Virus record (IMG/VR): IMGVR_UViG_3300001567_000262
Span: 1-64,000 of that record
Reading direction: 5' to 3' (one strand)
Length of the DNA stretch: 64,000 nt
Source: a virus
This document shows positions 1 through 64,000 of the stretch, in pieces. The notes beneath the pieces were generated by a model. The model ran no database searches and had not been told where the DNA came from. It was given only the letters and a program-made list of their open reading frames with translations. Both the position numbers and the translations under genes were made by a program. The first letter of the stretch is position 1, and each line of letters starts with the position of its first letter.

Positions 1-114
1 GTGGGTGTCACCGGAAACGGTGCCGCTCGCAGCGTCCTTTTTCTATTTGCGGCAAAAGATGCCATTCCGGCTGACACCTGCAGCCCCTCCTCCCCCGGCC
101 GGAGGAGGAACGGA

Positions 115-699
115 ATGGACATCAACGACACACACGGACTTTTCGACGAGTATGAAATTGCCACCATCAGAATCAAATCCAGAGGGTTGATCGGAAAAGC
201 CGGTTTCATGCCTGGCGATTTCGAGGACATCAGGCAGGAGATTATCCTTGACCTTCTTCAGCGGCTTCCGAACTACGACCCAGAAAAATCTTCACGGCAC
301 ACATTCATCAATGATCTCGTCGACAACAAGGTCGCCCGCATATTCGAGGAAAGAAGCGCCGCACAACGGGATTATCACTTCGCCCCGGCTCCGCTCGTTG
401 AAACTGAAAATGAGCATAAATCGCTAACCAGCGATTACGAGCCTGTCACTGAAAAATTACTGCCGTGGAACCGCGGGCTTCGGATTTTGTCCGAATTCGA
501 GCTTTTTGAACTGCGCGAAGACATCATCCGCGTTTTGGAAAAACTCCCTTCAAATCTTCGGGACATCTGCATCATGCTCATGCAGGACAACATCTGCACA
601 GTCGCCGTGGAGACAGGAATCCCCAAGTCCACGCTCATCGACCATCTGAAAAAGATCAGGAATCACTTCGAGATTTCGGGGCTGAAAATTTATTTTTGA
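115..699 (+). CDS. Phage sigma-70/ECF-like factor
   Basis: Region-2-like EDIRQEIILDLLQRLPNYDPEKSSRHTFINDLVDN and C-terminal HTH (VAVETGIPKSTL). ATG at 115 follows GGAGGAGG. Confidence 0.7.
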   Translation: MDINDTHGLFDEYEIATIRIKSRGLIGKAGFMPGDFEDIRQEIILDLLQRLPNYDPEKSSRHTFINDLVDNKVARIFEERSAAQRDYHFAPAPLVETENEHKSLTSDYEPVTEKLLPWNRGLRILSEFELFELREDIIRVLEKLPSNLRDICIMLMQDNICTVAVETGIPKSTLIDHLKKIRNHFEISGLKIYF

Positions 700-784
700 A
701 AATCCCGACCAAAATCGAACTTTCCCGGTAGGTAACCTTTCGACCGGCCCGAAAAGCCGGAGAAAATGCTGGAGGAACATCACG

Positions 785-1339
785 GTGACGGGTACAAAAA
801 CATACGAGGAATTCACGGAATTTGAAAATCTGCTGGTGCGGCGGCTTGCCGGTATACTGTCGCGCCGTTTCGGGATGTCCCGGCAGGAACAGGAAGACGC
901 CGAGCAGGAATTCGCCATAAGACTATGGGCGAAGAAATCCGCGTATGACAAAGATCATCCCTCCCGTTCCTCTTATGAAGCTTATCTGACCCGGTACCTC
1001 GAGAAATATTCCATTCAAATCCTCAAAGCCGTGCGACCTGAAACCAATCTCAACGAGTCCGGCGAAATCGACACCGTATCAAAACCCGCCGCTGCAATCG
1101 AGAAACGCTTTGTATCAACGGAATCCATTGCCATGTTTCGTGTCCTCATGGTCACAGCATTTTCGAAGTTCACGCCCGCCCAAAAAGAGCTTTTCACACG
1201 CGTCGGCCGGGGAGAAACCATCACGGAGATTTCCGCAGACACAGGTATTCCTCGACCGACGATCTATGCCCGGCTCAACAGGATGCGCCGGATTTTTCAT
1301 GAAAACGGACTCAATGTCGCAGCAAATATAAACGCATGA
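785..1339 (+). CDS. Second sigma-70/ECF-like factor
   Basis: EDAEQEFAIRLW..YD..RSSYEAYL region-2-like segment and TITEISADTGIPRPTIYARL HTH; GGAGG upstream of GTG. Confidence 0.65.
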   Translation: MTGTKTYEEFTEFENLLVRRLAGILSRRFGMSRQEQEDAEQEFAIRLWAKKSAYDKDHPSRSSYEAYLTRYLEKYSIQILKAVRPETNLNESGEIDTVSKPAAAIEKRFVSTESIAMFRVLMVTAFSKFTPAQKELFTRVGRGETITEISADTGIPRPTIYARLNRMRRIFHENGLNVAANINA

Positions 1340-1357
1340 AAGGAGGTATCACACGCA

Positions 1358-2404
1358 ATGAATCAGGCAAAGGAACTCGACACACTGACGTATTCGGCGC
1401 TTAAAACGTTCCGCAACTGCCGCCGCATGTACGACCTGCGATACAACCGGCATCTCGCGCCGATGGACGCAGACTCGGATGCGCAGGCTCTCGGAACCAT
1501 TTTTCACGGCAGCATGGAACGGTGGTACGGGCGCGACATGGCGATTCCCGCGGAACAGGCGGTAAACAGCGTCCTCGAATACATCGACGGCGCCTGCCCC
1601 GGCAGGGTCCATGATGACCGGCAACGGAAGATATGGCATCTCGCCCGCGCGATGTTTCTGGGGTATGTGAAACGGTATCCCTCGGAAGGCTTCGATGTCG
1701 TAGCGGTTGAGAAGGAATTCGAAAGCCAGATCATCAACCCCGAAACCGACTGCTCGAGCCGGACGTTCACCATGCGCGGCAAGGTGGATGGAATCATCCT
1801 GAAGGACGGGAAGCACTATCTCATCGAGCACAAGAGCGCATCAGCCATCGACGGCAATTACATCGAGCGGCTGCCGATGGATTTTCAGATCATTCTCTAC
1901 TCCGACTACATCGAGCGATTCCTGAACATCCGCATCGCGGGGATTCTGTACAACGTCGTCGGCAAAGCCCAGATCAAGCAAAGCAAGGGCGAAACCGAGG
2001 CCGAATTCGAAGAGCGTCGCGCAGCGCTGATAGCAAAATCCAAGACTGGCAAATCGTCCGCAAAACAGCAGTTGCCGGAGACCGACGAGGATTTTCAAGC
2101 GCGGCTTGCCGCGAAATATGCCGAAGACGACATGTTCCATCGCGAGCTTCTCATCATCTCCCGCGACAACTTCGACGTGCTTCATTCCGAGGTCTGGGAA
2201 CTGACCCAGCAGCTTCTTCTTGCGCGGCGCACAGGCCGGTGGTACATGAACACCGACTATTGCTTCCACTACAACCGCCCATGCATGTATTTTCCCATCT
2301 GCCGCTCGGGCGAGAATCCAAACGTCATTGAAAACCTCTATCGCGTCACGCCGCCTCATTCCGAATTGAGCGGCACCGCCGTGGAGCCGGAACCCGTTTT
2401 TTAG
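1358..2404 (+). CDS. PD-(D/E)XK nuclease (RecB/Cas4-like phage exonuclease)
   Basis: GKVDGII..YLIEHKS catalytic motif; Cys near both termini (NCRR; CFHYNRPCMYFPIC). Confidence 0.85.
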   Translation: MNQAKELDTLTYSALKTFRNCRRMYDLRYNRHLAPMDADSDAQALGTIFHGSMERWYGRDMAIPAEQAVNSVLEYIDGACPGRVHDDRQRKIWHLARAMFLGYVKRYPSEGFDVVAVEKEFESQIINPETDCSSRTFTMRGKVDGIILKDGKHYLIEHKSASAIDGNYIERLPMDFQIILYSDYIERFLNIRIAGILYNVVGKAQIKQSKGETEAEFEERRAALIAKSKTGKSSAKQQLPETDEDFQARLAAKYAEDDMFHRELLIISRDNFDVLHSEVWELTQQLLLARRTGRWYMNTDYCFHYNRPCMYFPICRSGENPNVIENLYRVTPPHSELSGTAVEPEPVF

Positions 2405-2431
2405 GCCTACGAGGCCGGAAAGGAGAAATGC

Positions 2432-3202
2432 ATGTTACCCACAACCAAAACGCCGCCCCGCACATTGCTCAGCGACCTGACGGTCCTCACATGGGGGCAG
2501 CAGAAAATCGGGAAGTCTTCGTTCTGTTCCCACGCCGAGGACGCGCTATTTCTGGCCACCGAGGCCGGACTCAACTCGCTCGATGTATTCCAGACGCCGA
2601 TCAGCAATTGGGATGAATTCCTTCAGGCCTGCGCCGAAATCGCAGAAGGAAAACATCCCTTCAAAACAATCGTCGTCGACACGGTGGACAACGCCTACCG
2701 ATTCTGCACCCAGTACATCTGCGCAAAGCACAAGATCGAGCATGAGTCCGACCTCGGCTACGGAAAAGGATGGGCGCTGATCAACAGCGAGTTTTACCGC
2801 GTGCTGAACAAACTGGCGCTGCTGCCATACGGGCTGTTCATGATCTCGCACGCGCAGGAAAAGGAGATCGAGTCGCGCACTGGCAAATACACCAAGATGA
2901 TGCCGACATTGCCGGACAAGGCGCGCAAGATCGTCCTCGGCATGGTGGACATGATCCTCTACTGCGATCTCGATGTCGTGAAAAACACGGATGGCACATT
3001 CACGCAACGGCGCGTCATCCGCACCAAGCCGTCTCTCTATTACGAGGCGGGAGACCGCACGGGACGCCTGCCGGAAGTTTTTGACCTTGATTACAGCAAA
3101 TACGTGGAAGCGTTCGGTGAAAAGAAAACCGCATCGCAGTCGGTGAGTGCGCCGGTAAAACCCGATGCGGCGAAATCCAAATCTGAAAAAAAGGAGGCAT
3201 AA
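2432..3202 (+). CDS. AAA_24-type ATP-binding protein (Sak4-like recombination ATPase)
   Basis: Walker A WGQQKIGKS and Walker B TIVVDT; lies between the nuclease and SSB genes. Confidence 0.8.
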   Translation: MLPTTKTPPRTLLSDLTVLTWGQQKIGKSSFCSHAEDALFLATEAGLNSLDVFQTPISNWDEFLQACAEIAEGKHPFKTIVVDTVDNAYRFCTQYICAKHKIEHESDLGYGKGWALINSEFYRVLNKLALLPYGLFMISHAQEKEIESRTGKYTKMMPTLPDKARKIVLGMVDMILYCDLDVVKNTDGTFTQRRVIRTKPSLYYEAGDRTGRLPEVFDLDYSKYVEAFGEKKTASQSVSAPVKPDAAKSKSEKKEA

Positions 3203-3205
3203 ATA

Positions 3206-3712
3206 ATGGATGAGGAACGGAATGAAAACGGAGCAGGAACTGGCGCGGTCGATGAATTCGATCTCGCGCAATGGGACGAGGAATACGTCAACGCGCCGGT
3301 TGAGGAGCGCGACTTCGACAGCGTCCCCGACGGGAAATATCAGGTGGTCGTGGACCGGGTTGAGCTGACGAAGTCCCAGACGTCGGGAAATCCGATGTTG
3401 AAATGGAAGCTCAGGGTGCTCGGCCCGAAGCATGTGGGAGCGATCATCTGGCGAAACAACGTTGTCGGCACCAAGGGCAACGTCCAGTGGCTTAAGAACG
3501 ACCTGCACGTGTGCGGGCTCGATCTGGAGAAACTGTCGGAACTCCCCGGCAAGATGGAGAAACTGCTCGACATCATGCTCGAGGTCACTAAAAAGACAAA
3601 GGGCGAGAACGAGAACATCTACATCAACCGCCGGATCATCAACGATGCCGCCGGCGGCGGTGGCAAGGACATCGACAAGCAGCTTCAGGAAGAGGCTGCG
3701 AAAGTCTTCTGA
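3206..3712 (+). CDS. DUF669 family protein (putative ssDNA-binding)
   Basis: DFDSVPDGKYQVVV..ELTKSQTSGNPMLKW pattern and context. Confidence 0.8.
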   Translation: MDEERNENGAGTGAVDEFDLAQWDEEYVNAPVEERDFDSVPDGKYQVVVDRVELTKSQTSGNPMLKWKLRVLGPKHVGAIIWRNNVVGTKGNVQWLKNDLHVCGLDLEKLSELPGKMEKLLDIMLEVTKKTKGENENIYINRRIINDAAGGGGKDIDKQLQEEAAKVF

Positions 3713-3727
3713 CGCATCTTCTTTCTC

Positions 3728-3770
3728 GGGTGGGGAGACGAACGCCGTCTCTCCGCCCATTTCTTTTTTT
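3728..3770 (+). terminator. Intrinsic terminator-like hairpin
   Basis: GGGTGGGGAGACG / CGTCTCTCCGCCC imperfect stem followed by a T-run. Confidence 0.55.
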
Positions 3771-3799
3771 GCAATCCGCGTTTACCGATAGAGGCAATC

Positions 3800-4225
3800 A
3801 TGATCATCGTTATCGACTCCAGAGAAAAAGACGAGTACACATTCGGCGACATCGTCCCGATCAAACAGAAACTGGATGCTGGAGACTATTCCGTTGCGGG
3901 GCTCGAAGACCGCATTGCCATCGAGCGCAAAAACATCGACGACTTCGTGGGGACGGTCATCTACCATAAAGATCGATTCCATGAGGAACTGGTGCGGCTG
4001 TCCCGCATGGAATTTTCAGCGATTGTCGTCGAAGCCTCCCTGAAAGACATTCTGGACCATCGTTACAAAAGCGGCGTCCTTCCACTTTCCGTAATCGGCG
4101 CGACTGTGGCAATCATGGTCGAGTATCGAATCCCCATCGTCTTTTGCGGAAGCAGGCAGCTTGCATGTCACATGACGCAATCGATCCTTCAAAGGTTCGC
4201 ATCAAAACACTTGAGGCAATCATGA
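3800..4225 (+). CDS. ERCC4/XPF-domain nuclease
   Basis: IVIDSRE, GDYS, IAIERK motifs. Confidence 0.9.
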   Translation: MIIVIDSREKDEYTFGDIVPIKQKLDAGDYSVAGLEDRIAIERKNIDDFVGTVIYHKDRFHEELVRLSRMEFSAIVVEASLKDILDHRYKSGVLPLSVIGATVAIMVEYRIPIVFCGSRQLACHMTQSILQRFASKHLRQS

Positions 4226-6429
4226 GGAAAGCAAATGCACAGAAAAAAACAAAAGAACCGACGGCGATGCGCGGAACTATTTCGCACGTTTACTTCACCT
4301 CCGACAGATTCACCGCGGGGCGCATCGCGGCGGAGAACGGATCAGAAATATCCTTTGCGGGAAAGTTCGGTGGCTTGCGGGAGAACGACCGGGTCATCCT
4401 CTATGGCGAACACGGCATTCATGAGAAGTATGGGAAGCAATTTACTGCGCTTCGGTTCGAGTATGACACGGACTACGATGTCGAGGGCATAGCGAATTAC
4501 ATCGCATCCAACCCGGAAATGAAAGGCATCGGAATGGCGCGAGCCGTTAAAATCGCGCGGGTCTGCGGCGACGACTTCGGCCGGATCGTGACCGATGAGC
4601 CTGAGCGTCTGGCATCGATCCCAGGGGTGACGATGGAAATCGCCATGACGCTGCACGCGGAATGGATCAAACACAAGGAATACAACAAATGCATGACCCG
4701 GCTCGCGGCTTACGATCTTACCCATCGGCAGATCATGTCCCTGATAGGTAAATATGGAAACAACGCGGCGAGGGTCATTGAAGAGAATCCATACCGGCTT
4801 ATCGAGGATGTTGCCGGGTACGGTTTCAAAAAAGCTGACATGCTCGCCCGGAAGGCTGGCACTCCGAAGTCATCGCCGAGTCGCATCCGGTCAGCGATTC
4901 TGTACGTCATTGAAAGCGCGATTGATGACGGTGACTGCCTTGTCGAATACCGCGACCTTATCGCCCGGGCCGACAAGATTCTCATTCTCGATACTCTCGA
5001 CAGCCATGAACTCATCGAAGATCAGCTCGATGGGCTGATTAAAGAATCCGGCGGGATAATGTGCCATGCCCATGAGAATCAGTTCTTTGTCGCGCTCAAA
5101 TCAATTTATGAGATGGAGCGTTTCATTGCCGAGATATTTAAAGAAAACGTCGGGTCCAACACAAAGCTCGATGCAAGAAACGCACTCGCGTGTATTCCAG
5201 ACAGTCTGAATCCTGGACAGAAAGAAGCGGTACAAACCGCAGTTGGAAATGCCATGTGCCTGATCTCCGGTGGCGCAGGCACGGGAAAGACTTACACGGT
5301 TTCATGCATCGTCGACATTTACATAGATGCCGATCTGATCGTAATCCTCGCAGCGCCCACGGGCAAGGCCGCAAAACGGCTTGAACAGGCCACGGGCATG
5401 TCGGCATCCACGATACACCGTCTGCTCGGATATGACGGTTCCACATTCCAGCGGGGCCCGGACAATCCCATTGATGCGGACGTTCTCATTCTCGACGAGG
5501 TTTCCATGCTGGATGTTCCGCTCTGCTGGCATCTGTTCCAGGCGATTGATTTTGAGCGCACAAACCTCGTTCTGGTCGGCGACCACAACCAGTTACCGCC
5601 GGTGGGTCCGGGCAACATCCTGCGAGATCTGATTCAGCAGAAACTCATTCCCGCGACCATTCTGTCCGAGGTCGTGCGACAAGCGGGCATTCTGAAGGAA
5701 AACAGCATCGCCATCCTCTCCGGACGCGTGCCGACCAATGTCGAGGGCGCCACCACCCGGAAGGAATGGTATGTCGTCGATAAATTCAAAGAGCCGGAGG
5801 AGTTTCTCAAATTCATTCTTTATCTGTACGAGAACGTGCTGCACGAGAAACTTGGATTCGACCTTGTCCGGGACGTTCAGCTTCTCGCGCCCATGAAAAA
5901 AGGCGTCCTGGGCGTCGACAATCTGAATATCGAGTTGCAGCGGCTGCTTCAGAATAAGTGTTTCGGCTTCGATGTCGATCCGGTTCGCCCGAACAGGCGA
6001 CCAAAACTTCACGTCAATGACAAAGTCATCCAGAACCGCAACAACTACGACCTCGATGTCATGAACGGCGCGGTCGGCTATATCAAACATTACGATCCCA
6101 CAGACGACGGCATTTACCACATCGAATTCGATGGTGGCGTGCGCTCTTTCGATTCCGAAGCGATGAAAAACATATCGCTCGCTTACGCCTCAACAATTCA
6201 CAAAATGCAGGGCTCGGAATGCGAATGCGTCGTCGCAGTAGTTCACAAGTCGCAGTCCTTCATGCATCATCGCAACCTCTTTTACACGGCGGTCACCCGC
6301 GCGAAAAAGACGGCAATCATCATCGGTGACCGCTGGGGCATTAAAACGTGCGCCGAGCGCGCATTCTCCGACAAAAGAAAGACATTCCTCAGTCTGGAAG
6401 GGTTCGAGGATAACATAAAAAATGAATAA
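4222..6429 (+). CDS. recD2: RecD2-like SF1B helicase
   Basis: ENPYRL, GYGFKKAD, Walker A GGAGTGKT, APTGKAAKRL, LILDEVSM, GDHNQLPPVGPG, TIHKMQGSE, YTAVTRA. Start placed at ATG 4222 (ATGA overlap with the upstream stop). Confidence 0.9.
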   Translation: MRKANAQKKTKEPTAMRGTISHVYFTSDRFTAGRIAAENGSEISFAGKFGGLRENDRVILYGEHGIHEKYGKQFTALRFEYDTDYDVEGIANYIASNPEMKGIGMARAVKIARVCGDDFGRIVTDEPERLASIPGVTMEIAMTLHAEWIKHKEYNKCMTRLAAYDLTHRQIMSLIGKYGNNAARVIEENPYRLIEDVAGYGFKKADMLARKAGTPKSSPSRIRSAILYVIESAIDDGDCLVEYRDLIARADKILILDTLDSHELIEDQLDGLIKESGGIMCHAHENQFFVALKSIYEMERFIAEIFKENVGSNTKLDARNALACIPDSLNPGQKEAVQTAVGNAMCLISGGAGTGKTYTVSCIVDIYIDADLIVILAAPTGKAAKRLEQATGMSASTIHRLLGYDGSTFQRGPDNPIDADVLILDEVSMLDVPLCWHLFQAIDFERTNLVLVGDHNQLPPVGPGNILRDLIQQKLIPATILSEVVRQAGILKENSIAILSGRVPTNVEGATTRKEWYVVDKFKEPEEFLKFILYLYENVLHEKLGFDLVRDVQLLAPMKKGVLGVDNLNIELQRLLQNKCFGFDVDPVRPNRRPKLHVNDKVIQNRNNYDLDVMNGAVGYIKHYDPTDDGIYHIEFDGGVRSFDSEAMKNISLAYASTIHKMQGSECECVVAVVHKSQSFMHHRNLFYTAVTRAKKTAIIIGDRWGIKTCAERAFSDKRKTFLSLEGFEDNIKNE

Positions 6430-9400
6430 CCCGAAGGAATACTATTCGCTAATCACGAATGTAGATATCGCAGACGTCGCAAGGGAACTCATCGGGGAAA
6501 GAATAACGGATGAGTCCGGCGGCGTCCTTTACGTTGACTGCCCCCGGCATGCGAGCATTTCACATCGCTCATTCACCATCGACATAAAAAAACAGAATTG
6601 GTACTGTTTCGGTTGCGCCATGGGCGGCGACGTGCTGCAGCTTGTCGAGTACATTCAGTCCGGCGTCGTAACAAAAAATGCCAGCGGCAGGATGCCCAAC
6701 ACGCATCGCGCGGCGCGGGACTATCTCGCCCTAAAGGCGAACATTCCCCCTCTCTCGCAATGGAATCTTTCTCAAGAGCAGATAATCGAAGCCGAGTCAC
6801 GGCGATCCGAAGAGGAACTCGTATTCGGCATCCTGAAGGACATCGCCGAATTCTATCACAAGCAATTCCTTGATAGAGCCGATGTGCAGGAGGCGTTCCG
6901 CAAACAATATGCAATCTCCGACGAGACCATCAAGACGCTTCAGATCGGGTTTGCCGATAATGACGGCCTTCTGAAATACCTGAAGGAAAAATATCAGCCG
7001 TTTGAGATAGCCAAGACCGGATGTTTCAATTTCGATTATCAGGAGAACCTCCTCCCAGTCTTCAAGCAGCGGTATGTGTTTCCATATTGGAAGCAAGGGC
7101 GCGTCGTCTATCTCATCGCCCGGCAATCCCCGTGGACGGAAATAAACGAATACGAGAGACACAAGTACAAAAAGCTGCAACTTCCCAACGACCAGCACAA
7201 ATACATCTCGCCGTGCATCAACAACCGCTACTTCTTCAATGAAGATGCGTTGCTGGCGAAATCAGAATTTGTCGTCATCACCGAGGGCGTCACGGACTGC
7301 ATCTCGCTCATGGAACACGGCTTCACGGCATTCTCGCCGGTGACGAACAATTTCTCGGATAATGACCTCGAGAAGCTATTCAATCTCACCCGGCGTTTTG
7401 AGCGCATCTACATCTGCCAGGACAATGAACCCAGCGAGGCCGGATTCAAGGGCGCGATGAAGACCGCGAATTTTCTGGAATCGCGCGGCCTGAATGTTTT
7501 TGTGTCGAGTCTTCCTATCGGCGAAAAACAAACGAGGGCGCGCGCCCGGCTTGCTGAATTGCCGCCTGATGCCCCGAAGAAAATCCTCGATGAACTGAAA
7601 CCGGATTCCAAGATAGACGTCAATGAATACTTTCTCACCCACACTGCGGACGATTTTCTTGCGTTGCTCGTCACGGCAAAGACGCCGATTCATTATGCCA
7701 TCGCTTCAATACCTCCCGACATGCCGGACGATGAACGGAACAAGATGCTGTATCCGGTCATGCGTCGGCTTGCCGCGTTGAAACCCATTGATCTGGATCG
7801 GTATGTGGACACCATTCAATCTCATTTCGGAAAGAAACTCTCAAAGAAAACCATCCAGGACACCATCGCCGCGGTGCGCCGCGAGGAGAAAACCAAAGAG
7901 AGAAAGAAATTCCATAGCGACGCACCGGAAGGAAGCTGCAGGCGGCTCATCGACCAGATGCTTTTCGATACAACCGAGGAGGAAGGCAAACCGAACTGGA
8001 ACACGATTACTGAAGGCGTGTACCGGTGGTTTAAAAACAACGGCGCGATTTTCTTTCACGACACAGACCAGAACCGCTACATGTATTTTGAAGGGAGAGT
8101 GTTCAGCATGAAACCAGACAAGAATTCAAACCCGGCATATCTGTCCATGCTCTATAAGCACACGCAGATTCCGATCACAACGAGTCCGACAGGCCGCGTC
8201 TTCCATGAGTGTTTCGACAGCATCGCCTACAACGACGGCGACATGAAAGACCCGCACTACTGGCTTTACACCGACCGGGCGCACCACACAGTCTTTTTCA
8301 ATCTCAATAATGACGAGAACGAGATCGTGAAAATAACGCCGGACGGCATCACGCTCATCCGCAACGGAATCAACGACGATAACATCGTGTTCCACCGCTC
8401 CCCGACAATGCGCCCCGTCGAATACCTTCCGGACGTTGATGTTTCCGCAGCGGAGCAGCTCTTCAAGAAACTCATTTTCGACAACCTTGCATGTCCCGTC
8501 GAGGAGCGCGTGCTTATCACGACATGGATTTCATGTTTCCTTCTACTCGATTTCGCCGGCACGAGACCGCTTCTCAGGTTCGAGGGCGCCACGCATTCCG
8601 GCAAGTCCACTGCGAGCAAACTCATATCCACACTCGTATTCGGAGTTCAGAATCTTGAGAATCCCACCATCGCGGCAAACTACACCGAGGGCGCGAAACA
8701 GCCTCTCATCGTGATCGACAATATTGAGCTGAAAAACGCGACGGATGAATTCATTCAGTTTCTTCTCACCGCAGTCACCGGCATCGTGCGCACCAAACGC
8801 AGACAGGGCACGGACACCGACACCGTTCGCGAGTCCGTCCGTTGTCTCATCAATACGTCCGGTATCGAGCCTCTTGCCGGGCTGTCGGAACTTACGACCC
8901 GCACGCTTCTTGTCGATTTCGACATCGCATGCTCGACTGTTGGCTATTTCCTTGACGCCGAGACACTCCAAGGCATCATGGATGCCCGCAACATCATGCT
9001 TTCCGCGATATTCAAAAAAACGCAGATGATTCTCAAGCTGCTGCGAGATGGCGGGCATGCACAGATTATGAAGCTTTTCACCGATGAACTCGGGCAGCAT
9101 CCAAAACGGCGCTGCAACGATTTCCTCTCATTAATGTACCTGATGCTGCTTGTCGGCATGAATGAGGCCGACATGAAGAAGTACATGGGAACCGTGCATC
9201 CGGTATTCAAAACGATTCTGAGCGGTCAGCAGCGCCTTTCAGAGACACAGGAGATCGAGGCGAACCCGTTCATCATGTTTGTCGCGCTGATTGTGAAAGA
9301 GAGGCTTCTCGCCATGGCCGCAGACGACAACGGGCCGTCGTCCATGAACCTTGAAATATTCAAACGAACATACGGTCTGATGTTCACCAGTGAATGCACA

Positions 9401-9658
9401 ATTGCCGATGCGCAGGCGCGCGACCTCTTTTCAGCATTCAATGCGCTCGCCAGAAACAAAGGCATGAAGCCGCCTTACATGAGTGCTGCGCAGTTATCCA
9501 AGAGGCTACGAAACGATCTCGGAACAATAGAGAAAGCAGGAATCAGTATCCAGCAGAGAACGAACCGGGAGAGATTCTCTCTATTCACAATCACAGTGCC
9601 GCAATCGTTCATCTCGTCTGTTGATAAGACCAATGGAAGGCTTGAATTCGAAGAATGA
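6422..9658 (+). CDS. DNA primase (CHC2 zinc finger + TOPRIM) with C-terminal P-loop domain
   Basis: CPRH..WYCFGC..GGD zinc finger; ITEGVTD and ICQDNE TOPRIM motifs; GATHSGKST P-loop. Confidence 0.85.
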   Translation: MNNPKEYYSLITNVDIADVARELIGERITDESGGVLYVDCPRHASISHRSFTIDIKKQNWYCFGCAMGGDVLQLVEYIQSGVVTKNASGRMPNTHRAARDYLALKANIPPLSQWNLSQEQIIEAESRRSEEELVFGILKDIAEFYHKQFLDRADVQEAFRKQYAISDETIKTLQIGFADNDGLLKYLKEKYQPFEIAKTGCFNFDYQENLLPVFKQRYVFPYWKQGRVVYLIARQSPWTEINEYERHKYKKLQLPNDQHKYISPCINNRYFFNEDALLAKSEFVVITEGVTDCISLMEHGFTAFSPVTNNFSDNDLEKLFNLTRRFERIYICQDNEPSEAGFKGAMKTANFLESRGLNVFVSSLPIGEKQTRARARLAELPPDAPKKILDELKPDSKIDVNEYFLTHTADDFLALLVTAKTPIHYAIASIPPDMPDDERNKMLYPVMRRLAALKPIDLDRYVDTIQSHFGKKLSKKTIQDTIAAVRREEKTKERKKFHSDAPEGSCRRLIDQMLFDTTEEEGKPNWNTITEGVYRWFKNNGAIFFHDTDQNRYMYFEGRVFSMKPDKNSNPAYLSMLYKHTQIPITTSPTGRVFHECFDSIAYNDGDMKDPHYWLYTDRAHHTVFFNLNNDENEIVKITPDGITLIRNGINDDNIVFHRSPTMRPVEYLPDVDVSAAEQLFKKLIFDNLACPVEERVLITTWISCFLLLDFAGTRPLLRFEGATHSGKSTASKLISTLVFGVQNLENPTIAANYTEGAKQPLIVIDNIELKNATDEFIQFLLTAVTGIVRTKRRQGTDTDTVRESVRCLINTSGIEPLAGLSELTTRTLLVDFDIACSTVGYFLDAETLQGIMDARNIMLSAIFKKTQMILKLLRDGGHAQIMKLFTDELGQHPKRRCNDFLSLMYLMLLVGMNEADMKKYMGTVHPVFKTILSGQQRLSETQEIEANPFIMFVALIVKERLLAMAADDNGPSSMNLEIFKRTYGLMFTSECTIADAQARDLFSAFNALARNKGMKPPYMSAAQLSKRLRNDLGTIEKAGISIQQRTNRERFSLFTITVPQSFISSVDKTNGRLEFEE

Positions 9659-9671
9659 AACCCGTCAGAGC

Positions 9672-9982
9672 GCAGAAGTTGCAGATGTTGCGCAGAAGTT
9701 GGTTTTCCTCAACTTCTGCTTTCAAGAACGTCGTAATCACTGGGGTTTTTATTGAAATGCAGAAGTTGCAGAAGTTAAAAAGAATTGTCTCTTTAATTAA
9801 GGTCTTTATTTTCATTAACTCTGAAAGAGGGAGAGAGAGAAAAAAGACATTTAAAACGGACCAACATTTTCAGCTTCAACTTCTGCAACTTCTGCAAAAC
9901 AGCAAATATCCCTTTGTAATCGCATTTTATGCCGCAGAAGTTGGTGCGGAAGATGAAATCATCGCAGAAGTTGAACTTCTGC
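9672..9982. repeat. GCAGAAGTT iteron cluster, probable replication origin
   Basis: Perfect copies at 9672, 9692, 9759, 9768, 9934, 9964 (+) and 9711, 9878, 9887, 9974 (-), plus a variant at 9681. They surround an AT-rich core directly after the primase gene. Confidence 0.75.
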
Positions 9983-9994
9983 ATGGAGGGCAAA

Positions 9995-10405
9995 ATGAGC
10001 TACCTTGACCTGTTCGATAATGTGCCAGCAGACAAAACCGATATTATCCCCATCGTTTTCGCGGCCACGGACATGACTGTTATCACAATCAGTGATTCAC
10101 GTGTTTCACAAGACATTGTCATTGAAAATGCGAAGCACTATCGCCGTCTCACTCCTGAATACTGGGCATGGTTCTATCACAAATACCATCTCATGGAGCA
10201 AGCGCTCGTGAACGGCAAAATATCGGAATCCACATTCGTGGAAATACTGAACCGCATTTCCGCTCTCTACAATCTGGCTCTCGCCGCGTTCGGAAAAGAT
10301 GCGCTGAAAGAAGCCGAGCGAAACGAATGCGCGAAACAGCAGCCACGGAATCAGCCTCCATCAATCGTGTGCGAGCGCGGGAATGAAAAGAGGCATGTGC
10401 AGTGA
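9995..10405 (+). CDS. Hypothetical protein
   Basis: ATG at 9995 follows GGAGGG; overlaps the next gene start. Confidence 0.6.
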   Translation: MSYLDLFDNVPADKTDIIPIVFAATDMTVITISDSRVSQDIVIENAKHYRRLTPEYWAWFYHKYHLMEQALVNGKISESTFVEILNRISALYNLALAAFGKDALKEAERNECAKQQPRNQPPSIVCERGNEKRHVQ

Positions 10406-10656
10406 ACTATAAAAATGCGGCTGAGATACTGCCGGAAGAACTGATAAATGAAATCCGTAAATACTACAGCGGCGGTATGCTGTGGATTCCGAAGTCCGGA
10501 CTGGACCATAAGGAACGCGCACGTCTGGTCGTGCAGCTCATCGAAGAGAATGTCCCTGTGAATGAAGTCGCCAAACTTGCTGAAATCTCGCCGCGTCATG
10601 TTCGATGGCTTGTGGACAAGCACAGCGGTAAACGGCGCGACACGGATAAGAATTAA
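10402..10656 (+). CDS. CD3324-family / Mor-like HTH regulator (candidate late-gene activator)
   Basis: YKNAAEILPEELINEIRKYYSGGMLWIPK N-terminus and C-terminal HTH. Confidence 0.7.
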   Translation: MNYKNAAEILPEELINEIRKYYSGGMLWIPKSGLDHKERARLVVQLIEENVPVNEVAKLAEISPRHVRWLVDKHSGKRRDTDKN

Positions 10657-10796
10657 TAAATATCCATCATAAGAACACCCGAAAACCACGCATATACAGG
10701 ATGGAGAGTTTAACCAATACCGCGAAAATCTTCTTTCTTGCGGTCTCCCGGCGGTTCCGGTAGCCACAACAAATACAATGATCTCGATGGGGTATT

Positions 10797-11492
10797 ATGC
10801 CGTTTAATCCATTGAACCCGAACATCAAACAATGCACGGCCACCTGTAAAAACACCGGCAAACGGTGTGAGGCCATTGCCGTTGCCGGGTTCAATGTGTG
10901 CCGCATGCACGGCGCTCACAAGAAGAGATCGCCGAACGATGCGCCCAAGAAAACGAAGAGTGGACGACATTCCAACGTCATCCAGAAATACAAAAACAAA
11001 CTGAACAAGACCGCCGAGGAACTCGGTGTCGATCTGTCGGTCGGTCTGAAACACGGATTCCTGGCGTTTGATATCTTTACCCCGGAAGAGCGACAGGACT
11101 TTCTTTCCGTGGTTAAACAACTGCACGAGGACTTTCAGATGAACAAGTCTTCGGACTTCTACGCCACGGAACTCGTCGCCACGAACCTGACTCTCTTCCG
11201 CCGCGCCGTGAAAACCGGCGACGTGAAGGCAATCGAGGCTTACGACCGTATGGTCCGGATGCACCTCTCGGATTTGAAAGCCACCAAGAGCGCCCGCGAG
11301 GGAGACACGATCAATGTGAAAACCACACCGGCGGAATGGGCGGCGTCCATTCTGAAGAGGGTCGAAGAGGAAGAGGCCCTGGAACAGACCGGCCCCGCCG
11401 GCGCCTTTTCTGCAGAATCGAAAAAGAGCGTCGCATTTGATGAGGGCGACGATGCAAATAAGTCCGATGAAACCAAGCCCTTTGAGGAGTGA
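10797..11492 (+). CDS. Probable terminase small subunit with N-terminal HGGxSTG-like Cys/His domain
   Basis: CTATCKNTGKRC..CRMHG motif; upstream of terL. Confidence 0.6.
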   Translation: MPFNPLNPNIKQCTATCKNTGKRCEAIAVAGFNVCRMHGAHKKRSPNDAPKKTKSGRHSNVIQKYKNKLNKTAEELGVDLSVGLKHGFLAFDIFTPEERQDFLSVVKQLHEDFQMNKSSDFYATELVATNLTLFRRAVKTGDVKAIEAYDRMVRMHLSDLKATKSAREGDTINVKTTPAEWAASILKRVEEEEALEQTGPAGAFSAESKKSVAFDEGDDANKSDETKPFEE

Positions 11493-11751
11493 AGCGTCGC
11501 ATTTGACGAAAAATACGACGGTGCAGGAGACCTCCGACCATCCAGGACAGAGCCTCTGACATCGCCGGAGAAACACACATAACAGAGTATGCCGAACAGC
11601 CCGCCCTGACCGGACGGTCCCGGCGGGCAATGAACCTTGATAACCGAATCGAAGCAACCGCACCGTTTGCGCACGGTCGCGCACCGTTTCGCGCCTGTCG
11701 CGTTTTGTTGATGAGATCGAAGCATTTATCGGCATCGCGGCAAAACCGAAA

Positions 11752-11812
11752 TTTCAAAGCGACCGACCCCCTACAGGGATAAACAACGCGGGGTGAATTT
11801 CCCGGGGCCGGT
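11752..11812 (+). repeat. Left copy of a degenerate 61-bp direct repeat flanking the recombinase cassette
   Basis: TTTCAAAGC-N25-ACGCGGGG-N4-TTTnCCGnGGCnGGT with spacing identical to 13671-13731. Confidence 0.7.
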
Positions 11813-11899
11813 GATTCCCATTTACGCCCTTTGACCCAGAGAGAAAAGAGACCGGCAAGCGGCCTCTTTAATTCCTGGCTATCGGCGCGAGACATGGTT

Positions 11900-12217
11900 C
11901 TACCCCGGTTCCAGATGGAAGTCCTCCACGGCTTCGGCGCTCTTTATTTCGCCGATTATCTCGTTGAAGATGTCGCGGAGTTTGAAAGCGAGATTGGCAG
12001 TCTGTCCGCCGACGCAGGAAACGATGATGAAGTCCGTTGTGTAGGATTTCCCGTTCATCCAGCCGCCGATGCAGACCGATTCTCCGGTACATCCCATTCC
12101 CATGTGGGACGCCTTGAGGCTCTCGAACGAGTCGCCCCGCTTCACGTAGGTTCGGAGGAGTCGCTTCGCAAGTTCCCGAGCCGCCTGTTCAATCTCGTAG
12201 GTAATGTGAGAATCCAT
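11900..12217 (-). CDS. Hypothetical protein in the recombinase cassette
   Basis: Co-oriented, 12 nt after the recombinase stop, with GGAG upstream. Confidence 0.6.
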   Translation of the reverse strand: MDSHITYEIEQAARELAKRLLRTYVKRGDSFESLKASHMGMGCTGESVCIGGWMNGKSYTTDFIIVSCVGGQTANLAFKLRDIFNEIIGEIKSAEAVEDFHLEPG

Positions 12218-12229
12218 ACGGCGCTCCTT

Positions 12230-13153
12230 TCAGATGGTTTCCATCGCCTGCTGCAGCGCTTCGGACGGAACGTGGGCGTAGATGGTCGTCGTCGAGATGT
12301 GCCGGTGTCCGAGACCCTGCTGAACGAGCGCGAGGTTTCCGGTCCGCTCGAGCAGACTGGTGGCGAACGTGTGCCGCAGGCCGTGGACGGAAATGTTCTT
12401 CTCTATGCCAGCGGCGTCAAGCCACTCATCGAACGAGCGTTGAACCTGCCGGACAGACAGACGGCGTTCCTGATTGCTTACGAACAGCGCGCGGGTTTCA
12501 ACCGGCATTTTCCGGCGCTGTTTCAGATACACATCAAGATTTCTCCGGCTGTGGGCGTTCAGAAAACGAATCCCCTTGTGTCCTCCCTTGGCAAAGACAG
12601 TGATTTTCTTCTCCGCAAGATTCACGTCATCGACGTCGAGATGGACCAGTTCGGAGACACGGATGCCGGTGTTGAGAAAGAGACTCATTATGGCTAAGTC
12701 CCGGAAGGCTTTCTTCCCGCGAGTATTCGAAATGGCCTTGAGAAATCTTTTCTTCTCGACATCGGTGAGCACGTCCGGCGCGGGACGTTCCACGTACCGG
12801 ATGCGTATGGCGGCGGTGGGATTGGACGGGATGTGGCCGGATGCGGCGAGCCAGTTAAAGAAGGACTTCAGCGAGGTCTTCACCTTATTGACCGAACCTT
12901 CAGACTTAAGGCCGCCGTCCGGCATTCGGGTCACCACCGGGGACACGAGAAACTCGTTCAACATATCCGCTGATACTCCGGAGACCTCCGGGCATTGGAG
13001 ACGGTCCGCAAGGAACCGTTCCAATTGCCCGAGGTCACGGATGTACGAAGCGACCGTATGCGGTGAGCGCCCGTCGGCCCGCAGTTTCGTCTCGAAGAGT
13101 TCAATTGCCCTGCGGGGCGTCAGCGGCGTTACCGGCATCGGTGTCGTTTCCAT
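12230..13153 (-). CDS. Tyrosine recombinase (XerC/D-like)
   Basis: Full catalytic set: TGIRVSEL, AKGG, HGLRHTFAT, LGH..STTTIY. Confidence 0.95.
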   Translation of the reverse strand: METTPMPVTPLTPRRAIELFETKLRADGRSPHTVASYIRDLGQLERFLADRLQCPEVSGVSADMLNEFLVSPVVTRMPDGGLKSEGSVNKVKTSLKSFFNWLAASGHIPSNPTAAIRIRYVERPAPDVLTDVEKKRFLKAISNTRGKKAFRDLAIMSLFLNTGIRVSELVHLDVDDVNLAEKKITVFAKGGHKGIRFLNAHSRRNLDVYLKQRRKMPVETRALFVSNQERRLSVRQVQRSFDEWLDAAGIEKNISVHGLRHTFATSLLERTGNLALVQQGLGHRHISTTTIYAHVPSEALQQAMETI

Positions 13154-13514
13154 CCTGTACGCGTCCTTTCTTCATCTCGGATTTCGGGAGCGGGACTTCC
13201 GCGAGGTATCCCTTGTCCTGCGCCCAGACGAGCATCATGCGGAACACACGCTTGTTCTGGGTTACTGTGATTTCGCTCTTCGCCTTGCCGTTCGGTTTCT
13301 TGAGGAGCGCGTCGGACTTGAAGAATGTTCCGATGGTTGCCGGGGTGAGTTTGCCGAGCGGCTTGTCCGCGCCGAAGTGGGCGGAAACATTCTCGAGGCA
13401 CCGACCGTAAACTTCGACCGTGCGCTCGTTCTTGCCATCTTCCTTCAGGTGGTTAAGGAATGCGGGGATTGCTTTCTCAAACGTGATTTCTTTTGTTTTC
13501 GTTGCCATGTTCAT
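13101..13514 (-). CDS. Stand-alone integrase core-binding (SAM-like) domain protein
   Basis: FLNHLKEDGKNERTVEVYGRCL and NKRVFRMMLVWA resemble the N-terminal domain of the adjacent recombinase; no catalytic domain. Confidence 0.6.
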   Translation of the reverse strand: MNMATKTKEITFEKAIPAFLNHLKEDGKNERTVEVYGRCLENVSAHFGADKPLGKLTPATIGTFFKSDALLKKPNGKAKSEITVTQNKRVFRMMLVWAQDKGYLAEVPLPKSEMKKGRVQDGNDTDAGNAADAPQGN

Positions 13515-13596
13515 GGCCTCCTTTTTTGTTTTGATTCGCCGGGTTTCGACCCGTTTGTAAAACCGCTTTTCTGCCTCCTTTCGTTGTAATCGCAGT

Positions 13597-13629
13597 CACA
13601 TCTTTGAGCCGGGGGCGGAATAAGCCAAG
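13597..13629 (-). promoter_or_regulatory. Conserved 33-bp promoter/operator upstream of the recombinase cassette
   Basis: CTTGGCTTATTCCGCCCCCGGCTCAAAGATGTG matches 61976-62008 at 27/33 positions. Confidence 0.6.
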
Positions 13630-13670
13630 CCGGTTGCAAAAAAAGATTTGGGGCAATCCGGACGCATGTT

Positions 13671-13731
13671 TTTCAAAGCTGAAAAGGACTTTCAAAAGTG
13701 ATTCACGCGGGGACTTTTTACCGCGGCGGGT
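13671..13731 (+). repeat. Right copy of the degenerate 61-bp direct repeat
   Basis: Same motif blocks and spacing as 11752-11812; ends 37 nt before the terL ATG. Confidence 0.7.
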
Positions 13732-13768
13732 ATGCCCGATTCCAGGAGACTGTTTGAACAACTTAGAA

Positions 13769-15289
13769 ATGTCAAAAGACCATCGCGCCATCGGGCGCAT
13801 TCTGCGCAACCCGCGGCTCTGGGGCGAGCAATACCTCAAGAACCGCGATGGAGCCGAGCGCCGCTATTGGGCGCATCAGAATGAAGACCTGGAATGCACG
13901 GCGACAAACATCATCCATCTCGACGGGCGCGATTCCGGCAAGACGGTCGATATCGCCACATTGGCGCTGCATCACGCTTTCGTGAAAATGGGCGGCTCCG
14001 TTCTGGTCGCCGCGCCGCATCAGGGCCCGGTGGACACAATCGTCGAGGAAATCGAGTTTCAGATCGAGAACAACCCCGACCTGCAGTCGAGCATCGCGGT
14101 CAACGCGCAGGGACGCCCGAAGATCACCCGGAAGCCCTATTTCAAAATCGAGTTCACGAATGGCTCCGTGATCTACTTCCGGCCAGCCGGAGCATACGGT
14201 GATCCGTTTCGATCTCTCCATGTGGAATTGATTCTCGTGGACGAGGGTGCGTGGCTTTCAGAAAAGGCGTGGAAAGCGCTGAGGCAATGCCTGAAGGCTG
14301 GCGGCAGGATGCGAATATACTCCACGCCGAATGGTCTGCGAGACACGACCTATTACCGGCTCACGCATTCTAAGAAGTGGAAAGTCTTCAGATGGCCGTC
14401 CTGGCTTCATCCGCTATGGACGGCGGAGCGCGAAGATGAACTCCTCGAGTTCTACGGCGGGCGGGACACCGCCGGATGGCAGCATGAGGTTGCGGGAGAA
14501 CATGGCCGACCGAGTTACGGCGCATTCAACCTTGAACATCTGACTGTCTGCCGACAGGACATTCCCGAATATGTGTGTGTCGATATAACCGGCGACGAGC
14601 TGAAAGATTGCGATAACGAGGAAGAACTCGCCGAACGGCTCGACATGCTGCTTGATCTCGTTCCGGCTGACGGACTGTTCTGGATCGGCGGCGACCTCGG
14701 TTACACCGCAGACCCGACGGAGATCGTGATATTCAGGGAGACATCGGAAAATGAAAAAGCTGTTCTGCGTCTTGTGCGCCGTATTCACATGGAGCGCGTG
14801 GCCTATCCTCATATTGCCCAGGCAATCGCTCTGCTGGACAGATATCTCAATCCCGCCGGCATCGGTGTTGACGCAGGCGGCAACGGACTGTCCGTGGTTC
14901 AGGAGCTGACTGCGCTCAATAAATACAAGGAACTGAATCTCGCGCCCCGGCTGCGCGGATACAACTTCGGAAGCGCTGTTGTCATCGGAGAGAACGACGG
15001 GCAGTCAATCAAAAAGAAATGCAAGGAATACATGACGAGCCTGATCAACAAGGGGCTGCAGGCGCGACAGATCATACTCCCGGCGTCGGATGTGGAAATA
15101 GAAAGTCAATTCACTACGCACACATACTCGATGAAGACCGGACAGGTCATTTATTCAAAGGGCAACGACCACATCGTGGATGCAGTCCGGTGCGCTGTGA
15201 TGATTCGGGATCAGGGACGTCTGGATGAACTTGGCGGCGGTGTTGGCGATCTTCCTCTACCCGTCATGACAAATGCGATCTTCTGTTGA
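13769..15289 (+). CDS. Terminase large subunit
   Basis: Walker A GRDSGKT, Walker B ILVDEG, YSTP motif, nuclease WIGGDLG and NDHIVDAVR. Start placed at ATG 13769. Confidence 0.9.
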   Translation: MSKDHRAIGRILRNPRLWGEQYLKNRDGAERRYWAHQNEDLECTATNIIHLDGRDSGKTVDIATLALHHAFVKMGGSVLVAAPHQGPVDTIVEEIEFQIENNPDLQSSIAVNAQGRPKITRKPYFKIEFTNGSVIYFRPAGAYGDPFRSLHVELILVDEGAWLSEKAWKALRQCLKAGGRMRIYSTPNGLRDTTYYRLTHSKKWKVFRWPSWLHPLWTAEREDELLEFYGGRDTAGWQHEVAGEHGRPSYGAFNLEHLTVCRQDIPEYVCVDITGDELKDCDNEEELAERLDMLLDLVPADGLFWIGGDLGYTADPTEIVIFRETSENEKAVLRLVRRIHMERVAYPHIAQAIALLDRYLNPAGIGVDAGGNGLSVVQELTALNKYKELNLAPRLRGYNFGSAVVIGENDGQSIKKKCKEYMTSLINKGLQARQIILPASDVEIESQFTTHTYSMKTGQVIYSKGNDHIVDAVRCAVMIRDQGRLDELGGGVGDLPLPVMTNAIFC

Positions 15290-15301
15290 AAGGCATATCG
15301 A

Positions 15302-15661
15302 ATGACCGATCAGGAACTGATAAAAGAAAAAATGGCGAGCGTCACGGATCTGCTTCTGCGAAAAAACCGCGACTACGGCAGCAGCTTCCGAAAGCCGGGC
15401 ATCCTGTCCGGCGCGCTCGATCCAAAATCGAAACTGCTTGTCCGCATCGATGACAAGCTCGAGCGCCTTGGCAATCTGCTCGATAAGGGAACGGACGGAG
15501 ATGTGCAGAACGAAAGCATGTCTGACACGGTGGACGATCTTGTCGGCTACTTCGTGCTTCTCGGCATTCTACTTGATGAACAAAAACAGGCTGGACGACC
15601 AATGAGTGTGATTGACGCTCACAACAGGCAGGACAACACACAAGGCGGAGCAACCGAGTGA
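15302..15661 (+). CDS. DUF1599 / nucleotide-modification-associated domain protein
   Basis: KNRDYGSSF, VRIDDKLERL and DTVDDLVGY motifs. Confidence 0.8.
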   Translation: MTDQELIKEKMASVTDLLLRKNRDYGSSFRKPGILSGALDPKSKLLVRIDDKLERLGNLLDKGTDGDVQNESMSDTVDDLVGYFVLLGILLDEQKQAGRPMSVIDAHNRQDNTQGGATE

Positions 15662-17190
15662 AAAAGAAGAACGGAAACAACAACCGTCATGGAACAGGCA
15701 ACCATGCCACGGGTCTGACTTTTATGAGCCCGAACATGGCGACCGCCGCCGAAATGAGCGCATCCACATTCAGTGCGCAGAACGTGAGTGACGCGATCCC
15801 GAAAACGTTTGAGGAACGCGCGACCAAGGCATGGCAGTTTTACGTCGAGGAGCCTATCGTCCAGAACGCGATCAACTCATGGCGCACGTTCGCCATCGGA
15901 GATGAAATCCAGTTCAACTGCGACGACGAGGATGTGAAATGGGAAGCCCGCGAATTCGCCGACCGTGTGCAGTTGAACAAACTCATAAAGGACAGCGTTC
16001 TTCAGTGCCTCGTGAAAGGCGAGACCGTCTGTTTCAAGCGACCCTCAAAGGATGGCAAGGACATTGAGGAAATCGTCTGTGTAAATCCGATCAGTGTGAA
16101 AGTGAAATATGAGAACGGCAAACTCATTGAAGCGAAGCAGACGCCTGAAACAGCCGGAAGCGGCGAGCCGATTGATTTGCCTCTCGAGCAGACGCTTCAC
16201 ATCAAATGGAACGCGCCGTCCTATTCCGCCCGTGGAAACTCGATGGTCGTTACGGCGTTTGAGTCCATCGAGCTGTTGCGGGACTACCGCAATGCGGAAC
16301 GCGCCGTCGCCAAGCGATGGACGACTCCGCTTCGGTTTATTCAGGTTGGCGGGCAATTCGGCCAGAAAACCATCGTGCCCGCCCAGAGAACGCTCAACAC
16401 CGTGCGCGACATGCTGAACCGCATGGATTTGAAAGCCGGTCTGGTCGTGCCGTTCTATGTTAAAGCCGAGACATACGGCACCGAGGGCCAGGTGCTGGAC
16501 ACGGAAAAGAAGATCAAGGAAATCAAAGAGGACATCATCATAGCGCTTGGGCTTGCGAAATCACTCATCACCGGCGACGGCCCGAACTTCGCAACCGCGT
16601 CCATCGGCATGCAGAAGATGGTCGTCATGCTCAAGGAAATCAAACAGGTCGCCCGCGACATTCTTAAATGGATTTTCACGGACTGGCAGAAGCTGCACGG
16701 GTACGAGGAAAAGAGCATCAACTACATCTTCAACGATCTCGATCTTACGAACGAGGTCGATCTCAAAAAACTGTATATCGAACTCTACGACCGCAAACTC
16801 ATCTCGAAGAACAGCCTACAGATTAAAATGGACCTCAATCCAGAAGTGGAAGCGTCACATACCGAAACAGAATCCAAGCAGGCTATCACGGTCACCGATC
16901 CGAAACTCATTATCGAAATGGTGAACGCCGGAATCATGTCCGTCGATTCCGCGCAGGAGAAGTTGGGACTGGATAAGGAAAAGAACAAACCCGCCACCGC
17001 CGACTGGAACTACAGGCCTCCCGCGGTAACCGGCGCGGTGGAGTTTGATACCATCTGCGACGAGTGTGAGTTTTTCGATGATGAAAACAACTGGTGCGAC
17101 GCGAACAACCGGGACACCCGGTTCGACTCACGCGCATGCACTTCGTTTGAAAGAAAACGCGCAAAGGCAGGATGCGGATGCAAGCAGTAG
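15658..17190 (+). CDS. Portal protein with a Cys-rich C-terminal tail
   Basis: Lies between terL and MuF; 510 aa; EEPIVQNAI and IIIALG..KSLI portal-like segments. Confidence 0.75.
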   Translation: MKKKNGNNNRHGTGNHATGLTFMSPNMATAAEMSASTFSAQNVSDAIPKTFEERATKAWQFYVEEPIVQNAINSWRTFAIGDEIQFNCDDEDVKWEAREFADRVQLNKLIKDSVLQCLVKGETVCFKRPSKDGKDIEEIVCVNPISVKVKYENGKLIEAKQTPETAGSGEPIDLPLEQTLHIKWNAPSYSARGNSMVVTAFESIELLRDYRNAERAVAKRWTTPLRFIQVGGQFGQKTIVPAQRTLNTVRDMLNRMDLKAGLVVPFYVKAETYGTEGQVLDTEKKIKEIKEDIIIALGLAKSLITGDGPNFATASIGMQKMVVMLKEIKQVARDILKWIFTDWQKLHGYEEKSINYIFNDLDLTNEVDLKKLYIELYDRKLISKNSLQIKMDLNPEVEASHTETESKQAITVTDPKLIIEMVNAGIMSVDSAQEKLGLDKEKNKPATADWNYRPPAVTGAVEFDTICDECEFFDDENNWCDANNRDTRFDSRACTSFERKRAKAGCGCKQ

Positions 17191-20100
17191 CTGTTGAAAA
17201 AACACTCCGCGACCGGATAGTCGAGGCGACGCTCGTGTCTTTGCACGAACGTGACCTTTATTCGGAGCAGACGGTGACCCGCGTCCTGGATTCGCTTCAG
17301 CGTTCCGAAAAGGACGTTAAAGCGAGCCTTCTTTATTACGCCAATCTCGGCTCTCTGCCCGAGGGCAAAGCAATCAATCAGGCATCCCTTAAAAAACTCC
17401 AGCAGCAAATCAGGGAACACATCCGCACCGTGCGCGACGAACATTCTCTCATCATGAAGACCGCCGTCAAAGAGAGTTACAGGTCGGGCATTCACAGCGG
17501 CATCAGCGATCTCGTCCGGGCACAGATGCCGTTTTACCGCGACCTCACGCCGGACGGCATCAAGCAATGCGGGAGCAACATCTTCACGCTCATCGATAAA
17601 GACGCGCTGGACTTCATGGCGAACTACAATGTGCAGCTCGCCGGGGATGTGTCCCGCGAATTGACTGACGGGATCAACCGCGCGATCCAGACCGGCATCG
17701 CCTCCGGCCGTAGTGTCCCGGAAATCGCAAAAGACATCGGGCGTGTGGTCAAAGACCCGGAGGAGTTCCGCAAGGCTGGGAAAACCGTTTTCAAAACGGC
17801 TCAATACCGTATGGAGATGATCGCCCGGACGGAAACGCTCCGCGCTCACAATCAGGGCCGCATGAAGTTCTACAACACGGTCGGCGTGACAAAAGTTGAA
17901 TGGATGGCCGTGGGCGACGAGCGCGAATGTCCCGTGTGCCGTGAGCTGGACGGAAAGATATTCCCGATAGACAAAGTGCCGAACATTCCCGCTCACCCGC
18001 ATTGCAGGTGCCAGATACTTAATGCCTATCCATCGGAGATATGCGGGGCGAAGAATCTCGGCGTTGTAGCCGCGCCGGCGGAAGCTGCCTGCATCCTGCC
18101 GCCGCAGACCATCGAGGACATGGCAAAGGAAAAACAGTCCGAAGCCATCAAGATCGGACAATTCATTTCAAAGGGCGAATGGGACAAACTCACAATCAAA
18201 CAGCTTCAGGATCAGGCCAAGTCAAACGGCATCTCAATCGCTCGCACCAAGGCTGATTTTCTCGATATCCTCAAACAGAAAACAGGAACTGATTTCTCGC
18301 ACCTGTCTGGTAAAGACCTGCAGGCGCTCATAAAAGAACACAAAATCGCCGCTCTGCGCAGCAAGGACGATCTGGTCGGTCTGTTGAAGGCAAAAGCAAA
18401 ACAGGAATCGGTGCCTGATTATTCCTCGATGCCCGTGTCGAAACTCAAAGAGCTGGCGCAGGAAAAAGGAATCTCTCTCAATCTTACGAAGCAGGAAGTG
18501 ATCGACATCCTCGACGTACTCGAACCCGGGGTGGACCACAGCGGGCTTTCCGGGCAGGCACTCATCGAGGCGAAAAAGAAATTCAATCTCCCGATTCTCA
18601 AAACAAAAGAACACCTCATAAAAGCTCTGGAGAAAAACTTCAAAGAGGAAATCGGAAAGAAAGTTACGAAGGAAGCCGTCGTTCAGGTCGCCGAGGAAAC
18701 AATCAAAAAGGAAAAAGACCAGATCGTTTCCCTGCTGGATGCGGTCAAAGTTTCCGCAGACCCGAAGGATTACCAGTCGGTTCTCTCCGCGATCAAGGAT
18801 GCCGAATCGTTCCTCGGCAAAGGCGGTTTCTCCGTTGACGATGCTTACCTGAAAGAGAAAGCGTCTGAAATCGTAAAGAAGAAAGACGAGTTCAAGGCAA
18901 AGATTCAGGCCATGAATTCAAAGGATTTGAAAGACCTCGCCAAGCAAAGCAAGGTCACGCACTGGCAGTGGGGTTCGAAAGACGATTTTATCGCGCTTTT
19001 CACCGAGACGGACGACGCGGTGATTCAGACCGCGAAGAACAGCATCGAAACCAAGTGGGCGAAGTGGGCGGAAAAATATGGAAAGAAGCCTGCCGCGGGA
19101 GTCCAGGCGCCGCCGCCGAAAGCGCCGCTGAAACACACGCCGCAGCCCGCTCCGGAACCGGTAGCGCCGCCATTCCTTCAAAAGCCGCACGCGGACCTGT
19201 CTTCCGGTTTCGCAAAAGTCGATTCCGACTGGGACGTGCTGGACAAGGGAAAGGCTTTCAAATACTCGAAGGACGCGAAATCACTCGGTGGCGCTCATGA
19301 AAAATACATATATATAGATGAACACGGTGACAAGTGGCTTTTCAAGCCGACGGATAAATTCATCGCGCACGGTGAAGAGATGGGCTACCGGATCGCGCGG
19401 CTCATCGATCCCGATGCCGTCGAGGTTCGATACGTCGAGCTGAACGGTCGCTCCGGCTCCATCCAGCGGCTGGTTAAGAACGTCAAATCAGAGGCGTCGT
19501 TCCGGGACATTCCCATCGGAAAGCTGTCTCCTTCCGAGATCGAGGCAATCCAGCGTGAACACATTCTCGACTGGCTTATTTCGAACCACGACGCACACGC
19601 CAAACAGTTTGTCCGCGCTGCGGACGACAAAGTCTTTGGGATCGACAAAGGACAGACGTTCAAGTTTCTCGGCAAGGATAAACTCGGCATTTCTTACCAT
19701 CCGAACTCAATGGAGGCCGAACCGATCTACAACACGCTGTTTCGGGCATACCAGAACGGCGAAATCGACATCGACCTGCAGGCGGCGCTCAAAACCATCC
19801 AGCGCATCGAGAAAATACCGGACTCGGAATATCTTGAAATCATCCGGCCTTATGTCGAGGGGCGTTTCGGCGCGAAAGCGAGCGCGGCTAAAGATGAGTT
19901 CTACCGGCTCGTGCTGGAGCGTAAAAACAACATTCGCCGGGACTTCGAGAAATTTTACAACGACCTTTATAAAGCGCGGTTCAAAGCCGAGTTCCGGTTC
20001 CAGGATGATGTCAAAACGATAAAGAAGCTGTCCGGCGAAGACGAAGCCATTCTGCGTGATGCACAGATAATGAAGGGTCAGGGAAAAGCCATGCGTCTCG

Positions 20101-21731
20101 ACGTGGACGACATCGAGGATCAGAACGCCCTCGTTTTCACACAAAAGAACATGCAGGGCAAAGAGGAAACGGTCGTTCAATTCAAATTGCGCCCGGACTC
20201 TGAGCGGAAACTCCTCGATGCACTCGGCGAAAAAGGCACCGCCTTAAAGGGCCTCGCCACCGGAGACACGCTGCCCGAGGACACCTTCTACGAAAAAATC
20301 CTGTCCGGCGTTAAGACGGTCAACCACCATGTCGACAGCGGCGATTTTAAATATAACGCGGACACGCTGGATGAGATCAGGAAGATGCTCCCCGACATTG
20401 AACAGCTTGCGAAGTCCGGCAAGACGACATCCATCCGGGACATGGCCGAGGAATACAGAAAAACATGCGAGGCTGTTCTGGATGCCGCGAAAAACAATAC
20501 AAAGATTGGTGGTAAGTTCGAGCAGTACACCGCGAAAAAGAATCTCATTGCACAAGAGGCGAAGCCGGAACCTAAAAAAGCTGGTTTCCGCTTTCAGAGA
20601 ACAAATATCAAAATGGATCAAAGGCAATGCCGCGACGGTGAAATCCACGTCGTAAAATCCGATACGGACCTGAATAACATCTTCGGACGGAGTTCTGGTT
20701 TCAGCCGTGGTGTGCAGTACCGGATCGAACTCGACGACGGCGTGGTCATGGACTACCGTCCTTGGGATTCCGCGAATCCTTACGCCGTTCAGGGACAAGT
20801 GGAAATCCGCGTCACTGGCAAGATTGCGGACCCGGAGCGGTTCGAGGCCATTCTTGACCGGCTCGACCAACTTGGAATCAACTCGGTTCCCGCAAGCGTC
20901 GAGGATGCCGAGATTATGTATTTGCAGAAACAGGCGTATCTTCTGAAAAAAGACACGTCAGCCGCGTGGAAAAAGATGTCGCAGAAGTTGGACTCTTCGA
21001 ACGCTACCAAGGCCGAGCGCATTCAGGCCATGCGAAAGTTCTGGGCGGATGAACTCGGCGTTGACGATGTGACTAAAATACCGGGATACAATCCCAACGG
21101 AAACTATGAACTCGGATTCAAGGACCCGACTCGACGCGCCGGATACAGGCACCAGATGCGGTTTGATTTGACGGAAGAGACGCTGGATCGGGAATTGAAG
21201 GGATACGGTCTGTATCACAATGTCACAGATAACGGAGACGTTGAAGACCTTGTAAAGACCGTCCTTGAGAACAACGGCAACATGGTGTCCACCGTCGAGA
21301 AAATCCGCATCGGCGTGAAGCCTGGCGGCATGTCGCCGACAAGTGATATGGGAACCGGCGGCGCGTCTTATTTCTTCACCCGAGTTCGCAAGCTGCCGAC
21401 CGCCGGCGGCCGGGGAAGCGCAGGCCTCTTCTTCAAAAAGCGGCTTCTGCGCCGGATGGATGCTATCACTTACGACCACGACGCGTTCGGGAAAGTGATA
21501 GACGATTACGTCCGCCGCAAACGTCTGACAAGTATCCAGGACTACAAAAAGTTGGCTTTGGGCGGTCGAAGTGACGAGACTATTTTCAAATATACGGTGT
21601 CGCTTGTGGATGAAATCGACGTCATCAAAACGAGCAGCGCGGCGCAGCGTGCAAAGGTCATCGAACTGTTCAAGAAGAAAGGCTTCTCAAAACTGCCGGA
21701 TGGCCGGAAGATAGAGGAAGTGGTGCTCTGA
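17172..21731 (+). CDS. MuF (SPP1 gp7-like) minor head protein with HeH-like repeats, a PI3/4K/HipA-like kinase domain and an ART-like C-terminal domain
   Basis: MuF: IARTE, W.AVGDERECPVC..LDG, PAHPHCRC. Kinase-like: GGAHEKY, WLFKP, DWLISNHDAH, GIDKG. ART-like: LYH, VST, SYFF, DETIF. Confidence 0.8.
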   Translation: MRMQAVAVEKTLRDRIVEATLVSLHERDLYSEQTVTRVLDSLQRSEKDVKASLLYYANLGSLPEGKAINQASLKKLQQQIREHIRTVRDEHSLIMKTAVKESYRSGIHSGISDLVRAQMPFYRDLTPDGIKQCGSNIFTLIDKDALDFMANYNVQLAGDVSRELTDGINRAIQTGIASGRSVPEIAKDIGRVVKDPEEFRKAGKTVFKTAQYRMEMIARTETLRAHNQGRMKFYNTVGVTKVEWMAVGDERECPVCRELDGKIFPIDKVPNIPAHPHCRCQILNAYPSEICGAKNLGVVAAPAEAACILPPQTIEDMAKEKQSEAIKIGQFISKGEWDKLTIKQLQDQAKSNGISIARTKADFLDILKQKTGTDFSHLSGKDLQALIKEHKIAALRSKDDLVGLLKAKAKQESVPDYSSMPVSKLKELAQEKGISLNLTKQEVIDILDVLEPGVDHSGLSGQALIEAKKKFNLPILKTKEHLIKALEKNFKEEIGKKVTKEAVVQVAEETIKKEKDQIVSLLDAVKVSADPKDYQSVLSAIKDAESFLGKGGFSVDDAYLKEKASEIVKKKDEFKAKIQAMNSKDLKDLAKQSKVTHWQWGSKDDFIALFTETDDAVIQTAKNSIETKWAKWAEKYGKKPAAGVQAPPPKAPLKHTPQPAPEPVAPPFLQKPHADLSSGFAKVDSDWDVLDKGKAFKYSKDAKSLGGAHEKYIYIDEHGDKWLFKPTDKFIAHGEEMGYRIARLIDPDAVEVRYVELNGRSGSIQRLVKNVKSEASFRDIPIGKLSPSEIEAIQREHILDWLISNHDAHAKQFVRAADDKVFGIDKGQTFKFLGKDKLGISYHPNSMEAEPIYNTLFRAYQNGEIDIDLQAALKTIQRIEKIPDSEYLEIIRPYVEGRFGAKASAAKDEFYRLVLERKNNIRRDFEKFYNDLYKARFKAEFRFQDDVKTIKKLSGEDEAILRDAQIMKGQGKAMRLDVDDIEDQNALVFTQKNMQGKEETVVQFKLRPDSERKLLDALGEKGTALKGLATGDTLPEDTFYEKILSGVKTVNHHVDSGDFKYNADTLDEIRKMLPDIEQLAKSGKTTSIRDMAEEYRKTCEAVLDAAKNNTKIGGKFEQYTAKKNLIAQEAKPEPKKAGFRFQRTNIKMDQRQCRDGEIHVVKSDTDLNNIFGRSSGFSRGVQYRIELDDGVVMDYRPWDSANPYAVQGQVEIRVTGKIADPERFEAILDRLDQLGINSVPASVEDAEIMYLQKQAYLLKKDTSAAWKKMSQKLDSSNATKAERIQAMRKFWADELGVDDVTKIPGYNPNGNYELGFKDPTRRAGYRHQMRFDLTEETLDRELKGYGLYHNVTDNGDVEDLVKTVLENNGNMVSTVEKIRIGVKPGGMSPTSDMGTGGASYFFTRVRKLPTAGGRGSAGLFFKKRLLRRMDAITYDHDAFGKVIDDYVRRKRLTSIQDYKKLALGGRSDETIFKYTVSLVDEIDVIKTSSAAQRAKVIELFKKKGFSKLPDGRKIEEVVL

Positions 21732-22207
21732 TGCAGCAGGAACTCGATGCCGTGAAACAACAGATGCAGGAGAAGATAGACCGGATCAACGTGCCCGGGT
21801 CCGTGGTCGTTGTGGATGTCGGCCTTTCAGATTCCATCCGCATCCTTGTGGACAGGTTCGACATCCTGTTTGCCCGCCCCGTCATCGGCGCGGACGGCTC
21901 CGTGTCCGGCCATTACTACTGGGCCGTGTGTTTTGAAGTTGGTTTCGATCAGGGCGGGCCGCAGAATGTCCGGCTGTTCAAGATGGAGAATGTCCGGGAG
22001 GAACGACCCGATCTGTTTCGTTTTCGGGACCACCGTGGGTATTCATGCTTCATCGAAACCATCGACGAGATCGACGACGCCAAGAAAGCCGATTTCAAAA
22101 AGTGGCGGGAATACCGGAAACAGAATCAGAAGGCGTTCGACCGTCTGTACCTGAACTTCACCGCAGAGGCGATGGAAATGGCGCTGAATTGGGAGAAACC
22201 GATTTGA
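21731..22207 (+). CDS. Hypothetical protein (candidate immunity protein)
   Basis: Translationally coupled (TGATG) to the MuF gene. Confidence 0.65.
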   Translation: MQQELDAVKQQMQEKIDRINVPGSVVVVDVGLSDSIRILVDRFDILFARPVIGADGSVSGHYYWAVCFEVGFDQGGPQNVRLFKMENVREERPDLFRFRDHRGYSCFIETIDEIDDAKKADFKKWREYRKQNQKAFDRLYLNFTAEAMEMALNWEKPI

Positions 22208-22554
22208 TGAAAATACGCTATTTCATCGAATATAAACGTCCCGACCCGAACAAATGGGAGTTCATCCCCATCGGTGTCTGGGCGCACGGCGTGGACGACC
22301 GGTCGGCGTTCGAGGTCGGGTATGTGTCGGGTTTCGACGCCGAGGAATGGGACGCCCAGTGTGTGGTGAACCGGATTGTGGAGCTCGGAATAAAGGAACT
22401 ACCAGAGGATTTCCTCGAACGGCATCGTGAGGCCATATCCGTTTATCTCGGCTCGCGCACAAAGGTGTTCGAGACGGACAAGTACGGAAGCGTGACGGAA
22501 CTGGTGGATGACGTGCTGGAGCAGATAAGGAAAGGAATAATCAAAAATGCATAA
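22207..22554 (+). CDS. Hypothetical protein (candidate second immunity protein)
   Basis: TGATG coupling at 22205-22209; MKIRYFIEY start. Confidence 0.65.
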   Translation: MKIRYFIEYKRPDPNKWEFIPIGVWAHGVDDRSAFEVGYVSGFDAEEWDAQCVVNRIVELGIKELPEDFLERHREAISVYLGSRTKVFETDKYGSVTELVDDVLEQIRKGIIKNA

Positions 22555-22693
22555 AATTATCGCTTTCCTTCAGAAGCTGCTCTCAGAGCGTTTTTACGGG
22601 CAGGTCGTGTTCCGATTTGAGAACGGAAAAATCACGCATGTTGAGAAAATAAAAACGGAAGCGAAATGGGAGTTTAAAAACTTGCCGGAATAA
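22547..22693 (+). CDS. 48-aa DUF2292/YezD-like small protein (absent from the ORF track)
   Basis: MHKIIAFLQKLLSERFYGQVVFRFENGKITHVEKIKTEAKWEFKNLPE; FYGxV..FENGxI..VE pattern. Confidence 0.55.
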   Translation: MHKIIAFLQKLLSERFYGQVVFRFENGKITHVEKIKTEAKWEFKNLPE

Positions 22694-22708
22694 CTTAACG
22701 AAATATTC

Positions 22709-22810
22709 AGTCCGGAAGTATTGAAAGCCGAGCCCGGTAAACAAGTCCGGAAGCGTCGGCCCAAGCCCGGTAACAAGCGAGAGATCGCATGTTGCCGGGC
22801 TTTTTATTTT
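22709..22810 (+). promoter_or_regulatory. Repeat-rich attenuator/terminator element, copy 1
   Basis: AGTCCGGAAG twice and AGCCCGGTAA twice, then stem AGCCCGGTAACA/TGTTGCCGGGCT and a T-run; same architecture at 41604-41716. Confidence 0.7.
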
Positions 22811-22826
22811 CCCGCGAGGTGAACGA

Positions 22827-25800
22827 ATGGAAATCGAATTCAAAACCGACCTTGAGAGAATCAGCTTCCTTCTCGAAGCCGATGCCGAGTTGCGTCTCGG
22901 CCTTCTTGCCGCCGAGGGCAAACTGGAACTCGTCACAGAGGAACTGCCTCCAGAAGATCGACCGAAGTACATCACCAACTTCATCGGATCGAAGCAGAAA
23001 CTTGTGGACTGGATATGGGGTAACACGCCCGAAGACTCGGAATCCGTCTTTGACGCTTTCTCCGGCTCGTCCGTTGTCGGGTACATGTACAAAACCAAGG
23101 GACTGCAGGTCTTTTCCAACGACCGGCTGTCCTACTGCTATCACGCCGCCCGCGCCATCGTCGAAAACAACAACACCCGCCTCTCTGAAAAAGACATGGA
23201 GGGGCTTCTCAAAGACCACAACTCCAACGCGGGGACATTCATTCAGAAAAACTTCAACGGCATTTTCTTCAAGAACGACGTCCTCGCGCTTCTGGACGTG
23301 ATGCGCGAAAACATCGACGCGCTGTCCGGCACCAAAAAGAGCATGGCGCTTTTCGCACTGGGCAAGACGTGCATGTCCGGCGGCGGGTTCGGACATTTCT
23401 CGTCCAGCACAAAAGGCGGACAGCGGCACTACACCGTCGAGAGTTTCATCGAGCATTACCGGGACAACCTGCTCCGGATCAACGCGCTCGTTTTCGACAA
23501 CGGCAAGGAGAACAAAGCGTTCAACGGCGACATCCTCGACACTGCACCAAAAATCAAAGCCGACCTCGTCTATTTCGATCCGCCGTATGCCACGCAGTTC
23601 AGTTCCACAAACTACGAGAAGTATTACCACTTCGTGGAAGGCCTGATGGATTACTGGAAGGACAAGGAGATCGACCACACTAAAAAAATACGCAATTACA
23701 CAATCGAAGACCCCGGCGTCACGCCTGTTACCGCGAAACAGTTCTTCACGGATTTCCTCACCGCGTCGAAGCACATCCCCAACTGGCTTATCTCATACCG
23801 GGACAACGCATATCCAACAGAGTCCGAGATAAAGGGGATCGTCGCCGACCTCGGAAAAGACTCCCGCATGAAATCGAAAGATCACAAGTACCAGCTTGCT
23901 GGAAAGAACCGCGGGGGCGATCCTTCGAATGCGAAGGAACGGCTCTTCGTGTGCGCCGATGAAAGTGACGACGCCGCGCAAATGTCCGCCGTCGCCAACA
24001 TGGAGGACATTGCCGACCTGTCGCTCGACGCCGACTTCGATCTCGATGTCCTGAGTGCCATAGCGGGCAAGACGGACAACGTCCTCGTGACCGGATATAT
24101 CGGAAACAAGCACTTCATGATGGACTGGATCGACAAACACTTCCCGAATGATGCAAAAAGCCTGTTCGACGCATTTTCCGGCGGTGCAAACGTCGCCTAT
24201 TTCTACAAACGCAAGGGGCTGCGAGTTACGACCAACGACATAATGTCCTACCCGTACCACATCGCCCGAGCCGTCATAGAAAACAACTCCGAGACCATCT
24301 CCGACGAGGAACTCGCCGCGTTGCTTGAGAAAAACCCCGACGCCGGAACTTTCATCACCGACACGTTCTATGGGTACTACTACACGAAGCCGATTCTCCA
24401 GTTTCTCGACAACATGTGGGCGAATATCCAGAAGCTGAAGGGATACAAGAAAGACATCGCTCTTGCCGCGCTCGGACATGTCTGCAAAGCCAAGGCAGTG
24501 TTCGGCATGTTCAACCGCAGCAAGAGGAACCGGACACGGAAGATATCCGATCTGGACGAGGGCTATCGCTCCTCCAGCATCGGCAATATTCCGGTTTCCG
24601 AGTTCGTGACGGCATTCAAGAAATACGTCCGTCAGATAAATGGTCTCGTTTACGACAACGGTCAGGAGAACGCCGCGCACAACGACGACATCCTCAAAGT
24701 TCTCCCGGAGGTGAAGGCCGATGTCATCTACTGCGACCCGCCCTATATCACCGAGTTTGGAAAGAACGATTACGAGACCTACTACCACTTCGTGGAAGGC
24801 CTCATGACGTGCTGGAAAGACAAGGAGCTTCTCGACACGCCGCGCCGCAATTTCGCATCACGCACGAAGTACAACAAGGAAAGCATCGCTGAACTGATCG
24901 GCAATGTTGTCACTGCGGCGGGTAAAAGATTTTCTCACATACTCATCAGTTACCGTGACAAAGCGTTCCCGACCGAGAACGAACTCAAGGACATGGTCGC
25001 CGGGGTCTACGGCCATGTCAGCGTAAAACGCATCGCCATGACCTATGGCCTCGTCAGACGCGAAACCGACGCGGGCGGCAAATATGCGAATGAGCTTCTG
25101 TTCATAGGCAAAAAGACAGCCGCCGGCGCGGCAAAGGCCGGATGCGCAGATGATGACATCCTCGACTCTGTTGCCGCTTCCGTTCCGACCGGCAACCACA
25201 CGACAATCATCGGCGACATCCGGCTCTCCGAAGTTAACCCGCTCGCCGCAGAGGGAATCAGTCTGTCCGACAACAACGTCCAGGGCGACAAGGAATTCAG
25301 TTTCATCCTTACACACGCCGGAGCAAACAAAAACGGCGATTTCTTCACGGTCGAGGAACTCTCCGCTCGACACCAGACGTCGATCAACAAAAAAATCGAC
25401 CTCAAGCATTCGCAGGATTTCACGGACATCGTCGGCGGAATCATCGCCAGCGACTTTGTTCAGGAAGAGAACAAGTCGTGGGTGGAATGCGTCGGGGAAC
25501 TCTACATCAATGACAACATCAATTCACGTCTCGCTTACAAGCTGATCAAGAAAGGCATCATCGCACAGGTTTCGATGGAGTGCGATTACGAGGAAGGCGA
25601 ATGCTCGGTCTGCGGCAAGCGCGTGCGCAGCAAGGCGGACTACTGCCTGCATCTGAAGAAATTCAAGGGAGGTGAGTTCAAAGGACAGCCAGTTTACGAA
25701 ATTCTCCACGGCATTACCTTCACCGGTCTGGGATTGCTGGACCGCAAGGGCGCCGACGAGAACGCAAAAATAAGGCAGGTTGCGGAAAAACATTCCAATG

Positions 25801-26396
25801 AAGGAGGTAACGACAGAATGGACGGTGAAAACAAAAATCCCGAAACCGATGAAACCGAGGCGGCGAAGAAAAACGCGCCCGGTGGCGGCGGTGGCAGTGA
25901 CGCCCGAGTCAAGGAACTCGAGAAGGAGAACAAAGACCTGAAGGCCCAGCTCGACGTGGTGCAGAAGGAACTGGACAAGATGCGCGAGGAACAGGCGGCG
26001 GCAGCGCGCCGGACCCGCGCGGAAAAACTCGTCAAGGACATGGAGAACCGGGGCGTCGAGTTCTCGGACGAGGAAGACCGCGAAAGCGAGATGAAACGGC
26101 TCGCCGGACTGACCGACGACGCTTTCGAAGCGACGGAGGCTGCGGTCAAACGCATCAAGAAGAAAGACCCGAAAGCGCCGGATCAGCCACCGACCGATCA
26201 GACGCTGGAGGACACCCAGAAGCAGAAAGACAAGAAGACCCCGGCCAACAAGGGCAAGGCTGACTGCGGCTGCGGCATGAGCGCGGACGCGAACGTGAGG
26301 CCCGCCGATGTGCAGGACGGCAAAGTGCCTCTCGAAGACCAACTGAAAGACGGCTTCATGGCGGCGTACAACGAGCGCGTCGGCGCTGCCAACTGA
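22827..26396 (+). CDS. Fusion of two D12-class N6-adenine DNA methyltransferase domains, a prohead protease-like domain and a scaffold coiled coil
   Basis: Two sets of (F/Y)IG(S/N)K, FDAFSG and DPPY motifs; then GANKNGD, IDLKH and QVSME; then a charged coiled coil, directly upstream of the decoration and capsid genes. Confidence 0.85.
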   Translation: MEIEFKTDLERISFLLEADAELRLGLLAAEGKLELVTEELPPEDRPKYITNFIGSKQKLVDWIWGNTPEDSESVFDAFSGSSVVGYMYKTKGLQVFSNDRLSYCYHAARAIVENNNTRLSEKDMEGLLKDHNSNAGTFIQKNFNGIFFKNDVLALLDVMRENIDALSGTKKSMALFALGKTCMSGGGFGHFSSSTKGGQRHYTVESFIEHYRDNLLRINALVFDNGKENKAFNGDILDTAPKIKADLVYFDPPYATQFSSTNYEKYYHFVEGLMDYWKDKEIDHTKKIRNYTIEDPGVTPVTAKQFFTDFLTASKHIPNWLISYRDNAYPTESEIKGIVADLGKDSRMKSKDHKYQLAGKNRGGDPSNAKERLFVCADESDDAAQMSAVANMEDIADLSLDADFDLDVLSAIAGKTDNVLVTGYIGNKHFMMDWIDKHFPNDAKSLFDAFSGGANVAYFYKRKGLRVTTNDIMSYPYHIARAVIENNSETISDEELAALLEKNPDAGTFITDTFYGYYYTKPILQFLDNMWANIQKLKGYKKDIALAALGHVCKAKAVFGMFNRSKRNRTRKISDLDEGYRSSSIGNIPVSEFVTAFKKYVRQINGLVYDNGQENAAHNDDILKVLPEVKADVIYCDPPYITEFGKNDYETYYHFVEGLMTCWKDKELLDTPRRNFASRTKYNKESIAELIGNVVTAAGKRFSHILISYRDKAFPTENELKDMVAGVYGHVSVKRIAMTYGLVRRETDAGGKYANELLFIGKKTAAGAAKAGCADDDILDSVAASVPTGNHTTIIGDIRLSEVNPLAAEGISLSDNNVQGDKEFSFILTHAGANKNGDFFTVEELSARHQTSINKKIDLKHSQDFTDIVGGIIASDFVQEENKSWVECVGELYINDNINSRLAYKLIKKGIIAQVSMECDYEEGECSVCGKRVRSKADYCLHLKKFKGGEFKGQPVYEILHGITFTGLGLLDRKGADENAKIRQVAEKHSNEGGNDRMDGENKNPETDETEAAKKNAPGGGGGSDARVKELEKENKDLKAQLDVVQKELDKMREEQAAAARRTRAEKLVKDMENRGVEFSDEEDRESEMKRLAGLTDDAFEATEAAVKRIKKKDPKAPDQPPTDQTLEDTQKQKDKKTPANKGKADCGCGMSADANVRPADVQDGKVPLEDQLKDGFMAAYNERVGAAN

Positions 26397-26427
26397 AAAA
26401 ACGAAAGGAAAACGGAGGTAACCCATC

Positions 26428-26787
26428 ATGGCATATTTCAATGCAAACCATCCCGGCATCGCCTACGGAGACGGATACATCCAGGGCGCTGGCGGCATGG
26501 GGCAGTTCGTGAAGGCGGTCGGCAACGACACTTTCGCGGTGAACACCGACCCGGCGGTCCCGTCCGTGGGCGTCCTGATGAAGGACTATGTCGACGGCGA
26601 AATGCCCGCCTTCTGGTGCAACGGCGGCGTGTACGAGACCGACGTGTTCAGCGGCACGATCAACCCGAACGAGCTTCTGAAGATTGACGGCACCGGCAAA
26701 CTCGTCGGCGGCGGCACGAGCGCCAACGCGGTCGCCCAGGCGATCAGCGTGGCCGGCGGACTTCTGAAGTTCAAACTGCTCGTTTAA
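26428..26787 (+). CDS. Head decoration/cement protein
   Basis: Small Gly-rich beta protein between scaffold and capsid genes. Confidence 0.65.
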   Translation: MAYFNANHPGIAYGDGYIQGAGGMGQFVKAVGNDTFAVNTDPAVPSVGVLMKDYVDGEMPAFWCNGGVYETDVFSGTINPNELLKIDGTGKLVGGGTSANAVAQAISVAGGLLKFKLLV

Positions 26788-26814
26788 CCAAAAAGAAAGG
26801 AGGAACAACTCAGC

Positions 26815-27678
26815 ATGGAAACGAAAAAGGTCAACACGAACTCGCAGGAGTTCATGGAATCGATGGCAAAGCTGATGCGCGAGGCGCTGGAATCGCCCGA
26901 TGGCATGAGGGCGCTCGCCGCCGCAATCGCCGCACCCATCGAGCAGGACATCAAGCGCAAGGAAATCACCTCGCTTCTCCTGACGAAGCACAATCTGCCC
27001 AAGGGTGAACGCGCCCTTTACCAGAAGAAACCGCTTCTGAAGGCGTACTGGATTTCAAAGGACGGTGAAGCGCGGGAGCAGGAAATCGGCAAGGACGAGA
27101 TCGAAATCCCGACGCATCGCGTCCACAGCACGCCGATGGTCGACATCAGCGTGCTCAAGAATGGCAACATCGGCACGCTCACGGACATCCAGACGGCGTC
27201 CTCGGATGAAATCCGCAAGGAGATCGACAAACGCACGATCACCGTCATCTCCAGTGCCGTACCCGCCGAGAACGTTGTCACTATCTCCGGCGGTGTTCTG
27301 ACCGAGGACAGCCTCAACGACGCCATCAGCATTCTCGAAGACAAGGAACTGACCGTGAAGTACATCGTGCTTCGCGGAAAACGCTTCAACGAGATGCGGG
27401 CATGGGACCTCGACCCGGTCACCCAGCTCGAACTTCGCCAGAAAGGCATCATCAAAGTGTACGGCGGCGCGAACGTGCTGCTTACCTCCGCGGCTGATGT
27501 GAACGAAATTCTTCTCATCCCCGACGAGGAAATCGGCAAGATGCCCGTCCGCGAGCCTCTCACGGCGGAAGCAATCGACAAGAAACTGAAATTCAAAACC
27601 GGCTGGCTCATCTGGAGCGAACTCGGCATGGGCGTCACGCGCCCGGACATCGTCTCCAAGGTCGTCATTCAGCCGTAA
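26815..27678 (+). CDS. Major capsid protein (HK97-fold)
   Basis: Position, size, strong RBS and strongly biased codon usage. Confidence 0.75.
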   Translation: METKKVNTNSQEFMESMAKLMREALESPDGMRALAAAIAAPIEQDIKRKEITSLLLTKHNLPKGERALYQKKPLLKAYWISKDGEAREQEIGKDEIEIPTHRVHSTPMVDISVLKNGNIGTLTDIQTASSDEIRKEIDKRTITVISSAVPAENVVTISGGVLTEDSLNDAISILEDKELTVKYIVLRGKRFNEMRAWDLDPVTQLELRQKGIIKVYGGANVLLTSAADVNEILLIPDEEIGKMPVREPLTAEAIDKKLKFKTGWLIWSELGMGVTRPDIVSKVVIQP

Positions 27679-27693
27679 GCGGAGGAGGAACGC

Positions 27694-28047
27694 ATGATCA
27701 AGATCAGAAATCTCACACCGGGCATCCTGCACATCCCGGCCGCGAAACTGCGTCTTCAGGGCAACGCGGTCGCGGGTGTGCCGGAGATAACGCCCGAGAT
27801 TAAGAAGCAGATCGACGCGGGCCGCATTGCGGTCGTCACGGACGAGGAAGCCGCGAAAGCGCCAGCGCCGAAACTGCCCGCGCCGCCCGCGGACTACCAG
27901 AAACTGGATGAAGCGGACGCCATCGAGTTTGTCGAAGATGCGACCGACCCGAAAGTCATCCAGACCATTCTCCAGACCGAACAGCGCGGTAGCGTCATCA
28001 AAGCACTCAAGGAACGCCTGAAGGAGATCGGGGATGCTCGCAAGTGA
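27694..28047 (+). CDS. Small virion-associated hypothetical protein
   Basis: Follows the capsid gene with a GGAGGAGG RBS. Confidence 0.6.
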   Translation: MIKIRNLTPGILHIPAAKLRLQGNAVAGVPEITPEIKKQIDAGRIAVVTDEEAAKAPAPKLPAPPADYQKLDEADAIEFVEDATDPKVIQTILQTEQRGSVIKALKERLKEIGDARK

Positions 28048-28516
28048 TCTCGTAACACTTCTGCGGCTCGACATAGGGGACACCGCCGGGGAGATGCTCG
28101 GAGACGAGTATCTCACCCGGTGCGTGACCCGTGCCGTGTATGCAGTGAATAAGGATTTCGACACATCGTTCGCCGTGAACGCCGGGGAAATAACGCCGGA
28201 CCCGTCCGGTGAACAGCAGGAATTCCTTCTTCTGAGGGCACACATAAATGTCTGTTCTCTCATGCGTTCGATCACCGCGAACAACTTCTCGTTCCAGAGC
28301 GGCGACAAGCAGGTGGACAAGACGAAACAGCCGTCGTTCTGGGCGGACCTGCAAGGCGATCTGGAGAAGGATTACAAAGAGCGCGCGAAGAGCGCCGCTC
28401 CAGACAATGGCGGTGTCGTGGACGACCCTGACAACGGCATCATGGCCGCGCCGGCGATAAGGCCAGCAATTTACGAACACGGGTATGTGGAGGAGCCGGA
28501 TGTTGCTCTCAAATAA
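28034..28516 (+). CDS. Head-tail connector/adaptor-like protein
   Basis: LRLDIGD N-terminus; position in the neck module. Confidence 0.6.
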   Translation: MLASDLVTLLRLDIGDTAGEMLGDEYLTRCVTRAVYAVNKDFDTSFAVNAGEITPDPSGEQQEFLLLRAHINVCSLMRSITANNFSFQSGDKQVDKTKQPSFWADLQGDLEKDYKERAKSAAPDNGGVVDDPDNGIMAAPAIRPAIYEHGYVEEPDVALK

Positions 28517-28862
28517 GGACAAGGCTTTCATCTATGAATGCACGGCGGAACTCATCACGAGTTCCGAGCGCACGGGCAAGCGTTACGTGCCCGACATCGC
28601 CGCCGAGAGAATTTACGGCACGGACGACGCGCCGTTTGTCCTGAACTGTGAGTTCCCATTCGAGTTCGTATCCACACCAGTTGAAATTCTCACTTCGGAA
28701 AAGACCGACGCTGTCATCTGTGTTTTGCCGGATCAGGCAATCAACGAGGGCGACCGGATCGAATTCGAGGAAAAGATGTACCGGGTCGTCACGGTCGAGT
28801 CACTTAACGTCTTCGGCGTTATCAGTCACAAGGTGGTGACGGTTGCGAACCTCTACCCATGA
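28500..28862 (+). CDS. Head-closure-like protein
   Basis: INEGDRIEFEEKMYRVVTV stopper-like motif; ATG at 28500 follows GGAGG. Confidence 0.55.
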   Translation: MLLSNKDKAFIYECTAELITSSERTGKRYVPDIAAERIYGTDDAPFVLNCEFPFEFVSTPVEILTSEKTDAVICVLPDQAINEGDRIEFEEKMYRVVTVESLNVFGVISHKVVTVANLYP

Positions 28863-29347
28863 GAGCGGTCAAGTACGGCGATTGGAGGCGGCTGGATGCG
28901 GTTCTGAAGAACTGTCTTCCGGCCCGGATGGAAAAAGCGCTCAACCGCGCTGCGACAAAATGCGCGCTGCTTCTGGTGCGCGAGATCAAGAAAGGAATCA
29001 AGTCACAGTCGCCGGGAGGTAAAAAGTTCGCGCCGCTCGCAGAAGCGACCATCGAAAAAAAAGGATCGTCCAAGGCGCTCATCGACACTGGGTTTCTTCT
29101 CAGCGCGATCACGCAGATCATCAAAGGCGATGTCGCGTTCGTGGGACTTCTGCGGGGAACGCGGAACAAGGACGGTGACGAGATCGTCAACATCGGAGCG
29201 ATCATGGAATTCGGGGCGACGGTTCAGATGCCGAACGGCGTGACCATCGTGATTCCGGCAAGACCGTTCCTGCATCCGGTGATGGAAAAGTACCTGCCGG
29301 AAATCAAAGCAATATTCGCGGAGGAAATACTTGGCCTCATGCATTAG
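28859..29347 (+). CDS. Virion morphogenesis / neck protein (Mu gpG/HK97 gp10-like)
   Basis: FAPLAEATIEKKGSSKALIDTG and IPARPFL motifs. Confidence 0.75.
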   Translation: MRAVKYGDWRRLDAVLKNCLPARMEKALNRAATKCALLLVREIKKGIKSQSPGGKKFAPLAEATIEKKGSSKALIDTGFLLSAITQIIKGDVAFVGLLRGTRNKDGDEIVNIGAIMEFGATVQMPNGVTIVIPARPFLHPVMEKYLPEIKAIFAEEILGLMH

Positions 29348-29891
29348 AGAAGTCGTCGAAGCGCTCATAAAAAAGCTTCAGGCCGATGTAACTCAGCACA
29401 CGGTCCTTGTGCCATTGAACGATTACTACGAGGTCAAGCACACATCGTCGCTTCTCGTAATCGGGCCGAAGCTGGATGAGAACCGCTCTAAGCGGAACTC
29501 TGAGAAGCGCGTCGAAGTGGATCGGGACAATCTCTCTTACACCGAGAGGAACTGGCCCCGGTACTACCATCTGGATTTCGACTTCGTGCTGACGGCGGAC
29601 AACGGCGCGGCGCTTCTCGACCTGCAGGAAAAGGTCATTGCCTTTTTTCTCGACAACCGGGAAATCGCCACCGCCGATTGCATGTTCAAGCTCCGCGAGA
29701 TGATTCCCATCGGCGGTCTTGAGCGCCCGAACCTTTCCAACCTCCGGCAGGCGTCGGGGCGATACCGCATCGAGGACGTGGAGGTTTTCGACCACGATGT
29801 GTTCGATGGCAAGATCGTCCTTTACCGTAATTTCCGTCTGTGTGATTTCGGCTCGCGCAGATTGATTGAGACATACAAACCAGACGAATGA
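29331..29891 (+). CDS. Tail terminator-like protein
   Basis: Position before the sheath gene; TTG start with GGAGG. Confidence 0.5.
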   Translation: MASCIREVVEALIKKLQADVTQHTVLVPLNDYYEVKHTSSLLVIGPKLDENRSKRNSEKRVEVDRDNLSYTERNWPRYYHLDFDFVLTADNGAALLDLQEKVIAFFLDNREIATADCMFKLREMIPIGGLERPNLSNLRQASGRYRIEDVEVFDHDVFDGKIVLYRNFRLCDFGSRRLIETYKPDE

Positions 29892-29906
29892 GAGGTGAAC
29901 AACCCT

Positions 29907-30117
29907 TTGAAAAACGTTCTTCTTAAAAACATCTCCGGCGCGCTTCTCACCGTGAACACCGGACAAGGAAGGAGTCTGCATTTCCTCGCCGGTGAAACGA
30001 AAAGCGTCCCGGCCACGACTCTTGAGACCCCCGGATGCGTTCCGGCTTTTCCGAAAAGGGTTTCTTTCCGTCATGGACGAGAAACCCGCGCCAGAGAAAA
30101 AGAAAGGCAAATCCTGA
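29907..30117 (+). pseudogene. Small pre-sheath gene interrupted by a +1 frameshift at C5 (30028-30032), or a sequence error
   Basis: Removing one C gives a ~70-aa ORF ending KPAPEKKKGKS, stopping just before the sheath RBS. Confidence 0.5.
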
Positions 30118-30135
30118 TTCAGGAGGTGAATCTCC

Positions 30136-31686
30136 ATGCCCGAATATTTATCCCCCGACATATTTGTCGAGGAGAAGGAAAGCAACCGGCACACCATCGA
30201 GCGTGTAAGCGCGTCGGTGGCCGCGTTTTTCGGAATAGCCGAGCGCGGGCCCGTGGGCATTCCCGTCCTCATCACATCCTTCGCGCAGTTCAAGCGGGTC
30301 TTCGGCGGTTACATACCGAACAGCTATCTCGCATACGCCGTCGACGGATTCTTCAAAAAGGTCAAAGGCCGCTGCTACGTGGTGCGGGTCGTGCATTACA
30401 CCGACATCACGGACGCGATGACCGCGACGTGCGCAACCAGCGCGACGACGCTTAACGACAGAGCCGCGACACCGATTCCGACTCTTGGCGTGAAGGCAAT
30501 CTCCCCCGGTAAGTGGGGAGACGATATTTCCATCAAGATCATCCCGGCGACGACCGACCCGGCGAACCACTTCCGGCTCAAAGTCTATTTCAAGAACGTC
30601 TTCGTGGAGCCGCACGACGATCTGTCCATGAATCCGGCGTCCGAGAATTTCGCACCCGACCGGGTTAATGGCAAATCCGAGTTCATCGTCCTCGAAGACC
30701 TCGGCAGCGCTTCCGTCGCGCCGGACAATCGGCCAGCGGAAGGAACTTATCCGATCACCGGCGGCGAGGACGGTCTCACCGGAATCGGCGACGTCGATTA
30801 TGCGGGAAGCCAGGCGGCGCGCACCGGCGTGTTCGCGTTCGATCCCGTGGATGAGATCAACATATTGTCCTGTCCCGGCATAACCACACAGACCGTCCAG
30901 AACGCACTTTGCACCTATTCCGAAATGCGGCAGGACTTGTTCGTCATTCTCGATTCTCCGTTTGGCATGAATGTCACGGAGATAAAGGAATACGTACAGG
31001 ACACGGCGGCTTTCAACTGCAAATATGCCGCGCTGTACTACCCGAACATCAAAATCCTCGATCCGAATTCCCGCAAGGAAAGGATTGTCCCGCCCTCCGG
31101 CCAACTCTCCGGCATCTACGCCAAGACGGATGTCGTTCACGGCGTCCACAAAGCCCCGGCGGGAATCGAGGACGGAGCGTTCGTTGATGTCCTCGGCCTG
31201 GAATACCCGCTCGACAAGGGACAGCGCGACACACTGTATCCGGCCCGCATCAATCCCATCATCAAAAAACGCGGCGTTGGCGTCGTCGCGTGGGGAAACC
31301 GCACACTTTCCGCGCTCTCCGACTGGCGCTCGATCAATGTCCGGCGTCTGTTCCTGAACGTGGTGGAATCAATCGCGGAAGGAACCGAGTGGGCCGTATT
31401 CAAACCGAACAACATCGATCTGTGGAAAGACCTCACAACCACAATCACTTTGTTCCTGAAGGACTACTGGCGCGAGGGCGCATTTTTCGACGGCGGCACG
31501 GGCAACTGGCGCGACGCCTTCTACGTGAAGTGCGACGGCGAACTGAACACACAGGCGATCATCGATCAGTACAAAGTCGTGACCGAGATCGGCATCGCCC
31601 CGACCAAGGCCGCTGAATTCGTGATCTTCCGCATCACTCAGTGGGACGGCGGAAGACTCATAGAGGAAACAGGAGGTGGCGCGTAA
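30136..31686 (+). CDS. Tail sheath protein
   Basis: MPEYLSPDIFVEE, GVHKAPAG, VVAWGNRTLS, W.SINVRRLFL, WAVFKPN. Confidence 0.95.
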   Translation: MPEYLSPDIFVEEKESNRHTIERVSASVAAFFGIAERGPVGIPVLITSFAQFKRVFGGYIPNSYLAYAVDGFFKKVKGRCYVVRVVHYTDITDAMTATCATSATTLNDRAATPIPTLGVKAISPGKWGDDISIKIIPATTDPANHFRLKVYFKNVFVEPHDDLSMNPASENFAPDRVNGKSEFIVLEDLGSASVAPDNRPAEGTYPITGGEDGLTGIGDVDYAGSQAARTGVFAFDPVDEINILSCPGITTQTVQNALCTYSEMRQDLFVILDSPFGMNVTEIKEYVQDTAAFNCKYAALYYPNIKILDPNSRKERIVPPSGQLSGIYAKTDVVHGVHKAPAGIEDGAFVDVLGLEYPLDKGQRDTLYPARINPIIKKRGVGVVAWGNRTLSALSDWRSINVRRLFLNVVESIAEGTEWAVFKPNNIDLWKDLTTTITLFLKDYWREGAFFDGGTGNWRDAFYVKCDGELNTQAIIDQYKVVTEIGIAPTKAAEFVIFRITQWDGGRLIEETGGGA

Positions 31687-32147
31687 TGCCGATACAGGGA
31701 ACCGCAATCAATTACTGGGACAAGTACGCCTTCATCGTGAAGATCGACGGCGTGGTCCGCGCAGCGTTCAACAAGTGTTCCGGCCTGAAGGCCGAAGCCG
31801 AGATCATCGAATATTCCGAGGGCGGCGCGCTCACGCCTCACAAGCAGCCGGGCACGATCAAGTTCGACGACATTGAACTCGAGCGCGGCATGACGGAAGA
31901 CGACGACCTCTACAACTGGTGGGCCGAGATTTACAACCACTCATCGGGGACGGGGTCGGCGGATGAGAAGCAGTACAAGCGCAAGGTGACGATTGTCCAG
32001 AAAGACCGTTCCGGCGCGGAGTTGACCCGCTGGGTCATTCCGAAAGCATTCCCCGCAGCGTTTGAAACTGACGACTGGGATAACGAGTCCTCCGAGCACC
32101 AGATCACCAAGCTGACGCTGGCGCACGAGGGATTCGAGAAAGAGTGA
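31686..32147 (+). CDS. Tail tube protein (T4 gp19-like)
   Basis: FIVKIDG..AAFNKCSGL, YSEGG, PGTIKFDDIELERG motifs. Confidence 0.9.
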   Translation: MPIQGTAINYWDKYAFIVKIDGVVRAAFNKCSGLKAEAEIIEYSEGGALTPHKQPGTIKFDDIELERGMTEDDDLYNWWAEIYNHSSGTGSADEKQYKRKVTIVQKDRSGAELTRWVIPKAFPAAFETDDWDNESSEHQITKLTLAHEGFEKE

Positions 32148-32155
32148 GGTGACGC

Positions 32156-32848
32156 ATGGAACTTTATACCGAAAAAGTAACGCTGCCGTCCGGGCTTGAA
32201 TGCACCATCCGGGAAATGACGGCGACCGAGGAAGGATTTCTCGCAAGTCCGAAGATGCTGAAATCCGGCGAGGCATTCGAGAAGATTCTCCGCAACTGTG
32301 TGGTTGAGAAAGATGTCGACCTCGACAACCTGCTCGTGGGCGACCGCTATTACCTGATGCTTGCCATCCGCCGCATTACGTTCGGCGACTCCTACGACTT
32401 CAAGGTCCGATGCGGCTCGTGCGGGCACACATTCAATGTCGACATCAATCTCGCGGAATTGCCGGTCAAGAAACTCGACGGCGACCCGGACGCGATGCAC
32501 ACAATCACGCTGCCCCGCACCGGAAAGAAAGTCACGTTCCGGCTTCTGCGCGGCCGCGACGAGAAGAAAATCTCCACAACGCTCAGAAAAACACCGCAGG
32601 AGATAATCCGGCTGTCGCTTCTCCTCCACACAATCGCCGTGGACGGGGATGAAAACTTCTCGGAGAGATTCTTTGAGACTCTGCCCGGCGCGGACTCGCA
32701 GTTTTACCGGAAGGAGATCGACGCCGTAACGTGTGGCGTGGACACCGTCGTCGAGGCATCGTGCCCCGAGTGCGATGACGAATTCGACGTGCAGTTGCCC
32801 ATCAATGAATATTTTTTCTTCCCCGGTACCCGGAAGAGCAAATCTTAG
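32156..32848 (+). CDS. Tail assembly chaperone, with a probable -1 frameshift extension to 33009
   Basis: Between tube and TMP genes; CxxC motifs; slippery heptamer and open -1 frame. Confidence 0.75.
   Translation: MELYTEKVTLPSGLECTIREMTATEEGFLASPKMLKSGEAFEKILRNCVVEKDVDLDNLLVGDRYYLMLAIRRITFGDSYDFKVRCGSCGHTFNVDINLAELPVKKLDGDPDAMHTITLPRTGKKVTFRLLRGRDEKKISTTLRKTPQEIIRLSLLLHTIAVDGDENFSERFFETLPGADSQFYRKEIDAVTCGVDTVVEASCPECDDEFDVQLPINEYFFFPGTRKSKS
32812..32818 (+). other. -1 ribosomal frameshift slippery site T TTT TTC
   Basis: In-frame X XXY YYZ heptamer; the -1 frame is open to TGA 33007-33009, which overlaps the TMP ATG. Confidence 0.7.
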
Positions 32849-33005
32849 AGGAATCGTTCTTCCTCTGTTACGGACGCGGGCCGTTCAAGTCGCTTGAGGA
32901 AGTCGAGCGGCTTCCGGCCCGGGTCCGGCAGTGGTTCGTGGAGCGGCTCTCCGACCAGTACCGTGAAGAGGAACGCCAGATGAAGAGCGCGGCGAGAAGG
33001 AAAAA

Positions 33006-36000
33006 ATGAACAACTTCGGACTCGGCATACTCATACAGGCGAAGGATCAGGCGTCCGCCGTTTTTCAGAAAGTGGAACGTAATTTCGATTCACTTTCCAA
33101 GAAAAGCGACGAGATGGCTTCGCGTATGCAGGCGTCCTCTAAGGCGTTCTATGCCGGTATCGGCATGATGGGCGCTGGCGCGACAATGCTCGGTGGCGTC
33201 GCCGCGACGATAAAGGTGGCCGGTGACTTCCAGGAAGCGATGATCGGCGTGCAAAAGACATCCGGGATGACGGATGCGGAGATTAAAAAACTCGGCGACC
33301 GCTTTGTCGAGATGTCCTCGAAGATGCCGAACAGCGCGAAGGAACTCGCCAACATCGGTGAGATCGGTGGACAGCTCGGCATCAATGGCGTCGAGAACCT
33401 GTCCTCGTTCACGGACACGGTGGCGAAACTCGCGTCGGTGTCGGAATTCTCCGCAGAAGAAGGCGGCGCGGCGCTCGCGAAGATCGCCAATCAGTTCAAG
33501 ATTCCGATCAAGCAAGCCAAGAACATGGGCTCCGTTCTGAATGAGTTGTCGAACATCTCAACCGCCACCGCTCCGACGATTGCCGATCTGACAAGCCGCA
33601 TGGCCGGCGCGGGCGCGTCTCTCGGACTGACCATGCCTCAGATTTCCGCCATCGGCGCGGCGCTCACGGACATGGGTGTAAGTTCCGAAGTCGGCGGCAC
33701 CGCCATGTCGGACATGTTCATGGAGATGATGAAGCGCACGGACGAGTACGCGAAAGTTGCTGGCGTCTCCACTGCCGAGTTCAAACAGCTCATTGAAAAG
33801 GACGCCTACGGCGCGCTGACGAAGTTTGCGACGGGACTTCAGAAGTTCGACAAATTCCAGGTGGCGGACATGTTGACCGACCTCGGCATCGGCGGCGCCC
33901 GCGGAACAGATGTGCTGCTCAAACTGGTCGAGGCGAACAAGTCCGTCAACGGACAGCAGTCTCTTCTTGGCCGGTTCGTGGATACGTCCAACAAGGCTTT
34001 CAAAGAAGGCGTGTCGCTTCAGAAGGAATATGACAACTCACTCAAGGGAATGAACGCGCAGCTCAAAATCGCGTGGAACTCCGTCGTCGCGCTCGCCATC
34101 GACATCGGACAGCAGATGGTGCCTTATGTGACGAAAGCAGCAAAAGCGGTTTCATCGTTCGTTCAGGGCATGAAGAAATGGTCGAAGGAACACCCCGGCG
34201 CGTTGCGTGGGATTGTTTTGATCGTAGCGGCACTCGGCGGTCTGCTTTTAATCGGCGGCGCAATCCTCACGTTTCTCGGCGCGCTCGGAATGCTGTCGGT
34301 CGGTCTTGCCTCTCTTCCCATGGCTGCGGGCGCACTCGGCGGCGTGGTGGCTGCGATCTGGCCTATCGTAACCGGCGTCGCGGCGGTAATCGCCATCGGG
34401 TATCTGCTGTACAAAGCCTGGACGACCAACTTCATGGGAATTCGGGATATCGTTCTGCCGATTCTCCAAAGCCTGAAAGCGGGATTCTCTTCATTCATGA
34501 AAGCGCACGGAGACACAGTTATGGCGTTCGTAAGCGTCGCTGGAAAAGTTGTTTTTGCGATCATGGCGATATCCGGCGCGATACGCATTGTGCGCGGCGT
34601 GATCTCAACGGCTACAACCGTGTGGCGCACAGGCGCAATGGCCGTGCGTTTCCTTTATTTCAGCTTCCAGATGGCACGCGCTTATGCCTCCTATTACAGC
34701 CAGGCGATTCTCTCCGCGATGCGGAACACGCTGGCGTTTGCCCGGAGCGCCGTCACTTCCGCCGTTCAAGGCCTGAAGCGTTTTGCTATCTCTCTCGCGT
34801 CCGCAGTCCGGCAAGCGGCATTGTTTGCGATTTCTCTTGCACGCCAAGCCGTAGCAGCGGTTGCTTCGTTCGCTACATCTCTCATTACCGGCGCGGTTAC
34901 GGCCATCGGGACGTTCGCCGCCGCGCTCGTTCCCGCCATCGCCGGGGCATGGGCTTTCACTGCCGCGCTTCTCGCAAACCCGATTACATGGATTGTTCTC
35001 GCCATTGTCGCGCTGATCGTCATCATCATTCTGCTCGTGAAAAATTGGGACAAGGTGAAGGCGGTCGTCATCCGTGTGTGGAATGCCGTTGTGGAATGGA
35101 TCAGAGGCGCGGTGGCGAAGATAAAGACTTTCTTTGCCGGAATCTATCAGGCGGTCGTGGACGCCTTTTCCCGTGCATGGGTGTGGTTAAAAGGATTCAT
35201 TATAAAATGGTGGCCGTTCATCCTCGGCGTTTGCACGGGCGGCATCGGGCTTCTCATCGGACTCATCATTCAGAACTGGGGCAAGATCATGGCGTTCCTT
35301 CAGGGAATCGGCATGGCGGTCTCTAACTGGATAAACGGCGTGGTGAACTGGATCAGGATGCGATGGGATGCTCTCAAGATGGCCGTGATTTTTATATGGC
35401 AGTCCATCCAGAATGCCATCTCTTGGGTGATCAATACGGTGCGGAATATCGTGTCCGGCGTGATTACGACGATTCAGTTCCGGTGGCAGCAGTTCCGAGG
35501 CGTTGTCGCCGGAGTTTGGAATTCCATCTCCGCGACGGTGTCAGGAGTGGTCGCGGGCATTCAGTCCCGCGTGCAGGCAGTGATTACATTTATCACCGGT
35601 CTTTGGAACGGACTGAAAGCCGCCGTTGCCGGTGTGTGGGATTCCATCGTCGGACAAATCAGCGGAGCTGTCGCCCGGATCAGGGCGAAACTCATCGGGC
35701 TTATTCCTGACTGGCTTCGCACCGCGCTGAGTTATATCGGGATAAACATTCCTTCGGCTCCGAAAGAAAAAGGGGAAGGCTACGCGACCGGCGGATACGT
35801 TGCGAAAACAGGCGGCATATCGGCGACGCTCCATCAGGGCGAGGTCATTACCCCCGCTCCTGCGGTCCAGAAAATCGTCCGTTTCGCGGACATGATTCCC
35901 GCTTCAGGTATCGCCCGCACACAGCCGAACGCGCCAGCGGCGATGACCGTCAGCAACCATATCTCGATCAGTCTTCCGAATGTGAAAGAGATTGACAGGG

Positions 36001-36119
36001 CGAGCGTCGAGGAACTGGCAAATCTGATTATCAAGAAACTCGAATACATGCAGAAGCGAAAACGCGAAGCCGGTTTCTCGAACGATTTCAATCCCTCTCT
36101 GGCGGTGGCACGTACATGA
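33006..36119 (+). CDS. Tape measure protein (TP901-like core)
   Basis: Ala/Gly-rich helical core, W-periodic repeats, C-terminal GYATGG..LHQGE motif. Confidence 0.95.
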   Translation: MNNFGLGILIQAKDQASAVFQKVERNFDSLSKKSDEMASRMQASSKAFYAGIGMMGAGATMLGGVAATIKVAGDFQEAMIGVQKTSGMTDAEIKKLGDRFVEMSSKMPNSAKELANIGEIGGQLGINGVENLSSFTDTVAKLASVSEFSAEEGGAALAKIANQFKIPIKQAKNMGSVLNELSNISTATAPTIADLTSRMAGAGASLGLTMPQISAIGAALTDMGVSSEVGGTAMSDMFMEMMKRTDEYAKVAGVSTAEFKQLIEKDAYGALTKFATGLQKFDKFQVADMLTDLGIGGARGTDVLLKLVEANKSVNGQQSLLGRFVDTSNKAFKEGVSLQKEYDNSLKGMNAQLKIAWNSVVALAIDIGQQMVPYVTKAAKAVSSFVQGMKKWSKEHPGALRGIVLIVAALGGLLLIGGAILTFLGALGMLSVGLASLPMAAGALGGVVAAIWPIVTGVAAVIAIGYLLYKAWTTNFMGIRDIVLPILQSLKAGFSSFMKAHGDTVMAFVSVAGKVVFAIMAISGAIRIVRGVISTATTVWRTGAMAVRFLYFSFQMARAYASYYSQAILSAMRNTLAFARSAVTSAVQGLKRFAISLASAVRQAALFAISLARQAVAAVASFATSLITGAVTAIGTFAAALVPAIAGAWAFTAALLANPITWIVLAIVALIVIIILLVKNWDKVKAVVIRVWNAVVEWIRGAVAKIKTFFAGIYQAVVDAFSRAWVWLKGFIIKWWPFILGVCTGGIGLLIGLIIQNWGKIMAFLQGIGMAVSNWINGVVNWIRMRWDALKMAVIFIWQSIQNAISWVINTVRNIVSGVITTIQFRWQQFRGVVAGVWNSISATVSGVVAGIQSRVQAVITFITGLWNGLKAAVAGVWDSIVGQISGAVARIRAKLIGLIPDWLRTALSYIGINIPSAPKEKGEGYATGGYVAKTGGISATLHQGEVITPAPAVQKIVRFADMIPASGIARTQPNAPAAMTVSNHISISLPNVKEIDRASVEELANLIIKKLEYMQKRKREAGFSNDFNPSLAVART

Positions 36120-36637
36120 GCAACACGATCAGCTCAATACCGACGCCGGACAAGGGTTTCCTCTATTCATCGGAGGGTGGCGTTGTCCTGGACTTCTCCG
36201 TGAATCCGGCGCAGCTCCAGCGGCAGGAACAGTCGACATTCAACACGAGTCTGTCTCCAGGAGCGCCGGGCGCGTTCGTGCAATATACCGGCGGCGGGGA
36301 ACGGAATGTGACGTTCGAACTCGTTCTCGACGCCATCGGAACCAAGGCCGGACAAGGTGGCGTCCAGCGGGAAATTTCGATCCTTGAAGCATTCACATAC
36401 CCGGACACGAACGATCTGGTCAACGCGCAGTTCGTGCCGCCGCCACGGGCACTGCTCGGCATCGGCACTCGTATCTGGGAAGGATACGTCTCGCAGATTC
36501 AGTTCACGGAAGAGCGGTTCAACGTCCGCATGGAACCGGTTTATGTGAAAGCGCAGGTCACGTTCACGCTGGACATGTGGAAAAACTCGACAAGCCAGCG
36601 GATGCACCAGACGCGACGCCAGAATCTCGGAAGGTAA
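36116..36637 (+). CDS. Tail tube initiator / baseplate protein (CIS-tube-like)
   Basis: FSVNPAQL, VQYTGGGERNVTFEL motifs; position after TMP. Confidence 0.65.
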   Translation: MSNTISSIPTPDKGFLYSSEGGVVLDFSVNPAQLQRQEQSTFNTSLSPGAPGAFVQYTGGGERNVTFELVLDAIGTKAGQGGVQREISILEAFTYPDTNDLVNAQFVPPPRALLGIGTRIWEGYVSQIQFTEERFNVRMEPVYVKAQVTFTLDMWKNSTSQRMHQTRRQNLGR

Positions 36638-36927
36638 TGATGAGCGTTTTTGAAGGTTCCAGATACGAGAAAGTGTTCGTTTACACGAGACGGTTCCGGG
36701 ACTTCGTTCGGAACACGCTCACGTTCCGTGAAATCGACCGAGAGATACCGGATGGAAGCATTCTGCACACCGTGACCGAGACCGACCGGATAGACAACAT
36801 CAGTTATCAGTATTACGGAACGCCGGATTATTGGTGGTACATCGTCGATAAGAATCCGGGCGTGGACCCGCTCGATCTTCCGGTCGGAAAACAGTTGTGG
36901 ATTCCGCCGCTTCCGCAGGAGCAATGA
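36637..36927 (+). CDS. LysM/tail-X-like baseplate protein
   Basis: HTVTETDRIDNISYQYYG..WWYI..N..L.VG..LWIP. Confidence 0.8.
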   Translation: MMSVFEGSRYEKVFVYTRRFRDFVRNTLTFREIDREIPDGSILHTVTETDRIDNISYQYYGTPDYWWYIVDKNPGVDPLDLPVGKQLWIPPLPQEQ

Positions 36928-36928
36928 A

Positions 36929-37762
36929 ATGACCGTCGTAAACGTCACATCCGCATCCTTCGCGTCGCCGCACTTCGAGATCACGTTCGGCTCGCACTCG
37001 CTTTCGCCTGAAGAGACGTCGCTTGTAACCGATGTCGAGATTAAGGATGAAGTCGAGGAGAAAGACACGGCAACCGTAACCGTTAACGACCCGTTCTTTC
37101 AGTTCCAGAAACTGGCGGCAAAAGGAATGTCGGTTCGTATCGTTGCGGGTTACTTCATGGGAAAGACAAAGGAATTCATCGGCGAGGTGTCCGGCCTCAC
37201 GCCGCAGTTCCCGGAATCGGGACTCCCGTCACTTTCCATCGAATGCTCGGCAAAGTCGAAAAAAGGCCACGAAGGACAGACGAACAAATCGTGGAAAAAG
37301 ATGAAACGCTCCGAGATCGCAAAAAAGATCGCCGGGAAACACGGATGGAAGCCCGACGTTGATGAAACGAAAGAAATCGTAGAGCAGGAATCACAGGCCG
37401 GAGAATCGGACGTGGACTTCCTTCGCAAGATGGCGAGGAAGGAAAACTTCACCTTCCGGGTCAAGGGAAACACGATGCAGTTTAAAAAAGCGCCCAACCT
37501 CGATGATCAGTCGCCAGTCGCGGTGTTCGATTACCGGATCGGGAACCATACGGTGAAAAGCTTCTCGCCCCGATACGCGAGTGACGAGACCGGCAAGGAT
37601 GTTGAGGGCGCGTCGATAAACAACAAATCAAAAAAGACCGTCAAAACAAAAAGCAAAACAAGCGTCGCCAAGCCGCAAGGAACAAAGGACAGCGGCACGG
37701 TGAACCGGGGCAAGTCAGAAACGCTCTTCCCGTCCGAAAAGGCAAACGCGAGGAAATCCTGA
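36929..37762 (+). CDS. Baseplate hub (late control gpD-like), N-terminal part
   Basis: QAGESDVDFLRKMARKENF motif. Confidence 0.75.
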   Translation: MTVVNVTSASFASPHFEITFGSHSLSPEETSLVTDVEIKDEVEEKDTATVTVNDPFFQFQKLAAKGMSVRIVAGYFMGKTKEFIGEVSGLTPQFPESGLPSLSIECSAKSKKGHEGQTNKSWKKMKRSEIAKKIAGKHGWKPDVDETKEIVEQESQAGESDVDFLRKMARKENFTFRVKGNTMQFKKAPNLDDQSPVAVFDYRIGNHTVKSFSPRYASDETGKDVEGASINNKSKKTVKTKSKTSVAKPQGTKDSGTVNRGKSETLFPSEKANARKS

Positions 37763-37763
37763 A

Positions 37764-38255
37764 ATGCTGCCAGTCGAACCACATGGCGTTTCAAATAAAG
37801 ACGCAATTCCGAAAGCTCCCAAGGGCGGCGCTATTTCCGGTGTGGGCACGGGCGGCGGCAAAAACAAAGTCGAGACCACTCATTATTTAAAGGACAACGA
37901 GATCGGCGGCGCGCTGCCGGACACACAGGAAGGACTCGACTCCGCATCAGGCGCGAAACATTACAAGAATGAAAAGGCAATGGAAGGCTCGCTCACACTC
38001 GTTCGGGGTTTCCCGCAGATTAATGCCGGGGACAAAATCACGATCCTCGGCGTCGGGCCGGTATTCTCCGGCGCTTGGATAGTGAAAACACATACGCTGA
38101 AAGTCTCGCAGGACGGATGCCAGAGCACGCTCGAACTCACACGCAACGCGGTCGGAAATTCCGGCGGCGGGTCTGAAACCGGTGGCGGGTTCGAGACGGA
38201 CAAGAAGAAGACGCAGAACACGCCGCTCAAAGGCGATAACTTTTCGGAGATGTGA
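37764..38255 (+). CDS. Baseplate hub (gpD-like), C-terminal part
   Basis: GFPQINAGDKITILGVGPVFSGAWIV motif typical of the gpD C-terminus. Confidence 0.65.
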   Translation: MLPVEPHGVSNKDAIPKAPKGGAISGVGTGGGKNKVETTHYLKDNEIGGALPDTQEGLDSASGAKHYKNEKAMEGSLTLVRGFPQINAGDKITILGVGPVFSGAWIVKTHTLKVSQDGCQSTLELTRNAVGNSGGGSETGGGFETDKKKTQNTPLKGDNFSEM

Positions 38256-38256
38256 C

Positions 38257-39189
38257 ATGCCGTCGTTTGTTGGGAAATATCGCGGGATCGTCGAGGACAA
38301 CAAGGACCCGGAACATCGGGGACGCTTGAAGTGCAAGTGCCCGCAGGTGTTCGGTGATGAAGTCCTGGACTGGGCGCTCCCGTGCGTGCCTTACGGCGGG
38401 GATTCCGGCACCGGGTTCTTTTCCATCCCTAAGAAGGGATCGTCCGTATGGCTCGAGTTCGAGCAAGGTGACGCAAACAGGCCGGTCTGGGTCGGCGTGT
38501 GGTGGGCAGCGCCGGAGGATAAGACCGAGACGGCGGACGTCACGCACAAAAAGGAAAAGCAATCGTCTGGTCCGTGGGACGAAGCCGAGACCGGTGATGC
38601 GAAGCGGGATGTTCCAGACAACCATGCATGGCAAACGAAATCCGGCCACAGGATCGAACTCGATGACACCGATGGCCAGACGAAGATAAAGATTACCGAC
38701 CGCAAGGGACAGCACATCATGATCCGGTCGGAGGACGGTAAAGAAAAAATATATATGAAGGACGCCGCGGATAATCGATTTCTGCTCGATGCCACATCCG
38801 GCAAGCGCCGCATCCTCATGCAGGACGGCGCTGGAAGCGCGGTTCTCTTGGATTCGGAAAAAGGCGACGTCTACATCGCATCCGCAAAAGACTTGTCCCT
38901 TCTCGCCGGTGAAAACCTTTACATCGGATGCAAAAGCAACCGCGAGGAAACGGTCGGCGGCAATCACAATGTCTCGGTCATGGGAAGCGGCGACTGGGAT
39001 GTCGCCGGCGCGCTAAAGCTGGCGAAGTCTTCCGGCGATGTAAATATCGCAAGCGGAAGCAAAGCGGCAGCACGAACCGACGACCAGCTCGCGGCCGCGA
39101 CGGAAACTGCTGGCGGTTCCGCGCCACATTCACACGGTCTGTCTTCCGGCAAAGTCGGCCAGGGTTCATCGAAAGTGAAAATCGGGTGA
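38257..39189 (+). CDS. Baseplate spike (gpV/gp5-like)
   Basis: KYRGIVEDNKDPEHRGR, FSIPKKGSSVWLEFEQGD, TKSGHRIELDD; C-terminal HSH. Confidence 0.9.
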   Translation: MPSFVGKYRGIVEDNKDPEHRGRLKCKCPQVFGDEVLDWALPCVPYGGDSGTGFFSIPKKGSSVWLEFEQGDANRPVWVGVWWAAPEDKTETADVTHKKEKQSSGPWDEAETGDAKRDVPDNHAWQTKSGHRIELDDTDGQTKIKITDRKGQHIMIRSEDGKEKIYMKDAADNRFLLDATSGKRRILMQDGAGSAVLLDSEKGDVYIASAKDLSLLAGENLYIGCKSNREETVGGNHNVSVMGSGDWDVAGALKLAKSSGDVNIASGSKAAARTDDQLAAATETAGGSAPHSHGLSSGKVGQGSSKVKIG

Positions 39190-39193
39190 TCGC

Positions 39194-39715
39194 ATGAGTT
39201 CTTGCACTGACAACTTGAAAGATTTCCTCGGCGACGAGTTGAAATCCAAACTCGGCGATGTCCTCAAAGACGCGACCGACAGTTCGCCTCTGGGACTCGC
39301 CCAAAAAGCCCTCGGGCAGGCGCAGAAACTTCAGGACACAAAATCCGTCGTGTCTCAGGGAATACAGTCTTTCAAGCAACGGGTAGGATTACCCGCTGGC
39401 CGTATGGACGGACTCGGCGGTCTCAATCTCGGCGAAATAAAACAGAAAGCCGATGCTCTTAAAGCCAAGGCGCAGGAAGTGCAAAATAAAATCGCGGACT
39501 TTCAATCGCAGTTTCCCGGATGCGCACTCGATCTCGACATCATGCAGACGATCAACACGGTCGCATCCATCGACACAAATCTTGATCCCATGAGCATGAT
39601 CGACACGTCAAAACTCGACGGGGAAATAGCCGATGCGCAGTCGAAGATCGAGGAAGCCACGGACATGCAGGCCCAGTCGGCGCGGCTTCAGGATATGTTC
39701 GGAGTGTCATTATGA
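39194..39715 (+). CDS. Hypothetical helical protein in the baseplate module
   Basis: Tightly coupled between spike and gp25 genes. Confidence 0.55.
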   Translation: MSSCTDNLKDFLGDELKSKLGDVLKDATDSSPLGLAQKALGQAQKLQDTKSVVSQGIQSFKQRVGLPAGRMDGLGGLNLGEIKQKADALKAKAQEVQNKIADFQSQFPGCALDLDIMQTINTVASIDTNLDPMSMIDTSKLDGEIADAQSKIEEATDMQAQSARLQDMFGVSL

Positions 39716-40101
39716 ATCTGGGATATCGAGGCATTTCATTTCCGTTTCGTTTCAACGGCCTTGGGTCGGTAGCTTCAAGCACTGTTGAGACGGGCAACCC
39801 GGCGCACATCCTTGAGAGTATCCGCCAGATCATCGGCACGCGCCGGGGCGACCGCGTCATGCGACCGGAGTTCGGAGCCGACGCGGACAATCTGGTTTTT
39901 TCGCCGCAGTCCAATTCAGGTATCCGTATCGCAACGCACAATATCGGCCAGCAGATACTCCGGTGGGAAAAGCGCGTCGATCTTCAGAAGGTTGAAATCA
40001 CCCGTATCGAAGACCTCGAAGCCGAGATAAATCTCGATGTCAAAATCAAAGTCACACGCGAGACAGAAGAAATGAAAATACCGATGAAGAAGGAAGACTG
40101 A
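39712..40101 (+). CDS. gp25/GPW baseplate wedge protein
   Basis: GISFPFRF, ESIRQIIGTRRGDRVMRPEFG, WEKRV. Confidence 0.9.
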   Translation: MNLGYRGISFPFRFNGLGSVASSTVETGNPAHILESIRQIIGTRRGDRVMRPEFGADADNLVFSPQSNSGIRIATHNIGQQILRWEKRVDLQKVEITRIEDLEAEINLDVKIKVTRETEEMKIPMKKED

Positions 40102-40103
40102 TC

Positions 40104-41591
40104 ATGCCGGAACTCGATGTCAGCCGTCTCGTAAATTTCTCGAAGCAGATAGACTACACCAGCCTGGACTGGCTTTCATTCCTATCCGACATGGTGGATA
40201 AGATTCCACAGCTCACGCCGGAATGGACGGATTACACCCCGTCTGATCAGGGCATGGTGGTTCTCGAACTGGTGTCTTTCATCCTCGACGCTCTTTCCTA
40301 CCGGTGTGACGTGATCGCAAACGAGGCGTACATTCAGACCGCCGTTCTGCGGAAGTCCGTTCTGAACCTTGCCAAGATGATCGATTACACCCCGGCGCCC
40401 GCTGTTTCGGCTGTCACTGATTTAATGTTTACGATAACGCCACAGACGATTGATTTTGTGATCCCCGCGGGAATGCAGGTTTCCACCCAGCCGACCGGCG
40501 TTGAGGAAAGTTATGCGTTCGAGACGTTTGACGACCTCACGATTCCTCCCGGACAGACAACCGGAACTGTCGCCGCGATTGAGGGAGAAACAAAACGTGA
40601 AATCCTCGGCAGCAGCACGGGGCTCCCGGCGCAGTTCTTTGAACTGAGTTTTAAGCCGCTCTCCTACGCGCCGGACGGCACATGCTCGCTTGAGGTCTAT
40701 GTCACGGAGAACGGTATCGAAGAACGATGGCCTCTGGTGCAGTCGCTTCTCGACAGCAAGCCGTCTGAAAAACACTATGAAATCGAGACGGACGAGAACG
40801 ATGTTGTTACGGTGAACTTCGGCGACAACCAGAACGGAAAAATCCCCGCTCCGGGTACGAACAACGTCCGTGCCGTTTATCGTGTCGGCGGCGGCGCGCA
40901 TGGGAATGTCGGCGCGAACAAGATAAACCGGATGGTGTCGAACATCTCCGAAGTGTCGTCCGTAACGAATCCGCTTCCTGCGGTTGGCGGTGTGGACAGA
41001 GAGACAGTTGAAGGAATCAAGCGAATGGCACCGAGAATGCTCCGCACGCTCTGGCGCGCGGTGACCGCCGAGGATTACAAAACGCTGGCGGAAGTCCTGC
41101 CTGGAGTTGCGAAAGCCACGGTTCTGTGCGCACCGCCCGGACAGGCGGCATATTGGGGACAGGTGAATCTTTACATCGCGCCTGAAGGCGGCGGACTTCC
41201 GACGGCGGAACTCAAACACATGGTCGAGGAATACTTCGCCGATAGGGAGATGCTGACGGCGACGACGGTTGTGTTCGATCCGGTCTATGTGCCGGTGAAC
41301 GTCTCTCTTGAAGTCGCGGTGAAAGAGAACTACATGCGGCTCGATATTGAGAACCTCGTGCGGGAAGCCGTGCGGAACTTCTTTAATTTCCCCAACGTGG
41401 ACTTCGGGCAATGTGTGTTTATGAGTGATCTCGTTTCATCCGTGGACGCCATCGAGGGTGTGCGGTATGTGAATCTTACGCTTCTTACCCGCGATGCCGC
41501 CGGAGTTAGCAATGTCATAATTGCGGCGAATGAAGTGCCGCAACTCGGAGTGCTGGCAATTGATTCTTTTGGAGGCATTGAAGAGTTGTAA
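40104..41591 (+). CDS. Baseplate J-like protein
   Basis: IPEWTD-like PQLTPEWTD, DQGMVVLEL, FGD..NGKIP, YRVGGG, RAVTAEDY. Confidence 0.9.
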   Translation: MPELDVSRLVNFSKQIDYTSLDWLSFLSDMVDKIPQLTPEWTDYTPSDQGMVVLELVSFILDALSYRCDVIANEAYIQTAVLRKSVLNLAKMIDYTPAPAVSAVTDLMFTITPQTIDFVIPAGMQVSTQPTGVEESYAFETFDDLTIPPGQTTGTVAAIEGETKREILGSSTGLPAQFFELSFKPLSYAPDGTCSLEVYVTENGIEERWPLVQSLLDSKPSEKHYEIETDENDVVTVNFGDNQNGKIPAPGTNNVRAVYRVGGGAHGNVGANKINRMVSNISEVSSVTNPLPAVGGVDRETVEGIKRMAPRMLRTLWRAVTAEDYKTLAEVLPGVAKATVLCAPPGQAAYWGQVNLYIAPEGGGLPTAELKHMVEEYFADREMLTATTVVFDPVYVPVNVSLEVAVKENYMRLDIENLVREAVRNFFNFPNVDFGQCVFMSDLVSSVDAIEGVRYVNLTLLTRDAAGVSNVIIAANEVPQLGVLAIDSFGGIEEL

Positions 41592-41603
41592 GCAGATAAT
41601 AAA

Positions 41604-41716
41604 AGTCCGGCAGTATTGACGCTTCGAGCCCGGTAACCAGCCCGGTAGCATCGAATCCAAGCCCGGTGATTGAACGGAACATACACGGTTCCGTTGAATT
41701 GCCGGGCTTTTTATTT
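41604..41716 (+). promoter_or_regulatory. Repeat-rich attenuator/terminator element, copy 2
   Basis: AGTCCGGCAGTATTGA, AGCCCGGT three times, stem AAGCCCGGTGATT/AATTGCCGGGCTT with inner AACGGAAC/GTTCCGTT stem, then a T-run. Confidence 0.7.
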
Positions 41717-41742
41717 GCCCACAAACATCGGAGGTGAAAGCA

Positions 41743-41898
41743 ATGGACGACATCGGATGGGGACTTGCCCCGTGGGGGCTCGATCCCTGGGGTTCCAACG
41801 AAGATGAATCCGGCGGCGGGACGGACGAGGTCGGCTTCGAGCCGATGGACGGCGTGGTTCTAAGCCCCGGCGTATTCGTGTTCGAACAAACAAACTGA
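41743..41898 (+). CDS. 51-aa protein with GWGxxPWGxxPWG motif (absent from the ORF track)
   Basis: GGAGGTG RBS; MDDIGWGLAPWGLDPWGSNEDESGGG... Confidence 0.5.
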   Translation: MDDIGWGLAPWGLDPWGSNEDESGGGTDEVGFEPMDGVVLSPGVFVFEQTN

Positions 41899-41922
41899 GC
41901 AAAAAAAAGGAGGCATACATTC

Positions 41923-44643
41923 ATGGCATTCACATTCACAGATCTTCTGCATCTGGCAATGCCCGCAAGGGGCGACAAGAACTGGGACGCGGACGTGAAC
42001 CGCGCTCTGCGCACCATCGACAAGGCGCTCGAAGACCTCGGCGCGAGGCCGCGATTTTACGACAAGCGCACCGTGGCTTCCGGCACGGCAACTGTGAACG
42101 GCAGGCAGGTCACGCTTTCCGGCATCGAGGTTGTTGTCGGCCAGACAAACACCATTCTTGAAGGTGGAACGGTAACTGTTCCCGCAAACGCGACGATCAG
42201 GCCGCGCGTTGACACTCTTTCAGTCAATCCCGAACAGCCCGCCATTCTCATTCTCACGCAGGGCGATCCCGCGGGCGACGTTGAAGGCCCGCTCCGCGTC
42301 ACGAAGATGTACGACCGGAACACATCGGGGCTGGATGAACTGCTCAACCCGACCGGAAAGACTGGGACGCTTTTCGTCATCCCGACGATTCTTTCGCATT
42401 ACGACCCCGCCGTAGAAACTCTCATCGCACCTGCTTACGAACTGCCGCTTGAAATGTTCATGCAGGGACCGCCGGACAGCGTGATTCCGAAAATCCTGCA
42501 TTTCGACCCGGAGACCGGGTCGTTCGTAGACACCGGTGTCGATCTTCACTTCACGTCCACATTCCGTTCGAACGTCGGCGAACTCATCGCCGTGATTCCG
42601 CTCGGATGCGTTGCTCCGAATGCTGCGGGAACAGGTGACAGCTACTTCTTCGCGTGCATTGTTTCGAACGACAGTATTCCCGGCAACGTCATCATCGCGG
42701 AGTTCGACGCTGAGTCCGGGGCTGTCGTGGACGCTTTCTGGTTCTCGAACGAGGACAACAATGTATTTTTCTCCATCCCCGGCTTCTGGAAATTCACGGG
42801 AGTGGAATCCGGCGCTCGGACGTTCCTCGCGTCGATCCTGCCCCTCACGATGCAGCTCAAATTCGCAAAGCCGCTCATGGCGAGCGTCCGTATTCCCAAC
42901 CCGCCTTCTGCAGTAAAGATGTTCGGACAGCCGCTCACGTTCGGAACGACGACCATTCACGCGATGGAGGTTGTGACGGATTCGGTCCGTTCGCTCTGCC
43001 CCATGGGTGACCTCGTCGCGCTGCCGGGCAGCGGCATGGACGGCTCCGGCGTTCTCATTTGCGGCGCGAGCAGCTCGGAGGAAGGCGCGGTCGGCTCCAT
43101 CTTCAATCAGAACAACAACGACAACGTGACGCGTCCGTACAACTCGATTCAGGGCGAAATGAGCTGGAACGATGACGGCAACGGGTTTGACCCGCTACCG
43201 CTCATTCTTGAACTCGCGGGAAATGCGGCCGCATGGGATTTGAACACGGCACCTGTTTCTCCGGCATTCACATCCGCGGTCAATGTCATGAACGGCGATC
43301 AGATCGCGATGGCCAGCCGTATCAGCAACAATCGCACCGAATGGCGCAATCCGACCAACACGCAGATTGAGGTCGTTCTCAACGATGGACACACTACTCC
43401 GCCTGTCGGCAAAGAGATATTCCTCACAATCGAGGGAGAACAGAACAACGAGAAGTACGACACGATGTGGTCGGTCGCTGTGCAGGCACTCCCCGGCGAC
43501 GGAAAGATAGGCGTCGTCCTCAACAACGCACACATCTTCCGGGGCGGCTCGATCAGCGATTACTACCGCCTGAGCGGGTTTCAGTATAACGGCAACATGA
43601 AAATCCGCGCCGGTTACCGGATCATGAACGGCAACAACTACACCGAGCGCGTCCTGCATCTTGACGGTGTGGCCGATGCGGATATCGGCAAGCCTGTGAA
43701 GATTACTTACGACCACGACGGTCTCGAACTCTCCTGCATCTCATTCATCTGCGGCGACGGTGAAATCCGCGAGTGTTATGCGGGCTCGGACAATCTCCGT
43801 GATCACAATAACAACGAGTTCCCGGACTGGCTTGGAACCGTTTACCGCGAAACCTGCAAAGGCGACATCCACATTGGTTGGAACGTCCTCAATTCCAACA
43901 ACTCGAAGTCCATGCCGCTCGCTCAGGAATTCACGCCGGTAATCAAATCCCGTTCCGAGAACTATGTCGCGTTCCAGAAGAACAACATCACAGGCGCGCC
44001 AAGCTCTTCAAACACAGTGACTTATGACAAGAACGGTGTCACGGCGAGCTGGCATGATACGAACAGCGGAAACGACGTCTTTATCTGCGATGACACAACG
44101 CTCGTATCCAGCAGCGGGCTTCCGGTCCAGGGCGGCGGCGGGACGGATTATACACAGCTCGCCCCGGACGGATTCAAGTGTTCCGTTGGGACGGACATTC
44201 CGCTTCTCACATCCGACGTCATCGATCCAGATTACGTCACGGTCGAGTTGCTTCCCTATCAGGAACCAATCTTCACCGGGAAAAGATACAACTTCCCGTC
44301 CGCGATTGCGGTCGCGCTCGGTTCGGCATATCTCAAGGGCAAGTTCTATGCTCCCGGTATCGCGCTCTCCGGCATTCCCTATTCGGCCATCTTCGAGTTC
44401 TCGTCTTATGACGAGCCTGTGGCACAGGACGAGCCGACCGGCCACATCAAGGTCGGCGAGGTTCTCGTGCAGCCGGACGCGGACGGAGCGCCGCTCACAA
44501 TCCTTACGCAGCCGGACTATTCGAGTGCGACAGTTTCCCGCGCCGATCAGTTCCGCTCGATGCTTGCGGCGTTCAGCGTCATGAACGATCTACACAATCT
44601 CCTGCCCGCGTTTCTCACCATAGCGCCGTTTCTTAAAAAGTAA
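41923..44643 (+). CDS. Tail fibre / receptor-binding-like protein
   Basis: N-terminal LHLAMP.RG..NW...VN.ALR.ID fibre-attachment-like segment, then a beta-rich body. Confidence 0.55.
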   Translation: MAFTFTDLLHLAMPARGDKNWDADVNRALRTIDKALEDLGARPRFYDKRTVASGTATVNGRQVTLSGIEVVVGQTNTILEGGTVTVPANATIRPRVDTLSVNPEQPAILILTQGDPAGDVEGPLRVTKMYDRNTSGLDELLNPTGKTGTLFVIPTILSHYDPAVETLIAPAYELPLEMFMQGPPDSVIPKILHFDPETGSFVDTGVDLHFTSTFRSNVGELIAVIPLGCVAPNAAGTGDSYFFACIVSNDSIPGNVIIAEFDAESGAVVDAFWFSNEDNNVFFSIPGFWKFTGVESGARTFLASILPLTMQLKFAKPLMASVRIPNPPSAVKMFGQPLTFGTTTIHAMEVVTDSVRSLCPMGDLVALPGSGMDGSGVLICGASSSEEGAVGSIFNQNNNDNVTRPYNSIQGEMSWNDDGNGFDPLPLILELAGNAAAWDLNTAPVSPAFTSAVNVMNGDQIAMASRISNNRTEWRNPTNTQIEVVLNDGHTTPPVGKEIFLTIEGEQNNEKYDTMWSVAVQALPGDGKIGVVLNNAHIFRGGSISDYYRLSGFQYNGNMKIRAGYRIMNGNNYTERVLHLDGVADADIGKPVKITYDHDGLELSCISFICGDGEIRECYAGSDNLRDHNNNEFPDWLGTVYRETCKGDIHIGWNVLNSNNSKSMPLAQEFTPVIKSRSENYVAFQKNNITGAPSSSNTVTYDKNGVTASWHDTNSGNDVFICDDTTLVSSSGLPVQGGGGTDYTQLAPDGFKCSVGTDIPLLTSDVIDPDYVTVELLPYQEPIFTGKRYNFPSAIAVALGSAYLKGKFYAPGIALSGIPYSAIFEFSSYDEPVAQDEPTGHIKVGEVLVQPDADGAPLTILTQPDYSSATVSRADQFRSMLAAFSVMNDLHNLLPAFLTIAPFLKK

Positions 44644-44652
44644 GGAGCATCC

Positions 44653-45708
44653 ATGCTGACGTCGCATGATCGTGATAACTCGATAATCGTGTCCTGGACA
44701 AATCCTCCGGGCGCGGCTCGGACTATTCTCGTCAGGAAAACGAGGGATTATCCCCGGAACATCCATGACGGAAACGTCGTGTCCGACGCCGCCCCGGCGG
44801 TGGAGTCCTTTGTCGACCCGTCTCCCGCGCACGGTTTCTACAACTACTACCGCGCGTTCTTTCAAGACGCAGTCGGCGCATGGATTGATGTGCCCGTGGA
44901 AGTTGACCGCTCGCGCATCCGATGCGAGATGTCATTCGATTATCACGGCAAGCTGTACGGCAATCTCCCGGAACTCTACGAACGAAATGACGAGAACGAC
45001 GAGTTACGCCGGTTCCTCGGAATCATCGCATGGGAGCTGGAGAAGTTCAGGTCAACGCAATCCGGCCTTAACGACACATCCAATGTGAACGAAGCGCGGG
45101 ACGATCTGCTCGAGCATCTCGCGTGGAATGTCGGCTGGCTTCTGAACCGCGAACTGCCCGTGCTGCGCCAGCGCGCCGAAATCAAACGTGCCGTTGCCAT
45201 CTACCGAAAGAAAGGCACGCGCCGGGGACTCATCGATCTCATTCAGGGGATCATGAACTGGGACATGGAGGTCATCAAATACAACCGCAACATTCTCATG
45301 ACCGGCCATCCCGACAGCACAACGCTCAAGGTGAGTGATCCGAACGTCACGATGAACATGGATACGTCCGCAGACACGGCGGACTATATCCTCGGCGGCG
45401 ACAAATCCCCGGACAGAATCCGCATCAAGATCAAAGCAACTTACGACTTCCACATGTTCGAGAAGGTGCGAAACAAGCTGTTCCGCATCCTTCGTTTCTG
45501 GGTGCCCGCGTGTATGTCCGTGATTCTTGAACTCGCCACCTACAACGAGGAGTCGAGCTGCATCGGCGACTGGCGACCGGTTCAGGCGGACCTTCTGTCA
45601 AACAACTGGCTTCTCACGAACGCATTCACATCAAGCGAATGGCAAATCCTATCTGAAAGGACAACCAACAACCTCTTATGGAGAACTCCGTTACTCACAT
45701 CCCTATGA
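44653..45708 (+). CDS. Baseplate wedge protein (P2 gpI-like tail domain)
   Basis: LP.LY..ND...LRRFL, LLEHLAWNVGW, IYRKKGTRRGL. Confidence 0.8.
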   Translation: MLTSHDRDNSIIVSWTNPPGAARTILVRKTRDYPRNIHDGNVVSDAAPAVESFVDPSPAHGFYNYYRAFFQDAVGAWIDVPVEVDRSRIRCEMSFDYHGKLYGNLPELYERNDENDELRRFLGIIAWELEKFRSTQSGLNDTSNVNEARDDLLEHLAWNVGWLLNRELPVLRQRAEIKRAVAIYRKKGTRRGLIDLIQGIMNWDMEVIKYNRNILMTGHPDSTTLKVSDPNVTMNMDTSADTADYILGGDKSPDRIRIKIKATYDFHMFEKVRNKLFRILRFWVPACMSVILELATYNEESSCIGDWRPVQADLLSNNWLLTNAFTSSEWQILSERTTNNLLWRTPLLTSL

Positions 45709-46202
45709 AAACGGCATTCACGATTGAAGGCCGTTTCATGGACATCGCGCACTATCTCGATGGCCGCTCCGAAATTATCCGCGAGGGACACAACATAGTG
45801 ACCGACTCCGGTCTCGGCCTCGTTGTAGGTGCGCTCGGTAATCTGATGAACGGCATCGCACAATGGCAAGTCGGAAGCGGCGATCCCGCATGGGACACGG
45901 CCCCCGAGGAAGCGACGGCAGACAGGACTTGCCTCGTTGCCCCCGTTTTTATGAAGCCGGTCACGGTTTCGTACTGGGATGCCGTGAACAATCGTTTCTC
46001 GCCGACGCCGACCGACACGATTGATGTTCGCGTCGTCTTCATGGCCGAAGAGGCAAACGCGCTGCTCCGCGAGTTCGGGCTTGTCGGGCCCGACCCGGAT
46101 CATGTTCTTTTCAACTACGTCATCCACGAGCGCATATCAAAGTCCAACAACTTCAATCTCGAACGCATCATGCGGATCACGGTGCGGCGCGAACAGAACT
46201 GA
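45705..46202 (+). CDS. Baseplate/tail-collar structural protein
   Basis: HNIVTDSGL, VGSGDP, LREFGL motifs; ATGA coupling. Confidence 0.6.
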   Translation: MKTAFTIEGRFMDIAHYLDGRSEIIREGHNIVTDSGLGLVVGALGNLMNGIAQWQVGSGDPAWDTAPEEATADRTCLVAPVFMKPVTVSYWDAVNNRFSPTPTDTIDVRVVFMAEEANALLREFGLVGPDPDHVLFNYVIHERISKSNNFNLERIMRITVRREQN

Positions 46203-46220
46203 CGAAAGGAAGAACAACTC

Positions 46221-46748
46221 ATGGCAAATAGAAAAATCCGTAATCTCATCGTCCACCATTCCGTGAGCGCCTGGGGTGACGGCGCTGTCGTCACCCAGTG
46301 GCACACCAATCCCAAGCCGAAAGGAAACGGCTGGAGCGCTCCCGGCTATCACGTTGTCATCTGCAACGGCTATCCCAATTACAACGCTTGGAGCAAGAGA
46401 AAACCCGTCGCGCCCGCGGACGGTCGCGTCGACCGCATCTGGCCGGAAGACAAATTCTCAAACGGCTGCAAATACGCGAATGCTGATGCCCTCCATGTGT
46501 GTCTCATCGGCGATTTCGATAAGGACGCGCCGACTGAGCGTCAGATGGAAAAGCTCACGGACCTTCTCGCGTTCTGGTGCCGGAAGTACGGACTCGATCC
46601 TCGCACGTCTATTTTCGGACACGGCGAGATGCAACGGAAGATCGGCAAGGAAGGCTATAGCAAAACGTGTCCCGGTAAAAACGTAAGCATGAACGCCGTG
46701 CGGAAAGCTGTCGCAGAGAAGATGTCTCTCGCGGAGGTGAAGAAATGA
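46221..46748 (+). CDS. N-acetylmuramoyl-L-alanine amidase (Amidase_2, endolysin)
   Basis: IVHHS, GYHVVI, CLIGDF, GH and KTCPG zinc-amidase motifs. Confidence 0.9.
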   Translation: MANRKIRNLIVHHSVSAWGDGAVVTQWHTNPKPKGNGWSAPGYHVVICNGYPNYNAWSKRKPVAPADGRVDRIWPEDKFSNGCKYANADALHVCLIGDFDKDAPTERQMEKLTDLLAFWCRKYGLDPRTSIFGHGEMQRKIGKEGYSKTCPGKNVSMNAVRKAVAEKMSLAEVKK

Positions 46749-49700
46749 CCGTATCCCGTAATCAGTTTGATGAAACGAAAAACTGGACGGAGCCGGAATG
46801 GCAGGAAGGCGTCCCCGTCATGGACGCTGATCTGAACCTCGCAATGAAGATCGGCAAGACCGGACTGCGGCGGGCGGTGTGTGATTTCCTCGGAAACGGC
46901 TCGCCGAACGATGGGTTCAAGTTATCCGGCCTCGCAACCGACCCCTTAATCCATGCCGGGGACATCTGGATCGCCGGTCTGAAACTCGAACTGTCTGAAG
47001 ACGTCCATGCCTCCGAGCAGCCGAATGCGCCGGTGGCGTTCCCAAATGGAAACGGTATCTGGTTCATTGACACCGTCGAGCAACTCCTGACGAATGCGGA
47101 AGACCCGGCGATAAGAGACTACCGGCTCCCCGCAAACGTGGAAACACCGGTAAAGGTGTGGAAGACCGACTGGACGCTCCGAAAAGTCCTCGGCGCATCG
47201 CTTCCGATGCCCGAACCCGATCATTACTACCTTGGCATCGCAATCGAGGCTGGCGGCGTTCTCACGGACATACGAAATACCGGAATGATTCTCGCTGGGG
47301 CGGACACTGGGTATCAGAACCGCGTCGGTGGTCGTCCCGGAAGCGGACACCGGCACCAGGATGAGGATATCGACGTCCAGAATCCCAACTACACCGGTGA
47401 CACGCTCGAGGAAGTCCTGAATGAAATTGATTCACGTATCGACGTTGTTCAGGGCGGCATCGGTGTCGTCACGCCCCATGCGGCCACACATGGCGCTGGC
47501 GGTTCGGATCAGGTCAATATCGCAAACCTGTCCGGGCAATGCACACAGGCGCAGTTGTCTCCGGCGCATTCCGGTCTACACACAGTCTCTTTCAATGGCG
47601 GACTGCCGGTTTCTCCCGATGTGAACGGGAACGCATCTATCGGCGCGCATCTCGCGGACACGGCCATTCACAGAAAGAATCACAACGATCTTCTTTCCAT
47701 GCAGGGCGGCACGCCGACAGAGCGTTATCACCTCGCCTTGGACCTCTACAACGCCGCGTCAGGAGCCGCCGGCGCGAATGCCGCCAACCCGTTTGCAACA
47801 GTCGGCGATATCTCAGGTGTCGCGTCCAAGTTCGCGTCGCCGGTTCAGACCGCGCAGAATCTCCGCGACGTCGCGGCAGCGAACCGTTCCGACAAACAGG
47901 TGCGGCTTGTAGAGGACAAAGGCTCGCTTTATCGCTTCGATGATACGGGCACCGGCACCGACGACGGCGACGGCATAATCGCTCCGACATCCGGCACGGG
48001 ACGCTGGTTCAAGATGTCGTCCGCCGTTCCCGATCTTTCGACGGTTCTTACCAAAGGAAACAGCGCGGGCAACCGCAAAATCGTCAACCTTCTCAACCCG
48101 GACAATCCGCAGGACGCCGCGACCATGGGCTGGGTCAAAAACCTCGTGGGCGCTGGCGGCACAAACGCCTCGTGGGTTGTCATGGACACTTCCGGTGCGC
48201 CGGGCACGTATTCAGATCTGCAGCAGGCAATCAACGCGCTCGGAAATGACGGTGGGGTCGTCTGGATAAAGCCCGGCACCTACACTCTCAGTTCTCACGT
48301 CACGATGAAACACAATACCATCCTTCACGGCCTCGGCTCGATGGAGGAAGGATTGCCGGACGTCATGCCGACGCTGGTTCCGGCAGCGGGATTCACAGAC
48401 TATTGCATGATTCAGGCGTCCCCCGGAAACAAGTTCCTGAATCTCTGGATCAAGGTGCAAAAAAACAGCATCGGCATCAGCCCGTACAGATATTACGGTT
48501 CCCGTCTCGACGTGGATGGTTGTTTTATCGAAGCCGCGACCACGGACTTCGGGAGCGATTTCTATGCGTCCACAATCGGGATCGGCGGCGATTGGGGTGT
48601 TTACGGGCAAGAAATCATGAATGGAAAAATCCGTAACTGCGTATTTCGGCGGCTGCGGCACGGCATCTACTGCGAGCTGAACAATAACACGGTCATCGAA
48701 TACAACCGTTTTCAGGGCAGCGGCGGATTCCGGTATGAACTCGATGATGTCATATACTCGGCTGTCAATCAGGGGAGCAACCAGTTCCGCGCAACCTCCG
48801 CAGTCGTAAATGCCGGGCTGATTGCAGTTGGCATGACGGTCGGATTCAGCGACGGCACAAACAGCGACAGCAAAATGATTCAGGACATGGTGTACGACAG
48901 CACGTATGGATTCTATATCTGCACCGTGAACGGAGGATTCCAACACGGCTATGACGGATCGCCCGGCCAGAGTTTCTACAGCCAGCCCCCCTCATCCGGG
49001 ATCACGGCAGGTGACAACACCTACGAGACGTTCATCTGTTTCAACTACTTTGACGGCGGCGGAAATGGATATCTCGATATCAATGCCGCGAGAGACCCCG
49101 GCACGAACATAGGTCTTCTCAACGCATACATCATCGGCAACACGTCCGCCACGCTTTTTACGGGCGTTGATAAACCGACCGTGAAGTTGCAGACCAGCCC
49201 GTACTCCTTCTCCGGCGGTGACATCCTGTTTCTTGGCAACACTTTCGCCGGACAGATTTTCGTTGACGGATCGAACACTGTCGCCTTCATCTGTTGCAAC
49301 AACAATATCGGCTCGATTGACGCGACGGCTTATGAAGGCCGGGTCATCTTCAATAACAACCTGTGTCACGGCAACGTGAAGCTGAAAAACGCGGCCACGG
49401 CCAATGGCAACTACGTCGCGGGAAATCTTCAGGTCATCAGCGGCACCACGGAAAAGACGCTGGCGGTCGGTAATTTTGTAGGTTACGGAATGACTCTTGC
49501 CGGTGACTACAGTGTCGCGGCGAACAATGTCATCGAGGACGGTGGGCTCAGTGTCGGAGGCAAAGGCTCACGCGCGTCAGGGAATTCGGTGCGAGGGACG
49601 CTCACGCTCGGCTTCTGGGGATCTGCTACAGGCAATGTCATCCGCACACAAAAGTCGGTCGCCATCAGCGCCATCGTGCCCCGTGCGCAGATCGCTGGAA

Positions 49701-58249: not shown

Positions 58250-58329
58250 CTTCTCCGATGCTTTTTTACAATCCGTCTCGATTGAGCGAAACCTTGATCA
58301 GCAATACCAACAAACTTGATAATATATAT

Positions 58330-58346
58330 AGCAATAAACGTGCCAA
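58330..58346 (-). promoter_or_regulatory. Sigma-54 (-24/-12) promoter of the RiPP operon
   Basis: TTGGCACGTTTATTGCT on the minus strand matches consensus YTGGCACGNNNNTTGCW, about 80 nt upstream of the rSAM ATG. Confidence 0.85.
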
Positions 58347-58600
58347 CGCTAACCAAGATTTTGATTTGTCTGCTTATGTTTGTTTAGGTAACGGGGCACA
58401 GATTCCAAAAACGCCTTTTGTTACTGGGCAATATCAATAAAATATAGAATGGGTTTGTCTATAATAAATGCATTCCTGTAGAAACAATAACTTATAAAAA
58501 CTTGACATTGGCTATATCAGGATATAGAAAGACTATATAGGAGTCTATGTTCCGTGGACGATTGGAAGATGCTGGCCACAAAATGGGGGAGGTAGCCGTT

Positions 58601-60313
58601 ATGCGAAGAGCTGTCTTTTGTCTAATTGGGGAATTTAGCGATCAGGTGCCAAGGAATTCTGATTTATGGGAAAGATTTCGCCCCACAGTCGCCATAGGTA
58701 CGCAAAAGAACATTGAATTCACATATATGCTGATTGTTTACCAATCACAAAGGCCCGATCATGTATCACTGTTAAAGACACTATGCGATGATATTGCCCA
58801 AATTAGAGACGAGTCTGGATCGCCATCCCTTAAAATAATAGAAGTGCCCGTGGAGTTTCCCGACATTCATGATTTTGCCACTACATATACAGTCGTTCTT
58901 AAAGGATTGAAGGAATTTCTTCCCGAAGATTGTGAAGAAGTATATTTACACATGAATACAGGATTTCATACTATGCAATTTGCAATGTACACGATTGCAG
59001 AGCAGAGACTGTTGCCACAACCAATATTTCTTGTACAGACCATTCCTGGAGAGGGTGAGAGGATAAGCAATAAGGAATCAAACACAATATGTAGTGTTGC
59101 CAGAATACTCGATCTATCGTGGGTAAAATACCCAGAGATAAAAACCGATGTTGAAAAAAGAAAGTATCCCTTCCAAACAAAGTGGGATGCTACTATACCA
59201 GAAAATCAGAAACTCCGAATTTTGTACGAAAATATGATGTTGATTGGGGGGAAAACTGTCGATCCTTTGATTCTTCTTGGTCCCACGGGGTCGGGTAAAA
59301 CGTTTATTGCTAGGATTATTCATGAGCAGTGGTGTTTTATTATAAGACAGGCTAATTACGATGAAAGCAACAACGCCCCACCTTTTATGGAATTCAACTG
59401 TGCGGGATTATCAAGGGAATTAGCATATTCTCAACTATTTGGGCACAAAAAGGGCGCATTTACAGGGGCTCATGCAGATCAGTCTGGTCTTTTTGAACAA
59501 GCTGACCGCGGAACTCTGTTTCTCGATGAGATAACAGAACTTGATCTACAAACTCAAGCCATGCTATTGAAGGTTATCGATGACGGAAAATATTTTCGAT
59601 TGGGAGATTCTCGCAAAATACCACTAAAGGCAAACGTGAGAATCATTTGTGCAACAAACAAAAACCTCGAACAAATGGTACACGCGGGTGCATTCAGGGA
59701 GGATCTCTATGCCCGTTTACGAGCATGGGTGTTCAGACTTCCAAGCATAAGAGAAAGGTTGGAAGATATTGAACGCTTGATAAATGAATTCTTAGGAACC
59801 TGGAGAAAAGAAAAAGCATATGAGTTCAGATCGAAGATCGATTTTGAACCGCTCGCAAAAAAACGATACATTGATTTTTCTTGTAGCGAACAGGCACTAT
59901 GGATAGGGAATCTTAGAGATTTGCGACTATCAATTTATCGGATGGCAACTCTGGCCAGTCTTCGTAGCGATGGAAGTTATAGTATGATCAATATGGATAT
60001 TGTTGAAGAGGAGATCGAAAGGTTGAAAGACATTTGGCAAAGAAATTTTGATGATGATATTGACGATACGAATTTGTATCGCACATTGACAAAAAGAGTT
60101 AAGAACCAATACCCAGATAAATCAATCGTTATAGGGACGGAGCTGTTTTTGCGAGATATTTGCTTGGGAGAACTGAGAAAAATGGGATGGCGCGGTACTT
60201 TAGCCGAGGCTTATCGACGCATCTATTCTACCGAATCATGTAATATAAAAAATCCTACAGACCAATGGAAAAAGCGTGGCAATGCAATATCGGAGCCCGG
60301 CAACGCGGTATAG
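58601..60313 (+). CDS. rtcR: RtcR-like sigma-54 activator (CARF-like sensor + AAA+)
   Basis: WERFRPTV and HMNTGFHTMQ resemble the RtcR N-terminal domain; GPTGSGKT, intact GAFTGA, LFLDEI, FREDLYARL. Start follows GGAGG. Confidence 0.8.
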   Translation: MRRAVFCLIGEFSDQVPRNSDLWERFRPTVAIGTQKNIEFTYMLIVYQSQRPDHVSLLKTLCDDIAQIRDESGSPSLKIIEVPVEFPDIHDFATTYTVVLKGLKEFLPEDCEEVYLHMNTGFHTMQFAMYTIAEQRLLPQPIFLVQTIPGEGERISNKESNTICSVARILDLSWVKYPEIKTDVEKRKYPFQTKWDATIPENQKLRILYENMMLIGGKTVDPLILLGPTGSGKTFIARIIHEQWCFIIRQANYDESNNAPPFMEFNCAGLSRELAYSQLFGHKKGAFTGAHADQSGLFEQADRGTLFLDEITELDLQTQAMLLKVIDDGKYFRLGDSRKIPLKANVRIICATNKNLEQMVHAGAFREDLYARLRAWVFRLPSIRERLEDIERLINEFLGTWRKEKAYEFRSKIDFEPLAKKRYIDFSCSEQALWIGNLRDLRLSIYRMATLASLRSDGSYSMINMDIVEEEIERLKDIWQRNFDDDIDDTNLYRTLTKRVKNQYPDKSIVIGTELFLRDICLGELRKMGWRGTLAEAYRRIYSTESCNIKNPTDQWKKRGNAISEPGNAV

Positions 60314-60456
60314 CATAAAAATATTTTCATTCAAAGCGGTTTCCAGCTCCAGTATTTTGTTGTTTTCGACCGTTTCAGGCTCCAGAACGCAAGAACGCCA
60401 CAATGTTCATTGCGATCATATATGGTATAATTCACACAGTGGATCTGTGATAGGAG

Positions 60457-61563
60457 ATGGCGGCGCTGAAAAACAAAAATTATTCTCATAATCGAACTCG
60501 ACTTCTTCTTATTAGAATCTCCTTACTGCTATTTTTGTTTGCGCCCGCCTTTGCGCTGATAACGTTCAAGGGGGACGCAAATACTCCACAGCTCGTAATG
60601 AGCGTTATTGATGTGGGGCAAGGCGATTCCATTCTCGTTGAATTTCCCAACGGGCAGGATATGTTGGTCGACGCTGGTCCACGAAGCGCCGGGCCGACTG
60701 TAGTGGATTATCTTCAAAAAAGAAACATCTCAAGAATCAACATTCTGGTGGCGACGCACCCGCACGAGGATCACATCGGCGGGATGATGAATGTTCTGGA
60801 CACGTTCCCGGTGGATAAGGCTTGGGACTCTGGGTACTCTCATGGATCGAAAACACAGGAGAACTTTCTTCAGGCGATAAAAGATAAAGGCATCAGATTT
60901 GGAATGCCCAAGGCCGGGTTCTCCCAGCAGGTCGGAGATGCGAAAATAGAAGTGCTGGCCCCGGTACGCGCTCTTTCCGGCACGAACAGCGACGCGAACA
61001 ATAACAGTGTCGTGATTCGCATATCCTATCAGCAAACCAGTTTTCTATTGACCGGCGACATGGAAAGCGAGGAGCGTTCGACCATCTCGTCATGGCCGAA
61101 AACAACAGTCTTAAAGGTTGCGCATCACGGGTCCAGAAACGGCACGGACAGATATTTTCTTTCCTCGTTATCGTCTAAGATGGCTGTCATATCGTGCGCC
61201 CAGGGAAACAGCTATGGACACCCCCACTCATCAACGATATCCGCGCTCATGAACGCCGGTATCAAAATCTATGACACAGAAGATGTCGGCACCGTTGTTC
61301 TTTCATCGGACGGGAAAACCGTTAACGTGAAAACACTCGGAGCGTCCTCTCACTCGTCATCATACGGGCCGTCGGGAAACAACAAGAGCAAGGAACAGCC
61401 GTCTCCAGGCGGCGCGGGAAACTACATCGGAAACAAGAACAGCAAAATATTTCATCGCCAGAGTTGCAGTTCGCTTCCAGCGGAAAAGAACCGTGTGTAT
61501 TTCAACACACGGGATGAGGCGATTTCACAGGGGTATCGGCCATGCAAAAGATGCAATCCATAA
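60457..61563 (+). CDS. ComEC/Rec2-type MBL-fold hydrolase with a C-terminal Ada-like zinc domain; N-terminal membrane anchor/signal
   Basis: DVGQGD, THPHEDHIGG, LLTGD, KVAHHGS, YGHPH; FH..SC..GYRPC.RC.P. Confidence 0.9.
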   Translation: MAALKNKNYSHNRTRLLLIRISLLLFLFAPAFALITFKGDANTPQLVMSVIDVGQGDSILVEFPNGQDMLVDAGPRSAGPTVVDYLQKRNISRINILVATHPHEDHIGGMMNVLDTFPVDKAWDSGYSHGSKTQENFLQAIKDKGIRFGMPKAGFSQQVGDAKIEVLAPVRALSGTNSDANNNSVVIRISYQQTSFLLTGDMESEERSTISSWPKTTVLKVAHHGSRNGTDRYFLSSLSSKMAVISCAQGNSYGHPHSSTISALMNAGIKIYDTEDVGTVVLSSDGKTVNVKTLGASSHSSSYGPSGNNKSKEQPSPGGAGNYIGNKNSKIFHRQSCSSLPAEKNRVYFNTRDEAISQGYRPCKRCNP

Positions 61564-61775
61564 AAGGATTCGTAGACAGAATTGAAGAAACCACGGCGGT
61601 CGTCCTCCTCGGCGACGACGAGTCTGTGAAAGTTAATATCCCCGTTTCCTGGCTCCCAAAGGGTATCAAGGAAGGCACGGTCATCAATTTTGGTGTGTCG
61701 GTGGATGAAGACGCCATCAACGCCGGAAAAGGCCGAGTGCAATCTCTGCTCGATTCCATGTCCAACGAGCCCTGA
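61542..61775 (+). CDS. DUF3006 family protein
   Basis: VDRIEE..AV..LP.GIKEG.V pattern; usual partner of ComEC-like MBL genes. Confidence 0.8.
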   Translation: MQKMQSIKGFVDRIEETTAVVLLGDDESVKVNIPVSWLPKGIKEGTVINFGVSVDEDAINAGKGRVQSLLDSMSNEP

Positions 61776-61975
61776 ATCCTGCGGTCTTTACCCGCTTTCC
61801 CACCCATATTTTATCCTAACATTGAACAGACGGATTTCGGCGTATACGGCGTACTTTAACGCCCGTATTTGTACTGTTTTTAGTCCTCCAGATATGCTAA
61901 TATGGGCTATAATAGCGTTTAAGATTGCAATGCTTTAATATTCTCATTATTTTAACATTATTCTTAATATATTGG

Positions 61976-62008
61976 CTTGACTTAACCCGCCCCCTGCTCC
62001 AATATGTG
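61976..62008 (+). promoter_or_regulatory. Conserved 33-bp promoter/operator upstream of the amidoligase module
   Basis: CTTGACTTAACCCGCCCCCTGCTCCAATATGTG contains a TTGACT -35; 27/33 identical to 13597-13629 (-). Confidence 0.6.
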
Positions 62009-62067
62009 TGTAGATTTAAAAAGCCCTGCAATCAAAGGCTTTTTCACGGAAACGGAGGCGGAAGACG

Positions 62068-62967
62068 ATGGATTTGAAAGACATCAGATTCGGGATCGAG
62101 ATCGAGACGGTAAGACAGACGCGGGAAAAGGTTGCGCGGGCCATCCAATCGGTGGTCGGCGGCACGGTGCTGCACACCGGAATGCCGCAATGCCACGACC
62201 CATGGGAGGTCACCGACGACCGCGGCCGCAAATGGAAAGTGGTGGCCGACGGGTCGCTCACCAACGTGGATGCAAAGTATCGGGCTGAAATCGTAAGCCC
62301 GATACTTGTTTACGGGGACATCGACCAGCTCCAGGAAGTGGTTCGGGCGGTCCGCGCGGCCGGAGCGCACACGAGCAGCCAGTGTGGCATCCACGTCCAC
62401 CTCGACGCGGATTCCTTCACCGCGAAATCCCTCGTCAACCTCGCAAAAATCGTCAACAAACAGGAAGACCTCATCGTAAAGGCCCTCGACGTAAACGAGC
62501 GGCGGTTGACCTCTTACGCGAAAAAGGTGAGCGGCGAGTTCATCGAGAAGATTGAAAAACGCAAACCGAAATCAAAAGACGAACTCAACAAGCTCTGGTA
62601 CGGCTACCAGAATCAAAGCCCGACGCACTACGATTCGACCCGCTACCGGGGATTAAACCTTCACAACGTGTGGTATCGCGGGACGGTCGAGTTCCGCTAT
62701 TTCAACGGAACGCTCCACGCCGGAAAAATCAAATCATACATTCAGTTCTGTCTCGCGCTCGGCGCAAAAGCCATCAACAGCAACGCGGCGAGCAGCCGCA
62801 AACGCGACCTGAATCCAATAAACAGCAAATACGATTTCCGGGTGTTCCTGCTCGGGCTCGGACTCATCGGCGACGAGTTCAAGACGGCACGGCAGCACCT
62901 GCTCGCAAACCTCGAGGGCGACAGCGCATTCAAGAACGGACGTCCACAAACAGAACAGGTGGCATGA
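62068..62967 (+). CDS. Amidoligase family protein (Amidoligase_2, COOH-NH2 ligase)
   Basis: [33 protein letters not shown]. Confidence 0.9.
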
Positions 62968-62980
62968 CGGAGGGCACGAA

Positions 62981-63205
62981 ATGAAAATCAGAGTGAAGTT
63001 CGGAAAGAACCCGTACAGCAACAGATTTGTCTGTGGACACTGCCAGGAGCCGTTCGAGCGCGGCGGATTCTTTATTCGGCTCGAGCATGGCGGACAGGTC
63101 GTCGACATACCGGTCTGTCCGCGATGCTGGGAATCGGGCGATCTCCTCGAAGGAATGATCGACCTGAGCGTCCATAATGCGTCACATCCGATTGGGTTGG
63201 CGTAA
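62981..63205 (+). CDS. Small CxxC..CxxC hypothetical protein
   Basis: RBS-preceded ORF with CGHC and CPRC. Confidence 0.55.
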   Translation: MKIRVKFGKNPYSNRFVCGHCQEPFERGGFFIRLEHGGQVVDIPVCPRCWESGDLLEGMIDLSVHNASHPIGLA

Positions 63206-63227
63206 ATTGCGAAAGGAGGCGGTTGCA

Positions 63228-63470
63228 ATGCGTATCGAACTGCGGGGCGGCGAGAAATTCAGCGGGTCGCCGATGAAAATCGTTACCCAGATGAAAGGCT
63301 CGACGATGTTTTCGGACGTGAAGACCATCCGTGAATACGTGGACATGGTGCTTCGCAACGCGAAGATGGTGGAGAACGTCGAACTGACGGTGAAGGGAAA
63401 CACGGACGAGGAACTCGCGCGGTCGCTCGTTTCCGAGTTGATCGAGCGCGGTCTTGCGAAGGAGGTATAG
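63228..63470 (+). CDS. Hypothetical protein
   Basis: ATG follows AGGAGG. Confidence 0.6.
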   Translation: MRIELRGGEKFSGSPMKIVTQMKGSTMFSDVKTIREYVDMVLRNAKMVENVELTVKGNTDEELARSLVSELIERGLAKEV

Positions 63471-63472
63471 GC

Positions 63473-63688
63473 ATGGACGACGATCCCATCGGAAAAATCG
63501 ACCGTTTCATCACCGAGGAAAATTGCTACATGGTGATGGGACAGTTCCGGCGACTTGGTGTCCTGACGAAAGCGGACGTTCACAAAGCCATGGGCATGAA
63601 CCGGGTTGCGTGGATTAATTTCATGAAGGAGAAAGTCGGAATCCCCGGGCCGGAAATCAAAGCGAAAGGAGAACGGAATGTCGAATAA
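63473..63688 (+). CDS. Hypothetical protein
   Basis: GGAGG RBS; co-oriented. Confidence 0.55.
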   Translation: MDDDPIGKIDRFITEENCYMVMGQFRRLGVLTKADVHKAMGMNRVAWINFMKEKVGIPGPEIKAKGERNVE

Positions 63689-64000
63689 GAAAAAGCGGAA
63701 CGCGCCGCATGATGACGCACCGCGATATGCGGGACTGAATCCGATAATTGTCATCAATGAGCCCGAAGAATCGCTTTACGTGATTGCGGATTTCTCACTT
63801 CCGAGCACTCTACGCATGCGCCGCATCATGTCTAAGAAATTAGCAAACGGAAATATCGATGCCGTTATATATGAAGGGATTGTCGGTCCGGACAGAACAT
63901 GCAAAAAGAAATTCAACCTTCTGTACATGAATGATGTGCCGAAAGAGAAGTTCTGGAATGCGGTAAAGGCTCTCCAATTTCTATATCAGGCCGCAGGCGG
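63678..64000 (+). CDS. Hypothetical protein, truncated by the window end
   Basis: ATG at 63678 follows AAGGAG; frame open to the end (MSNKKKRNAPHDD...). Confidence 0.5.
   Translation, partial: MSNKKKRNAPHDDAPRYAGLNPIIVINEPEESLYVIADFSLPSTLRMRRIMSKKLANGNIDAVIYEGIVGPDRTCKKKFNLLYMNDVPKEKFWNAVKALQFLYQAAG

Follow-up and report, generated by a model that had tools for sequence, protein, structure and literature searches.

A provirus-encoded MuF head protein with an atypical kinase-like domain and a probable DarT-like ADP-ribosyltransferase fold

Introduction

Why would a head protein encoded by a provirus continue into what look like two enzymes? The question is raised by a 64,000-nucleotide stretch of the IMG/VR record IMGVR_UViG_3300001567_000262, hereafter the window, in which a first-pass annotation had read one gene as a MuF head protein that carries a putative kinase and a putative ADP-ribosyltransferase (ART)-like domain, with the remark that MuF proteins can bear polymorphic toxin tips. 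Proteins injected with phage DNA work before phage gene expression, shaping host takeover and escape from defence. To our knowledge, few of them have been studied so far, T4 Alt, P1 Dar, and N4 vRNAP among them. The DarT fold, for its part, is mainly known as an anti-phage toxin. The explanation that we favor, and hold to be probable as a whole, is that the gene product is the head (MuF) protein of a temperate tailed phage, extended as 'polyvalent' cargo.

Results

The gene lies in a head and packaging module

The gene (P0001) is a single open reading frame of 1519 codons at window positions 17172-21731 on the plus strand, and full-length relatives support its assignment as a MuF polyvalent minor head protein. 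The gene for TerL, the large terminase (13604-15289), lies 5' of the portal gene (15658-17190), which directly precedes the MuF gene. On the 3' side follow two small genes, orfA and orfB, then the gene for a methyltransferase/scaffold-like protein of 1189 aa and that for the major head protein (26815-27678). The MuF gene is placed between portal and scaffold/capsid genes, as part of the head/packaging module. The same order (portal, MuF protein, orfA, orfB, methyltransferase-scaffold, capsid) is found in about 100 related loci, prophages of many phyla. The window belongs to a 133-kb record classed as a 'provirus'; elsewhere in that record, outside the window, lies another copy of the gene with 93% identity.

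The MuF domain called in the first pass is well supported. Residues 167-282 (17670..18017, plus strand) match Phage_Mu_F (PF04233), an SPP1 gp7-like head-incorporation domain, at E 5e-17, scoring 63 bits where the cut-off is 29.6. The gene product is also matched by many PHROG families of the 'minor head / head morphogenesis' kind, and phrog_6577, whose function is not annotated, matches residues 51-1355 (E 2e-134). Residues ~335-615 (18174..19016, plus strand) hold SAP/HeH (Rho_N-like) helix-extension-helix repeats, about five when counted by eye. Pfam matches at residues 416-447 are weak (SAP, E 1.3e-3; Rho_N, E 6e-3), several relatives carry precomputed SAP/Rho_N annotations, and the sole PDB match of the family profile is to the SAP region of Ku70, a SAP-like stretch, at E 0.14. 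We regard these repeats as putatively DNA-binding. Residues 640-680 are a Pro-rich linker. With a MuF domain, SAP repeats, a kinase fold, and an ART-like fold, the chain combines two or more unrelated effector-type domains, and it is a variant of the known MuF polyvalent effector proteins.

The kinase-like domain retains its catalytic positions

Residues 681-935 (19212..19976, plus strand) are assigned as an atypical protein-kinase-like domain from fold and conserved residues. The core motifs picked out in the first-pass annotation are present: GGAHEKY at 706-712, FKP at 724-726, NHDAHAKQ at 805-812, and IDKG at 824-827. Structure comparison of the model shows a bilobal kinase fold of the PI3/4K-HipA-CtkA type, as had been anticipated. 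CtkA is the best match, scoring 14.0 in the Foldseek re-alignment and 13.2 in a search of 48,161 chains made without Foldseek. The corresponding pairs of scores are 12.6 and 12.5 for Fam20C (other Fam20 entries reach 12.8 in the latter search) and 10.0 and 9.9 for HipA, while both comparisons give 11.7 for MavQ, 11.2 for HipT, 11.1 for actin-fragmin kinase, and at most 10.7 for PI3K/PIKK members. Classical protein kinases have no separate rank in the re-alignment and score at most 8 in the search. On the isolated domain, HipA_C (PF07804) remains below its curated cut-off (24.7 versus 30.5 bits) and PI3_PI4_kinase gives no Pfam match. The domain is outside any named family, and it is predicted to work like the atypical kinases with which it was compared.

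Its key residues are K725 (19344-19346), D807 (19590-19592), Q812 (19605-19607), and D825 (19644-19646), all on the plus strand. K725, N805, D807, and D825 are invariant in 159 of 159 relatives; the ATP lysine, the catalytic-loop Asp, and the metal-binding Asp are kept. The replacement of the catalytic-loop Asn by Gln, to which the first reading had drawn attention, is real. Position 812, the canonical Asn site, is Q in 136 of these relatives and N in 21, and this alternation suggests that Gln is a family-typical stand-in for the metal-binding Asn and not the sign of a dead enzyme. Judged by its residues, the domain looks like an intact atypical kinase and is predicted to be ATP-dependent. The kinase clade described in polyvalent proteins has no C-terminal subdomain, and an insert separates its catalytic H from its D (PMC5512222). 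Here H806 and D807 are adjacent and the model retains a C-lobe made of helices (model residues 182-267), which does not match that clade as it is worded in the paper.

A conserved middle domain precedes a probable DarT-like fold

A conserved middle domain of ~350 residues (954-1299; 20031..21068, plus strand) consists of two beta-rich halves around a three-helix bundle. No known fold was assigned to it, and a search of the ESM Atlas returned no usable match.

The C-terminal ART-like domain spans residues 1331-1519 (21162..21728, plus strand). The terminal pattern noticed earlier recurs as LYH at 1347-1349, ST at 1373-1374, YF at 1400-1401, and E1469. The candidate H-Y-E residues on the plus strand, H1349 (21216-21218), Y1400 (21369-21371), and E1469 (21576-21578), are conserved at 98%, 99%, and 100%, respectively, in 263 diverse sequences; R1379, S1388, D1392, R1404, R1428, D1430, D1437, and K1473 are invariant companions in the same alignment. 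In the model, the three candidates fall at the ends or starts of predicted strands in H...Y...E order.

A resemblance to the expected ART fold emerged by one route and not by others. In the Foldseek-independent search, four DarT entries were the only matches near the top that are not helical bundles, and each spans the whole C-terminal domain. The DarT link came only from this aligner. Foldseek against the PDB with the 935-1519 model gave nothing at E<=0.001, the C-terminal domain had no Pfam match at E<1, and phmmer of the whole protein against the PDB found no match. In hhalign, the 263-sequence C-terminal alignment reached a probability of 1.5% against 23 DarT sequences, with a 27-column C-terminal stretch alone in register, and a six-frame search of the provirus with the DarT HMM (PF14487) returned nothing at E<=10. 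The ESM Atlas search with the C-terminal part yielded weak leads alone, to giant-virus DUF5846/DUF5863 and to OspC (0.90-0.92), and structure also points to proteins of giant viruses, iridoviruses, and baculoviruses. The structural models suggest that the C-terminal domain is probably a DarT-like ADP-ribosyltransferase fold with H-Y-E candidates of the kind that marks the ARTD clade.

Could the extension be mainly structural, as an internal head, DNA-spooling, or ejection protein in which the kinase-like and ART-like folds are non-catalytic scaffolds? In favor of such a role, the conservation of the middle and C-terminal domains resembles that of core virion proteins, and their position is fixed. 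However, conservation falls on the canonical catalytic positions (K725, D807, and D825 at 100%; H1349, Y1400, and E1469 at 98-100%), position 812 switches between Q and N alone, and pseudoenzymes usually lose catalytic residues. We consider a purely scaffolding extension quite improbable.

The C-terminal cassette shows the pattern of a core lineage gene

More than 120 full-length relatives cover residues 690-1519 completely at 45-50% identity, and 1320 clusters at 50% identity match the C-terminal domain profile at E<=1e-3. With the motif residues invariant or nearly so in a family of this size, the motifs are not due to chance. The matches come from Desulfobacterota, Nitrospirota (Nitrospiraceae), Hydrogenedentota, Planctomycetota, Phycisphaerae, Verrucomicrobiota, Gammaproteobacteria, Acidobacteriota, Zixibacteria, and others. 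Among genomes, the digester MAG ADurb.Bin236 has the closest matches (~91% identity). Cultured carriers include Desulfosarcina, Syntrophus buswellii, and Ectothiorhodospira shaposhnikovii, and a cultured relative of the MuF protein is gp15 of the cyanophage Pan1 (Pseudanabaena phage Pan1).

In 259 of 262 proteins, the C-terminal domain lies at the very end of the chain. Of 106 diverse relatives with 900 aa or more, 99 have the middle domain and 38 the kinase, so the constant unit consists of the middle and the C-terminal domain, with the kinase as an accessory. Some of the kinase-less relatives scanned carry a NUDIX domain. Some proteins of 212-242 aa appear to be 'stand-alone' versions of the C-terminal domain. 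Among them, P0159, P0248, and P0242 may be fragments, the first two because they reach the ends of short contigs and P0242 because its contig is 1.8 kb long. P0176 overlaps the 1167-aa gene before it, like a split gene. None of these proteins has a usable toxin-antitoxin context, and the small genes downstream of them have no detectable homology to orfA or orfB.

Typical identities across related loci are 56% for the portal, 48-53% for MuF, 53% for the kinase, 38% for the middle domain, 53-55% for the C-terminal domain, and 67-70% for the capsid. The fixed synteny, together with domain identities that track the portal, argues for a core lineage gene rather than a swapped toxin tip, and by this sequence pattern we classify it so. 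Of the dual-enzyme reading proposed in the first pass, the kinase fold and a probable ART are retained; the 'polymorphic toxin tip' is not, the cassette being syntenic in ~100 prophages of many phyla and diverging like the portal.

Two small coupled genes follow the MuF gene

The start of orfA (158 aa; 21731..22207, plus strand) overlaps the MuF stop, and the start of orfB (115 aa; 22207..22554, plus strand) overlaps the orfA stop. In 92 of the 92 related loci whose sequence extends far enough, the MuF gene is followed by a coupled ORF of 90 aa or more. Apart from close relatives, homologs of orfA are detectable in 33 loci (23-29% identity). For orfB, tblastn finds matches in 85 of the 101 related loci (30-40% identity), immediately downstream in every case. 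Neither has a Pfam or PHROG match.

Such genes are what one would look for if the protein were a MuF polymorphic toxin for bacterial competition, in which the enzymes kill or arrest non-lysogens, reached via a received particle or released protein, and orfA and orfB, as cognate immunity proteins, protect the lysogen. The element is a provirus, the two small genes are translationally coupled 3' of toxin-like domains, and the prophage-encoded ART Bxa, of the MuF family, comes with two immunity proteins (PMC11699363). However, there is no polymorphism, as the C-terminal cassette keeps 50-55% identity across phyla, about that of the portal, and the small genes, whose synteny is fixed, vary along with it. 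Neither orfA nor orfB matches immunity, macro, NADAR, or ARH families, and coupled ORFs are expected anyway in densely packed phage late operons. Searches of the 133-kb record for Macro, NADAR, and ADP_ribosyl_GH found none, while control searches did match. We regard a competition toxin as unlikely. From its position and conservation, orfA is possibly a partner of the MuF protein, be it an immunity protein, an inhibitor, or an assembly factor; orfB is a conserved small partner gene with a possible immunity or inhibitor role.

Discussion

Our preferred model is that of cargo that enters the host along with the phage DNA, where an atypical kinase and an H-Y-E ADP-ribosyltransferase would act; we judge it likelier to be right than wrong. 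The MuF domain would put a few copies of the protein inside the capsid at the portal, and the SAP/HeH repeats would hold it on the packaged DNA, together with which it would leave the capsid at infection. In the new host, an ATP-dependent atypical kinase of PI3/4K-HipA-CtkA type would modify targets early in infection. Alongside it, an NAD+-dependent H-Y-E ADP-ribosyltransferase would act; among solved folds, those of the DarT enzymes, which modify DNA, are closest to this domain. The constant middle domain may cooperate with the ADP-ribosyltransferase, possibly as a substrate-binding module. We infer packaging, ejection and injection, both activities, and the targets, whether host proteins or nucleic acid. 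The delivery step is drawn by analogy with published models for MuF fusions and polyvalent proteins (PMC5512222, PMC5576092).

One refinement of this model gives the C-terminal module a nucleic-acid target, as in DarT. It would ADP-ribosylate DNA after ejection, either host DNA, stalling replication, or the phage's own genome ends, protecting them; the SAP repeats and middle domain would be a DNA clamp and the kinase a separable accessory. We regard this as rather unlikely. In a broader form, the middle and C-terminal module would be a virion-delivered ART that marks host or phage DNA or RNA at genome entry, with kinase or NUDIX modules as interchangeable accessories, a combination that strikes us as doubtful in equal measure.

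The concept of delivery is not new. No Pfam model describes the kinase family, the middle domain, or the DarT-like domain, and our literature search found no study of them or of their widespread cassette. The family is very large, with the C-terminal domain in over a thousand clusters, and it pairs two candidate 'writer' enzymes, of post-translational or nucleic-acid type, neither covered by Pfam models. New here are the constant middle plus C-terminal unit with its optional kinase, the Q/N alternation at 812, the comparison of divergence rates with the portal, the structural link to the viral proteins noted above, and a provirus with no gene for an ADP-ribose 'eraser'. If the DarT-like domain is active, a fold mainly known from anti-phage toxins would also be phage ammunition; if it acts on nucleic acid, it would represent a way of taking over the host or protecting the genome that is widespread but unstudied. 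Pan1 gp15 renders the reading testable.

How does the protein compare with known systems? DarT1 and DarT2 of DarTG toxin-antitoxin systems (PMC11543638) share no sequence or profile similarity with it; they are free-standing toxins, whereas the domain here forms part of a virion protein and lacks a DarG/NADAR antitoxin. Compared with PI4KII-alpha, CtkA, HipA/HipT, and Fam20C, the kinase-like domain mostly has Gln for the loop Asn and resides inside a phage head protein.

The MuF polymorphic toxins of Jamet et al. 2017 (PMC5576092) resemble it in their MuF N-terminus, enzymatic C-terminus, temperate phage origin, and small genes directly 3'. However, their tips vary between related phages, while the cassette here is fixed across phyla. 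ARTs are among the known MuF toxin tips (PMC5576092, PMC11699363); kinase tips are not mentioned in PMC5576092. Ct_MAD of that paper was set aside, as it derives from the COG2369 C-terminus. The Bxa/Bsi/BAH system of a Bacteroides stercoris prophage (PMC11699363) has the same layout of MuF N-terminus, enzymatic C-terminus, and small downstream genes, but our locus has no ADP-ribosylhydrolase partner.

In polyvalent proteins (Iyer, Burroughs, Anand, de Souza, and Aravind 2017, PMC5512222; NAD/ADPr survey, PMC9503650), ART and kinase domains are typical cargo and DNA-coupled injection is the proposed mode. Like them, our protein joins a MuF head anchor and several unrelated enzyme domains in one polypeptide encoded among packaging and head genes. 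Their ARTs, however, are of H-Y-D (Tox-ART-HYD2/N4-like) or Alt/VIP2 type, whereas the candidates here are H-Y-E and nearest to DarT. Mycobacteriophage McProf gp54 and its relatives go under the name 'minor capsid and ADP-ribosyltransferase domain fusion protein'. McProf gp54 has a MuF-type N-terminus, a kinase of the same family (33% identity, with NHDxHxxQF and GIDKGQ kept), and a C-terminal ART. That ART is of the C3/exoenzyme R-S-E type (PF03496), and the middle and DarT-like domains are absent there. McProf gp54 represents an independent pairing of a kinase followed by an ART, which supports the enzymatic reading of the protein described here.

A candidate DNA methyltransferase next to the major head gene

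The product of the gene at window:22827-26396(+) is 1189 aa long. Its two D12-class N6-adenine DNA methyltransferase domains (Pfam E 6e-45; phrog_27806) precede a coiled-coil C-terminus that is protease/scaffold-like. The major head gene (window:26815-27678) lies directly downstream, and the synteny of the methyltransferase gene is kept in 72 related loci. This arrangement suggests that the product is a DNA methyltransferase loaded into proheads.

A second gene copy in the provirus record

The same 133-kb provirus record carries another full-length MuF-kinase-ART gene outside the window (G000:C1:105336-109889), 93% identical to the copy at window:17172-21731(+). The second copy implies that a single contig holds either a pair of related prophages or one module that has been duplicated. 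Within window:52000-60000, G+C falls to 0.37-0.40 from 0.53-0.58, probably marking a prophage boundary or a foreign island. The first-pass annotation had placed a candidate radical-SAM RiPP-like operon in this low-G+C stretch.

Variation among relatives

In four divergent family members (L129-L132), the gene directly after the C-terminal domain encodes a 112-124 aa protein with the common motif GHP-x-H-[LV]-[IV]-EG ... GPW-x-VG-[KR]-A. Profile comparison detected no relatedness between this protein and orfA, the 158-aa product encoded at the corresponding place in the window (window:21731-22207(+)). Another relative, P0226 (2685 aa), contains an intein (PT-HINT/Intein_splicing) at residues ~281-681, directly C-terminal to its Phage_Mu_F match (162-273). 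The intein carries a DUF559/MTES_1575 endonuclease, and a NUDIX domain is also present in P0226. A C-terminal ART-like domain of 54% identity was found in a Methanomicrobiaceae archaeon MAG (L052), on a 1339-bp contig binned as archaeal; a binning artefact is more likely here than an archaeal virus.

Among cultured phages, Pseudanabaena phage Pan1 encodes gp15 (ON968452.1, L133:2435-5218), a 927-aa 'head morphogenesis protein'. It has MuF and the C-terminal ART-like domain (E 1e-39), together with a portion of the middle domain, but lacks the kinase. This cultured cyanophage is a possible experimental model.

Follow-up and report, generated by a model that had tools for sequence, protein, structure and literature searches.

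Two Dam-family methyltransferases joined to a prohead protease and scaffold in a single viral gene: predicted cargo of the phage head

We describe a viral gene in which two N-terminal Dam-family DNA adenine methyltransferases (MTases) are joined in one frame to a prohead protease and a scaffold tail. The reading that we prefer, with slightly better than even confidence, is that the gene serves head maturation in a temperate tailed phage, and that its nested protease/scaffold carries both MTases into the procapsid for likely ejection and an anti-restriction role. The sequence analysed was IMG/VR virus record IMGVR_UViG_3300001567_000262, of which the full record is 133 kb long; the window is the whole stretch at its positions 1-64,000 (64,000 nt), and coordinates refer to it.

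Organization of the fusion gene

The gene and its neighbourhood contain the following features.

15658-17190, + strand: portal gene (phrog_2739, E 1e-52)
17172-21731, + strand: gene for a MuF-type minor head protein (1519 aa; PF04233, phrog_6577), another potential carrier of cargo
22816-22822, + strand: Shine-Dalgarno (SD) sequence GAGGTGA of the full-length product, 4 nt upstream of the ATG at 22827
22827-26396, + strand: full-length ORF of 1189 aa, with MTase 1, MTase 2, prohead protease and scaffold tail
22962-23960, + strand: MTase 1, Dam-family D12 fold (residues ~46-378; motif I DAFSGSS; motif IV DPPY at 251-254, nt 23577)
23961-24086, + strand: linker 1 (residues ~379-420), disordered and variable, an insertion hot spot among homologues
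24087-25115, + strand: MTase 2, a paralogue of MTase 1 (residues ~421-763; motif I DAFSGGA; DPPY at 637-640, nt 24735)
25116-25289, + strand: linker 2 (residues ~764-821), a disordered stretch of low conservation except for an invariant His-Thr at 791-792
25290-25781, + strand: prohead serine protease domain, assemblin/T4 gp21 fold (residues ~822-985; H861 and S916 invariant; terminal motif G-A-D-x-x-A at 975-980)
25602-25652, + strand: Cys3His zinc-ribbon-like insert in the protease (C926, C929, C940, H942), in 121/121 homologues and nearly invariant
25801-25808, + strand: internal SD sequence AAGGAGGT, inside E-G-G codons
25818-26396, + strand: nested in-frame ORF for a predicted scaffold-only product (192 aa, residues 998-1189), co-terminal with the fusion
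25896-26150, + strand: helical, coiled-coil-like scaffold core (residues 1024-1108), from coiled-coil family matches and the model
26331-26390, + strand: conserved C-terminal helix, candidate capsid-binding element (residues 1169-1188; L1169, L1173, G1176, F1177, A1180, Y1181, R1184)
26815-27678, + strand: gene for the major head protein, 287 aa (phrog_2522, E 1e-77)

A sequence-only reading of this DNA had described the region as one uninterrupted ORF, and the translation indeed runs from 22827 to 26396 on the plus strand without a stop. The continuity of the frame also holds in homologues. A second copy of the fusion gene, located at 110988-114554 of the same record, is 91% identical and likewise contains no stops, and more than 450 protein clusters, drawn from many phyla, contain the fusion, with lengths of 1150-1400 aa; 78 genomic loci were found as well. 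Such a long ORF might have arisen as an artefact of assembly or annotation, or be a decayed gene fusion. Nothing was found in favour of this explanation, and it is contradicted by the intact second copy, by hundreds of intact homologues from independent assemblies, including the complete genomes of cultured Desulfosarcina and Syntrophus, and by the invariance of all catalytic motifs; its probability is close to nil and we reject it.

The N-terminal part consists of two complete D12-class MTase domains as first described, with DPPY starting exactly at nt 23577 and 24735. The Pfam family PF02086 (D12 adenine MTase) matched the ORF in two stretches, with 154 bits against a cut-off of 22, and a six-frame search of the record located these stretches at 22980-23633 and 24096-24788, with 95.5 and 71.4 bits singly. 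Each module carries the SAM motif I (D-x-F-x-G) and DPPY, and two DPPY motifs were present in all 121 homologues checked. The MTase module model was obtained with pLDDT of about 90, and Foldseek ranked E. coli Dam, DpnM and T4 Dam as its closest folds, with a probability of 1.00 and a TM-score to the target of about 0.5. The sole match in the NCBIfam search was a sub-threshold one to 'dam'.

The tandem arrangement had been likened to M.FokI, in which two D12-class adenine methyltransferase domains are present on one chain. The likeness stands as far as the chain is concerned: both D12 modules share one polypeptide, and one homologue was labelled 'Modification methylase FokI' by the NCBI pipeline. 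The further claim, that the two modules form one enzyme with each domain methylating one strand of a single asymmetric site, is improbable. Identity between MTase 1 and MTase 2 is a mere 40% over 342 residues (E 3e-84), extra domains part the two modules in other relatives, and the two fusion genes are the sole D12 genes that the six-frame search detected in the whole record. Modules of the MTase 1 type (up to 60% identical to MTase 1) and of the MTase 2 type are each found alone in single-MTase protease-scaffold fusions, indicating that pairing in the M.FokI style is not needed. These sequence comparisons favour a pair of enzymes that work independently over two half-enzymes sharing one asymmetric site. 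M.FokI also differs in having no head-assembly domains.

Protease domain and nested scaffold start

The protease-like domain had been placed from about nt 25290, and its start at about residue 822 agrees with this position. Modelled alone (pLDDT 86), the domain was superimposed on the T4 gp21 capsid assembly protease (5jbl) with Z 11.4 and rmsd 3.0 over 127 aligned residues, on the varicella-zoster virus (VZV) protease with Z 11.3 and on the HCMV protease with Z 8.4, while the next unrelated structures gave 6.9 or less. Herpesvirus proteases and gp21 were also the best matches by Foldseek. H861, S916 and the zinc site are present in 121/121 homologues. H861 and S916, a putative His-Ser catalytic pair, are at positions that fit the family pattern. 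By Pfam, the domain of the window matched neither Peptidase_S78 (PF04586) nor S78_2 (PF14550). Its link with S78 is indirect: the relative P0218, which is similar to the window's protease domain with E 8e-14, reaches Peptidase_S78 with 21.9 bits against a cut-off of 21, and distant relatives match the PHROG 'head maturation protease' families phrog_18299 and phrog_3244. The protease is thus a divergent branch of the assemblin/HK97/T4 gp21 fold (MEROPS S78, S77, S21), and not a plain S78 member. A sequence search of solved structures gave nothing useful for either half of the protein, the only matches being zinc-finger look-alikes.

The scaffold tail was also recovered as first described. It is composed of a long helix at residues 1024-1074, two more helices up to 1108, a disordered stretch and the conserved terminal helix at 1169-1188, for which we suggest a capsid-binding role. 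What had been overlooked is a strong internal SD sequence and ATG at residue 998, and the original picture is corrected in this respect, whereas the anatomy of the gene and the logic of head delivery are retained. The sequence AAGGAGGT is located 9 nt upstream of the ATG at 25818, a distance close to the upper limit of normal spacing. Of 76 related loci, 67 have this signal at the corresponding junction, with −8 kcal/mol or lower (median −12.1); background in-frame starts average −3.3, with −9.5 kcal/mol as the 1st percentile. Beneath this SD, GGA-GGT serves as the pair of Gly codons in all but two of the 36 distinct loci (34 of 36); elsewhere GGA accounts for 12% and GGT for 11.5% of Gly codons. 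As judged from codon usage, the internal SD is maintained through codon choice.

The internal SD and the ATG at 25818 should yield a separate scaffold of 192 aa which, given the conservation of this start, is probably made in excess of the full-length fusion. A promoter scan within the gene gave no convincing candidate, and the short product would then be made by translational rather than transcriptional means. The arrangement is that of nested genes of the lambda C/Nu3 type: an in-frame start with its own ribosome-binding site is located at the protease/scaffold junction, and the gene is flanked by the portal and minor head genes on one side and the major capsid gene on the other. Desulfosarcina has the same series of genes, namely TerL, portal, MuF, fusion gene, a 119-aa gene and major head protein. 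No other head protease of the S78 or ClpP type was found across the 133-kb record.

Predicted carriage of the methyltransferases and their possible sites of action

Protease-scaffold proteins assemble inside procapsids, and anything fused to them should be carried in. This argument, already made from the letters of the sequence, is in good agreement with the synteny, the protease fold, the invariant catalytic residues and the wide conservation of the fusion, and the MTases are probably carried into each new head. We infer a course that begins with the use of both starts and leads through encapsidation, linker cleavage, retention and ejection to a role in anti-restriction. One frame would give two products, the 131-kDa MTase1-MTase2-protease-scaffold and the 192-aa scaffold from 25818. 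Since both share the coiled coil and the terminal helix, they would assemble around the portal together with the major head protein of 287 aa, placing the protease and its two attached MTases within the procapsid. The His861/Ser916 protease would then cleave the scaffold and the disordered linkers, and small fragments would exit. The folded MTases, about 40 kDa, would remain in the head and most likely be ejected along with the DNA, so as to methylate the incoming genome ahead of host restriction enzymes. A linker motif, [AKQ][QK]-A-D-[DE], was considered as a cleavage site; it is recurrent, but was chosen post hoc and is located in low-complexity sequence, and we do not rely on it.

Internal proteins are often destroyed by prohead proteases, and the MTases might therefore be degraded. 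In addition, the fusion could methylate the DNA of the producing cell before assembly, in which case packaging may not be the selected function. Under this alternative, replicated phage DNA is methylated in the cytoplasm late in infection, the head-borne enzyme is degraded or inert, and the fusion only couples the amount and timing of MTase to head assembly or keeps the MTases near the packaging sites. Many phages shield their progeny DNA with soluble orphan Dam-type enzymes, the MTase folds of the fusion are complete and joined by flexible linkers, and its sequence holds nothing that would bar activity before assembly. For co-expression, however, an adjacent gene would suffice and a fusion would be unnecessary. 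The fusion has been retained in more than 450 clusters of many phyla even though its linkers vary freely and gain extra modules, which points to selection on the physical linkage to the capsid-targeting tail. We regard action in the producing cell as unlikely, though it is the most probable of the alternatives.

The first option raised by the sequence-only reading was that the MTases methylate DNA during packaging from within the capsid, held at its inner shell. The tail would indeed put them at the inner capsid surface, and capsid pores pass small molecules such as SAM. Fast packaging and dense DNA, however, fit poorly with base flipping; the accessible DNA would be only that packaged early, which is the last to enter the next host; and we know of no precedent for an MTase methylating DNA inside a capsid. 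This option is very unlikely. Ejection together with the genome is the course that we prefer.

Relation to known systems and distribution

Nested protease/scaffold genes are known for Mu (I/Z) and herpesviruses (UL26/UL26.5), and the lambda C/Nu3 pair was reportedly described by Shaw and Murialdo in 1980. As in these systems, a single frame is predicted to give a long protease-scaffold and, from an internal start, a short co-terminal scaffold, the gene is located shortly upstream of the major capsid gene, and the protease is of the assemblin-type fold. Unlike them, the fusion has about 820 residues of DNA-modifying enzymes preceding the protease, and its protease contains the Cys3His zinc insert. 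A C-terminal targeting tail of the HK97 protease is said to have been described by Duda, Oh and Hendrix in 2013. T4 internal proteins and Alt bear capsid-targeting sequences (cited in PMC9024508). In these cases, as proposed here, the cargo enters the procapsid by means of a segment with affinity for the assembling core or shell, and the prohead protease then trims it; the T4 and HK97 signals are short peptides on separate proteins, whereas here the cargo belongs to the protease-scaffold polypeptide itself.

The phage P1 methyltransferase DarB is a head protein present at about 40 copies (PMC9024508). As a DNA adenine methyltransferase carried in the head, DarB guards the incoming genome against restriction, and the enzymes of the fusion are predicted to do likewise. 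DarB, however, belongs to a different MTase family and is a protein of its own (250 kDa) that includes a helicase. Its targeting depends on an N-terminal signal of 30 residues and on helper Dar proteins (PMC9024508), in contrast to the covalent link with the protease-scaffold. DarB-like dyads combine an EcoKI/TaqI-like MTase with an SNF2 helicase and LPD36; in the fusion we found D12 modules only, and no helicase match. The fusion may work like DarB, but it is not a member of the DarB dyads.

Phage polyvalent proteins, with several effector domains and predicted to be packaged, were described by Iyer, Burroughs, Anand, de Souza and Aravind (2017; PMC5512222). According to the passages of that paper on these proteins, an assemblin-like peptidase, if present, is always C-terminal and probably processes the protein at virion assembly, and the general principle of effectors with a C-terminal assemblin-like peptidase is thus already published. 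The fusion resembles them in that a single late-gene polypeptide, from a phage of the portal-terminase kind, has at least two effector domains and is predicted to be packaged. In the same passages the methylases are of the EcoKI/TaqI-like type and are partnered by SNF2 helicases, in contrast to the D12/Dam type found here, and they contain no D12/Dam-type module, scaffold tail or nested scaffold start (PMC5512222). Our literature search found no paper on a Dam-type version.

If the MTases are packaged, the fusion would represent a second and far more widespread phage route, next to the known case of P1 DarB, for carrying a DNA methyltransferase to the next host. It would be achieved by simple fusion of the enzyme to the capsid's own protease-scaffold, as a natural counterpart to the engineered scaffold-fusion loading of cargo in capsid nanoreactors. 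The apparently very broad host distribution bears on the crossing of restriction barriers by temperate phages. A wider proposal, that the protease-scaffold is a general cargo slot which loads MTases into every capsid for ejection with the genome and methylation on entry, we consider doubtful; if true, it would provide a host-independent anti-restriction device and explain in part the near-identical prophages in distant hosts (16S identity of 81%).

Protease-scaffold forms with zero, one or two MTases, or with additional inserts, were detected, and the first three provide a ready comparative series. The stand-alone protease-scaffold P0138 is reliable, as its contig includes another gene upstream of it and a spacer of 134 nt, while a second such form, P0125, lies 40 nt from a contig end and is not reliable. 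Fusions with N-terminal extensions of 120-250 aa, which may be truncated calls, matched no Pfam family in these extensions, and the middle module of ~250 aa in relatives of ~1000 aa gave no usable Atlas match (score 0.83). By megablast, 12 kb gave no match to 50,697 phage records, and tblastn against the phage collection gave partial matches only, to the MTase of Erysipelothrix phage phi1605 and, for the protease part, to gp19 of Bacillus phage G. Relatives are carried by Desulfosarcina alkanivorans, D. widdelii and Syntrophus buswellii, which are cultured hosts of known complete genome sequence, and the idea of packaging is therefore directly testable. A search for attR, as a repeat of the tRNA-Asn at the right-hand end of the shared prophage (69 kb), gave no match. 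Prophage relatives with 97-98% nucleotide identity over about 67 kb were observed in chromosomes of which the 16S genes are just 81% identical.

Reading frame and gene position

Translation of 22827-26396 (+) gave one stop-free ORF of 1189 codons, as the sequence-only reading had claimed. The two D12-class methyltransferase domains of that reading were recovered as two Pfam matches to the D12 adenine methyltransferase (154 bits; cut-off 22), and DPPY starts at the nucleotides it had named, 23577 in the first module (MT1) and 24735 in the second (MT2). All six frames of the IMG/VR provirus record, a sequence of 133 kb whose first 64 kb make up the window, were searched, and D12 was located at 22980-23633 and 24096-24788, and nowhere else except at the matching places in a second copy of the gene. 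This copy (record 110988-114554, outside the window and 88 kb downstream) is 91% identical and intact; the record thus consists of two related prophages or contains one large duplication. The frame is also continuous in homologues, fused proteins of 1150-1400 aa forming more than 450 clusters. MT1 and MT2 share 40% identity across 342 residues and, as judged from this alignment, are paralogues. The full-length model was divided as follows.

Segments of the fusion protein in the full-length model (residues)
55-378, MT1 domain, confident
380-417, linker 1, disordered
428-763, MT2 domain, confident
766-821, linker 2, disordered
985-1023, protease/scaffold junction, disordered
1024-1074, long tail helix
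up to 1108, two further tail helices, then a disordered stretch
1169-1188, terminal helix, with residues that rank among the best conserved in the tail

In a structure search with the model, the best fold matches of the methyltransferase domains were E. coli Dam, DpnM, and T4 Dam. PHROG 27806, annotated solely as 'DNA methyltransferase', matches residues 420-1186; a phage protein family thus already includes, without remark, a one-methyltransferase form of the fusion.

Order of the head region
13604-15289, large terminase
15658-17190, portal
17172-21731, MuF-type head protein, 1519 aa
between the MuF-type and fusion genes, two small ORFs
22827-26396 (+), fusion gene, followed by a 119-aa ORF
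26815-27678, major head protein, 287 aa

In tailed phages, the genes for prohead protease and scaffold sit in the slot occupied here by the fusion gene. No other protease of the Peptidase_S78 or ClpP type was found anywhere in the 133-kb record. In a Desulfosarcina alkanivorans prophage the genes are arranged alike: terminase, portal and MuF come first, then a 1284-aa fusion, a 120-aa gene and a 287-aa head protein, with sheath and tube genes after them.

Three further features of the region were noted. The MuF-type protein carries about 1200 residues beyond the MuF domain, a short part of which matches an endonuclease VII PHROG, and is probably a second capsid-carried cargo protein of the same head module. 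At 22730-22815, AGCCCGG boxes recur and a GC-rich hairpin precedes a T-run, the whole stopping 12 nt short of the fusion gene's ribosome-binding site; this hairpin, missed by a simple terminator scan because its loop is long, may gate transcription into the head-assembly genes. At 52000-60000 of the window, past the last phage-like genes, G+C falls from about 0.55 to 0.37-0.40 across about 8 kb, and the provirus record probably includes non-phage DNA there.

Protease domain and probable nested scaffold start

Residues 790-1010 were used to search 1.8 billion representative proteins, and 975 relatives were obtained. The domain was found in three settings: as the N-terminal part of proteins about 400 aa long, following a single methyltransferase in proteins of roughly 730-880 aa, and following two methyltransferases. 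One stand-alone protease-scaffold form was safely complete on its own contig. Nearly invariant in an alignment of 35 relatives were N-x-N-G-D, His72, Ser127, Cys-x2-Cys...Cys-x-His, and a closing A-D-x-x-A. The corresponding H861, S916, C926, C929, C940, H942, and D977 of the window's protein (P0001) are kept in all 121 fused homologues. Modelled separately (pLDDT 86), the domain, described as protease-like from the sequence, matched in fold the capsid assembly protease gp21 of T4 (Z 11.4, rmsd 3.0, 127 residues) and herpesvirus proteases (varicella-zoster Z 11.3, cytomegalovirus 8.4, KSHV 7.3), with the first unrelated folds at Z 6.9; Foldseek returned the same protease families. More distant relatives match PHROG 'head maturation protease' families and one passed the Pfam Peptidase_S78 cut-off, while the window's own domain matches no Pfam protease model. 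Given the fold match and this indirect sequence link, we read the domain as an assemblin-fold prohead protease of a divergent branch, one that carries a zinc-ribbon insert.

The strongest ribosome-binding site within the ORF, exceeding that at the first codon, was detected inside the disordered junction.

Internal start
25801-25808, AAGGAGGT, ribosome-binding site upstream of the in-frame ATG at 25818 (residue 998)

The second copy has the identical eight bases and an ATG at this junction, as do Desulfosarcina, whose protein is 51% identical, and one metagenome fragment. Among 76 loci of public genomes, many of them close relatives, pairing of the best junction start with the 16S tail had a median of -12.1 kcal/mol, somewhat flattered because the strongest among a few candidates was taken at each locus, and was -8 kcal/mol or better at 67. 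For other in-frame start codons of the same ORFs (n=2860), the mean was -3.3 and the 1st percentile -9.5. A cleaner test is codon choice: the pair of glycines that the site overlies is encoded by GGA-GGT at 34 of 36 distinct loci, against 12% GGA and 11.5% GGT among the other 3005 glycine codons. Selection acts on the nucleotides of the site and not on amino acids alone.

Translation from the internal start would yield a scaffold of 192 aa that ends where the fusion ends. Lambda C/Nu3, Mu I/Z, and herpesvirus UL26/UL26.5 have such co-terminal nesting of protease and scaffold, the arrangement predicted for the fusion gene. We hold its domain architecture and nesting with high confidence.

A short motif, C/K-A-D-E/D/C, was observed after each methyltransferase and about 45 residues before the C-terminus.

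Positions of the motif
23955-23966, residues about 377-380
25167-25178, residues about 781-784
26256-26267, residues about 1144-1147

In homologues, [AKQ][QK]-A-D-[DE] is common in these three places and absent in the methyltransferase cores, both motifs having been chosen after looking. They may mark sites of protease cleavage, comparable to the R and M sites of herpesviruses.

Modular variants and proposed role in the head

The 78 genomic loci span Thermodesulfobacteriota, Acidobacteriota, Planctomycetota, Chloroflexota, Nitrospirota, Zixibacteria, Calditrichota, Kiritimatiellota, Spirochaetota, Gammaproteobacteria, and others; the nearest relatives (88-92%) are from the anaerobic-digester MAG 'bacterium ADurb.Bin236'. 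The linkers are the variable parts, and extra modules are inserted there in relatives. About half of the two-methyltransferase homologues (1250-1300 aa) carry an extra linker module of about 90 aa, which lies between the two methyltransferases in relatives P0016 and P0035 and between the second methyltransferase and the protease in P0002; one recurrent type opens with E-T-x-N-E-I-R-Y-R and has no Pfam family. In P0130, P0131, P0136, and P0156 (about 1000 aa), an MT1-type methyltransferase is followed by a module of about 250 aa in place of MT2, and then by protease-scaffold.

Where only one methyltransferase is present, the module is mostly of the MT1 type (up to 60% identical to MT1, 35-40% to MT2); one such form has the MT2 type instead. 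Since each type occurs singly, MT1 and MT2 appear to be old enzymes, each viable separately. The M.FokI analogy of the sequence-only reading is thus one for which we see no need, and such pairing of the modules is improbable.

The fusion is a real, conserved, and well-defined design; beyond its observed domains, intact motifs, nested start signal, gene position, and conserved physical linkage, we infer its function as follows. The tail common to both products would carry both into the procapsid, the protease would then cleave scaffold and linkers, and, by precedent, the folded methyltransferases might stay as internal proteins and exit with the DNA. In P1, the head protein DarB, at about 40 copies, protects incoming DNA, and T4 internal proteins are targeted via a short sequence cut off by the prohead protease (PMC9024508). 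Encapsidation of the methyltransferases, as proposed from the sequence, we consider fairly likely; their ejection in an anti-restriction role, by analogy with such proteins, is put forward only tentatively. The main alternative, that the enzymes work in the producing cell and enter the head incidentally, seems less likely: co-expression could be achieved with an adjacent gene alone, yet the fusion persists while its linkers vary freely.

The general principle of this design is already published, in the account of phage polyvalent proteins by Iyer et al. 2017 (PMC5512222), and the fusion combines known kinds, a nested protease/scaffold gene and polyvalent capsid cargo. The methylases in the passages searched are EcoKI- or TaqI-like and tied to SNF2 helicases, whereas the modules here are D12; a D12 module, a scaffold tail, and a nested start were not found in those passages. 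In the literature searched, which included few subscription journals, no paper was found on a Dam-type methyltransferase fused to protease-scaffold.

Prophage copies in genomes labelled as different phyla

In one sub-lineage, the 15.8-kb head regions are 91-98% identical in nucleotides between genomes labelled as different phyla. An element of about 69 kb with unrelated flanks (L084-L095), carrying a relative of the fusion, is shared by three long assemblies.

Assemblies sharing the element
NZ_CP175563.1:140435-156274 (L019), Syntrophus buswellii DM-2 chromosome
OY969724.1 (L020), Zixibacteria chromosome
CAXXYD010000004.1 (L017), Desulfosarcinaceae contig, 2.97 Mb

The prophage of Syntrophus is 90-91% identical in nucleotides to the other two, and those of Zixibacteria and Desulfosarcinaceae are 95-98% identical, while 16S identity on these contigs is 81-86.5% across the three and 81.4% for the latter pair. 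More copies at 95-98% were seen in MAGs labelled Nitrospiraceae, Phycisphaerae, Anaerolinea, Ozemobacter, and Treponemataceae. Such near-identical prophages in genomes with distant 16S suggest an unusually broad host distribution of phages with the fusion; either the host range is very broad or the copies arose by assembly or binning error. The left border falls on a tRNA-Asn(GTT) gene (L084:13549-13624), within which prophage similarity begins in one genome; this suggests that the prophage integrates into a widely conserved tRNA. At the right border, no repeat of the tRNA was found. Elsewhere, in Bryobacterales OZ252029.1 (9.1 Mb), four copies of the fusion gene were observed at separate places (L036, L038, L039, L068), the reading frame of the L036 copy being shortened.

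Follow-up and report, generated by a model that had tools for sequence, protein, structure and literature searches.

The closest described system is RtcR, the regulator of rtcBA or rsr-yrlBA-rtcBA in E. coli and Salmonella (PMC7790460; PMC9650030). The CARF domain of Salmonella RtcR binds 5' tRNA halves ending in a 2',3'-cyclic phosphate (PMC7790460), a signal that is generated by genes of the Gifsy-1 prophage during the SOS response (PMC9879122). Activation of E. coli RtcR requires RtcA/RtcB bound to its CARF domain, and oligoadenylates do not activate the protein (PMC9650030). RtcR-like regulators have also been found unlinked from rtc genes, namely with restriction-modification systems (Makarova 2014, PMC4012209) and with CoCoNuT superoperons, for which sensing of RNA damage was inferred (Bell 2024, PMC11090510).

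Here, we describe a locus in which an RtcR-family activator is divergent from a RiPP operon within the cargo of a prophage (Table 1). The window, i.e. the whole stretch of DNA analysed, comprises 64 kb of a 133,335-bp provirus record. We regard it as probable that the locus as a whole constitutes a switch, in which an RtcR-family CARF/AAA+ protein fires the RiPP operon from a sigma-54 promoter.

Table 1. Features of the cargo island and of the activator-operon module, in window coordinates (a dot marks an unassigned strand).
Feature	Position	Strand	Basis
10.3-kb cargo island in prophage A	51604..61877	.	sister prophage B lacks it
Four tailoring genes	52107..56586	-	Pfam/NCBIfam; same gene order in L013-L017 and L026
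B12-radical SAM enzyme, split in window	52107-53419	-	tailoring gene
Prenyltransferase/cyclase-fold protein	53422-54267	-	tailoring gene
AsnRS-like class II paralogue	54249-55385	-	tailoring gene
Amidohydrolase-GNAT fusion	55372-56586	-	tailoring gene
Strong stem-loop directly after the precursor gene	56649..56703	-	fold energy z = -3.4 against shuffles
40-aa precursor peptide, YxxPxF leader, Cys-rich core GKWCFGCTNCNCN	56722..56844	-	strong ribosome-binding site
PqqD-type RiPP recognition element (RRE)	56867..57175	-	PF05402, E 1.5e-10
Radical SAM/SPASM maturase, first operon gene	57179..58249	-	Pfam Radical_SAM and SPASM
Sigma-54 promoter, -24 TGGCAC / -12 TTGC	58331..58347	-	exact consensus; similarly placed divergent promoters beside related activators
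Divergent control region with candidate activator binding sites	58346..58600	.	repeats found; enhancer role by inference only
RtcR-family sigma-54 activator, 588-aa ORF	58547..60313	+	PF06956 and PF00158, motifs, CARF fold model
MBL-Ada-Zn gene in island	60457-61563		part of cargo island content
DUF3006 gene in island	61542-61775		part of cargo island content

The activator consists of a CARF domain (approximately residues 21-190), an AAA+ domain (residues 239-473) and C-terminal helices (residues 527-582). Its true start is likely the ATG at 58601 (M19), since the homologues begin there, a ribosome-binding site (GGGGGAGG) precedes this codon, residues 1-16 have a pLDDT below 50 and a protein of 570 amino acids was called in another assembly. 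The RtcR domain PF06956 was matched over residues 21-205 (Pfam; E 4.8e-20, 72 bits against a cut-off of 23.1 bits) and Sigma54_activat, PF00158, with an E-value of 6.4e-51, while Walker A (GPTGSGKT), Walker B (LFLDEI) and the GAFTGA motif (residues 303-308, nucleotides 59453-59470) are all intact. The best PADLOC match is RtcR--CARF_AAA_HTH (PDLC01993, 330 bits), which scores above the RtcR_PspF models; the NCBIfam RtcR equivalog NF038308 gives 363.4 bits, below its cut-off of 650 bits, in an alignment that ends at model position 462 of 530. The model of the N-terminal domain has a pLDDT of 89.8, and its top Foldseek matches in the PDB are Can2, Cam1, Csm6, Csx1, Card1 and Csa3, with a probability of 1.00 and E-values down to 2.6e-6. 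All of the PDB matches listed are CARF or related CRISPR-associated Rossmann-fold proteins, with the exception of one untitled Sulfolobus entry. A sequence search of the PDB matched AAA+ domains only and did not find a solved structure of an RtcR CARF domain. By profile and predicted fold, the N-terminus of the activator is an RtcR-type CARF domain. The family motifs G28/D32 and T138-G139-x-H141 (F at x), i.e. the CARF motifs that follow strands 1 and 4, as well as Q164-T165 are kept, and R40 and T140, which at least 97% of the canonical RtcR proteins sampled contain, are changed to L and F, respectively; in the alignment with the sampled relatives both changes were found in this activator alone. 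More generally, positions conserved in canonical RtcR show both clade-wide and window-specific changes. The C-terminal helices (residues 527-545, 552-560 and 570-582) were modelled by AF2 with a pLDDT of 54-86, and the C-terminus aligns with the HTH region of RtcR (AEA.R.LY...NP.D), with the terminal motif RLRKYLxRFxLxW missing and no HTH match in Pfam. [quoted passage not shown]

Upstream of the RiPP operon, TGGCACGTTTATTGC at 58331-58345 on the minus strand is an exact sigma-54 consensus; the reverse complement of 58331-58347 reads TTGGCACGTTTATTGCT, which contains the core TGGCAC-N5-TTGC and also satisfies the consensus GG-N10-GC on the right strand, 5' of the operon. Neither the 64-kb window nor the rest of the 133-kb record contains another exact match; 0.06 matches per window are expected by chance, and 6 of 100 shuffles gave at least one. 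The promoter is oriented into the minus-strand operon and lies approximately 70-80 nt 5' of its first gene, with the start codon of the maturase at 58249 or 58240, and transcription is predicted to start near 58320. On the activator side of the promoter, the control region contains short, AT-rich repeats, namely the repeat ATATAGAA at 58442-58449 and 58522-58529 with a spacing of 80 bp, the dyad CTATATC-AGG-ATATAG at 58512-58527 and the palindrome CTATATAG at 58533-58540, which are candidate enhancer sites for the activator. A motif common to the window and the homologous control regions could not be established, the similarities being loose and of the type ATATAG / ATAGA. It is likely that this activator acts on this sigma-54 promoter. 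The promoter, the divergent activator with its intact GAFTGA and the RtcR-like CARF N-terminus had all been claimed in the first-pass annotation, and each is borne out by these results. The same annotation had noted the absence of rtcA and rtcB from the window, which extends to the whole record, as neither RtcB (PF01139) nor RtcA (PF01137) was found anywhere in its 133,335 bp, and its reading that the promoter heads a RiPP operon and not rtcAB agrees with the maturase, RRE and conserved precursor found there. RpoN was not found in the record either, which comprises the provirus only, so that the host chromosome lies outside its scope.

The operon comprises seven genes of radical-SAM/SPASM type on the minus strand. 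For the maturase, the best NCBIfam model is the GeoRSP radical SAM model, with 165 bits against a cut-off of 400 bits, and the precursor matches no NCBIfam or Pfam family. The core of the precursor, GKWCFGCTNC(N/K)CN, is invariant save for one N/K position across four cassette lineages, the enzymes of cassettes sharing it being just 36-46% identical. With a maturase, an RRE and a short precursor with conserved leader and core, this is a RiPP operon. The stem-loop behind the precursor gene may serve in transcript stabilisation or attenuation. The split B12-radical SAM gene was considered as a pseudogene, which was rejected, as two other assemblies contain a single ORF of 436 amino acids from which the window differs by single-base insertions only. 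The PADLOC match of the maturase to pVip covers the generic radical-SAM core only, and the RiPP genes have no specific PADLOC match. Neither an exporter nor a protease or immunity gene was recognisable in the cluster with Pfam and NCBIfam. The cassette is rare, since no more than 14 of 5.8 billion proteins are related to its marker protein, and its pairing with an RtcR-like activator was found in one element only, the other cassettes being without this activator. The element itself recurs in at least two assemblies and on a short contig, with 99.96% identity. Among sequencing runs, it is fully contained in four DNA runs of a single hydrocarbon metagenome, which is probably its source, and in no RNA run listed. 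In a distant version of the cassette, another sigma-54 activator, which is CARF-less, is found together with TGGCACTAGAACTGC 31 bp before the radical SAM gene, which lends independent support to the proposed switch.

Activator and operon are located on a single island in prophage A, the sister of a second prophage, B, on the same contig, which is 87% identical and lacks the island. Positions 36584-51603 of prophage A match 116627-131657 of prophage B, and positions 61878-63469 match 131744-133334, such that prophage B holds approximately 86 bp where prophage A has 10.3 kb. Both flanks are phage-homologous: one carries the genes that follow the tail fibre, the other an amidoligase module. The GC content of operon and activator is 0.37-0.42, compared to approximately 0.56 for the phage, i.e. 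about 15 points lower. These observations support the conclusion that operon and activator entered the prophage jointly, as AT-rich cargo. Since they share this composition and lie on one island that is missing from the sister prophage, the prophage-borne location proposed earlier holds. The prophage is probably of myovirus type and the module it carries a horizontally acquired, self-contained unit of regulator and operon. The terminase has distant phage relatives only.

In a quick tree with SH-aLRT support, the activator falls into a rare clade that is sister to canonical RtcR (SH-aLRT 99), to which its identity is 30-35%. It groups with nine to ten homologues, none of which is flanked by rtc genes in the neighbourhoods inspected. 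The sampled members of the clade each have a divergent sigma-54 promoter, bar one group for which none was found, and differ in their cargo. The nearest homologues (40-42% identical) each have a sigma-54 promoter approximately 150 bp from the start codon that points away from the activator gene, and a relative from Riflebacteria likewise has a sigma-54 promoter directed away, while one near relative fronts LeoA/LeoBC-like GTPases. The nearest relatives also have a translationally coupled partner gene of 729-878 amino acids, which is absent from the island of prophage A; Pfam and NCBIfam gave nothing for the partner protein beyond one weak, sub-threshold NCBIfam match, and a protein atlas gave a weak DUF3800/TPR lead only. 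A genome scan yielded only four loci, in MAGs of Riflebacteria and uncultured bacteria, and no relative was found in the viral contigs scanned with the CARF alignment of the clade.

On this basis, the following sequence of events can be proposed. We infer negative control of the AAA+ domain by the CARF domain, which would restrain it, as in RtcR, for as long as no ligand is present. Binding of a small ligand of nucleic-acid type, or of a partner protein, to the CARF domain would permit the activator to oligomerise on sites within the 250-bp divergent region, and the oligomer would remodel the host sigma-54 RNA polymerase on the promoter. Transcription would then run through the maturase, the RRE, the precursor and the four tailoring genes. 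By analogy with Salmonella RtcR, the ligand could be RNA ends with a 2',3'-cyclic phosphate, although the odds are against it; the remaining probability falls to a different ligand of nucleotide type or to control by a partner protein.

How the switch is fired can be explained in more than one way. It is doubtful, if conceivable, that the CARF domain senses damaged RNA, in the form of 5' tRNA halves or other RNAs with 2',3'-cyclic phosphates, and that RNA damage caused by anticodon nucleases, superinfection or prophage induction triggers synthesis of the peptide. The profile places the activator in the RtcR family, with the PADLOC RtcR model ahead of the RtcR_PspF models, the core CARF motifs are common to the activator and canonical RtcR, and there are precedents both for the ligand (PMC7790460) and for a prophage-derived signal in Salmonella (PMC9879122), as well as a similar inference in print for the CoCoNuT-linked homologues (PMC11090510). 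Against this, the activator belongs to a separate clade and scores well below the equivalog cut-off, R40L and T140F are unique to it, and the RtcA/RtcB needed by E. coli RtcR (PMC9650030) are both absent from the element. An RNA-damage trigger for the RiPP operon would be an analogy, the argument for such a signal being homology to canonical RtcR at 30-35% identity. Limited credence can also be given to the same wiring with another signal, in which the CARF domain binds some other ligand of nucleotide type, for example a cyclic oligonucleotide, a partner protein exerts control, or the activator is largely constitutive and controlled via its own expression. Cyclic oligoadenylates are the ligands of the CARF class, and all the structural neighbours found here bind them, the island is without the partner gene of the nearest relatives, positions conserved in canonical RtcR have changed both clade-wide and specifically in the window, and elsewhere a CARF-less activator serves the RiPP cassette. 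However, Pfam, NCBIfam and PADLOC revealed no cyclase in the island, nor any other gene that would generate a signal, E. coli RtcR does not respond to oligoadenylates (PMC9650030), and the RtcR-type motifs are mostly kept. Rather improbable, finally, is a more specific scenario in which a CARF switch sensing RNA damage or infection would fire the RiPP cluster, itself without exporter or immunity gene, only in the stressed cell (induction, superinfection, ribotoxin), with the peptide being freed by lysis, as colicins are, or having an abortive or anti-phage effect within the cell.

Other explanations concern the wiring and the location. The adjacency would be misleading if the activator in fact served distant targets, for instance rtcBA of the host or further sigma-54 promoters, and if the RiPP operon were run by another activator or by a sigma-70-like promoter. 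Indeed, the host genome lies outside the view of a provirus record, Riflebacteria genomes with a related activator carry RtcB elsewhere, and a sigma-70-like TTGGCA-16-TATTAT overlaps the sigma-54 promoter. However, this part of the DNA is AT-rich and yields many sigma-70-like matches (38, with 27.7 expected), the single exact sigma-54 site in 133 kb lies in the divergent position shared by the sampled clade, bar one group, and activator and operon are alike in composition and were inserted together, which makes such a misreading very unlikely. It is less probable still that the island is host DNA beside the prophage, included by an over-extended provirus call: although the record has a CheckV completeness of 64% at its length of 133 kb and includes, from 64 to 100 kb, long stretches that do not resemble a phage, phage-homologous sequence lies on both sides of the island, and the sister prophage joins the two flanks.

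If the proposed wiring of activator, sigma-54 promoter and RiPP operon is real, natural-product biosynthesis would join RNA repair and restriction-type defence among the known outputs of RtcR-type CARF sensors, and a phage would be a carrier of such a sensor. If the peptide were indeed fired by stress, the virus would own a direct transcriptional link from the sensing of nucleic-acid damage to natural-product synthesis. The locus also offers a practical way into a RiPP family that is otherwise silent and uncharacterised and has a strikingly conserved core; by analogy with RtcR, an activator stripped of its CARF domain should turn on the cluster in every rpoN+ host. Furthermore, the small activator clade with its varied cargo represents a compact set for probing the ligands of divergent CARF domains.

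Compared with known radical SAM/SPASM and PqqD RiPP systems (GeoRSP TIGR04303, ACGX, SCIFF/ranthipeptide-type), the operon has the same SPASM maturase, stand-alone RRE and short Cys-rich precursor, whereas all NCBIfam models are far under their cut-offs, the precursor has no family and the set of tailoring enzymes is peculiar to a small group. Peptide clusters carried by phages are exemplified by sublancin on SPbeta. Phage-encoded biosynthetic gene clusters likewise comprise temperate phages with bacteriocin-type peptide cargo (bioRxiv 10.1101/2020.10.01.322628) but, in the literature consulted, have not been described with a CARF/sigma-54 sensor, and the present cluster differs from them in having no recognisable exporter, protease or immunity gene. 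With RtcR (PMC7790460; PMC9650030), the activator shares the three-part architecture, the G..D and TG.H motifs of the CARF domain, alignability along the entire length and the divergent layout of gene and promoter; it differs in its identity of 30-35%, its position in a sister clade and under the NF038308 cut-off, its missing C-terminal tail, the absence of rtcA/rtcB from the element and the RiPP operon as cargo. The non-rtc RtcR-like CARF-AAA+-HTH regulators (PADLOC RtcR, RtcR_PspF1 and RtcR_PspF2; PMC4012209; PMC11090510) are likewise regulators of this kind that have parted from RNA repair and precede accessory genes on mobile or variable DNA. Here, by contrast, the cargo is peptide biosynthesis and not a restriction or nuclease system, an association with restriction or defence genes not having been found by PADLOC for this biosynthetic operon, one promoter in a divergent arrangement takes the place of a co-directional superoperon, and the location is a prophage. 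The newness presumed in the first-pass annotation is reduced, since RtcR homologues rewired to operons other than repair and unlinked from rtc are already published (PMC4012209; PMC11090510), and the RiPP cargo and prophage location described here are a variant of this theme.

The 133,335-bp IMG/VR provirus record, whose first 64 kb form the window, holds two related prophages, A and B, which are 87% identical. Between shared blocks 2 and 3 (Table), prophage A carries a 10.3-kb island (51604-61877), whereas B has ~86 bp with a terminator. On its left the island directly abuts the stop of the final gene that both prophages share, and on its right it ends ahead of the shared amidoligase module; no target-site duplication was seen at these edges. 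With phage blocks shared by A and B on either side, and a sister prophage without the island, the first-pass annotation of the circuit as “prophage-borne” is borne out. GC content is 37-42% in the RiPP genes and the activator, compared with ~56% for the flanking phage genes, so that the operon and the activator, judged by composition, probably share an AT-richer donor from which they arrived together. The MBL-Ada-Zn gene, at the right end of the island, differs from them with 50% GC. This end (window 60457-61775) encodes a ComEC-like metallo-beta-lactamase-fold protein and a DUF3006 gene; the former carries a hydrophobic segment at its N-terminus and an Ada-type zinc domain at its C-terminus, and shows weak PADLOC matches to LmuA and PDC-M48B. 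The first 50.3 kb of the window encode a myovirus-type gene set. Missing from B are 8.1 kb that code for sheath, tube region and tape measure in A (28464-36583), so that B is probably defective. In each prophage copy a tyrosine recombinase gene occupies an unusual position, immediately ahead of the gene for the large terminase, and the amidoligase module is conserved just past the cargo site, followed in A by GATase and GGACT genes.

The RiPP operon consists of seven tightly spaced genes, with a strong stem-loop directly after the precursor gene. Compared with two other assemblies of the element, the window has five single-base insertions and no substitutions. Two genes are interrupted by the insertions, that of the B12-radical SAM enzyme (436 aa elsewhere) and one of 160 aa behind the tail fibre. 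The insertions resemble errors of the assembly or the record, not biological changes.

Features of the record and of related loci
Feature	Position	Strand	Remarks
RiPP operon gene 1	within 52107-58249	-	radical SAM/SPASM enzyme
RiPP operon gene 2	within 52107-58249	-	stand-alone PqqD-type recognition element
RiPP operon gene 3	within 52107-58249	-	40-aa Cys-rich precursor, strong ribosome-binding site
RiPP operon gene 4	within 52107-58249	-	amidohydrolase-GNAT fusion
RiPP operon gene 5	within 52107-58249	-	AsnRS-like class II synthetase paralogue
RiPP operon gene 6	within 52107-58249	-	prenyltransferase/cyclase-fold protein
RiPP operon gene 7	within 52107-58249	-	B12-radical SAM enzyme
Single-base insertions in window	50525, 52685, 52775, 61872, 61884		vs L009, L024 (other assemblies of the element)
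Myovirus-type genes	1-50.3 kb		RecD2-like helicase, primase, large terminase, portal, Mu F-like protein, Dam methylase, tail sheath, tape measure, long fibre-like genes
Tyrosine recombinase gene	window 12269-12769; record 100414-100917	-	one per prophage copy
Amidoligase (PF12224) module	window 62068-62967; record 131932-132831		both prophages
Shared block 1	A 11495-28463 = B 99639-116631
Shared block 2	A 36584-51603 = B 116627-131657
Shared block 3	A 61878-63469 = B 131744-133334
Distant RiPP cassette + CARF-less activator	L016:1927-8315; L017:354-8059
Coupled partner gene	L003:11662-13881; L002:11739-14375; L010:8639-10828		downstream of activator (relatives of the window's activator)

A consensus sigma-54 promoter had been reported ahead of this operon; it corresponds to 58331-58347 in reverse complement. 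The core, TGGCAC-N5-TTGC, matches the sigma-54 consensus exactly on the minus strand, ~80 nt ahead of operon gene 1, and is the sole exact match both in the window (0.06 expected by chance) and in the 133-kb record, which upholds the assignment. A sigma-70-like element (TTGGCA-16-TATTAT, 10/12 matches) overlaps this promoter at window 58319-58346 (-), so that basal sigma-70 transcription is possible. A search of sequencing runs found no RNA run that contains the stretch. The divergent activator ORF (58547-60313) contains Walker A, GAFTGA (residues 303-308, counted from 58547) and Walker B, and matches Pfam RtcR (E 4.8e-20, residues 21-205) and Sigma54_activat (E 6.4e-51), in agreement with the intact GAFTGA and RtcR-like N-terminus noted before. 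Its true start is probably 58601 (M19). This codon is where homologues start, and it is preceded by a GGGGGAGG ribosome-binding site; moreover, the protein has 570 aa in another assembly, and the model shows residues 1-16 as disordered. With an alignment of 48 homologues, AlphaFold modelled residues 19-215 at a mean pLDDT of 89.8, and the Foldseek PDB matches listed for this model (Can2, Cam1, Csm6, Csx1-Crn2, Card1, Csa3 and a ring nuclease; E to 2.6e-6, probability 1.00) are CARF-domain or closely related CRISPR-associated proteins. PADLOC scores RtcR--CARF_AAA_HTH highest (330 bits), followed by RtcR_PspF2 (252) and RtcR_PspF1 (174). By Pfam profile, predicted fold and PADLOC model the N-terminus is of the CARF/RtcR type. 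No Pfam HTH match was found in the activator; the C-terminus forms three helices of moderate confidence in the full-length model.

In a quick maximum-likelihood tree, the activator groups with ten homologues in a clade that is well supported (SH-aLRT 99) and whose sister group consists of 39 canonical RtcRs (96). The clade is rare: 185,579 species genomes yielded four loci, each of them in a MAG (Riflebacteria or uncultured), and a scan of IMG/VR found no member besides this record. A divergent activator/promoter layout is common to most of the clade, which supports the 58331 promoter belonging to the window's activator. In each close homologue a sigma-54 promoter lies ~150 bp from the activator start codon and points away from it, with 0-2 mismatches and intact GG/GC dinucleotides; the Riflebacteria locus has an exact promoter, and none was found in the P0011 group (L006). 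No rtcBA was found beside clade activators in the neighbourhoods examined. The cargo comprises small unknown proteins, EcsC and DUF5683 proteins at some loci, an EcsC protein with LeoA/LeoBC-like dynamin GTPases at L010, and a PilB-type ATPase at another. In the Candidatus Riflebacteria MAG (L027:7848-11593), the RtcR-like activator and the gene of a PilB-type type IV pilus ATPase point away from each other, the promoter is an exact TGGCACGACGGTTGC, and RtcB is encoded elsewhere in the same genome. At L010:1607-6738 a sigma-54 promoter heads the EcsC protein and three dynamin-like GTPases matching the PADLOC LeoA/LeoBC models, making this a candidate inducible defence operon. Directly downstream of the activator, the closest relatives carry a translationally coupled gene for a protein of 729-878 aa, which belongs to no known family, shows weak DUF3800/TPR resemblance (protein atlas) and may act as a sensing partner; the window's island has no such gene.

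With only 14 relatives among 5.8 billion proteins, the amidohydrolase-GNAT fusion marks the RiPP cassette well. The same gene order occurs in several metagenome contigs, and the precursor core GKWCFGCTNC(N/K)CN is invariant across cassettes whose enzymes share only 36-46% identity. A co-occurrence survey, proposed as a check in the first-pass annotation, showed that the activator-RiPP pairing is not conserved: an RtcR-type activator accompanies the cassette in this element alone (at least two assemblies and a short contig, 99.96% identity), and other cassettes carry other activators or none. The L013-L015 lineage has no activator beside the cassette and merely a degenerate GG-N10-GC element, and no such element was found at the L026 cassette. 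At L016/L017 the cassette is accompanied by a CARF-less sigma-54 activator of 392 aa, for which RtcR_PspF2 is the closest PADLOC model, and TGGCACTAGAACTGC lies 31 bp before the rSAM gene. Predicted sigma-54 control of the RiPP family thus recurs with different activators.

RNA damage had been proposed to trigger the circuit. The basis for such a trigger is Salmonella RtcR, which binds 5′ tRNA halves with 2′,3′-cyclic phosphate (PMC7790460); the tRNA-half idea has been extended in print, itself as a hypothesis, to CoCoNuT-linked RtcR homologues (PMC11090510). Against carrying this over directly speak three points: E. coli RtcR requires RtcA and RtcB bound to its CARF domain and is not activated by oligoadenylates (PMC9650030), RtcA and RtcB are both missing from the element, and the CARF domain of the window's activator is divergent. 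The reported absence of rtcA/rtcB from the window extends to the whole 133-kb record, in which RtcB, RtcA and RpoN gave no match. Overall the first-pass interpretation is supported in part: the evidence favours the predicted wiring of activator, promoter and operon and its prophage location, but lends no support to the RNA-damage signal, which would be carried over from Salmonella RtcR. In Salmonella, genes of the Gifsy-1 prophage produce the RtcR signal when the SOS response is active (PMC9879122), and one may speculate that a phage-borne RtcR-like sensor could likewise report induction.

Canonical RtcR can be aligned to the activator from end to end, and the family motifs G..D and TG.H are preserved in the activator, but it is 30-35% identical to canonical RtcR, scores 363 bits against the 650-bit cut-off of the RtcR equivalog, lacks the conserved C-terminal tail and retains about half of the 54 positions that are ≥90% conserved in canonical RtcR. 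The near-universal R40 and T140 are replaced by L and F, changes unique to the activator. By these sequence features it is not an RtcR equivalog. CARF-AAA+-HTH RtcR-like regulators without rtc linkage were described in 2014 as neighbours of restriction-modification systems (PMC4012209) and in 2024 as members of CoCoNuT superoperons (PMC11090510), PADLOC includes models for rtc-detached RtcR-like regulators, and biosynthetic clusters encoded by phages are already known (bioRxiv 10.1101/2020.10.01.322628). A literature search of incomplete coverage, which does not prove absence, found no paper on a CARF/sigma-54 regulator of a RiPP cluster. New are the placement of a CARF sensor of the RtcR family opposite a RiPP operon, with the two in one prophage cargo island, and the small, cargo-variable clade that includes this sensor.
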